Shown here one piece after another: positions 1 to 32,000 of a stretch of 32,000 nt of DNA. Where the stretch lies: the NCBI RefSeq assembly GCF_000007985.2, contig NC_002939.5, positions 2,640,001 through 2,672,000 of the forward strand, read 5' to 3'. A program made the translations under genes and the position numbers. The number at the start of each line of letters is the position of its first letter. The first letter of the stretch is position 1. The notes beneath the pieces were generated by a model. It had not been told where the DNA came from, searched no databases, and saw nothing but the letters and a program-made list of their open reading frames with translations. This DNA is from Geobacter sulfurreducens PCA (GTDB taxonomy: Bacteria > Desulfobacterota > Desulfuromonadia > Geobacterales > Geobacteraceae).

Positions 1-640
1 ACCTGGATTGCCGTAAATCCGCTCCCTTCAGTTTTGCATCCCTGAGTAGTGTGCCATTGAACGTTGCTCCTCGAAAATTTGCCCCTTCAAGGTCCAGGGA
101 GCCGAGATCGGTTGCCGAAAGATCGGCAAAGGAGAAGTTTGTTCCCCTCAGCACGGCACCGCCGAGATTGGCATACTTGAGCTTCGCCCCCGAGAAATTC
201 GCATTTGTCAGGTTTGCCTGACTGAAATTGCCCTTTTCGACGTTCACCTTGCGCATGTCGGCACCCGACAGATTTGCACCAACGAATTTCGCATGATGGA
301 TGTATGCCCCGCTGCAATGTGCCGACCTCATGTCGGCCGTATCGAATATCGCCTCATCCAGGCTTGCACCATCCATCTGCGCGCCGGTCAGGTTTGCGCC
401 GGTGAAGTTGCACGCGCCACAGTCATCAATTGCGGCTGCACTCAGGTCAGCCCCGGTGAAGTTGGATTCGTCCAGCTTTATTCCCTTGAGATCAACCCCC
501 TTCAAGTCTGCACTCACAAAGTCACAATGCTCGCACTCTCCAAGCGATTTGGCGCGTTCGATCACCAGGGGGTCGAATGCGTGGGCCGTAGCAATGCTCA
601 AAAGACCGAATGCAACTGATGTCGCCAGTTTGTTGAACAT
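1..640 (-). CDS. Secreted pentapeptide-repeat protein (partial; C-terminus lies beyond the window edge)
   Basis: The minus-strand frame is open from the ATG at 638-640 to position 1. It is absent from the ORF track because no stop lies in the window. AGGAGG RBS (rc of 647-652) sits 6 nt upstream. My translation starts MFNKLATSVAFGLLSIATAHA (signal-peptide-like). Tandem A(D/N)LxG-type pentapeptide repeats follow (ADLKGVDLKG, ANLTGAQMDGASL, ANLSGADMRK, ANFSGAKLKYANLGGAVLRG, ADLSATDLGSLDLEGANFRGATF). Confidence 0.8.
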   Translation of the reverse strand, partial: MFNKLATSVAFGLLSIATAHAFDPLVIERAKSLGECEHCDFVSADLKGVDLKGIKLDESNFTGADLSAAAIDDCGACNFTGANLTGAQMDGASLDEAIFDTADMRSAHCSGAYIHHAKFVGANLSGADMRKVNVEKGNFSQANLTNANFSGAKLKYANLGGAVLRGTNFSFADLSATDLGSLDLEGANFRGATFNGTLLRDAKLKGADLRQSR

Positions 641-717
641 TGGAAGCCTCCTTGGAAGCGGAATCAAATTCGTGTCAATTATATCATCTGCATACGGCAA
701 GCCGGGGAATGCCTGAC

Positions 718-743
718 AACAAATAAACCGGGGTTCCCCGGCC
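718..743 (-). terminator. Putative intrinsic terminator downstream of cbpM
   Basis: On the minus strand CCGGGG-AA-CCCCGG (728-741) is followed by TTTATTTGTT, about 50 nt after the cbpM stop. The stem is short and the loop tight, so the call is moderate only. Confidence 0.45.
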
Positions 744-792
744 TCTCTCAGATAGTTTCCCCCAGCCATCACTCTCAAACCCCACAGAGCCC

Positions 793-1095
793 TCAAAGTC
801 TCCGTTCCAGATCGTCGATGCGGTCCAGCAACTCCATCACCAGGGCCACGGCATCGAAGCTGAGACGAAGGTCTCGTTTCAGGCGCAAGGCTTTCCTGGC
901 CCTGACCACGGCGCTCCGGTCGAACAGCGGAGTTGTCCCGGTCGATTGCGGCTCGATGAGCCCGATGGCAAAGAGCCGCTTCGCTACCGAGAGATGGCAC
1001 TCGCACAGCCTGCTCAGCTCATGGAGGGTAATGCCCGGCACGGAGACCAGTTCATGTTTTCTGCTGATTATGATTTCATACTGTTGAGCTGTCAT
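793..1095 (-). CDS. cbpM: CbpM-like chaperone modulator (MerR-type HTH, 100 aa)
   Basis: About 100 aa, immediately downstream of a CbpA-type J-protein (12-nt gap). The layout is HTH-like (ITLHELSRLCECHLSVAKRLFAIGLIEP) followed by a helical tail (LRLKRDLRLSFDAVALVMELLDRIDDLERRL). This matches the E. coli cbpA-cbpM pair architecture. Confidence 0.7.
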   Translation of the reverse strand: MTAQQYEIIISRKHELVSVPGITLHELSRLCECHLSVAKRLFAIGLIEPQSTGTTPLFDRSAVVRARKALRLKRDLRLSFDAVALVMELLDRIDDLERRL

Positions 1096-1107
1096 AGCGG
1101 TCCTCGG

Positions 1108-2049
1108 TCACATACGCGGATCGAATCGCGATTCTTTGGCCAATTCCTCGAAGAGATGCCGTTCTCTGTCTGAGAGGTGCTTCGGCACCACGATACGCAC
1201 ACTCACCAGCAAATCTCCGTGGCGGCCCGAAGCAATCGGCATTCCCTTGCCGCGAACGCGCAAGATCTGGCCGCTCTGGGTTCCGGCCGGCACGGTGAGA
1301 TTGATCCTGCCGTCTACCGTCGGTACCGGCACCTTGGCACCTAACGCGGCTTCCCACGGGGTGACATCGACCATGGTAGTCAGGTCGTTGCCGTTCAGGG
1401 TGAAGCGGCTGTCAGGGAGAATGCTGACCCGCAGGAAAAGGTCGCCGGCTTCACCACCTCCCGTGCCACGCCCTCCCTGCCCGGCAAGCCGGATCAGCGA
1501 GCCGTCGGTCACCCCTGGCGGGATGGCAACATCATAGGTGCGCCTCGTCCTGGCCAGCCTGCCGGCGCTGTCCGCCTCCGCCCGTTCCAGTTCAATGCTT
1601 TTCCTGGCGCCATGATAGGCCTCAGCAAGCGTGATGGTGATGGTGGCCTCATGGTCGCGGCCTCGCCTTCTCCTGGTGCCTCCCCCCTGGAATTCAGCCG
1701 ATCCACCAAAGTTCCACCCGCTGCCGAACAGGTCCTGAAAGAAGTCACTGAACTGGCCCGGATCGGCAGTGGAGAAATGATGTCCGGCGTTGTCGCCTCC
1801 CTGATAGCCCTGAGTGCCGTGCCGTCCATCCCAATCGCGGCCGAGCTGATCGTACGTAGCCCGTTTGTCCGGGTCACTGAGCACCTCGTAAGCCTCGTTG
1901 ATCTGCTTGAATTTCTCTTCGGCATCGCCGGCCTTATTGATATCGGGGTGGTACTTGCGGGCCAGCTTACGGTAGGCCCGCTGTACCTCCTCTTGGGTTG
2001 CAGTTTTGCTTACGCCGAGAATGGCGTAATAGTCCTGATACTTAGCCAT
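1108..2049 (-). CDS. cbpA: Curved-DNA-binding DnaJ homologue CbpA (J-domain co-chaperone without zinc finger)
   Basis: N-terminal J domain with HPD motif ([34 protein letters not shown]). A G/F-like region follows, with no CxxCxGxG zinc-finger repeats, then DnaJ C-terminal beta domains. Length 313 aa, and cbpM follows. Confidence 0.85.
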
Positions 2050-2070
2050 GATCTTCTCTCTCGCCGGTAC

Positions 2071-2235
2071 CTAGCACTCTTTCTTTTCATCTTCCGGCCA
2101 TCTGCGCATGCAGTAAATGCATTGTTCAACATTGTACGGAATTGTATCCCGCAGGATTTCTTTCTGTAACTGAACACCACAGCGCTTCGGAACGGGATAG
2201 CGATGCAGCTTGTTTTCTTTGATAAAGTAATGCAT
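2071..2235 (-). CDS. Hypothetical 54-aa Cys-containing small protein (MHYFIKENKLHRYPVPKRCGVQLQKEILRDTIPYNVEQCIYCMRRWPEDEKKEC)
   Basis: Internal ATG at 2233-2235 is preceded by AAGGAG (rc). Four Cys are spaced C-x19-C-x2-C-x11-C. The ORF lies in a visibly low-GC pocket, and its codon usage differs from neighbours. I recognise no family. Confidence 0.4.
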   Translation of the reverse strand: MHYFIKENKLHRYPVPKRCGVQLQKEILRDTIPYNVEQCIYCMRRWPEDEKKEC

Positions 2236-2269
2236 GCCATGCTCCTTTCTCGTGCGATAGCGGGTTACG

Positions 2270-2461
2270 TTATGCATAATTCCCAACATTAGGTGTGCCG
2301 TTCTGAGCCCGGGATAAAAATTGCAGCACATTGTGAAGGTTTCTGAGTCTTTTCAACAGGATGTCTTTTTGCTGCGGGTCATCAGTGGCTCTGTATTGGT
2401 TACGCAACTCCTTCAGGTGCTCTCGAACTATCGTAACGGGGTTGATGCTCATATGTTTCAT
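2270..2461 (-). CDS. Hypothetical 63-aa helical small protein
   Basis: ATG at 2459-2461 is preceded by GGAGGAAGG (rc of 2465-2473). The predicted peptide is helical and charged (VREHLKELRNQYRATDDPQQKDILLKRLRNLHNVLQFL). Third-codon positions are low in GC, unlike the flanking genes. I recognise no family. Confidence 0.45.
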   Translation of the reverse strand: MKHMSINPVTIVREHLKELRNQYRATDDPQQKDILLKRLRNLHNVLQFLSRAQNGTPNVGNYA

Positions 2462-2515
2462 CTATCCTTCCTCCGTGCCTGCAAGAAAGAATAAGATCCT
2501 TTTCGCATAGAACCG

Positions 2516-2542
2516 GTGAGGGCCGCACCAAGCGGCCCTCAC
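2516..2542 (-). terminator. Perfect 11-bp stem-loop after the third Hsp20 gene (terminator or processing/stability hairpin)
   Basis: GTGAGGGCCGC-ACCAA-GCGGCCCTCAC lies 16 nt downstream of the stop at 2558. The downstream minus-strand sequence CGGTTCTATGCG is only weakly U-rich. Confidence 0.45.
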
Positions 2543-2557
2543 GACATCCCTGCTGTT

Positions 2558-3049
2558 TCAGGAGATCGGCACCCGGTAGCGGGCATGCCGTCCTTTCTCC
2601 GGCTTGGGGAGCCGGATGGTCAGGACCCCGTGCTTGAGGTCCGCCGCAATCGCCTTCTCATCGATTTCGTACGGCAACTGGAGAGTTCTGGCGAAGCTGC
2701 CGTATCGGCATTCTGAAATAAGGCACCCATCACCTCCTTTCCGCTCACGAACGATATTCTTTTCTCCTTTTATTGTTAACCGTCTGCCGACAATCCCGAC
2801 CGAGAAATCATCGTTCTTCAGACCCGGCACTTCTGCCCTGATGATCAGTTCATCAGCGGTCTCATGCATGTCGAGCAGCGGGCCACCAGACTGCATGAAG
2901 GCTGGCAAGGTATCGGCCGTGATCCGCTCCGGAAAATGTTCCTGCTTTTTCCACGGCATCACCCTGGTCAGGAAATGGCCGACTTTGTCATGAACCCGTT
3001 CCAGCGCCTCACCCCACTTCTCAGGCAACAGGCTTGACATTGTGATCAC
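2558..3049 (-). CDS. Small heat-shock protein, Hsp20/alpha-crystallin family (163 aa)
   Basis: Alpha-crystallin domain signature: DMHETADELIIRAEVPGLKNDDFSVGIVGRRLTIKGEK ... GSFARTLQLPYEIDEKAIAADLKHGVLTIRLPK. RBS AGGAGGTGATCACA sits upstream of the ATG. Confidence 0.9.
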   Translation of the reverse strand: MITMSSLLPEKWGEALERVHDKVGHFLTRVMPWKKQEHFPERITADTLPAFMQSGGPLLDMHETADELIIRAEVPGLKNDDFSVGIVGRRLTIKGEKNIVRERKGGDGCLISECRYGSFARTLQLPYEIDEKAIAADLKHGVLTIRLPKPEKGRHARYRVPIS

Positions 3050-3075
3050 CTCCTGTTCAGACTCCTTTTGCTTTT

Positions 3076-3474
3076 TCAGCCGACCTGTACGGCGATCCGT
3101 TTTGGCTTGGCGGCTTCCGCCTTTGGCACCCGCAGAGTCAGGATGCCGTTCACGTATTCGGCTTTGGCCTTTTCATGGTCAAGGCTCTCCGGAATCGAGA
3201 ACTGCCGGTAGTAGCTGGCCAGCTCGAACTCACGGTAGGCCGTGGTGCCCGGCATCTCGTGGCTCACAGGGGCACTGATGGTCAGGATGCCCTTTTCGAC
3301 GTTGACATCCAGGGTTTCCTTCGCGGCGCCGGGAATGTCGGCGGTCAGGACCAGCCCTTCTTCGGTTTCGATAATGTTCACCGCCGGCCGGATGTAGCGT
3401 TCGTTTGACCGTGTCTCTTCACGGGGCTGTACATTCCGTTCTTCATTTCTTTCCGTCAAGCTGTTGACTGCCAT
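3076..3474 (-). CDS. Small heat-shock protein, Hsp20/alpha-crystallin family (132 aa)
   Basis: Alpha-crystallin signature: VNIIETEEGLVLTADIPGAAKETLDVNVEKGILTISA ... YRQFSIPESLDHEKAKAEYVNGILTLRVPK. RBS AGGAGGTAATCAATC sits upstream of the ATG. Confidence 0.9.
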   Translation of the reverse strand: MAVNSLTERNEERNVQPREETRSNERYIRPAVNIIETEEGLVLTADIPGAAKETLDVNVEKGILTISAPVSHEMPGTTAYREFELASYYRQFSIPESLDHEKAKAEYVNGILTLRVPKAEAAKPKRIAVQVG

Positions 3475-3511
3475 GATTGATTACCTCCTTTCCGCGAGAA
3501 CCTTCAAAGCG

Positions 3512-3961
3512 TCACGAAAGTTTGATCTCGATTTTCTTTGGTTTGGCATGTTCAGCCTTAGCCAACGCGATCCTCAAAATCCCGTCCTTGCACTGGGCCG
3601 TGATCTTACCGGGATCGATGTCGGTCGGCAGCTCCAGGGTCCGTGAGAATTTACCGGAACCAAGTTCCGAACGGTGCACGATCTGCCCTTCGCTTTGGAC
3701 GAACGGTTTGCGTTCCCCGCTGATGGTGACCGTATTCCGCAGCACGGACAGGTCAACATCCTTCGGATCGACGCCGGGGACCAGAGCCTCAATGTAAATG
3801 TAGCCCTCATCCTCGCTGAAGTTGACCAGCGGGAAACGGCGGGATGTAACCGGCGAAAGGAATGTCGGTCCAAACGGCCGGCCAAAGCCTGCACCGCGGA
3901 ACGCTTCATCGATTTCCCTTCTCAGATTGTCCAACTCTTTGAATACATCCCAGGTTGCCAT
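3512..3961 (-). CDS. Small heat-shock protein, Hsp20/alpha-crystallin family (149 aa), first gene of the cluster
   Basis: Alpha-crystallin signature: VNFSEDEGYIYIEALVPGVDPKDVDLSVLRNTVTISGERK ... GKFSRTLELPTDIDPGKITAQCKDGILRIALAK. RBS AGGAGGTAATCCAC sits upstream of the ATG. Confidence 0.9.
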   Translation of the reverse strand: MATWDVFKELDNLRREIDEAFRGAGFGRPFGPTFLSPVTSRRFPLVNFSEDEGYIYIEALVPGVDPKDVDLSVLRNTVTISGERKPFVQSEGQIVHRSELGSGKFSRTLELPTDIDPGKITAQCKDGILRIALAKAEHAKPKKIEIKLS

Positions 3962-3999
3962 GTGGATTACCTCCTTTCGATGGGTGATCTTTCGATAAA

Positions 4000-4028
4000 A
4001 AAATAATTACGCACCCCTTAGGTGTCAA
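4000..4028 (-). promoter_or_regulatory. Candidate promoter of the Hsp20 cluster
   Basis: On the minus strand, cTTGACA (4023-4028), a 17-nt spacer, then TATTTT (4000-4005). The -35 also resembles the sigma32 CTTGAA core. I see no CCCCAT-type -10, so the sigma factor is undetermined. Confidence 0.4.
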
Positions 4029-4281
4029 GAGTGGGGCAGAACCGGACAGAGGTTGCCGGTTCTGCAGCACACAACGTGATTAAGCAGAGAAATACCCTGC
4101 TGAATGCACGGAGTGTTACAGAAGGTCTCTGAAGCAGTCAGGGCCCGACAGACTGAAGTGCCTGGCTTGGTGCTCAGTCATACAAACCGAAGGCGCTCTA
4201 CACCGCCACACTGTCATAGGATATGAATGACCCCGTCCCGCCCATTGCACTTTGCACCCATCGCAACTACAATCTCCCCCC

Positions 4282-4800
4282 ATGACCCACGACTCCCTGT
4301 TCACCTATCGCCCCATCGGCACTCTGTACTCCCCCTATTCCCGCCGGATTGACGCGCCCCATCAGGGCACGGTGGTAGAGGGTACGGAAACCGGGGAGCC
4401 GGCGCTTGCCACCCTGGAGCTTCACGAGTGGCTGGACGAAAGCGCGATCCGGGATCTGAGCGGCTTCGACAGGCTGTGGCTCATCTTCGCCTTTCATCTG
4501 AGCGAGGGCTGGAAAAGCCGGGTCAAGCCGCCGCGGGGCGGACCGAAGCGGGGCGTCCTGGCCACCCGGGCCCCTCACCGGCCCAATGCCATCGGCCTGT
4601 CGGCGGTGGAGCTGGTGGCCGTGGAAGGCCGGACGCTGCATCTGCGGGGGGTCGACCTCCTGGACGGCACCCCCGTGCTGGATATCAAACCCTACGTCCC
4701 CTACGCGGATGCCTTTCCCGACGCCAGAGCCGGCTGGATCGATGAAGTTGATGCGGAGCAGGGGCGCCACTCCGCGCCCGGGCCCCGCAAACCCCGCTAG
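4282..4800 (+). CDS. trmO: tRNA (t6A37-N6)-methyltransferase TrmO (TsaA/YaeB family)
   Basis: Family-typical motifs: FTYRPIGTLYSPY, RLWLIFAFH, RAPHRPNAIGLSAVELV, LDGTPVLDIKPYVPY. The start is taken at the ATG at 4282 (MTHDSLF). The track ORF starts 30 nt earlier at 4252. Confidence 0.8.
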   Translation: MTHDSLFTYRPIGTLYSPYSRRIDAPHQGTVVEGTETGEPALATLELHEWLDESAIRDLSGFDRLWLIFAFHLSEGWKSRVKPPRGGPKRGVLATRAPHRPNAIGLSAVELVAVEGRTLHLRGVDLLDGTPVLDIKPYVPYADAFPDARAGWIDEVDAEQGRHSAPGPRKPR

Positions 4801-4848
4801 CCGCCCTTCCCTTGCCAAAGACAGGCTTTCGGCTACCATTACAGAACT

Positions 4849-6156
4849 ATGAGCCATTGGTATCCCCACGAATTCGCCGCCCACATCTGCCGGCAGCTGA
4901 AAACCGAGGTCCCGGAGCGGCCCCGGGAGGACTGCCCCGGCTGCTCGATCCTGTCCGTGCTCCTCTCCACCTGCTACCAGGCGAGCCTGATGCGGGAGGA
5001 GGAGCGCCAGGTCCGCTTCCGCCTGATCTTCCGCGAACCCGAACGCTTCCCGGCGGGCCAGGACCCTCCGGACGGCCTGCATCGCCTGGTTTTCCTGGAA
5101 CCGCGCCCCTGCACCGAGGACGAGCTGCGCCGCCTCTCGCCGGCGATCAGCTTCGACCGCGCCATGATCGGGGTAAACCTGAATGCCGACGGAAAGCTGC
5201 AGATCTGGGGCGTGGTCCACTCGGGCACCCGCTGGATGCAGGCGGTCCACGGGGGTACCCAATTGATCAACCCGGTGCCTGACTCGCTCATCGTGTTCGT
5301 GACCGGGCCGGGACGAATCAGCGTGTCGGTGGGATCGACCATGATCGCCGGCCTGCGGGGCGGCCAAGTGGTCAGCATGGCGCGGGAGGTGTTCGCCGCC
5401 TCATGGCTCCGGGAGATATTCGCCACCCACCGGGACGAGTTATGGGACCTGCACCTGGATGCGCGCCAGAAGTCCGGCGACATCTGGCCTCCGATCGACC
5501 CGGAATTCCCGGTCATTCTCGGCCAGAACCTGCTCCGCCGGGTTATCAGCCTGATGCGCAGCTATCGCCACGGCGGCACCCTGCTGATCATTCCCAGCGA
5601 GCGGACCGATGAGCTGAAACAGGCAAATCCCTACCTGAACATCAAGTATCCGTTTCTGACCGATATCGGCCGGCGGCGGATCTTCCCGCACATCGTCGGG
5701 ATCATGAACGAATTCGCCCGGGTAGCCAGCAGGTCGCAGCGGGAGTGCAGGCCCCTGGGGTGGGACGAATACCTGGCCCTCAGCGATCCGGTCCTGACCC
5801 GGATGGACGAGGCCCTGTTCGAGCTGGCCCACTTCGTAGCCGATCTCTCCCTGGTGGACGGGGCGGTGGTGCTGAACCGGAGGTTCGAGGTGCTCGGGTT
5901 CGGGGCGGAGATTTCCGGCGGGCTGGAGAACGTGACCCGGTTGCACGTGGCCCTGGATATCGAGGGAGAGACCCGGCAACCCGAGGCGGTCAAGGGGCGC
6001 GGAACCCGCCACCGGTCGGCCTACCGGCTCTGCAACGCCCTCCACGATGCCCTGGCCATTGTGATCTCCCAGGACGGCCAGGTGCTGTTCGTCCACTGGC
6101 ATGACGGCGCCGTGACCTGCTGGGACCAGGTGGCCACCAGCCTGCTCGACTTCTGA
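4849..6156 (+). CDS. Diadenylate-cyclase (DAC/DisA_N) domain protein with an uncharacterised N-terminal domain (435 aa)
   Basis: The C-terminal ~200 aa carry the DAC hallmarks in the canonical order: HGGTLLIIPSE (aa 241-251), DGA in VDGAVVLN (nt 5857-5865), and GTRHRSA (RHR at nt 6007-6015) followed by DALAIVISQDGQVLFV. I recognise no family for the N-terminal ~230 aa, which contain a CPGC motif (aa 29-32). Confidence 0.7.
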   Translation: MSHWYPHEFAAHICRQLKTEVPERPREDCPGCSILSVLLSTCYQASLMREEERQVRFRLIFREPERFPAGQDPPDGLHRLVFLEPRPCTEDELRRLSPAISFDRAMIGVNLNADGKLQIWGVVHSGTRWMQAVHGGTQLINPVPDSLIVFVTGPGRISVSVGSTMIAGLRGGQVVSMAREVFAASWLREIFATHRDELWDLHLDARQKSGDIWPPIDPEFPVILGQNLLRRVISLMRSYRHGGTLLIIPSERTDELKQANPYLNIKYPFLTDIGRRRIFPHIVGIMNEFARVASRSQRECRPLGWDEYLALSDPVLTRMDEALFELAHFVADLSLVDGAVVLNRRFEVLGFGAEISGGLENVTRLHVALDIEGETRQPEAVKGRGTRHRSAYRLCNALHDALAIVISQDGQVLFVHWHDGAVTCWDQVATSLLDF

Positions 6157-6282
6157 TTCATTCAAGCGGGAAGGTTACCCCCGTCACCCGCAGCCCCCCC
6201 AAAAGGCGTCCACCCGCGCCGGCGCACCTTTTCCGCCGGCACGGTTGTCCCCCAACGCCCCTGCTGGTATGATGAACAGGCC

Positions 6283-6948
6283 ATGATCATCGAAGCCCGC
6301 GACCTCTCGAAAGCATATACCGTCGGGGACCGCCGCATCCAGGTCCTCGACAGCGTCTCCCTGGCCGTGGAGCCGGGGGAATTCCTGGTTATCGAGGGAG
6401 AGAGCGGCAGCGGCAAGAGCACCCTGCTCTCGCTCCTGTCGGGGCTCGACCGTCCTGATTCGGGCCGGGTCATCATCGAGGGGCGCGACATCACCGACCT
6501 CTCCGAGGACGATCTGGCCCCCCTGCGCAACGAAACCTTCGGCTTCGTATTCCAGTCGTTCCACCTGGTGCCGTCCCTGTCAACCCTGGAGAACGTCATG
6601 TTCCCGGCGGAACTGCGGGGGGACGGGGAAGCCCGGGAGAAGGCCGAGGCGCTCCTGGCCCGGGTGGGGCTCACGGGACGGGCCGCGAGCCTGCCCCACC
6701 AGCTCTCCGGGGGCGAACGGCAGCGCTGCGCCATCTGCCGGGCCCTGGTGAACGACCCGCGCATCATCTTCGCGGACGAGCCCACCGGCAACCTGGATTC
6801 GGTGAACGGCCGGGGGATTCTCGATATCCTGCTGGAGCTGCACCGGGAACGGCGGACAACGCTTGTCCTGGTGACCCACAGCCCCGAGATCGCCCGCACC
6901 GCCGACCGGGTGGTGCGGCTCCATGACGGCCGGATTCAGGCCCCATGA
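6283..6948 (+). CDS. ABC transporter ATP-binding protein (YbbA/LolD/MacB-type)
   Basis: Walker A GESGSGKST, Q-loop, ABC signature LSGGERQR and Walker B IIFADEPT. The stop overlaps the start of the permease gene. Confidence 0.9.
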   Translation: MIIEARDLSKAYTVGDRRIQVLDSVSLAVEPGEFLVIEGESGSGKSTLLSLLSGLDRPDSGRVIIEGRDITDLSEDDLAPLRNETFGFVFQSFHLVPSLSTLENVMFPAELRGDGEAREKAEALLARVGLTGRAASLPHQLSGGERQRCAICRALVNDPRIIFADEPTGNLDSVNGRGILDILLELHRERRTTLVLVTHSPEIARTADRVVRLHDGRIQAP

Positions 6949-9443
6949 CCCTCCACGGCCGCCTCCTCCGCCGCCAGCTCGCCACCTCGCGCCGCCAGTC
7001 GGCCATCTTCGTTCTCTGCGTGGCCCTTTCCATCGTTACCCTGGTTTCCCTGGCCGGCTTCGGCCGCAGCGTCCACAGCTCCATGCTGCGGGACGCCCGG
7101 GCACTCCACGGGGGGGACGTGATCGTGGAGTCCCGCTCGCCCCTGTCGCCGGGGCTCACGGCGGCGGTGAACCGGGTCATCGCGGCGGGCAGGGCCGAGG
7201 GCGCCCGCATCAACGAGTTCTACTCCATCATCCGCCCGGCAGGGCGGGAGGATTCCCTCCTGGCTCACATCAAGGCGGTGGAGCCGGGCTATCCCTTCTA
7301 CGGCACCGTGGATCTGGCCTCGGGCCGCCCTTTCCGGCAGGTGCTGGCGCCGGGCCGGGCCATTGCCGAGCAGACCCTGCTGGACCGGCTCGGCCTCCGG
7401 GTGGGAGACCGGCTCCGGCTGGGGGACGCCACCCTGACCGTTGCCGACGTGGTCACCCAGGAACCGGACCGGCCCGTGAACGTCTTTTCCCTGGGGCCCC
7501 GCCTCTTTGTGGCCGCCGCCGATCTCCCCTCCCTGGGGCTGGTGGGCCAGGGGAGCCGGGTGAGCCACACCATCATCCTGAAGGTGGCGAACCCCAGGGA
7601 GACCGACCGGATCGCCGCGGAGCTGCGGGCCTCGGCCCTGCGCGACCGGGAGCGGGTCGACACCTACCGCACCGCCCAGTCGGGGGTAAAGCGCTTCTTC
7701 GACAACTTCCTCTTCTTCCTGAACCTGATCGGCATCTTCACCCTGCTCCTGGCCGGCATCGGCATCCAGAGCTCCCTGGCCGCCTACCTGGCCGAGCAGC
7801 GGCCATCCATCGCCGTGATGAAAGCCCTGGGGGCCACGGGCCGCTTTCTGGTGGTCCACTACGTGGCAGTGGCCTCGGTGCTGGGGATCGTGGGAACGGC
7901 GCTGGGGATCGGGGCGAGCTTCCTCCTCCAGGGGGTCTTGCCGGAGCTGTTCCGGGGGCTGTTGCCGGCCACCGTGGAGTTCCGCATCGCGGCCCCGGCC
8001 GTGGCAGAGGGGCTCGTGCTCGGCTTTTTGACCGTGACCCTCTTCACCCTCCTTCCGCTCTGGCAGCTGCGGGCGGTGAAGCCCCGGGCCATCCTGGGCA
8101 AGGAGGAGGATCCGACGGTGCGCAGCCGCGCGGTCTGGGTCACGACGGGAGCCGTGGTCCTCTTCTTCCTGGCCATGGTTCTCTGGAAGGTGGAGGAGCC
8201 CCGGAGCGGCGTCAACTTCGTGCTGGGGGTGGGTGGGCTGATCCTCCTGTCCCTTGCCTGCACCGAGGCGGTGCTGCGGCTCCTGCGCAGGGCGCGCCCC
8301 CGGCGGCTCGCAGCGCGCCAGGCCCTGCGGGGGCTCTTCCGCCCGCGCAATGCCACCCGGCCCATCATCGTCACCCTCACGGCGGCCCTGGCGGTGATCT
8401 TCGCCATCACCCTGGTGGAGCGGAACCTGGATGCCTCCTACATCCGCTCCTATCCACCGGACGCGCCGAACCTGTTCTTCATCGACATCCAGCCGGGCCA
8501 GAAGGAAGATTTCAGCCGTACCCTGGGGATGCCGGCCCTGTTCCACGCCATTGTCCGGGGGACCGTGACCGCCATCAACGGCCGCCCGATCGACCGGGAG
8601 GCGGAGCGGCGCAAGCGAGGGGACAACCTGTCCCGGGAATTCAACCTGACCTACCGGGACAGCCTCCTGGAGGACGAACGGATCATCGAGGGGAAGAGCC
8701 TGTTCCGCCCCGACTGGCAGGGGGTCCAGGTGTCGGTCCTGGACACGGTGGTGGAGATGAGCCCCATGGCGGTGGGCGACGTGATCACCTTCCGGGTGCA
8801 GGGGGTGCCGATCGAGGCCCGGATCTCCAGCATCCGGACCCGGACCAGGGCCGCAGTGCAGCCCTACTTCTACTTTGTGTTCCAGCCCGCCGTGCTCAGG
8901 GATGCCCCCCAGACCTTCTTCACCGCGGTGCGGGTGGAAAAGCCGGGCATAGCGCAGCTCCAGAACCGGATCGCGGCCCGCTTCCCCAACGTGAGCATCT
9001 TTGACCTGACCGAGACCGTGGCGGTCTTTGCCCGGGTCATGGGGCGGCTCTCGGTCATCGTCCGCTTCTTCACCCTGTTCAGCGTGGTGGCCGGGGCCCT
9101 GATCATCGTCAGTTCAGTCATCGCCACCCGGCAGGCCCGGCTGCGGGAAGCAGTCTTCTTTACCATACTGGGTGCCCGGGGCAGGTTCGTCCTGTCGGTC
9201 TTCACCATGGAAAACCTGATCATCGGCGGGGTAAGCGGATTCCTGGCCCTGGGCCTCGCCCAGGCGGCCAGCTGGATCGTCTGCACCCGGGTTCTGGACG
9301 TCTCCTGGCAGCCCTTCCCGGCCGTGAGCGCCGCCCTGGTGGCGGCAACGGTGGTGCTGGTGGTGGCCGTGGGGCTCGGGGCGTCCCTGTCCATCATCAG
9401 GAAAAAGCCGGTGGTCTTTCTGCGGGAGCAGGCCGAGGAGTAA
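6945..9443 (+). CDS. ABC transporter permease with duplicated FtsX-like domains (YbbP-type, 832 aa)
   Basis: Large polytopic protein with two FtsX-type modules, each a 4-TM block after a large loop. It overlaps the ATPase gene by 4 nt (ATGA). The size and ABC/TesA neighbourhood match ybbA-ybbP-tesA. Confidence 0.8.
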   Translation: MTLHGRLLRRQLATSRRQSAIFVLCVALSIVTLVSLAGFGRSVHSSMLRDARALHGGDVIVESRSPLSPGLTAAVNRVIAAGRAEGARINEFYSIIRPAGREDSLLAHIKAVEPGYPFYGTVDLASGRPFRQVLAPGRAIAEQTLLDRLGLRVGDRLRLGDATLTVADVVTQEPDRPVNVFSLGPRLFVAAADLPSLGLVGQGSRVSHTIILKVANPRETDRIAAELRASALRDRERVDTYRTAQSGVKRFFDNFLFFLNLIGIFTLLLAGIGIQSSLAAYLAEQRPSIAVMKALGATGRFLVVHYVAVASVLGIVGTALGIGASFLLQGVLPELFRGLLPATVEFRIAAPAVAEGLVLGFLTVTLFTLLPLWQLRAVKPRAILGKEEDPTVRSRAVWVTTGAVVLFFLAMVLWKVEEPRSGVNFVLGVGGLILLSLACTEAVLRLLRRARPRRLAARQALRGLFRPRNATRPIIVTLTAALAVIFAITLVERNLDASYIRSYPPDAPNLFFIDIQPGQKEDFSRTLGMPALFHAIVRGTVTAINGRPIDREAERRKRGDNLSREFNLTYRDSLLEDERIIEGKSLFRPDWQGVQVSVLDTVVEMSPMAVGDVITFRVQGVPIEARISSIRTRTRAAVQPYFYFVFQPAVLRDAPQTFFTAVRVEKPGIAQLQNRIAARFPNVSIFDLTETVAVFARVMGRLSVIVRFFTLFSVVAGALIIVSSVIATRQARLREAVFFTILGARGRFVLSVFTMENLIIGGVSGFLALGLAQAASWIVCTRVLDVSWQPFPAVSAALVAATVVLVVAVGLGASLSIIRKKPVVFLREQAEE

Positions 9444-9477
9444 CGGGGCCGTCGGGACCGGAATACGGAGGTATACC

Positions 9478-10158
9478 GTGAATCTCAGGAAAAGTCTGAT
9501 GGCGGTTATTGCGCTGACCGCCCTGGCCGGGTGCGACCGCAAGGAGGCTGCCCGGCCCGCGGCTCCGGCGCAGCAGGAGGCCCGTGCCACGGCAGGGACC
9601 ATCGTGGCGGTGGGGGACAGCCTCACCGCCGGCTACGGCCTCGACGAACACGATGCCTACCCGGCCCAACTGGAGCGGCTGCTGCGGGAGGCCGGTCGCC
9701 CCTGGCGGGTGGTGAATGCGGGAATCAGCGGCGAGACGAGCAGCGGCGCCCTGTCGCGCGTGAACTGGGTCCTAACCCTGAAGCCGGATATCGTTATCCT
9801 GGTCACCGGCGCCAACGACGGCCTGCGGGGGATCGACCCGAAGGTGACGGAAAAGAATCTCGACGAGATGGTCCGCACGCTGAAGGAGCGCAACGTCACC
9901 GTGGTCCTGGGCGGGATGAAGATGGTCGCGAACCTGGGCCGGGACTACACCCGCGCCTTTGCCGCCGTCTACCCGGCCGTGGCGAAGCGCCACGACCTGA
10001 TCCTGATTCCCTTTTTCCTGGAAGGGGTTGCAGGGCGCCCCGACCTGAACCAGGCCGACGGCATCCACCCCACGGCCGAGGGATACCGAATCGTGTCCGA
10101 TACGGTACTTCCCTACGTGATCAAGGCCATCGAGCAGACTCCGCCATCTGGCGGCTGA
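9478..10158 (+). CDS. tesA: SGNH/GDSL hydrolase lipoprotein, TesA-like (thioesterase I / lysophospholipase L1 family)
   Basis: GTG start after a GGAGG RBS. Lipobox LTALAGC. SGNH blocks are present: GDSLTAGYG (block I), GISGETS (block II), GANDGL (block III) and DGIHPT (block V). Confidence 0.85.
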   Translation: MNLRKSLMAVIALTALAGCDRKEAARPAAPAQQEARATAGTIVAVGDSLTAGYGLDEHDAYPAQLERLLREAGRPWRVVNAGISGETSSGALSRVNWVLTLKPDIVILVTGANDGLRGIDPKVTEKNLDEMVRTLKERNVTVVLGGMKMVANLGRDYTRAFAAVYPAVAKRHDLILIPFFLEGVAGRPDLNQADGIHPTAEGYRIVSDTVLPYVIKAIEQTPPSGG

Positions 10159-10352
10159 AATCAAATGGCGTGTCACATTCGACATTAACCATTACTACAT
10201 ATAATTGCAAAGAAAACATCCTCCACACCCCCCATTCGAACCAGCCGAAAATTCGGACTATATTCAGTCATTCCACGGCAACACGTCGCCCCCTTCCATA
10301 AAACATTATTTTGCATCTCGCGCTCCATTCGACGATTTTTAGAAATTAGTTC

Positions 10353-10379
10353 TAAAGTTTCGACCTGCCGCTCCGAAAA
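10353..10379 (+). promoter_or_regulatory. Sigma28 (FliA)-type promoter candidate for the cheW-hydrogenase-MCP operon
   Basis: TAAAGTTT (10353-10360), N11, TCCGAAAA (10372-10379), compared with the enterobacterial consensus TAAAGTTT-N11-GCCGATAA. The -35 matches 8/8 and the -10 matches 6/8 with the CCGA core intact. It lies about 93 nt upstream of the cheW ATG. Confidence 0.55.
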
Positions 10380-10471
10380 GCGTTTGTATACATATCGGCA
10401 TTATTCTTGATTGCAGAGACAAATCGGGCAGTTCGCTTCTATTGTGGCACTGAAAGGACGGGTTTTCCCCC

Positions 10472-10972
10472 ATGACGACTCTGCCAACCCTATCGACCGG
10501 AAGCGCGACCGCAAGTACCCCCCTGCAGGTGGTCGTGTTCTCCGTGGGAAGCGAAGAGTACTGCTTCGAGATCCTCAAGGTCCGGGAAGTCATCCGGACG
10601 GTGCCCATCACCGCCGTGCCCAGCGCCCCGCCCCATGTGGAGGGAATCATCAACCTGCGGGGCGCGGTCGTCCCCATCATCGACTTCCGCAAGCGGTTCA
10701 ACATCACCGGCGAGTGCACGGTGGACGAATCGGAAAAGGTGGTGATCGTCGCCGCCGCCGGGAGCACGACCGTAGGCTTTACCGTGGATGCCCTGAGCCA
10801 GGTGCTGAAGGTGCCGCGGGAGGCCGTATCCACCCCACCCACCGGCGTGAGCGACCAGGGCGGCGAGGCCATAACGGGCGTTGCCTCCATGGGAGACCGC
10901 CTGATCATCGTGCTCGATATCGAGCGGTTGTTTTCCGAGGATGAACTCACCAATCTGACAGGAGTGGCCTGA
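10472..10972 (+). CDS. cheW: Chemotaxis coupling protein CheW
   Basis: CheW-domain sequence: LQVVVFSVGSEEYCFEILKVREVIRTVPITAVPSAPPHVEGIINLRGAVVPIIDFRKRF ... GVASMGDRLIIVLDIERLF. Length is 166 aa. Confidence 0.9.
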   Translation: MTTLPTLSTGSATASTPLQVVVFSVGSEEYCFEILKVREVIRTVPITAVPSAPPHVEGIINLRGAVVPIIDFRKRFNITGECTVDESEKVVIVAAAGSTTVGFTVDALSQVLKVPREAVSTPPTGVSDQGGEAITGVASMGDRLIIVLDIERLFSEDELTNLTGVA

Positions 10973-10974
10973 TC

Positions 10975-11487
10975 ATGTCCGACCTCATGACTACCCGAGC
11001 CGCCCTCCAGGAAACCATGACGTTTCTCGGCGCCATCGCCAGCGGCATGGAGGAGGCCATCGGCGAATCCGCCAACAGCATCACCTATCTGGCCGGCAAG
11101 CGGCTCGGCATGCAGTTTTCCGCCGACATCCGGAAGACCGACGACGTGGAAGAGGCTCTGGCCGCCGTCCGCACGGTGCTCCAGGACAACAACTGCCTCT
11201 GGCACTTCGAGCCGTTCCAGGCCCACGACCGGCCGGCCCTGATCCAGGCCACCGACAAGGGCGACGAGGATATCCACCTGGTCTTCCGGGACTGCATGAT
11301 CCGTCAGTCCCTGTTCCGTTTCGGGCACCACCAGAAGGGCTCCCTCTGCACCATGATGTTCGGGTTCTTCTCCGGCGCGCTCCTGAACGTGATGGGGGTC
11401 GATTCGACCCTGGAGATCATGCACGCCGGCGAGAACGCCTGCCTGAAGCGGCTGGTGATCCACAAGAAAAGGGAGGAGAAACCGTGA
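10975..11487 (+). CDS. V4R-like (4-vinyl-reductase fold) Cys-rich small protein, copy 1 (170 aa)
   Basis: The C-terminal half has the V4R-like pattern FRDCMIRQ...GSLCTMMFGFFSGALLNV...GENACLKRLV, that is C-x17-C-x30-C. AGGAG RBS is present. The gene starts 2 nt after the cheW stop, and its TGA overlaps the GTG of the hydrogenase small subunit. Confidence 0.6.
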   Translation: MSDLMTTRAALQETMTFLGAIASGMEEAIGESANSITYLAGKRLGMQFSADIRKTDDVEEALAAVRTVLQDNNCLWHFEPFQAHDRPALIQATDKGDEDIHLVFRDCMIRQSLFRFGHHQKGSLCTMMFGFFSGALLNVMGVDSTLEIMHAGENACLKRLVIHKKREEKP

Positions 11488-12434
11488 GCACCGTCCCGAT
11501 CAACCTGGAATGGCTCAGCGACTGCTCCGGCTGCCATATCGCCATCGTGGACCTGCACGAAAAGATCCTGTCGGTCCTGGACTCGGTCACCATCCAGCGC
11601 TGCCCGGTTCTGACCGACGTGAAGGATTACCCCAAGGCGAAAGTGGGGCTGGTCTCCGGCGCCATCCGGACCGAGCACGACCGCCACGCGGCCATGGAGA
11701 TGCGCAAGAGCTGCGACCTGATCATTGCCTGGGGCTCCTGCGCCGTGTACGGCGGAATCGCCGGGGCCGGCAACGTCCACTCCTGCCAGGAGATCATGGA
11801 CACGGTCTACACCGGCAACAAGACCACGGCGACCACCACTCCGCCCACGAGGGAAGTGTCGGCCCTGGAGCCGTCCGTGTCGCCACTGGACAGCGTAATC
11901 GACGTGGACCTCTACCTCCCCGGCTGTGCCCCCCACCCGGCCTTTGTCTTCGATGCCCTCCTGGCGCTCCTGGAAGGACGCTCGCCCCGTATCGCCAACC
12001 GTGAGACGGTCTGCGCCCGCTGCCGGAGAACGATGGAAAAGACCGAGGTGGACCGGATCAGGAAAAATTCGGAAGGGGTGCCCGACCCGGACCGCTGCTT
12101 CCTGAGCCAGGGCTACCTCTGCATGGGGTCGGTGACCCTGGACCGCTGCATGTCCCCCTGCCCCCTGAACGGCATCCCGTGCAGCGGCTGCGCCGGCGCC
12201 ACCATGCAGGTGCTGGCCGAGCCCAACCGCGACATCAGGACCGAGATCGCCGAGCGGATGTCGCGCCTGACCAGCATCCCGCGCGAGGCCATTGTCCGGG
12301 AAATCGAGCGGACGGCCAAGACCCACTATTCCTACACCATGGCCACCCCCATGATCGGCGAGAAGCCCACCTTCCTGATCCGGAAATGGACCGACGAGGA
12401 ACGAGACGACTATGAACAAGACCATAACCATTGA
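11484..12434 (+). CDS. [NiFe]-hydrogenase small subunit, cytoplasmic (group-3/MvhG-like; no Tat signal)
   Basis: GTG start after GGGAGGAG. Proximal-cluster motifs are LSDCSGCH, WGSCAVYGG and LPGCAPHP. Additional Cys clusters are CARCRR and CFLSQGYLCMGSVTLDRCMSPCPLNGIPCSGCAG. There is no RRxF twin-arginine leader. Confidence 0.85.
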   Translation: MSTVPINLEWLSDCSGCHIAIVDLHEKILSVLDSVTIQRCPVLTDVKDYPKAKVGLVSGAIRTEHDRHAAMEMRKSCDLIIAWGSCAVYGGIAGAGNVHSCQEIMDTVYTGNKTTATTTPPTREVSALEPSVSPLDSVIDVDLYLPGCAPHPAFVFDALLALLEGRSPRIANRETVCARCRRTMEKTEVDRIRKNSEGVPDPDRCFLSQGYLCMGSVTLDRCMSPCPLNGIPCSGCAGATMQVLAEPNRDIRTEIAERMSRLTSIPREAIVREIERTAKTHYSYTMATPMIGEKPTFLIRKWTDEERDDYEQDHNH

Positions 12435-13833
12435 TCCCGTCACCCGCATCGAGGGGCACGCGCGGGTCTTCATCGACCTGGACGATACGGGTGCGCTCAC
12501 GGCCGCGGGGCTCGTGGTGAACGAGCTGCGCGGTTTCGAGAAGATCCTGACCGGCATGGACGCGGACCGGATGCCCCTGGTCACGGCCCGCATCTGCGGG
12601 GTCTGCCCCACGGCCCACCACCTGGCCGCCACCAACGCCCTGAACAATGCCGCGGGCGTGGAGCCGCCACCGGCCGCGAAACTGCTGCGCGAGCTCATGT
12701 ACATGGGGCACGTGATCCACTCCCACTGCCTCTCCCTGTTCGTGCTGCAGGGCCCCGACCTGGTCCTGGGCCTCGACGCCGACCCCGCCGTCCGCAACGT
12801 GGTGGGGGTGGTACAGGCAGCCCCGGATATCGCCAAAAAGGCCCTCCAGTGCCGCTCCATCGGCCAGAAGATCAACGAACTGGTCGGCGGGCGGGGCACC
12901 CACCCCGTCACCTCGGTAGCCGGCGGAATCGCCTTCGTACTCGACGCCGACCGGGAGCGACAGCTCAACGCCTGGATCAACGAGGCCCGCGACCTTGTGC
13001 TGGAGCTGGCGCCCGTGGTGAAGCAGCTCCTGATGAAGATGCTCGACACCCATCCGGCCATGCTGCAGCAATGGGTTGCCCCGGCCTGGAGCGTCGGCAC
13101 GGTCAAGGCCGACGGCACCCTGGCCCTGGTGAACGGCGAGATCCGGGCCGTGGATGAGGTCGGCGCCCTGAAGGCCCGGTTCCCCTCGGCCGATTACGAT
13201 TCGTACATGTCCGAGTCGGCGGTGGAGTTCTCCTACATGAAGCAGGTTTCCTTTGTGGATGGGGACAATCGCCACGACTACCGGGTGGGCCCCCTGGCCC
13301 GGCTCAACGTCTCCGAGCGCTACGGCACCCCCCTGGCGGACCGGGAGCGGGAGGAGTTCATCCGGACCGTGGGGCGCCCCTGCCACGCCAATGCGCTCCA
13401 ACCCTGGGCCCGACTGATCGAGCTCCTCTACTGCACCGAGCGGGCCGGGGAAATCATGGCCGATCCGGCCATCCACGGCGAGACCCGCGTTCCGGTAACC
13501 TTCTCCGGTGGCCGGGGCGTGGGGCACGTGGAGGCACCCCGGGGCACCCTGATCCACGACTATGAAATCGACGAGAACGGCATTGTCCGGGCGGCGAACC
13601 TGATCGTGGCGACTCAGCAGAATTACGCCCTGATCAACGCCATGATCGCCCAGGCCGCCACCTCCCACGTCATCAACCGCCCCGACGACCAGGCGCTGCT
13701 CAATGCGGTTGAGTTCGGCATCCGCTGCTACGACCCCTGCCTCTCCTGCGCCACCCATGCACTGGGCGCCATGCCCCTGGAAATCGTCGTGAACCGCGCC
13801 GCAAAGCCCCGCGTCATCCGGAGGAACTGCTGA
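12412..13833 (+). CDS. [NiFe]-hydrogenase large subunit (473 aa) with a cleavable C-terminal extension
   Basis: N-terminal TRIEGH and ELRGFEK. L1 motif RICGVCPTAHH (nt 12589 onward). L2 motif DPCLSCATH (nt 13732-13758), followed by a 24-aa tail ALGAMPLEIVVNRAAKPRVIRRNC. Confidence 0.92.
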   Translation: MNKTITIDPVTRIEGHARVFIDLDDTGALTAAGLVVNELRGFEKILTGMDADRMPLVTARICGVCPTAHHLAATNALNNAAGVEPPPAAKLLRELMYMGHVIHSHCLSLFVLQGPDLVLGLDADPAVRNVVGVVQAAPDIAKKALQCRSIGQKINELVGGRGTHPVTSVAGGIAFVLDADRERQLNAWINEARDLVLELAPVVKQLLMKMLDTHPAMLQQWVAPAWSVGTVKADGTLALVNGEIRAVDEVGALKARFPSADYDSYMSESAVEFSYMKQVSFVDGDNRHDYRVGPLARLNVSERYGTPLADREREEFIRTVGRPCHANALQPWARLIELLYCTERAGEIMADPAIHGETRVPVTFSGGRGVGHVEAPRGTLIHDYEIDENGIVRAANLIVATQQNYALINAMIAQAATSHVINRPDDQALLNAVEFGIRCYDPCLSCATHALGAMPLEIVVNRAAKPRVIRRNC

Positions 13834-14084
13834 TGGTCGAGATCAAGGTCCATGAAGAGGCGTGCCGGGGCTGCCGGATGTGCGTCGACATCTGTCCCAC
13901 CACGGTCTTTGCCTATGACGAGGAAAAGCGGCTCTGCGTGGTGGAGCACCAGGAGGACTGCATCGCCTGCCTGAGTTGCGCCTATATCTGCCCCTCGGGG
14001 GCCATCAGCCAGGAGAACTATCACGTGGTCAAGAACTTCTACCGCGACCTGGCCTTCTGCACCAAGATGGAGAAGTTCATATGA
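13833..14084 (+). CDS. 2x[4Fe-4S] ferredoxin (83 aa)
   Basis: Two CxxCxxCxxxCP motifs: CRGCRMCVDICP and CIACLSCAYICP. The ATG overlaps the large-subunit TGA (TGATG). Confidence 0.9.
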   Translation: MVEIKVHEEACRGCRMCVDICPTTVFAYDEEKRLCVVEHQEDCIACLSCAYICPSGAISQENYHVVKNFYRDLAFCTKMEKFI

Positions 14085-14536
14085 GCGCGATCACCGAACA
14101 GGTCACCCTTGACGACCACGTCAACGCCGCCACGGAAGTAGCCTTCCTGCTGGACATCTTCGCCGCCACCGTCGACAACGTCATGGGCGGAGCAACGGCC
14201 TCGGTGGGCCGGATCGCCGGTCGGGAGATGGCGCGGAAGCTGCCGGTCCACCTGACCAACCCCACCCTGGACGAGGTCGTGGCGATCCTCAACTCCCGCA
14301 TGGAAGCCGGGTACCGGTTCCGGCTGGAGGGGGACGGCACCGAGCGCACCCTCTTGTTCGACCACTGTGTCCTGCGGGAGGTCTGCGCCAAGCGGGGACT
14401 CACCATGGGTACGGCCCTGTGCCGCCTCTTCCACGCCTACCTGGACGGCATCCTGAACGAGCTCATCTGCCGCCCGGTGAAATCGGAGGTCGTGTCATGC
14501 GGGGACCAGTGCCGACTGAACCTCAGAACCCAGTAG
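14081..14536 (+). CDS. V4R-like Cys-rich small protein, copy 2 (151 aa)
   Basis: The ATG at 14081 overlaps the ferredoxin stop (ATGA). The pattern FDHCVLREVCAKRGLTMGTALCRLFHAYLDGILNE...SCGDQCRLNL gives C-x17-C-x29-C, the same spacing as copy 1. The longer track ORF (13976) would run inside the ferredoxin gene. Confidence 0.6.
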   Translation: MSAITEQVTLDDHVNAATEVAFLLDIFAATVDNVMGGATASVGRIAGREMARKLPVHLTNPTLDEVVAILNSRMEAGYRFRLEGDGTERTLLFDHCVLREVCAKRGLTMGTALCRLFHAYLDGILNELICRPVKSEVVSCGDQCRLNLRTQ

Positions 14537-15018
14537 CGGCTCCGGGGGTCGTGGTGGTCTGCGTCGGCAACGACCTGGTGGCCGACGACGCCGTGGGGTA
14601 CGAGATCCACCGGCGGCTGGCCGGGGCGCCCCTCCCCGCGGGGGTGCGGCTCCACTACGCGGCCGTGGGCGGGATCGCCCTCCTGGACTACCTGACCGGC
14701 GGGGAAGCGGCCATGATCGTGGTGGACGCGGTCCAGTTCGGCGCACCGGCCGGGACGATCCACCAGCTGGCGTGGGACGAGCTCCCGAATTTCGGGGGCG
14801 GGTCCATCTCGGCCCACTCCATCGGCCTGAAGGAAACCATGGACATCGGGAAGCTCCTCTACCCGGAGCGGCTGCCGCCGACGGTGACCCTGGTGGGAAT
14901 CGAGGGGCGCTGTTTCGACCGGACCCGCGACGCCATGTCGCCGGAGGTGGCATCAGCCATAGAACCGGCCGTCGCCCTGATCCGCAACTACCTCCATACT
15001 CTTGGACAAGGAATCTGA
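14497..15018 (+). CDS. [NiFe]-hydrogenase maturation endopeptidase (HycI/HybD/HoxW family)
   Basis: Family motifs are VVVCVGNDLVADDAVGYEI, VDAV and SAHSIGL. The ATG at 14497 is preceded by GGAGG (14485-14489). A slightly later GTG start cannot be excluded. Confidence 0.8.
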   Translation: MRGPVPTEPQNPVAAPGVVVVCVGNDLVADDAVGYEIHRRLAGAPLPAGVRLHYAAVGGIALLDYLTGGEAAMIVVDAVQFGAPAGTIHQLAWDELPNFGGGSISAHSIGLKETMDIGKLLYPERLPPTVTLVGIEGRCFDRTRDAMSPEVASAIEPAVALIRNYLHTLGQGI

Positions 15019-15019
15019 C

Positions 15020-16621
15020 ATGAAGAAATCAGGCGCCAAACCAGCGGAAATGACCCTGCACCGTGAAATCCAGCGACTCGCCGAGGCCATGATGAACGGG
15101 AGGCTCGACGAACGGGGGGACCCTGCGCAGTTCACCGGCGACGATGCCGCACTGGTTCTCATGGTCAACCGGATGCTGGACACGCTGGTGACGCCGCTCC
15201 GCCTGGCCGCCGGCGCCATCGACGAGATCGCCCACGGCAGGATCCCTCCCTTTGTCATCGACGACTACACCGGGGAGTACAACAACCTCAAGCGCAACCT
15301 CAACACCCTCCTGGCCACCCTCTACGGCCTCCACAGCGAGACCCAGCACCTGGTCGGCAACATCGGTGAGGGAAGGCTCCAGACCCGGGGCAACGACTGG
15401 GATTTCGAGGGGATCTGGCGCGATCTGATCAAGGGGGTGAACGGAACCCTCGACGCGGTCATCGACCCGGTGAACGAGGCGGGGACCGTGCTCCGCCACC
15501 TGGCCGAGTACGACCTGAGCGCCCGGATGCGGGGGAAATACCACGGCGAGCACGCCGCCATCAAGAAGGCCATGAACTCGACGGCGGAATCGCTCCACTC
15601 GGCCGTGACCCAGATGACCGAAACGGTGGAACTGGTCTCGGCCGTCGGCGGGCAGATCGCCGACAGCAGCCAGCTGGTGACCCAGGGGGCCCGGGAGCAG
15701 GAGGCCCAGCTGACCGAGACCTCCAACGTGCTCGATCACATCGCCGCCACCTCCCAGAAGAGCGCCCGGAGCACCATTGACGCCCGCCAGGCCGCCGGCG
15801 GCTCCGCCGAGTCCATCAAAACGGCCAAGTCGGTCATGGACCAGATGCTCCAGGCCATGGGGCAGATCCGGAGCGCGGCGGACAACACCGTGGGTATTGT
15901 CCAGCAGATCGACTCCATTGCCAAGGAAACCGACCAGCTCTCTTCCAACGCCACCAGCAAGGCAACCCTGATCCGTTCCTCCGCCAACGGCTTCAGCGTG
16001 GTTGCCTCGGAAATCAGGAACCTGTCGAAACGGTGCGAGGACGCCGTGACACGGCTCCACGACTTCCGGCGCCGGGCTACCCTGACCCCCAATGGGGGGA
16101 GCGGAGACACGGACGATGCGCTCGAATGCGAGTACCTGGAACTGATTCACGAGTTGAAGAGCGTGGCCTCCAGCTCAGGCCTGCTGGGAGTGAACGCAGC
16201 GATCTCGGCGGCCCACGTGGAAGGTGCCGGCAACGACTTCCAGGTGCTGACCGAGGAGATCCGCCAACTGGCCAAGCGTTCCACCGATGCGGCGCGGCAG
16301 ACCGACACGCTCATCAAGACATCGGTCGAGCAGGCCCGGCGGGGAGAGGACCTGTCCCGCAAGATCGACGTCCACCTCACCGAGGCGGTAACCGGGGCAA
16401 CGACGATCTGCGCCCTGACCGAGGACATCTCCCAGAGCAGCCAGGAACAGGCGAGCGCCATCGAGCAGATCAGCCGCTCCGTCAACCACATCACCACCAT
16501 CACCAGGCAGAACGCGGACAGCGCGCTCAAGTCGTCGGAAGTATCGCACAAACTCGGCCAGCAGATGACCAAGCTCACCAGCATGGTGAGCAAGTTCAGG
16601 CTGGACAACGCCGCCTGCTGA
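15020..16621 (+). CDS. Soluble methyl-accepting chemotaxis protein: N-terminal HAMP-like repeats plus an MCP signalling domain with a duplicated tip
   Basis: I see no hydrophobic TM segment. There are four HAMP-like repeats (NGRLDERGD..., HGRIPPFVIDDYTGEYNNLKRNLNTL, EGRLQTRGNDWDFEGIWRDL, EYDLSARMRGKYHGEHAAIKKAMNST). The MCP tip-like sequence LLGVNAAISAAHVEGAGNDFQVLTEEIRQLAKRS is present, plus a degenerate second copy. The ATG at 15020 follows AAGGAA. The track start at 15002 is a TTG inside the protease gene. Confidence 0.85.
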   Translation: MKKSGAKPAEMTLHREIQRLAEAMMNGRLDERGDPAQFTGDDAALVLMVNRMLDTLVTPLRLAAGAIDEIAHGRIPPFVIDDYTGEYNNLKRNLNTLLATLYGLHSETQHLVGNIGEGRLQTRGNDWDFEGIWRDLIKGVNGTLDAVIDPVNEAGTVLRHLAEYDLSARMRGKYHGEHAAIKKAMNSTAESLHSAVTQMTETVELVSAVGGQIADSSQLVTQGAREQEAQLTETSNVLDHIAATSQKSARSTIDARQAAGGSAESIKTAKSVMDQMLQAMGQIRSAADNTVGIVQQIDSIAKETDQLSSNATSKATLIRSSANGFSVVASEIRNLSKRCEDAVTRLHDFRRRATLTPNGGSGDTDDALECEYLELIHELKSVASSSGLLGVNAAISAAHVEGAGNDFQVLTEEIRQLAKRSTDAARQTDTLIKTSVEQARRGEDLSRKIDVHLTEAVTGATTICALTEDISQSSQEQASAIEQISRSVNHITTITRQNADSALKSSEVSHKLGQQMTKLTSMVSKFRLDNAAC

Positions 16622-16650
16622 ACCTGGTTTCGCCACGCCGCAATCCTGGC

Positions 16651-16690
16651 AGGCCCCCATCCGGAGCGACATGATGGGGGCCTCTTTTTA
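16651..16690 (+). terminator. Intrinsic terminator of the cheW-hydrogenase-MCP operon
   Basis: AGGCCCCCAT (16651-16660) pairs with ATGGGGGCCT (16674-16683), followed by CTTTTTAT. It begins 30 nt after the MCP stop. Confidence 0.8.
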
Positions 16691-16850
16691 TATAGCGACC
16701 TGAATTCGTGAGGGCTGACGCGCCGACGAAGCGGCGGTGCGGGCGGCACACGGAGCGAAGTGGCGCGGCGGCTCTCACAACACTATATACGACATATTGT
16801 GTCGCACATATCGGTTTTACTGTCATCATCACACAACCGGGAGGTGCGCC

Positions 16851-17114
16851 ATGATCTATCTCACCACGGACCAATTCGACCAGGCCGTCTACTTCGAACT
16901 TCGCCGGAGCGAGCATCCCCGTCGCAGCGGCGGCGCGATGCACGTTCTCCACGGGCTCCTGGGGAACGGGGTCAGCGAGATGCCCGTGACCATCCGCAGC
17001 GGGCAGGATTGGACCGACGTGGATTTCGGCAAGGGGGACCTCTTCAGCTTCGTGGATGAGCGGACCGTCCGCCGGATGCTCGGCCAGGTGGCGCGGGAGA
17101 TGGAACTCCACTGA
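16851..17114 (+). CDS. Hypothetical protein (87 aa)
   Basis: The ATG at 16851 is preceded by GGGAGG. Third-codon positions are GC-rich like the neighbouring genes. I recognise no family (MIYLTTDQFDQAVYFELRRSEHPRRSGG...). Confidence 0.55.
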   Translation: MIYLTTDQFDQAVYFELRRSEHPRRSGGAMHVLHGLLGNGVSEMPVTIRSGQDWTDVDFGKGDLFSFVDERTVRRMLGQVAREMELH

Positions 17115-17204
17115 TCCTTCGGCGGCACCTTGCTATTTCCCCGTTTCCCGAACGGCGTTTCTCTGGTATCATCGCGGCCTCACCATCGTTGAAAGGAGAC
17201 CGCC

Positions 17205-18488
17205 ATGAGCAGTTCGTGGAAGATCGAGACCCAGGCCATCCAGGGGGGCTATACTCCCAAATCGGGCGACCCCCGCGTCGTCACCATCTGCCAGAGCACC
17301 ACCTTCAAGTATGACAGCGCGGACCACGTGACGAAACTCTTCGACCTGGAGGAGGCCGGCTACTTCTATACCCGCATCGGCAACCCCACCACCGACGCCT
17401 TCGAGCAGAAGCTGGCCATGATGGAAGGGGGCGTCGGCGCCCTGGCCACCTCGGCGGGCCAGGCGGCCACCACCCTTTCCATCTTCAACATCTGCCAGGC
17501 GGGCCAGCACTTCGTGACCGCCAGCACCCTCTACGGCGGCACCTACAACCTCTTCGCCTGCACCCTGCCCAAGATGGGGATCGAGGTGACCTTCGTGGAC
17601 CCGGAAGCCCCGGCCGACGAGATCCTGGCCGCCTTCCGCCCCAACACCAAGGCGCTCTTTGCCGAGACCATCGGCAATCCGGGGCTGAACGTGCTGGACT
17701 TCGAGAAATTTTCCGCCGTCGCCAAAGAAAAAGGGGTGCCCCTCATCATCGACAGCACCTTCGCCACCCCCTACCTCTGCCGCCCCTTCGAGCACGGGGC
17801 CAACGTGGTGGTCCACTCGGCCACCAAGTACATCGACGGCCTCGCCACCAGCGTCGGCGGCATCATCGTGGACGGGGGCAACTTCGACTGGGGCAACGGC
17901 CGCTTCCCGGAGCTGACCGAGCCCGACGCCTCCTATCATGGGCTCCAGTACGTGAAGACCTTCGGCCGCATGGCCTACATCATCAAGGCGCGGGTCCAGC
18001 TCATGCGCGACCTGGGCACGACGCCGAGCCCCTTCAACGCCTTCCTCTTCACCCAGGGGCTCCAGACCCTGCCGCTCCGGATGCAGCGCCACAGCGACAA
18101 CGCCCTGGCCCTGGGCCGGTTCCTGGAAAGCCATCCCTCGGTTAGCTGGGTCAAGTATCCGGGCCTTCCCAGCCACGCCAGCCATGACCGGGCGAAAAAG
18201 TACCTGCCCCTGGGGTGCAGCGGCGTCCTCACCTTCGGCATCAAGGGAGGTGCCGAGGCGGGCAAGAAGTTCATGGAGGCGTGCAAACTGGTGGCGCTGG
18301 TGGTCCACGTGGGGGACGCCCGCAGCTGCGTGCTTCACCCGGCCAGCACCACCCACCGCCAACTGACCCCCGAGCAGCAGGCTGCGTCGGGCGTCACCCC
18401 GGACCTGATCCGGCTTTCCGTCGGCATCGAGCACATCGACGACATCATCGCCGATGTGGATCAGGCCCTGGCCGCAAGCCAGAAATAA
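17205..18488 (+). CDS. metY: O-acetylhomoserine sulfhydrylase (PLP-dependent Cys/Met metabolism family)
   Basis: Typical N-terminus ETQAIQGGYTP...STTFKY and YTRIGNPTTDAFE. The PLP-lysine motif is HSATKYIDG. C-terminal LIRLSVGIEHIDDIIADVDQAL. AAAGGAG RBS is present. Confidence 0.9.
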   Translation: MSSSWKIETQAIQGGYTPKSGDPRVVTICQSTTFKYDSADHVTKLFDLEEAGYFYTRIGNPTTDAFEQKLAMMEGGVGALATSAGQAATTLSIFNICQAGQHFVTASTLYGGTYNLFACTLPKMGIEVTFVDPEAPADEILAAFRPNTKALFAETIGNPGLNVLDFEKFSAVAKEKGVPLIIDSTFATPYLCRPFEHGANVVVHSATKYIDGLATSVGGIIVDGGNFDWGNGRFPELTEPDASYHGLQYVKTFGRMAYIIKARVQLMRDLGTTPSPFNAFLFTQGLQTLPLRMQRHSDNALALGRFLESHPSVSWVKYPGLPSHASHDRAKKYLPLGCSGVLTFGIKGGAEAGKKFMEACKLVALVVHVGDARSCVLHPASTTHRQLTPEQQAASGVTPDLIRLSVGIEHIDDIIADVDQALAASQK

Positions 18489-18510
18489 CGGACGCTGCTC
18501 CACGACGCAC

Positions 18511-18541
18511 AAAAGCCTGCCGGATCTCCGGCAGGCTTTTT
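18511..18541. terminator. Bidirectional intrinsic terminator between the convergent metY and nitroreductase-like genes
   Basis: AAAAGCCTGCCGG-ATCT-CCGGCAGGCTTTTT: a 10-bp GC-rich stem flanked by an A-tract and a T-tract. Confidence 0.8.
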
Positions 18542-18576
18542 CGTGTGTGCTGATCGCGGCCTGATGTGAAAGACGA

Positions 18577-19431
18577 TCAGTATTCCGTCGGCTTCTCGAT
18601 GGTCAGCTTCGGCTGGCCGAGGGGGTTGGGCGACGTCGTCGCAGGCGTTTGGGGCGGTGCCGTGACCGCATCCTCGGGCGCCCCCGAGGTGGGGGGGCCG
18701 TCGACCCGGGCGGGAGTCGACCAAATGGCCTCCGGCGCTGGGGTCCGTTTTACCGCCGGCTTCGCGGGTTCCGCCTTTGTCCCGGACAGACCCACGGACT
18801 GGGCAAGTACGATCCGCTGCTCGTTGCGCAGCCCCATGGCCTTTGCCAGGGCCGGGGCGTCCAGGGACGCACGAACCACGGTGGCAAGCCCTTCCGAGGC
18901 GCAGAAGAGGTAGACGTTCTGGCTGACGGCGCCGGTTGCGACGGCCGCGTAGAACGCCTTGTCCTCGCCCCTGGCCTCGCCCATCCTGCCGTAATCGGCC
19001 ACGTAGATCAGGTTCACGGGCGCGCCGACCACGAAGGGCTGCTGGCCGGTCAACTCGCGGATGTCCCCGGTGCCCTTCCGGATAAGCCGGTGGCCCCGGG
19101 CGTCATAGAGATACAAGCCGTCGGCGGTCGCGACATAGATGTCGATTTCCTGCCGGTTCATGGCGGAGGGGGCGGTCCGTCCCCCCGTATCGGGCCGGTT
19201 GATGCCGAAGGCGGCCCAGAGCAGGTCCGAAAGCCGGCGCGGAGACAGAGCCTCTTTGCTGAACTCCCGGGAGCTCTTCCGTTCCCGCAGGGCATCCATG
19301 AGGGGCTTGCCCCCCTCCGTCCGGGGAGGAGGCAGGGGGATCGCCCCGGACTCGTCGGCAAAAACCGCCACCGGTGCGGCAAGAAGAAGGCCGAGGGCCC
19401 CGGCCGCAACGATTCGTGCAACGCTCATCAT
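18577..19431 (-). CDS. Exported nitroreductase-superfamily (SagB-type dehydrogenase-like) protein with a Pro-rich C-terminal tail (284 aa)
   Basis: The start is taken at the ATGATG (19426-19431) after GGGAGA. Sec-type signal peptide MMSVARIVAAGALGLLLAAPVAVFA. Nitroreductase-like blocks are RKSSREFSKEALSPRRLSDLLWAAFGINR, RTAPSAMNRQEIDIYV, GLYLYD and AVSQNVYLFCASEGLATV. The tail AEPAKPAVKRTPAPEAIWSTPARVDGPPTSGAPEDAVTAPPQTPATTSPNPLGQP is low-complexity. The upstream 87 codons of the track ORF look non-coding. Confidence 0.7.
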   Translation of the reverse strand: MMSVARIVAAGALGLLLAAPVAVFADESGAIPLPPPRTEGGKPLMDALRERKSSREFSKEALSPRRLSDLLWAAFGINRPDTGGRTAPSAMNRQEIDIYVATADGLYLYDARGHRLIRKGTGDIRELTGQQPFVVGAPVNLIYVADYGRMGEARGEDKAFYAAVATGAVSQNVYLFCASEGLATVVRASLDAPALAKAMGLRNEQRIVLAQSVGLSGTKAEPAKPAVKRTPAPEAIWSTPARVDGPPTSGAPEDAVTAPPQTPATTSPNPLGQPKLTIEKPTEY

Positions 19432-19479
19432 GCTATTCTCCCTTCGGAAAATTCTCCGGATGGTGCCGCTCCGAAGAAC

Positions 19480-19513
19480 AAAAAAACGGGAGGCGGCACC
19501 CTGTCCGCCCCCC
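19480..19513 (-). terminator. Intrinsic terminator after the DUF3467-like gene
   Basis: Minus strand: GGGGGGCGG-ACAGGGTG-CCGCCTCCC followed by GTTTTTTTG. Confidence 0.7.
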
Positions 19514-19528
19514 GCCTTCCCGTCAACC

Positions 19529-19915
19529 TCAGTGCTGCACGTCCTCGTCGCCGGGCTGCTGGGCGGCGGCCCGCAGGGCGGCCTTGTGCTGCTCCAGGGC
19601 ATCCAGCTCGCGGACCTTCTCGCCGAGCCAGTGGTGGAGTTCACGGGCAGTGTGGTAGTTGAGCACCACGCCGGTGGGAACGAAACGGACAAGGCTCTGG
19701 GCGAAGTCTTCCGGCTCCACGCTGGTCTCGGCGCCGATGGTGCCGCTGGGGGTCAGTTCGTGGGTAACTTCGTTGGGGAGCGGCGGGCGCTCGAGATAGA
19801 AGTTCACGACCAGGTCGCCCCGGGGGGAGATGCCGCCATGGGCGCCATTCACATAGACCGGGTTGTAATCGTAGGTAAAGATGTACTTGAAGGTTACTTC
19901 GGGCTTCTTTGACAC
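19529..19915 (-). CDS. Hypothetical protein, DUF3467-like (128 aa)
   Basis: GTG start (19913-19915) after GGAAGGAG. The segment YVNGAHGGISPRGDLVVNFYLERPPLP resembles the DUF3467 core as I remember it (Y-x-N ... beta-strand ... F). The function is unknown. Confidence 0.55.
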   Translation of the reverse strand: MSKKPEVTFKYIFTYDYNPVYVNGAHGGISPRGDLVVNFYLERPPLPNEVTHELTPSGTIGAETSVEPEDFAQSLVRFVPTGVVLNYHTARELHHWLGEKVRELDALEQHKAALRAAAQQPGDEDVQH

Positions 19916-19985
19916 GAGCGCTTCTCCTTCCTTGCTGGGATTGGGTTGTGTCCCCGTATGTTCGCGAAATCCGGCACCGTCATCG

Positions 19986-20018
19986 AAAAAAGGGGAGCCG
20001 CCTCATTGGCGGCCCCCC
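19986..20018 (-). terminator. Intrinsic terminator of pyc
   Basis: Minus strand: GGGGGGCCGCC-AATGA-GGCGGCTCCCC followed by TTTTTT, 50 nt after the pyc stop. Confidence 0.75.
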
Positions 20019-20068
20019 TTTAATACCACGTTCCCGTGACGGTTTCGAGTGTTTTTCGCTACGATTCG

Positions 20069-23000
20069 CTATGCCATCACGATCACCAGATCTTCTTTTT
20101 CCACCTTGTCGCCTTCCTTGAACTTCACCTCGGCAACGGCGCCGTCTTCTTTCGCCTTGATGTTGGTCTCCATCTTCATGGCCTCGGTAACCATGAGGAC
20201 GTCTCCCGCCTTCACGACGTCGCCCGCCTTCACATTGAGCTTCAGGACCTTGCCGGGCATGGGCGCGCCGATATGCTTGGCGTTCCCCTTGTCGGCCTTT
20301 TCCCGCTCGGCCTCGTCGGTCTGCACCGATTGGTCGCGCACCACCACCTGCCGCTGTTGGCCGTTAAGCTCGAAGAAGATGTGGCGGGTACCGTCCGGAT
20401 GCACCTTGCCGACGGCGTTGAGCTTGATGATGAGGGTCTTGCCCGGCTCGATGTCGATGGAGGTCTCCTGCCCCGGCTCCAGGCCGTAGAAGAAGATGGG
20501 GGTCGGGATGACCGAGGTGTCCGAATACTCCTGACGGTGCTTGTCGAACTCGGGGTAGACATGAGGGTAGAGCAGGTACGACATGAGATCCTTGTCGTTC
20601 ACCGCGTGCCCCACCTTGGTCTCGGCCTCCAGGCGCTTCTCTTCGAAGTCGGCCGGCTCCAGGAGCTCGCCGGGGCGGCAGGTGATCGGCTCTTCTCCCT
20701 TGAGGATGATCTTCTGCAGCTCAGCGGGCCACCCCTGGTAGGGCTGGCCCAGCATCCCCTTGAACATCCCCACTACCGACTCGGGGAAGCTGAGCTCGTC
20801 CCCCTTGGTGAAGACGTCGTCCACGTCCAGGTTGTTTTTCACCAGGAACATGGCCATGTCGCCCACCACCTTGGAGGAGGGGGTCACCTTGACGATGTCG
20901 CCAAAGAGCCTGTTGACCTTGAAGTACATCTCCTTGCACTCCTCCCACCGGTCCAGCAGGCCGAGACCGGCCACCTGGGGCTTGTAGTTGGAGTACTGGC
21001 CGCCGGGGATCTCGTGGTGGTAGACCTCGGCAGTGCCGCTCTTGAGCCCCGATTCGAAGGGGGTGTAGTAGTCCCGCACCGTCTCCCAGTAGTTGGCCAG
21101 GTGCTGGAGCCCCTCGTCGTCCAGGGCCGGGTCCCACTCGGTCCCCTTGAGGGCGGCCAGGAGCGCGTTCAGGTTCGGCTGGGCCGTGAGGCCGGAGATG
21201 GAGGAGAGGGCCGCGTCCACGATGTCGACCCCGGCCTGGCAGGCCATGAGCAGCGTGGCGTTGCCGTTGGAGGAGGTATCGTGGGTATGGAGGTGGACCG
21301 GGATGCCGATGTTCTCCTTGAGGGCCTTCACCAGCTTGTGGGCGGCCATGGGCTTGAGCAGCCCCGCCATGTCCTTGATGGCCAGGATGTGGGCGCCCAT
21401 CTGCTCCAGTTCCTTGGCCATGGCCACGTAGTATTCCAGCGGATACTTGTCCCGCTTGGGATCGGTGATGTCGCCGGTGTAGCAGATGGCCGCCTCGCAG
21501 ATCTTGCCGGTCTTGCGCACCGCCTCCATGGCCACGGTCATCCCCCGGGTCCAGTTGAGGGAATCGAAGACCCGGAAGATGTCGACGCCGCTGGCGGCGG
21601 CCTCCTCCACGAAGCGCTGCACCACGTTGTCGGGATAGTTGGTGTAGCCCACGGCGTTGGAGCCCCGCAGGAGCATCTGGAAGAGGATGTTGGGGATCGC
21701 CTCCGAGAGCTTGTGGAGCCGCTGCCAGGGATCCTCCTTCAGGAAGCGCATGGAGACGTCGAAGGTGGCGCCGCCCCAGCACTCCAGCGAGAAGAGCCCG
21801 GCACCCAGGTACGAGGTGGGCTCGGCGATCTTTAGCAGGTCATAGGTGCGGACCCGGGTCGCCAGGAGCGACTGGTGGGCATCCCGCATGGTGGTGTCGG
21901 TGATCAGGAGCTTTTTCTGCTCCAGGATCCACTTGGAGAGCCCCTCGGCGCCGAGCTTCATGAACAGGTCGCGGGAGCCGGCGGGCCGGGGAACCGTATA
22001 GTCAACCTCGGGCACCCGGGCCTCGATCATCTCCGCCGACTTGAGGGGCTTGGCAACGCCGGGGGAGCCGTTCACGATGACGTCGCCCAGGAAATTGAGC
22101 ACCTTGGTGGCCCGGTCTTTCTTCTCGCTAATGGCCAGAAGCTCGGGGTGCTTCTCGATGAATGACGTATCGCAGGTACCGGCCAGGAAGACCGGGTGGG
22201 TGACCACGTTCTCCAGGAACGGGATATTGGTCTTCACGCCCCGGACCCGGAACTCCTGGAGGGAGCGGTTCATGATGTGGGCCGCCTCGTCGAAGGTGAG
22301 CCCCCACGAGGTGACCTTCACCAGAAGCGAGTCGTAATGGGGGGTGATGACCGAACCGGTGAAGGCGTTGCCCGCGTCGAGCCGCACCCCGAAGCCGGCC
22401 GAGGAGCGGTAGGTGGTGATGGTGCCGAAATCCGGGGCAAAGTTGTTGGCCGGGTCCTCGGTGGTGATCCGGCACTGGATGGCGTAGCCCCGCATGGCGA
22501 TGGCCGACTGGTTCGGGACGTTGATGGGGGGGTCCGAGAGCTTCTTCCCCTCGGCGATGAGGATCTGGGCCTGCACCAGGTTCCTGCCGGTGATCATCTC
22601 GGTGACCGTGTGCTCCACCTGGATTCGGGGGTTCATCTCGATGAAGTACCAGCTCCCCTCCTGGTCCAGCAGGAATTCCACGGTGCCGGCGTTCACGTAG
22701 CCCACCTGACCCGCGATCTTGAGGGCCGCGTTGCAGATCTCGTCCCGCAGCTTCTGGGTCAGGGAGAGCGACGGCGCGAACTCAACCACCTTCTGGTGAC
22801 GGCGCTGGATGGAGCAGTCGCGCTCGTAGAAGTGGACCAGGTTGCCGTGGTGGTCCCCCAGCACCTGCACCTCGATGTGCTTGGGATTCTCCAGGTAGCG
22901 CTCCAGGAAGACCGCCGGGTTGCCGAAGGCGGCCTTGGCCTCGCTGCGGGCCGCCACCAGCCCCTCCAGCAGCTCTTTCTTGTTGCGGGCAACCCGCATG

Positions 23001-23515
23001 CCCCGCCCGCCGCCGCCGGCAGCCGCCTTGATGATGATGGGATAGCCGTGCTGCTTGGCGAAGATGAGCGCTTCTTCCTCGTGCTCGATGGGCTCCTCGG
23101 TTCCGGGAACCACGGGCACCTCGGCGGCAATGGCCACCTTGCGGGCCGAGACCTTGTCGCCCAGGGCCCGCTGCATCTCGGCCCGGGGACCGATGAAGGC
23201 GATGCCGGCCCGCTCGCACGCCTCGGCGAACTCGGCATTCTCCGAAAGGAAGCCGTAGCCCGGGTGAATGGCGTCCACGTCCGCCCGCTTGGCAATGGAG
23301 ATGATTTCGTCGATCCCCAGGTAGGCATCGATGGGGGCTTTCCCCTTGCCCACCAGGTAGGCCTCGTCCGCCTTGTAGCGGTGGAGGGACAGCTTGTCCT
23401 CCTCCGAGTAGATGGCCACCGTGCTGATCCCCAGCTCAGTGCAGGCCCGGAAGATGCGGATCGCGATCTCTCCGCGGTTGGCGGCCATTACTTTTCTGAA
23501 CTTTCTCTTTTCCAT
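20069..23515 (-). CDS. pyc: Pyruvate carboxylase (single-chain, 1148 aa)
   Basis: N-terminal biotin carboxylase/ATP-grasp domain (KVMAANRGEIAIRIFRA..., GGGGRGMRV, EMNPRIQVEHTVTE). Central carboxyltransferase TIM domain (DTTMRDAHQSLLATR, HLHTHDTS). C-terminal biotinyl domain with the AMKME motif (VTEAMKMETNI). Confidence 0.95.
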   Translation of the reverse strand: MEKRKFRKVMAANRGEIAIRIFRACTELGISTVAIYSEEDKLSLHRYKADEAYLVGKGKAPIDAYLGIDEIISIAKRADVDAIHPGYGFLSENAEFAEACERAGIAFIGPRAEMQRALGDKVSARKVAIAAEVPVVPGTEEPIEHEEEALIFAKQHGYPIIIKAAAGGGGRGMRVARNKKELLEGLVAARSEAKAAFGNPAVFLERYLENPKHIEVQVLGDHHGNLVHFYERDCSIQRRHQKVVEFAPSLSLTQKLRDEICNAALKIAGQVGYVNAGTVEFLLDQEGSWYFIEMNPRIQVEHTVTEMITGRNLVQAQILIAEGKKLSDPPINVPNQSAIAMRGYAIQCRITTEDPANNFAPDFGTITTYRSSAGFGVRLDAGNAFTGSVITPHYDSLLVKVTSWGLTFDEAAHIMNRSLQEFRVRGVKTNIPFLENVVTHPVFLAGTCDTSFIEKHPELLAISEKKDRATKVLNFLGDVIVNGSPGVAKPLKSAEMIEARVPEVDYTVPRPAGSRDLFMKLGAEGLSKWILEQKKLLITDTTMRDAHQSLLATRVRTYDLLKIAEPTSYLGAGLFSLECWGGATFDVSMRFLKEDPWQRLHKLSEAIPNILFQMLLRGSNAVGYTNYPDNVVQRFVEEAAASGVDIFRVFDSLNWTRGMTVAMEAVRKTGKICEAAICYTGDITDPKRDKYPLEYYVAMAKELEQMGAHILAIKDMAGLLKPMAAHKLVKALKENIGIPVHLHTHDTSSNGNATLLMACQAGVDIVDAALSSISGLTAQPNLNALLAALKGTEWDPALDDEGLQHLANYWETVRDYYTPFESGLKSGTAEVYHHEIPGGQYSNYKPQVAGLGLLDRWEECKEMYFKVNRLFGDIVKVTPSSKVVGDMAMFLVKNNLDVDDVFTKGDELSFPESVVGMFKGMLGQPYQGWPAELQKIILKGEEPITCRPGELLEPADFEEKRLEAETKVGHAVNDKDLMSYLLYPHVYPEFDKHRQEYSDTSVIPTPIFFYGLEPGQETSIDIEPGKTLIIKLNAVGKVHPDGTRHIFFELNGQQRQVVVRDQSVQTDEAEREKADKGNAKHIGAPMPGKVLKLNVKAGDVVKAGDVLMVTEAMKMETNIKAKEDGAVAEVKFKEGDKVEKEDLVIVMA

Positions 23516-23652
23516 CGGAACCTCCCCGGTTTTTACCTAAAATAAAACAAATACAACCTAATTAAAACTTTAGTTAAACTAAAATTATTTCGTTATTTTA
23601 TATAGTTACACGACTGTAAACGAGAAGATGAATAAATCAGATTGCCCATAAG

Positions 23653-23681
23653 TTGTCAACGATAAACTTCCGTTCTAAAAT
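23653..23681 (+). promoter_or_regulatory. Sigma70-like promoter candidate in the pyc/PPIase divergent region
   Basis: TTGTCA (23653-23658), a 17-nt spacer, then TAAAAT (23676-23681). It points rightward toward the GC-rich structured block and the PPIase gene. Confidence 0.5.
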
Positions 23682-23849
23682 CAGCCAACTCATTCCCTGC
23701 TTCCTCACGAACAGCCGCGGTCGCGGCCGCCTCCCGCCGGCGCGGCTGCCGGCGCCGGGCGGCCCGGAACAACTTTTTTCGTTACACAAATACGCATATA
23801 GTGATAGTATTAAAACGCTTTGCACCCCACCAAAGGAGATTTGACTGCA

Positions 23850-24905
23850 ATGAACCTGACGAAGACACTGCGTGCGAACATCCTCTCCCTCGCTGCACTG
23901 GTTGCACTCTCCGGAGCGGCGATCGGGGCGGAGGCGGCACCCGCCAAGAAGGAAGACAAAACCGACAAGCCTGCGGCGGCCCCGGCCAAGCAGGAAGAAA
24001 AGAACGTTGCCCCCCTCGACCCGGCAGCGGTGGTGGTGAAGGTCAACGGCGTAGCCATAACCCGCGCCGAGGTTGACCGGGCAAAGAAAGTCCTCATGTC
24101 CCAGAACCGGATGACCCAGCCCGTGACTCCCGATATCGCCCAGAAGGTGGAAGAGGCGGCGGTGAGCCAGCTCATCGCCAAGGAACTCCTCTACCAGGCC
24201 GGCAGGAAACAGGAGATCAAGGATCTGGACAAGCAGATCCAGGAGCGGGTAAGCCAGAGCAAGGCCCGCTTCCCCTCACAGGAAGAGTACCTGAAGACCC
24301 TCAAGAGCATGGACATGACCGAGAAGGACGTCGAGACCTTCGCCCGGGAAGACCTGGTCATCAACAATCTGATCGAAAAAGACGTCGTGGCCAAGACCAC
24401 CGTGTCCGACGAAGAGGCCAAGAAGTTCTATAACGACAACATCGACAAGTTCAAGCGGGACGAGACGGTGAAGGCGAGCCACATCCTGATCAAGGTGGAG
24501 CCCAACGCTTCCGCCGACGACAAGAAGAAGGCCAAGGAAAAGGCCGAGGCGATCCTGAAGCAGGTGAAGGGCGGCGCCGACTTCGCCGAGGTGGCCAAGA
24601 AGGAGTCCGGCTGTCCCAGCGCACCCCAGGGCGGCGATCTGGGCTTCTTCGGCAAGGGCCAGATGGTTCCCCCGTTCGAGAAGGCCGCCTTCGCCATGAA
24701 GCCCGGCGAGGTGAGCGATGTGGTCGAGACCCAGTTCGGCTACCACATCATCAAGCTGACCGACAAGCGCCCCGCCGAGACCGTCAAGTTCGAGGAGACC
24801 AAGGACCGGATCGTTCAGTTCCTGAAGCAGCAGAAGGTTCAGGAAGGGATCAACGAGTACGTGGAGAACCTGAAGAAAGCTGCCAAGATCGAGATGGCCA
24901 AGTAG
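23850..24905 (+). CDS. Periplasmic parvulin-type peptidyl-prolyl isomerase (PpiC/SurA/PrsA-like, 351 aa)
   Basis: The ATG at 23850 follows AAAGGAG. Signal peptide MNLTKTLRANILSLAALVALSGAAIGA. The parvulin domain reads ASHILIKV...GGDLGFFGKGQMVPPFEKAAFAMKPGEVSDVVETQFGYHIIKL. Confidence 0.88.
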   Translation: MNLTKTLRANILSLAALVALSGAAIGAEAAPAKKEDKTDKPAAAPAKQEEKNVAPLDPAAVVVKVNGVAITRAEVDRAKKVLMSQNRMTQPVTPDIAQKVEEAAVSQLIAKELLYQAGRKQEIKDLDKQIQERVSQSKARFPSQEEYLKTLKSMDMTEKDVETFAREDLVINNLIEKDVVAKTTVSDEEAKKFYNDNIDKFKRDETVKASHILIKVEPNASADDKKKAKEKAEAILKQVKGGADFAEVAKKESGCPSAPQGGDLGFFGKGQMVPPFEKAAFAMKPGEVSDVVETQFGYHIIKLTDKRPAETVKFEETKDRIVQFLKQQKVQEGINEYVENLKKAAKIEMAK

Positions 24906-24934
24906 CCCTCACCGGTTCACGGCTTGCGCAGCAC

Positions 24935-24970
24935 GAAAAAAGGCCCGTCCACAGCGACGGGCCTTTTTTT
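24935..24970. terminator. Bidirectional intrinsic terminator between the convergent PPIase and SPFH genes
   Basis: AAAAAAGGCCCGTC-CACAGC-GACGGGCCTTTTTTT. Confidence 0.85.
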
Positions 24971-24989
24971 ATATCTGCACCCCGGAACA

Positions 24990-25775
24990 TCAGGACTTCG
25001 GTGCGTCCTTGTCCGTCCCGATCCTGTCCATGAACATCTTGATGAGGTCGATGGGGACCGGGAAGATGGTGGTGGAGTTCTTCTCCGCGGCCACCTCGGT
25101 GAGGGTCTGGAGATAGCGGAGCTGGAGCGAGGTGGGCTCGGCGGCCAGCACCTTTGCCGCCTGGGCCAGCTTTTCCGATGCCTGGTACTCGCCGTCGGCA
25201 TGGATGATCTTGGCCCGCCGCTCCCGCTCGGCCTCGGCCTGCTTGGCAATGGCCCGGAGCATCTCCTGGGGGAGGTCGATGTTCTTCACCTCCACGGCGG
25301 TCACCTTGACTCCCCAGGGCCCCGTGTGGCGGTCCAGAATCTCCTGGAGCTCCTTGTTGATCTTTTCCCGGTTGGCCAGGAGCTCGTCCAGCTCCACCTG
25401 CCCCAGGACGCTCCGCAGGGTGGTCTGGGCCAGCTGGCTGGTGGCGTACAGGTAGTTCTCCACCTCCACGATGGCCTTCTGGGGCTCCATGACCCGGAAA
25501 TAGATGACCGCAGACACCTTGACGGTCACGTTGTCGTGGGTGATGACGTCCTGGGGGGGCACATCCAGGGCCACGGTCCGCAGGGACACCCGCACCAGCT
25601 TGTCGACCCCCGGGATGATGAAGAACAGCCCCGGCCCCCGCGCCCCGGCCAGGCGACCGAGCCGGAACAGCACCCCCCGCTCGTACTCGGGGAGAATCCT
25701 CACGGCGCTGGCCACGAACATGATCAGCAGGACAATGAGGAACATGAACGGCACATAGTTGAAAATATCGAACAT
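24990..25775 (-). CDS. SPFH/band-7 (stomatin/QmcA-like) membrane protein
   Basis: The ATG at 25773-25775 follows GGGAGG. N-terminal TM segment [16 protein letters not shown]. The SPFH core reads [16 protein letters not shown]...[26 protein letters not shown]...[15 protein letters not shown]...[16 protein letters not shown], followed by an [11 protein letters not shown] coiled coil. Confidence 0.9.
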
Positions 25776-25840
25776 GGGGAAACCTCCCTTACGTGGGGGC
25801 GAATTCGTCTCTTCGCCCATGATTGCATCCGTCTGGAAAT

Positions 25841-25861
25841 GGGCGATCGCAAGGATCGCCC
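25841..25861 (-). other. Intercistronic stem-loop between the NfeD and SPFH genes
   Basis: GGGCGATC-GCAAG-GATCGCCC directly abuts the NfeD stop codon (25862-25864). No U-tract follows, so a processing, stability or translation-tuning role is possible. Confidence 0.4.
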
Positions 25862-27184
25862 CTACGATAACTTTTTCACCTTGACCCTCATCCCGTCCAC
25901 CGCAACCACCATTACCCGGTCCCCCTCGGCCAGGGGTTCATCGCTCCAGGCGTCCCAGTATTCGCCGTGGATGAAGACCCGCCCCTCGGGAGCGATGGGG
26001 GATAGAGCCTTGCCGGTCTCCCCCACCAGGCCTTCGCCGCCGGTGGTGGGCTTGCGGCGATGCGCCCGGACCGCCATGGTGACGGCGAAGATCGAAAAAG
26101 CCGACACGGCAGCCACCGTCACGGCGATCACCTGCCAGGAAACCCGGAGATAGGGCTCCGGCGACTCGAAGAGAAGGATCGATCCGAGAACCATGGCAAT
26201 GACGCCTCCCACCGTCAGCATGCCGCCCGAGACCACCTTGATCTCGGCAATGAAAAGGATGAGCGCAAGCAGGATGAGAAGCACGCCGGCATAGTTGACC
26301 GGCAGGGTCTGGAAGGCGAAGAAGGCCAGGATCAGGGCAATGCCGCCGATGACGCCGGGCAGGATCACGCCGGGGTTCGACAACTCGAAGAACAGCCCCA
26401 GGAACCCGAGCATCATGAGGACGTAGGCCACGTTGGGATTGCCGATGGCGTCGAGGATCCGCTCCCGGGTCGTCATCTCCGCCTCCCGGACCGGAGCCCC
26501 GGCCAGCCGCAGGACCGTGTCGCCCCCCGGACGGGACACCGGCCGCCCCTCCAGTTGGGCAAAGAGAGCGGACCGGTCGGCGGCGATCAGGTCAATCATC
26601 TTCTCTTCCAGGGCCTTTTCAGCGGGGAGCGACAGGCTTTCGCGCACCATCCGCCGCGCCACCTCGGCATTGCGCCCCCGGCGGGAAGCGATGCCGTCCA
26701 CGTAAGCCTCGGCATCGTTGAGTACCTTCTGCTCCATGACCTTGTCCTGCTTCTCGCCGATGGCCACGGGATGGGCCGCGCCGATGTTCGTCCCCGGCGC
26801 CATGGCGGCGATATCGGCCGCCAGCGTGATGATTGCCCCCGCCGAGGCGGCCCGGGCCCCGGCCGGCGCCACGTAAACCGCCACGGGCACGGGGCTGGCC
26901 AGGATATCCTTGACGATCTCCCGCATGGCCGTGTCGAGGCCGCCGGGGGTATCCATCTCCACCAGCACGAGCCGATCCCCCTTCCGGGCCGCATCGTCCA
27001 GGTTCCGCTTGAGGAATGAGGCGGTAACCGGGTTCACGGCCCCCCTGAGGCCGACCACCCGCACATCGCCCCCGGTGGACGCCAGGAGCGCCGCGCCGGT
27101 GCAGATCATGAGGCACCAGGCGATCAGCGCGCCGATCCGGATCCCCCGCCGGGATCCCCCCATGGCCGGAACGAGGGCTCTCAT
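25862..27184 (-). CDS. NfeD-family membrane-bound ClpP-class serine protease (440 aa)
   Basis: N-terminal ClpP-like domain ([17 protein letters not shown]...[17 protein letters not shown]), a central multi-TM block, and a C-terminal NfeD OB-fold ([38 protein letters not shown]). This is the classic partner of the downstream SPFH gene. Confidence 0.88.
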
Positions 27185-27495
27185 GGGAAGCTCGCCACGA
27201 CGTACTCCCCGATCTTCAGGGCATCGGCCGGCGGGATCATCGCTTCGCCGAAGGCCGGCATGCCCGGACCCGGGTTGCGGATGTAGGCCGCCACGTCCCG
27301 GACGGTCCGGATGCCGTTGGCCTCCCGCCGGGCCCGCGCCAGGGTCTTTTCCGGGTGGACGGTGTTGCCTCCCTGCGGATGGCAGCCGGCGCAGTGGGTG
27401 GCGAACAGCTCGCCGCCTCCAGCGCCGGACCCGCCGCTGCAGCCGGCCGCCAGGGCCAGGGCCATGCAGGCGGCCACCGGGGCAAGCCCTCTCAT
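27181..27495 (-). CDS. Monohaem class-I c-type cytochrome, lipoprotein (104 aa)
   Basis: Lipobox LAAGC, a single haem motif CAGCH, and a distal Met candidate in GPGMPAF. Both ends overlap neighbouring genes as ATGA. Confidence 0.8.
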   Translation of the reverse strand: MRGLAPVAACMALALAAGCSGGSGAGGGELFATHCAGCHPQGGNTVHPEKTLARARREANGIRTVRDVAAYIRNPGPGMPAFGEAMIPPADALKIGEYVVASFP

Positions 27496-29957
27496 GACGA
27501 TTGCCCCCCCTCGAGGGCGGGCGCGGGAGCCCCGGACTCCTTCTTCTCGTCTTTCTCGCCGGACGAGCCGAATTTCTTCATGCTCTCGATCATTTCCCGC
27601 AGCCGGCGATCCACCAGGAAGTTGACGGTCCCCTCCGGGTAGCTGCCGTCCTCCTGCAGGGCGCCGGCCGGAACGCCGGTCAGGATCTCGATCCCCTCGT
27701 CAATGGTGGATACGCTCCAGATGTGGAATTTCCCCTCACGCACCGCCTGCACCACCTCGTCGCTCAGCATCAGGTGCCGCTCGTTGGACGCGGGGATCAT
27801 GACCCCCTGGTCGCCGGTGAGCCCACGGGACTTGCAGACGGCGTAAAAGCCCTCGATCTTGTAGTTTACGCCGCCGATGGGCTGGACCATGCCGTGCTGG
27901 TTGACGCTGCCGGTCACGGCGATTCCCTGTTTGATGGGAACACCCGAGAAGGCCGAGAGGAGGCAGTAGAGTTCCGTGGACGAGGCGCTGTCTCCCTCGA
28001 CCCCTTCGTAGTTCTGCTCGAAGCAGATGGAGGCGGAAAAAGAGAGGGGCTTGTCATGGGCGAACTTCCCGCCCAGGTAGCCGGTGAGGATCAGGACCCC
28101 CTTGTCGTGGATGGGGCCCGAGAGCTTCACCTCGCGCTCGATGTTGACCATGCCGGCCCGCCCCAGCCAGACCCGGGACGTGACCCGGGACGGGCGGCCG
28201 AAGGTGTGATCCCCCACGGTCATGACCGCCAGGCCGTTGATCTGCCCCACTGCCGCGCCGTCGGTGTCCACCATGATGGTCCCATCGTCGAAGAGCTCCT
28301 GCATCCGCTCCTCGATCCGGTTACTCCGGTAGATCTTCTGCTCGATGGCGCGGGTCACGTGGCCATGATCAACCACCTGGCTGCCGTCCTTGCCGGCCCA
28401 GTAACTCGCCTCGCGGATCAGGTCGGCGATCTCCATGAACTGCGATGAGAGCTTGTTCTGGTCCTCCACCAGCCGGGCCGAGTACTCGATGAGCCCGGCC
28501 ACGCCGCTCCGGTCGAAGGGGAGCAGCTTCTCGTTCTTGCAGTGGGTGGCCACGAACAGAGCATAGTCCTTGATCACCTCGGACGTGCGGGCGATGCGGC
28601 TGTCGAAATCGGCCTTCACCTTGAAGAACTTGCGGTAGTCGGGCTCCAGGTGGAAGAGGAGGTAGTAGATCCACGGCGACCCGATCATGATGATCTTGGC
28701 CTGCAGGGGGACCGACTCGGGCTTCATGGAAACCGTGGTGATGAAGCGGTACTGCTCCAGGGGGTCCTCGATCTTGATCTCGGCGTTGCGGATGCAGCGC
28801 TTGAGGGAATCCCAGGAGAAGGGGTTCATCAGAACTTCCCGGGCATCCACGATCAGGTAGCCGCCGTTGGCCCGGTGGAGCGCCCCCGGCTTGATGAGGG
28901 TGAAGTTGGTGGTGGCCATGCCCCCCATCTGCATCACGTGCTCGATGCGGCCGAACAGGTTGTTGTAGGTGGGGTTGGGCTCGAACACCACCGGCGCCCC
29001 CTCGGTCTCATGGTTGTCCACGAAGACATTCACCTGGTAGCGCTCGAAGGAGGGCTCCTGGCGGGGGAGCTTGAGCCCCGGAATGGGAGACTGAACCGGC
29101 TGCTGGGGCTTGAAGTCCTCAAGGTTGGCGATGATGTCCTCCTGCACCGCGTTCAGGTACTCCACCACCGCGGGGTTGTCGCCGTACTTCTCCCGCAGGG
29201 GGTCCAGGTGATGCCCCACCGTGGCGTTGCCCAGGTCGCGGTCCAGCTGGGCCAGGGCGTCCTTGGTCTGCTTCTCGTTCTCGCGCACCTGGCGGAGCAC
29301 GTCGTTCAGCTTGTCGGTCAGCTCCTGCCCGATCTGGCTGATCCGCTCCTTCTCCTCCTCCGGCAGGGCCTCGTACTCCTCCTGGGTGAAGTTGCGGTCC
29401 TCCTTCTGGGGAACCATCACCAGCCCCGACACGGTCCGCTGGAGCGCGAACCCCTTGTCCTGGGCCTCGGTCTCCAGGGTCGAAAAGAGCTCGTTATTGT
29501 GCTCCTGGTACGACTCGACAATGGTTGCCTTGTTGGTCTCGTACTCCTTGCTGTCCAGGGCCTTGGGGATGACCGAACGGACCGCGGAGATCAGCTCCCG
29601 CATGTCCTGCTCCAGCTCGCTCCCCTTGCCCGCCGGCAGCGCCAGGGCGATGGGGAGGTCCGGCGTCTTGAAGTTGTTGACGTAGACCCAGTCCGAGGGG
29701 GTCGGCTCGCCCTTTGCCCGTTTCTTCAGGATGTTCTTGACGGTGGAGCTGCGGCCGGTGCCGGGCTCCCCGGCCAGGAACAGGTTGAACCCGCTCTCGC
29801 GGATGCCGAGGCCGAAATCGATGGATGCCAGGGCCCGGGCCTGGCCGAGGGTCCCCTCCAGCTCGGGCAGATCATCGGTGGTGGTGAATTCGAACTGATC
29901 TGGATCGCAGATCCAGCGGAGCTTCTCGACGGGGAGTTTCAGACGGTCAGTGGACAC
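27492..29957 (-). CDS. Lon-like ATP-dependent protease (LonB/COG1067-type: AAA+ domain plus S16 protease domain, 821 aa)
   Basis: GTG start (29955-29957) after AAGGAGG. Walker A GEPGTGRSS. The C-terminal Lon protease domain has a Ser-Lys dyad context (EGDSASSTELYCLLSA ... GGVNYKIEGF). Confidence 0.85.
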   Translation of the reverse strand: MSTDRLKLPVEKLRWICDPDQFEFTTTDDLPELEGTLGQARALASIDFGLGIRESGFNLFLAGEPGTGRSSTVKNILKKRAKGEPTPSDWVYVNNFKTPDLPIALALPAGKGSELEQDMRELISAVRSVIPKALDSKEYETNKATIVESYQEHNNELFSTLETEAQDKGFALQRTVSGLVMVPQKEDRNFTQEEYEALPEEEKERISQIGQELTDKLNDVLRQVRENEKQTKDALAQLDRDLGNATVGHHLDPLREKYGDNPAVVEYLNAVQEDIIANLEDFKPQQPVQSPIPGLKLPRQEPSFERYQVNVFVDNHETEGAPVVFEPNPTYNNLFGRIEHVMQMGGMATTNFTLIKPGALHRANGGYLIVDAREVLMNPFSWDSLKRCIRNAEIKIEDPLEQYRFITTVSMKPESVPLQAKIIMIGSPWIYYLLFHLEPDYRKFFKVKADFDSRIARTSEVIKDYALFVATHCKNEKLLPFDRSGVAGLIEYSARLVEDQNKLSSQFMEIADLIREASYWAGKDGSQVVDHGHVTRAIEQKIYRSNRIEERMQELFDDGTIMVDTDGAAVGQINGLAVMTVGDHTFGRPSRVTSRVWLGRAGMVNIEREVKLSGPIHDKGVLILTGYLGGKFAHDKPLSFSASICFEQNYEGVEGDSASSTELYCLLSAFSGVPIKQGIAVTGSVNQHGMVQPIGGVNYKIEGFYAVCKSRGLTGDQGVMIPASNERHLMLSDEVVQAVREGKFHIWSVSTIDEGIEILTGVPAGALQEDGSYPEGTVNFLVDRRLREMIESMKKFGSSGEKDEKKESGAPAPALEGGQSS

Positions 29958-30679
29958 GGTGGCCTCCTTGAAGTGGTTGACGGTGCATGAACATCATCGC
30001 ATGACGAAGGTTGAACGGCATCACGGGGCTGCTCCGGCAGGGCGTCGGCCGGCAGCCCGGCAAAGGGGGCGGCAACCGCGGCCTTGGCCTCGGCCACGGT
30101 GATCGCCCGGCCCGCTTCACGAGACAGGGTGGTGACCGGGCAGCCCACGATGCCGCAGGGGTGGATGCGGCTGAAGGGGGCCAGATCGTTGCAGATGTTG
30201 AGGGCGAAGCCGTGCATGGTAACCCAGCGCCGGACCCCGACCCCGATGGAGGCCAGCTTTCCCCCCTCGGTCCAGATGCCGGTCCGGCCGGCTACCCGCC
30301 AGGCCTGCACGCCCAAAGACGCGGCCGCGTCCATCAGCACCTGTTCCAGAAAACGGAGGTACCGGTGCAGATCCCGGCCCCGGCATCCCAGGTCCAGGAT
30401 GGGGTAGCCCACCAGCTGGCCGGGGCCGTGCCAGGTCACGTCGCCGCCCCGGTTGATCTCCACGGGGCGCACCGACGGGTCCGGAAGACTCCCGCCATCG
30501 CCGCGCCGGCCCAGGGTATAGACCGGCGGATGCTCCAGCAGGAGCAGCGTCTCCTCCGCGCGGCCGGCGGCCACGTCGGCAGCGAGCCGCTCCTGGAGGG
30601 CAAAGGCCTCGGCGTACTCCATGGCGGCGAGATCCACGATCTTCACGGCACCCCCCCTGCCCGGAAACCGCATCATCAT
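29939..30679 (-). CDS. lipB: Octanoyltransferase LipB
   Basis: LipB motifs are LLLLEHPPVYTLGRR, NRGGDVTWHGPGQLVGYPIL, KLASIGVGVRRWVTMHGFALN and PCG. The ATG overlaps the E2 stop (ATGA). The 3' end overlaps the Lon-like start by 19 nt. Confidence 0.88.
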   Translation of the reverse strand: MMMRFPGRGGAVKIVDLAAMEYAEAFALQERLAADVAAGRAEETLLLLEHPPVYTLGRRGDGGSLPDPSVRPVEINRGGDVTWHGPGQLVGYPILDLGCRGRDLHRYLRFLEQVLMDAAASLGVQAWRVAGRTGIWTEGGKLASIGVGVRRWVTMHGFALNICNDLAPFSRIHPCGIVGCPVTTLSREAGRAITVAEAKAAVAAPFAGLPADALPEQPRDAVQPSSCDDVHAPSTTSRRPPCPLTV

Positions 30680-31932
30680 ACCAGCATCAGCACCGGATTC
30701 TCCAGCACCCTCCGCAATTCGCCCAGGAATTGGGCCGCATAGGCCCCGTCCACCACCCGATGGTCGCAGGAAAGGGTCGCCCGCATGGTCCGGGCGACCG
30801 CCAGCTGCCCATCCCGCACCACGGGCCGGTCCGCCACGGCACCCACGGCCAGGATCGCTGCCTGGGGCGGCATGATCACGGCGGCAAACTCATCGATGCC
30901 GTACATCCCCAGGTTCGAAACGCTGAAGGTGCCGCCGGAAATCTCCTCCTGGGTGATGGCGCCGCTCCGGGCCCGCTCGGCCAGGCGCACGGTCTGGAGG
31001 GCGATCTCCTTCAGGGCCAGCGACTGACACCCCTTCACCACCGGCACCTGCAGCCCCTCCTCCATGGCCACGGCAAAGCCGATGTTCACCTCCCGGTGAG
31101 CAACGACACCTCCGTCCCGGAACGAGGCGTTCATCCGGGGAAACTGCACCAGGGCCAGGGCGGCGGCCTTGAGCACCAGGTCGTTGTAGGTCACGGCGTT
31201 GCCGCTCCCCTTCAGTTCCCGGACGATCTCACCGGCCTCCTTCATGTCGATCTCGACGGTCTCGTAGAAATGGGGGATGGTGCGCCACGCCTCGGCCGTG
31301 ATCCGGGCGATGGCGCCCCGCATGCGCGTCATAGGCTCGGCCTCGGGCGGAGCGGGAGATTCGCCCGCAGAGACCTGCCCTGCCTGCGCCGCCGGGGGCT
31401 CCTCATTCGCCGCAACCTGATCCAGGTCCTCCATCAGAATGCGCCCCTCGGGGCCGCTCCCCCTCACCTGGTGCAGGTCGATGCCCTTCTCGCGCGCTAG
31501 GCGGCGCACGGCGGGAGAGGCCTTGGTATCGTCGCCCGGCGGCAGGGGAGCCGGCGGCGCCGATGCTTCGGGCAACTCCAGCACCCGCTCCGGGATCTCA
31601 GGCTCCGCCCCGTTCGCCGGCGCCTCCGGTGGCGGCTGCCAGTCGGCCAGCTCCGGGGGGGCGGCTGCGGCCTTCTCCGTCGGCTTAACCTCATCCGCCC
31701 CGCCGATCACGCCGATAACCGTGCCCACGTTCACCAGCTCGCCGGGCTTCACCCGCTGCTCCGCCAGAACGCCCGAGGCGAACGCCTCCAGCTCCATGGT
31801 GGCCTTGTCGGTCTCTACCTCGGCGATGATGTCGCCCCGCTCAACCCGGTCGCCCACCCCTTTCTTCCAGGCGACGAGACGGCCTTCGGTCATGGTGTCG
31901 GAGAGCTTGGGCATGGTGATGTCGGTTGCCAT
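30676..31932 (-). CDS. 2-oxoacid dehydrogenase E2 (dihydrolipoamide acyltransferase, 418 aa)
   Basis: Lipoyl domain with VETDKATMELEA, a Pro/Ala linker, the E3/E1-binding domain (ASPAVRRLAREKGIDLHQVRGSGPEGRI), and a catalytic domain ending in SCDHRVVDGA. Substrate specificity cannot be assigned from the sequence alone. Confidence 0.88.
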   Translation of the reverse strand: MATDITMPKLSDTMTEGRLVAWKKGVGDRVERGDIIAEVETDKATMELEAFASGVLAEQRVKPGELVNVGTVIGVIGGADEVKPTEKAAAAPPELADWQPPPEAPANGAEPEIPERVLELPEASAPPAPLPPGDDTKASPAVRRLAREKGIDLHQVRGSGPEGRILMEDLDQVAANEEPPAAQAGQVSAGESPAPPEAEPMTRMRGAIARITAEAWRTIPHFYETVEIDMKEAGEIVRELKGSGNAVTYNDLVLKAAALALVQFPRMNASFRDGGVVAHREVNIGFAVAMEEGLQVPVVKGCQSLALKEIALQTVRLAERARSGAITQEEISGGTFSVSNLGMYGIDEFAAVIMPPQAAILAVGAVADRPVVRDGQLAVARTMRATLSCDHRVVDGAYAAQFLGELRRVLENPVLMLV

Positions 31933-31947
31933 GAGGATATCCCTTTC

Positions 31948-32000
31948 TCAGTACGTTCCGCTCAGCGTCTCCCGCACCGCCGCGGCGATCGTCTCCGGTT
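31948..32000 (-). CDS. 3' end of an upstream ORF, probably the 2-oxoacid dehydrogenase E1 beta subunit (partial)
   Basis: The minus-strand frame reads ...PETIAAAVRETLSGTY-stop (stop at 31948-31950), 15 nt upstream of the E2 ATG. The assignment rests on operon context only, since just 17 codons are visible. Confidence 0.35.
   Translation of the reverse strand, partial: PETIAAAVRETLSGTY

Follow-up and report, generated by a model that had tools for sequence, protein, structure and literature searches.

The eight-gene cluster described here places a cytoplasmic [NiFe] hydrogenase beside a soluble chemoreceptor (methyl-accepting chemotaxis protein, MCP), and represents a candidate sensory hydrogenase with a chemoreceptor output at a locus that was already known. 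The linkage between hydrogenase and receptor is real and conserved, which makes the system a good candidate for a means by which bacteria could steer by hydrogen or by their own redox state. It is proposed, with moderate confidence, that electrons derived from H2 determine the state of a module of ferredoxin and two V4R-fold proteins, and that a poly-HAMP MCP devoid of any sensor domain reads that state. The proposal builds on observed gene content, assigned domains and folds, intact catalytic and Fe–S motifs, solubility, ferredoxin–V4R fusions, and an MCP linkage that is conserved and arose once.

Identity and layout of the cluster

The locus is the annotated Geobacter 'mvh' cluster, GSU2416-2423 in G. 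sulfurreducens (PMC8691401), being either the same locus or the orthologue of a close strain. Two of its products, referred to here as X1 and X2, are 98% and 100% identical, respectively, to the G. sulfurreducens proteins; both clusters have eight genes, with no structural difference between them, and a pyruvate carboxylase gene lies a few genes downstream. The Mvh cluster was reportedly first described by Coppi (2005, Microbiology 151:1239). In G. sulfurreducens, GSU2428 is pyruvate carboxylase (PMC7894505), and the MCP has been named MvhV, a methyl-accepting chemotaxis sensory transducer, in two proteomics papers (PMC8691401, PMC7894505). Its detection in the proteomes reported there is counted in favour of a sensory role (PMC7894505, PMC8691401). 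Because existing annotation already treats the genes as one cluster, with the MCP named, the linkage of MCP and hydrogenase is not itself new. H2 uptake does not require Mvh, for which H2 production is a possible role (PMC7894505). The literature consulted assigns the cluster no other function, and no experiment is known to link Mvh to behaviour, which is counted against a sensory role.

The features of the cluster are listed in Table 1. All eight of the closely packed ORFs initially annotated were found, in the order cheW, X1, small subunit, large subunit, 2x[4Fe-4S] ferredoxin, X2, maturation protease and soluble MCP, and the seven junctions between them were confirmed in the sequence: the cheW stop at 10972 and X1 ATG at 10975; GTGA at 11484-11487, where the X1 TGA overlaps the small-subunit GTG; a 23-nt overlap of the two subunit genes (12412-12434); TGATG at 13831-13835, joining the large-subunit TGA and ferredoxin ATG; ATGA at 14081-14084, containing the ferredoxin stop and X2 start; an overlap from the protease ATG at 14497 to the X2 TAG at 14536; and a 1-nt gap between the protease TGA (15016-15018) and the MCP ATG (15020). 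The protease ATG is in frame with an ORF opening at 14419. Pfam domains in the cluster were CheW, Oxidored_q6, NiFeSe_Hases, Fer4, HycI, and HAMP_2 with MCPsignal. Averaged over 19 residues, Kyte–Doolittle hydropathy does not exceed 1.7 anywhere in the eight proteins (the MCP maximum is 1.21), and all eight are therefore predicted to be soluble.

Table 1. Features of the hydrogenase–chemoreceptor cluster, with positions in the window (the whole 32-kb stretch of DNA analysed)
Feature	Position	Strand	Basis or remark
sigma28 (FliA)-type promoter-like motif	10353..10379	+	TAAAGTTT-N11-TCCGAAAA, 93 nt upstream of cheW
cheW, coupling protein, 166 aa	10472..10972	+	Pfam CheW, 127 bits
X1, V4R/Bet3/H-NOX-fold protein, 170 aa	10975..11487	+	AlphaFold2 and Foldseek
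Small subunit, MvhG-like, 316 aa, no Tat leader	11484..12434	+	Pfam Oxidored_q6; NCBIfam VhuG best match
Large subunit, MvhA-like, 473 aa	12412..13833	+	24-residue C-terminal extension past DPCLSCATH
2x[4Fe-4S] ferredoxin, 83 aa	13833..14084	+	Pfam Fer4 families
X2, V4R/Bet3-fold protein, 151 aa	14081..14536	+	AlphaFold2 and Foldseek
Maturation endopeptidase, HycI/HybD type	14497..15018	+	Pfam HycI; NCBIfam TIGR00072, 121 bits
Soluble MCP (MvhV), 533 aa	15020..16621	+	Poly-HAMP array and kinase-control domain
Intrinsic terminator, hairpin and U-run	16651..16690	+	Folding energy, sequence

The promoter-like motif lies exactly where it had first been placed. Its pattern, drawn up after the site was seen, had no other match in the window and none in 100 shuffles. 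In the closest relatives (L004 and L005, the latter G. hydrogenophilus), the DNA upstream of cheW has kept both elements while the intergenic sequence around them has diverged, which is counted in favour of a sensory role; a predicted sigma28-type promoter precedes the entire unit in the G. sulfurreducens group. The strong terminator likewise proved to be present, as a G+C hairpin of 10-11 bp (GGCCCCCATC/GATGGGGGCC) followed by UCUUUUUAU, with a folding energy of -23.4 kcal/mol (z = -2.05). It was missed by the automatic scan because its loop is 11 nt.

The hydrogenase and its partner proteins

The small subunit begins MSTVPINLEWLSDCSGCH, with no twin-arginine leader, in agreement with the cytoplasmic location first suggested. 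Its residues 5-246 align with MvhG (5ODC_E, E = 5e-69), the Fe–S cysteines being retained, and the best solved relative of the large subunit is MvhA (5ODC_F, E = 3e-97). Both Ni–Fe ligand motifs are kept, as originally noted (RICGVC, residues 60-65; DPCLSCATH, 441-449), together with RIEGH. RIEGH, RxCGxC and DPCxxCxxH were found in all 81 aligned large subunits, except that in three of them an in-frame TGA takes the place of the second Cys of RxCGxC. The enzyme looks fully catalytic: it retains the Glu for proton transfer and a C-terminal extension, is served by its own protease and has three Fe–S sites. Such an intact complement resembles that of a bulk-metabolic enzyme and includes no hallmark of a dedicated H2 sensor, which is counted against a sensory role.

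Like the group 3c MvhAGD of methanogens (Hdr–Mvh, PDB 5ODC), the enzyme is cytoplasmic, with the same Fe–S cysteine pattern and a protease-cleaved C-terminal extension. It might be a true Mvh that passes its electrons to an unlinked Hdr-like complex (GSU0085-0092) for flavin-based electron bifurcation, with the MCP incidental. The closest solved relatives, from the Hdr–Mvh complex, and the best NCBIfam matches, VhuA and VhuG, agree with this, as does the presence of an Hdr cluster elsewhere in G. sulfurreducens (PMC7894505). It is nevertheless very improbable, since the matches fall far under the Vhu equivalog cut-offs (large subunit, 354 vs 800 bits; small subunit, 241 vs 450 bits) and an MvhD-like subunit is absent from both the cluster and the window. 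Moreover, unlike MvhAGD, the module has no adjacent Hdr and carries a ferredoxin and a V4R pair absent from canonical Mvh, as well as, in this clade, an MCP; the one sampled relative without X1, ferredoxin and X2 (L079, 43% identity) has a large subunit more distant than any other in the alignment, and served as the outgroup of the tree. The initial annotation had reported no MvhD/Hdr-like, diaphorase or cytochrome b subunit in the unit. None was found across the 32-kb window either, nor were other che genes or any hyp genes.

The enzyme is also unlike the HupUV/HoxBC sensors (group 2b, HoxJ/HupT kinase). The proposed logic is the same, in that a cytoplasmic [NiFe] hydrogenase is read by an adjacently encoded signalling protein, but group 2b sensors are not known to have the C-terminal extension or a protease of their own, whereas the present enzyme is 3c-like and has both, along with ferredoxin and V4R parts and a proposed MCP/CheW output in place of a histidine kinase. 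Genetic ties between hydrogenases and MCPs, with H2 sensing proposed, are likewise found for [FeFe] group C2, from an unrelated hydrogenase superfamily; group C [FeFe] enzymes are known for a fused signalling domain, as opposed to the separate receptor seen here. HydDB lists MCP-linked sensing solely under that group, as 'chemotactic (putative)', and has no such [NiFe] class, in keeping with the initial annotation.

X1 has no Pfam match, and the sole match of X2, to ATC_hydrolase, is weak and under the cut-off. AlphaFold2 gave models with pLDDT 80 for X1 and 88 for X2. Foldseek matched X1 to the MopR/PoxR/DmpR sensor domain, Bet3, YslB, H-NOX and the V4R protein MJ1460 (E from 6e-5), and X2 to Bet3, BcsD and the MopR/PoxR sensor domain (E from 5.5e-5), while hhalign aligned the two with each other over 140 columns (probability 84.5%, E = 7e-6). 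X1 and X2 are distant paralogues with a predicted V4R/Bet3/H-NOX fold, and probably form a Bet3-like heterodimer. The description of both as V4R proteins stands at the level of the fold only, since the Pfam V4R model (PF02830) picks up neither of them with the threshold relaxed to E <= 10. In X1 the residues C107, C125, C156, H118 and H150 are invariant and C74 nearly so; in X2 the invariant residues are C96, C102, C114, C144 and H118.

MopR, PoxR and DmpR sense their effectors through domains of this fold, to which the gas sensor H-NOX also belongs, and this is counted for a sensory role; counted against it, the three cysteines common to X1 and X2 could just hold structural zinc, as in MopR. 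Stand-alone H-NOX proteins are separate gas-sensing proteins that control a partner from the same operon (an MCP, kinase or cyclase), although X1 and X2 show no sign of haem binding. The V4R proteins might themselves be the sensors, signalling to the MCP the presence of a small hydrophobic or aromatic ligand, with hydrogenase and ferredoxin only keeping their metal site or ligand reduced. In the structural comparison X1 matched phenol-bound sensor domains best, and its relatives are named 'predicted hydrocarbon binding protein' by JGI; sequence identity to the MopR/PoxR/DmpR-type domains is, however, just 13-17%, and none of the 80 + 80 sampled loci has the V4R pair in the absence of the hydrogenase, so that this explanation appears improbable.

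The ferredoxin has two complete CxxCxxCxxxCP motifs. In some relatives it is fused to an X2-type V4R protein (P0386, P0392, P0396, P0403, P0415 and P0426; loci L093, L099 and L124), the fusion genes directly following X1 and the two subunits, which is counted for redox wiring of the kind proposed here.

The receptor and its possible input

The MCP matches HAMP_2 (120 bits) and MCPsignal (97 bits), and its Aer2-like poly-HAMP region is its best-conserved part among 28 orthologues. Two hairpin-tip-like motifs occur at about residues 292-341 and 372-421, with an internal alignment score of 85, against 27 +/- 4.8 for shuffles. By Pfam and hydropathy analysis the MCP lacks transmembrane segments and any recognisable ligand-binding domain, whether PAS, Cache or another, and must therefore receive its input through a partner, which is counted in favour of a sensory role. 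The soluble receptor Aer2 has a similar HAMP array, but with its own PAS–haem sensor, of which the Mvh MCP has no counterpart.

We infer the following scheme, including all of its protein–protein contacts, the direction of electron flow, H2 as the stimulus and the Che pathway that is fed. At its heart is a conserved six-gene cytoplasmic module of X1, MvhG-like small subunit, MvhA-like large subunit, ferredoxin, X2 and dedicated protease. The NiFe site would split H2, the small-subunit Fe–S chain would carry the electrons to the ferredoxin, and the ferredoxin would dock on the V4R proteins. The HAMP array of the MCP may then read the redox or ligand state of the ferredoxin/V4R/hydrogenase assembly by direct contact and, with CheW, set the activity of an unlinked CheA, so that taxis, or some other Che-type output, would follow H2 or the reducing power of the cell. 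No cheA, cheY, cheR or cheB was found in the 32-kb window, which is counted against a sensory role.

Conservation of the linkage

Neighbourhoods of orthologous large subunits were surveyed, as the initial annotation had suggested, in 80 + 80 sampled loci, 80 of them genome loci and with metagenome loci also covered. The core of X1, small subunit, large subunit, ferredoxin and X2, usually with the protease, was present in 78/80 genome loci from several phyla, X1 lying upstream of the small subunit in 78/80. An MCP directly follows the protease in 32 genome loci, all in one clade of the neighbour-joining tree of large subunits, and every clade member with readable downstream DNA has kept it (32/32 loci), although large-subunit identity across the clade falls to about 58%. 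Eight further metagenome loci have the same protease–MCP order, and in Geoanaerobacter and Trichlorobacter the MCP gene overlaps the preceding gene by 4-8 nt (translational coupling). It is apparent that the linkage is conserved, not a local accident, and has a single origin, which is counted in favour of a sensory role. In a clade centred on Geobacterales, the soluble poly-HAMP MCP was gained once behind the protease and retained since, and cheW was gained in front of the module in part of that clade. The unit is not a chemotaxis operon, as it was initially called: its chemotaxis genes are limited to cheW and one mcp, and just 16 of the 32 MCP-linked loci have a cheW, which precedes X1.

The core also occurs without any MCP in 46 loci, which tells against the earlier assignment of the ferredoxin and two V4R proteins as coupling parts of the MCP. 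Because the core stands by itself in many lineages, it must have some function that is independent of a linked receptor, a point against a sensory role. The enzyme could serve ordinary metabolism, passing electrons from H2 to ferredoxin or to another acceptor, the V4R pair then being the acceptor-binding or catalytic part and the MCP only co-expressed, responding to another cue or sensing energy status indirectly without contact with the enzyme. Every catalytic and maturation feature is intact, about half of the loci have the core operon on its own, the ferredoxin–V4R fusions suit electron transfer, and V4R was first named for the proposed reductase BchJ. We nonetheless consider this unlikely, if far from negligible: unbroken retention of a coupled, sensor-less MCP across so diverged a clade is hard to square with co-expression alone, an MCP without an input domain needs a protein partner, and unrelated signalling genes have been recruited to the module in other clades.

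Those clades carry, at the same positions, Roadblock/LC7, REC-PATAN or Ser/Thr-kinase genes, or none. The signalling genes share the strand of the module, lie 9-100 nt away from it and are counted as independent signalling links in favour of a sensory hydrogenase; some of the Roadblock and kinase adjacencies may be due to chance, because Myxococcota genomes abound in both. In Desulfobulbales, the neighbours of the core are PCMT, YaaA, LarA and similar genes, and in the clade with ferredoxin–V4R fusions the core adjoins the S10 ribosomal operon.

Conservation and neighbours of the hydrogenase module

The cluster (10353-16690) comprises, in order, cheW, X1, the small and large hydrogenase subunits, a ferredoxin, X2, a maturation protease and a soluble methyl-accepting chemotaxis protein (MCP), X1 and X2 (170 and 151 aa) being the two proteins for which a V4R fold had been claimed. 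To locate relatives, one genome per species was scanned with a profile of the large subunit, the best 80 loci were kept, and the eight proteins of the window were located in each. It is apparent that X1, the small and large subunits, the ferredoxin and X2 occur in the same order and with the same spacing in 78 of the 80 loci, with the protease gene next in most. The loci are labelled Geobacterales, Desulfobulbales, Myxococcota (Polyangia, Anaeromyxobacter), Thermoanaerobaculia/Acidobacteriota and Latescibacterota.

An MCP gene directly follows the protease gene in 32 loci, which form a single clade in a neighbour-joining tree of the large subunits, and it was present in every member of that clade with readable downstream DNA. 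The clade extends down to about 58% large-subunit identity and includes some bins labelled Acidobacteriota or Latescibacterota. According to the gene calls, the protease and MCP genes overlap by 8 nt in Geoanaerobacter pelophilus and by 4 nt in Trichlorobacter lovleyi. Eight more MCP-linked loci came from a metagenome scan. Conservation of the linkage in related genomes, on which the initial annotation had made its sensory reading depend, was therefore upheld by the neighbourhood survey for this 32-locus clade. The gene linkage is real, ancient within the clade and mechanistically suggestive, and the MCP is a clade-specific addition to an older module. The ferredoxin and the two V4R proteins, which had been taken for the parts that couple enzyme to receptor, belong to that older core, which is also found without any receptor, and the claim did not stand in that form.

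The neighbours of the module where the MCP is lacking vary among clades. In the Desulfobulbales these neighbours are variable and unrelated; a PCMT gene lies upstream in nine loci, and the downstream genes (YaaA, LarA, a GntR regulator, alcohol dehydrogenases and others) are often convergent. A different signalling gene had been expected beside the Desulfobulbales module, an expectation that was rejected, the neighbours being unrelated housekeeping genes. A clade with a fused ferredoxin-X2 gene has the module next to the S10 ribosomal protein operon (S10, L3, L4, L23, L2, S19) and, in the loci L085, L087, L093 and L124, immediately upstream of it; Pfam confirmed the operon for L093, and ORFs of matching size point to it in the other three.

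The deep clades, mostly Myxococcota and Thermoanaerobaculia bins, have signalling-type genes on the same strand, 9-100 nt from the module. A Roadblock/LC7 gene directly follows X2 in six loci and directly precedes X1 in four, with two copies in L073. The position directly before X1 is taken by a receiver-DUF4388 (PATAN) gene in three loci and by a gene for a Ser/Thr kinase with TPR repeats in three. The flanking gene comes after X2 in L065, L067, L068, L069, L082 and L083 and before X1 in L061, L062, L063, L073 and L080; further loci with such flanking genes are L065, L068 and L070, and L066, L067 and L071. A long coiled-coil protein is encoded downstream in eleven loci, and those members that were scanned individually gave a weak Roadblock-like match at the C terminus. 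The Roadblock pattern was repeated in ten metagenome loci (L084, L091, L098, L100, L101, L111, L120, L125, L127, L149). Myxococcota genomes are crowded with Roadblock/kinase-type genes, and the Roadblock/REC/kinase context of the core is suggestive rather than proven. Three contexts of the core emerge from this survey: linked to an MCP, next to Roadblock/REC/kinase genes, and standing alone.

Two further observations concern these neighbours. An OmpA-like gene is also among the same-strand flanking genes in MCP-less relatives. A Bet3-fold pair placed beside Roadblock-fold proteins is reminiscent of the TRAPP and Ragulator platforms of eukaryotes.

Gene layout and class of the enzyme

All eight plus-strand ORFs were recovered at the positions first assigned to them, and reading of the sequence bore out every one of the close junctions between them, as listed in the table. 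Pfam and NCBIfam identified a CheW, an Oxidored_q6 small subunit, a NiFeSe_Hases large subunit, a two-cluster ferredoxin, a HycI-type endopeptidase and an MCP made up of HAMP_2 repeats and a signalling domain. No hydrophobic stretch of transmembrane strength was found in any of the eight proteins, and the small subunit, as had been claimed, bears no twin-arginine leader.

Positions of features in the window and in related loci
Feature	Sequence	Position	Strand	Remark
sigma28-like motif	window	10353-10379		TAAAGTTT-N11-TCCGAAAA
cheW stop / X1 start	window		+	2 nt apart
X1 / small subunit	window		+	common GTGA
Small / large subunit	window		+	23-nt overlap
Large-subunit stop / ferredoxin start	window		+	TGATG
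Ferredoxin stop / X2 start	window		+	ATGA
X2 / protease	window	from in-frame ATG at 14497	+	40-nt overlap
Protease stop / MCP start	window		+	1 nt apart
MCP	window	15020-16621		tip-like motifs at residues about 292-341 and 372-421
ORF of 87 residues	window	16851-17114	+	
Tandem HSP20 x3 beside DnaJ; DACNV and DisA-type diadenylate cyclase protein	window	2558-3961; 4849-6156	-; +	
Long antisense ORFs (examples)	window	11304-13118; 12235-13758	-	
In-frame TGA in large subunit	L073, L076, L077	8193-8195		
Module and S10 operon	L085, L087, L093, L124	about 8400-12300		
Ferredoxin-X2 fusion gene	L093	6998-7726		
Ferredoxin-X2 fusion gene	L099	6992-7726		
Ferredoxin-X2 fusion gene	L124	6995-7738		

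Promoters for sigma28 (FliA) follow a consensus of TAAA(GTTT)-N11-GCCGATAA-type elements. The sigma28-like motif proposed upstream of cheW is exactly where it had been placed, occurs once in the window and was found in 0 of 100 shuffles. Both of its elements stand out as conserved against the diverged upstream DNA of the two closest cheW-bearing relatives. In the G. sulfurreducens group, such a promoter would make the unit part of the late flagellar regulon. The proposed terminator was likewise confirmed, as a G+C hairpin of 10-11 bp followed by a U-run (-23.4 kcal/mol). An automatic promoter/terminator scan, being limited to sigma70 patterns and to loops of up to 8 nt, detected neither signal; both were checked instead by pattern search, alignment and folding. 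An Rfam scan of the whole window gave no match, so that no known riboswitch is present in the 313-nt leader.

The rest of the window holds unrelated genes, for DnaJ, three HSP20 proteins, a DAC-domain protein, an ABC transporter and a GDSL lipase and, further along, for O-acetylhomoserine sulfhydrylase, a nitroreductase, pyruvate carboxylase, a SurA-like protein, NfeD, a Lon-like protease, lipoate ligase and an E2 acyltransferase. The HSP20/DnaJ and DACNV/DisA-type genes are among those unrelated to the hydrogenase cluster. An ORF of 87 residues between the cluster terminator and the O-acetylhomoserine sulfhydrylase gene had no Pfam match and may not be a real gene. Long minus-strand ORFs were taken as by-products of the high G+C content and dismissed because of the strong homology on the plus strand.

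The large subunit has both of the Ni-Fe ligand motifs claimed for it (RICGVC, residues 60-65; DPCLSCATH, 441-449), together with the RIEGH glutamate. RIEGH, RxCGxC and DPCxxCxxH are kept in 81 of 81 aligned family members, barring three with an in-frame TGA at one Cys. Alignment of the small subunit with MvhG (5ODC_E) revealed that CSGCH, GxCAxxGG, PGC, CxxC and the C-terminal Cys cluster are retained, and with them all of the MvhG Fe-S cysteines, of the proximal, medial and distal clusters. The large subunit continues for 24 residues beyond the motif His, and the cluster includes a dedicated gene for a HycI-type protease. The enzyme is probably Mvh-like, related to group 3c, and looks catalytically complete.

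Among solved structures, the best matches are the MvhA and MvhG subunits of the methanogen Hdr-Mvh complex (E = 3e-97 and 5e-69), followed, for the large subunit, by NiFe-HydABCSL, a chain deposited as the F420-reducing hydrogenase alpha subunit, and the NAD-reducing enzyme. This kinship would suit a true Mvh that serves an unlinked Hdr complex. The top NCBIfam models, however, were VhuA and VhuG at 354 and 241 bits, far under the equivalog cut-offs of 800 and 450, and no MvhD or HdrABC gene was found in the cluster, the 32-kb window or the conserved neighbours of the 78 related loci. In contrast to the group 3c Mvh/Vhu enzymes, the cluster thus has a ferredoxin and V4R subunits in place of the defining partner MvhD/Hdr, and a true Mvh is very improbable. 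The claimed absence of an MvhD/Hdr, diaphorase or cytochrome b partner holds for the 32-kb window, in which there is also no other che gene and no hyp gene.

The H2 sensors of group 2b are not known to have a C-terminal extension or a protease. The enzyme does not resemble them: unlike HupUV/HoxBC, its large subunit has a C-terminal extension and its own protease, and where those sensors have the kinase HoxJ or HupT, the cluster contains no HisKA/HATPase gene and has an MCP and CheW instead.

A variant of the catalytic site was seen in three loci of Thermoanaerobaculia (L073, L076, L077), in which the in-frame TGA replaces the second Cys of RxCGxC, a bridging ligand. The reading frame continues, and a conserved hairpin begins 17 nt 3' of the TGA. 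This codon may specify selenocysteine, at a position unlike that in known [NiFeSe] hydrogenases.

The accessory proteins and the receptor

The initial annotation had called X1 and X2 V4R proteins, which is right at the level of the fold and fails at the level of the Pfam family. Neither protein matched the Pfam V4R profile (PF02830), even at E <= 10, and NCBIfam likewise gave none; the sole Pfam signal for X2 was a sub-threshold match to ATC_hydrolase. AlphaFold2 models built on 40-sequence alignments were confident (pLDDT 80 for X1, 88 for X2), and Foldseek searches with both returned E values from about 6e-5 and TM-scores of about 0.5-0.64. The structures matched by the two models (among them 5KBG, 5FRU, 6IY8, 2J3W and 3NJC) include MopR/PoxR/DmpR effector-sensing domains, TRAPP Bet3-family subunits, YslB, BcsD and H-NOX, and X1 additionally matches 2OSO/2OSD, which is MJ1460, a 'vinyl-4-reductase family protein'. 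It is on account of these structural matches that the name V4R is justified, and the models indicate that X1 and X2 share the V4R/Bet3/H-NOX/MopR-sensor fold.

Profile-profile comparison (probability 84.5%, E = 7e-6, 140 columns) identifies X1 and X2 as distant paralogues. They have three aligned cysteines in common (C107, C125 and C156 of X1; C96, C114 and C144 of X2). MopR has a structural zinc, and the triad is a candidate either for a structural-zinc site or for a redox-active centre. The matched Bet3-family PDB entries are heterodimer complexes and, since proteins of that family act as heterodimers, an X1-X2 heterodimer may by analogy reasonably be inferred. Two distant relatives, P0433 and P0437, have tandem V4R-V4R domains in one chain of about 310 residues.

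An exhaustive profile search of 1.84 billion clusters found only 80 representatives of the X2 family. In at least six of these (P0386, P0392, P0396, P0403, P0415, P0426), an N-terminal 2x[4Fe-4S] ferredoxin is fused to a C-terminal X2 domain, and metagenome genes for such fusions directly follow X1 and the small and large subunits in L093, L099 and L124. The fusion proteins are about 231-251 residues long. They place ferredoxin and X2 in physical contact, and this Rosetta-stone evidence suggests that the two also act in contact when encoded separately. The effector-sensing domains among the structural matches would accommodate another, improbable explanation, in which a small hydrophobic ligand is what the V4R proteins detect, with the hydrogenase in a supporting role.

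The MCP was recognized with 97 bits by MCPsignal (cut-off 34.6) and aligns to the cytoplasmic domains of Tsr and TM1143. It lacks a transmembrane segment as well as any input domain such as PAS or Cache; its N-terminal two-fifths form an Aer2-like poly-HAMP array. That array is the best-conserved region of the MCP among 28 orthologues, which is consistent with a conserved contact surface. The kinase-control domain contains two tandem Tsr-like hairpin-tip motifs, separated by a Gly/Asp-rich linker, TLTPNGGSGDTDDALE. Aligned with each other, the two motifs scored 85 (shuffles, 27 +/- 4.8); orthologues retain both, and both have diverged from the Tsr tip sequence. The doubled motif may entail an unusual interaction with CheA and CheW.

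CheW itself matched PF01584 with 127 bits over residues 19-157 of 166. No cheA, cheR or cheB lies in the 32-kb window; methylation of the MCP by CheR/CheB and control of CheA via CheW are predicted, the adjacent cheW being the sole indication. A cheW gene is present in only 16 of the 32 MCP-linked loci. Those of the window and its closest cheW-bearing relatives (L004, and L005 from G. hydrogenophilus) are only 28-38% identical to those of the other cheW-bearing group (L001, L011, L012, L016, L018-L024, L026, L028), as compared with 60-70% for X1 and the two hydrogenase subunits. Lineages lacking cheW stand between the two groups in the tree. The low identity relative to neighbouring genes suggests that cheW was recruited twice, or else that it diverged very fast.

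Sensory and metabolic readings of the cluster

In the reading given slightly better than even chances, as a whole, the hydrogenase would turn over H2, and the electrons would reach the dedicated ferredoxin, which would determine the state of the V4R pair; through direct contact the MCP would read that state with its sensor-less HAMP array and, together with CheW, control an unlinked CheA. This reading is favoured by how strictly a translationally coupled MCP lacking an input domain has been retained, by the sensor-fold accessory proteins and the ferredoxin-V4R fusions, and by other signalling genes having been recruited independently to the core. Against it stand the occurrence of the core alone in many lineages, the appearance of the enzyme as a working catalyst, and the fact that no experiment ties the enzyme to behaviour. 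The first two of these points would sit well with a metabolic hydrogenase, an H2:acceptor oxidoreductase with which the MCP is merely co-expressed; weighed with the retention of the MCP, this is unlikely, though it is the rival to which we give most credence. Were it correct, the name 'Mvh' would mislead, and the family would still have no known electron acceptor. The interpretation in the initial annotation is partly supported, and H2 taxis by this cluster is put forward as a hypothesis.

The locus is the 'Mvh' cluster of G. sulfurreducens or its counterpart in a closely related strain: X2 is 100% and X1 98% identical to Geobacter sulfurreducens proteins, and the nearest large subunits are from Geobacter. 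The Mvh cluster is said to have been first described by Coppi (2005). It consists of eight genes, GSU2416-2423 (PMC8691401). The physical linkage of MCP and hydrogenase is already in the curated annotation of this model organism. A comparative study of Geobacter chemotaxis genes makes no mention of hydrogen or of this MCP, and HydDB lists MCP-linked sensing only under [FeFe] group C2, with no such [NiFe] class. MCP-domain genes are among the [NiFe] neighbours in a 2025 neighbourhood survey, with Pelotomaculum PTH_0667 as an example and the Mvh cluster undiscussed. A literature search found no relevant report on V4R proteins and hydrogenase together.

Hydrogen is a central currency of anaerobic communities. 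We know of no identified receptor mechanism for H2 taxis and, to our knowledge, the known [NiFe] H2 sensors act on transcription only, via a histidine kinase. If the proposal is true, this would be the first [NiFe] hydrogenase to feed a chemoreceptor array; the cluster would fall within the sensory-hydrogenase idea rather than form a new category. H2 taxis has been reported for a methanogen (PMC3817446). Because the cluster is in a genetically tractable model organism, the question is directly testable.

A broader and more doubtful proposal is that the V4R-associated Mvh-like enzymes are an unrecognised signalling [NiFe] family, in which a ferredoxin-wired, Bet3-like V4R heterodimer serves as a universal H2/redox adaptor to lineage-specific outputs. 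In Geobacterales and allies the output would be the soluble MCP together with CheW; Roadblock/LC7, REC-PATAN and Ser/Thr-kinase modules would take that place in the Myxococcota and Thermoanaerobaculia, and unlinked partners in Desulfobulbales. The same V4R-ferredoxin-hydrogenase core with different signalling partners by phylum would amount to a new functional subclass, to be set next to HydDB groups 2b and 2c and [FeFe] group C, and would give the poorly understood bacterial V4R/Bet3-like proteins a concrete role. This family-level pattern is the part most worth pursuing. If the adaptor exists, it would provide a molecular mechanism for H2 taxis in bacteria and a prokaryotic instance of the Bet3-fold/Roadblock-fold pairing known from eukaryotic TRAPP and Ragulator.
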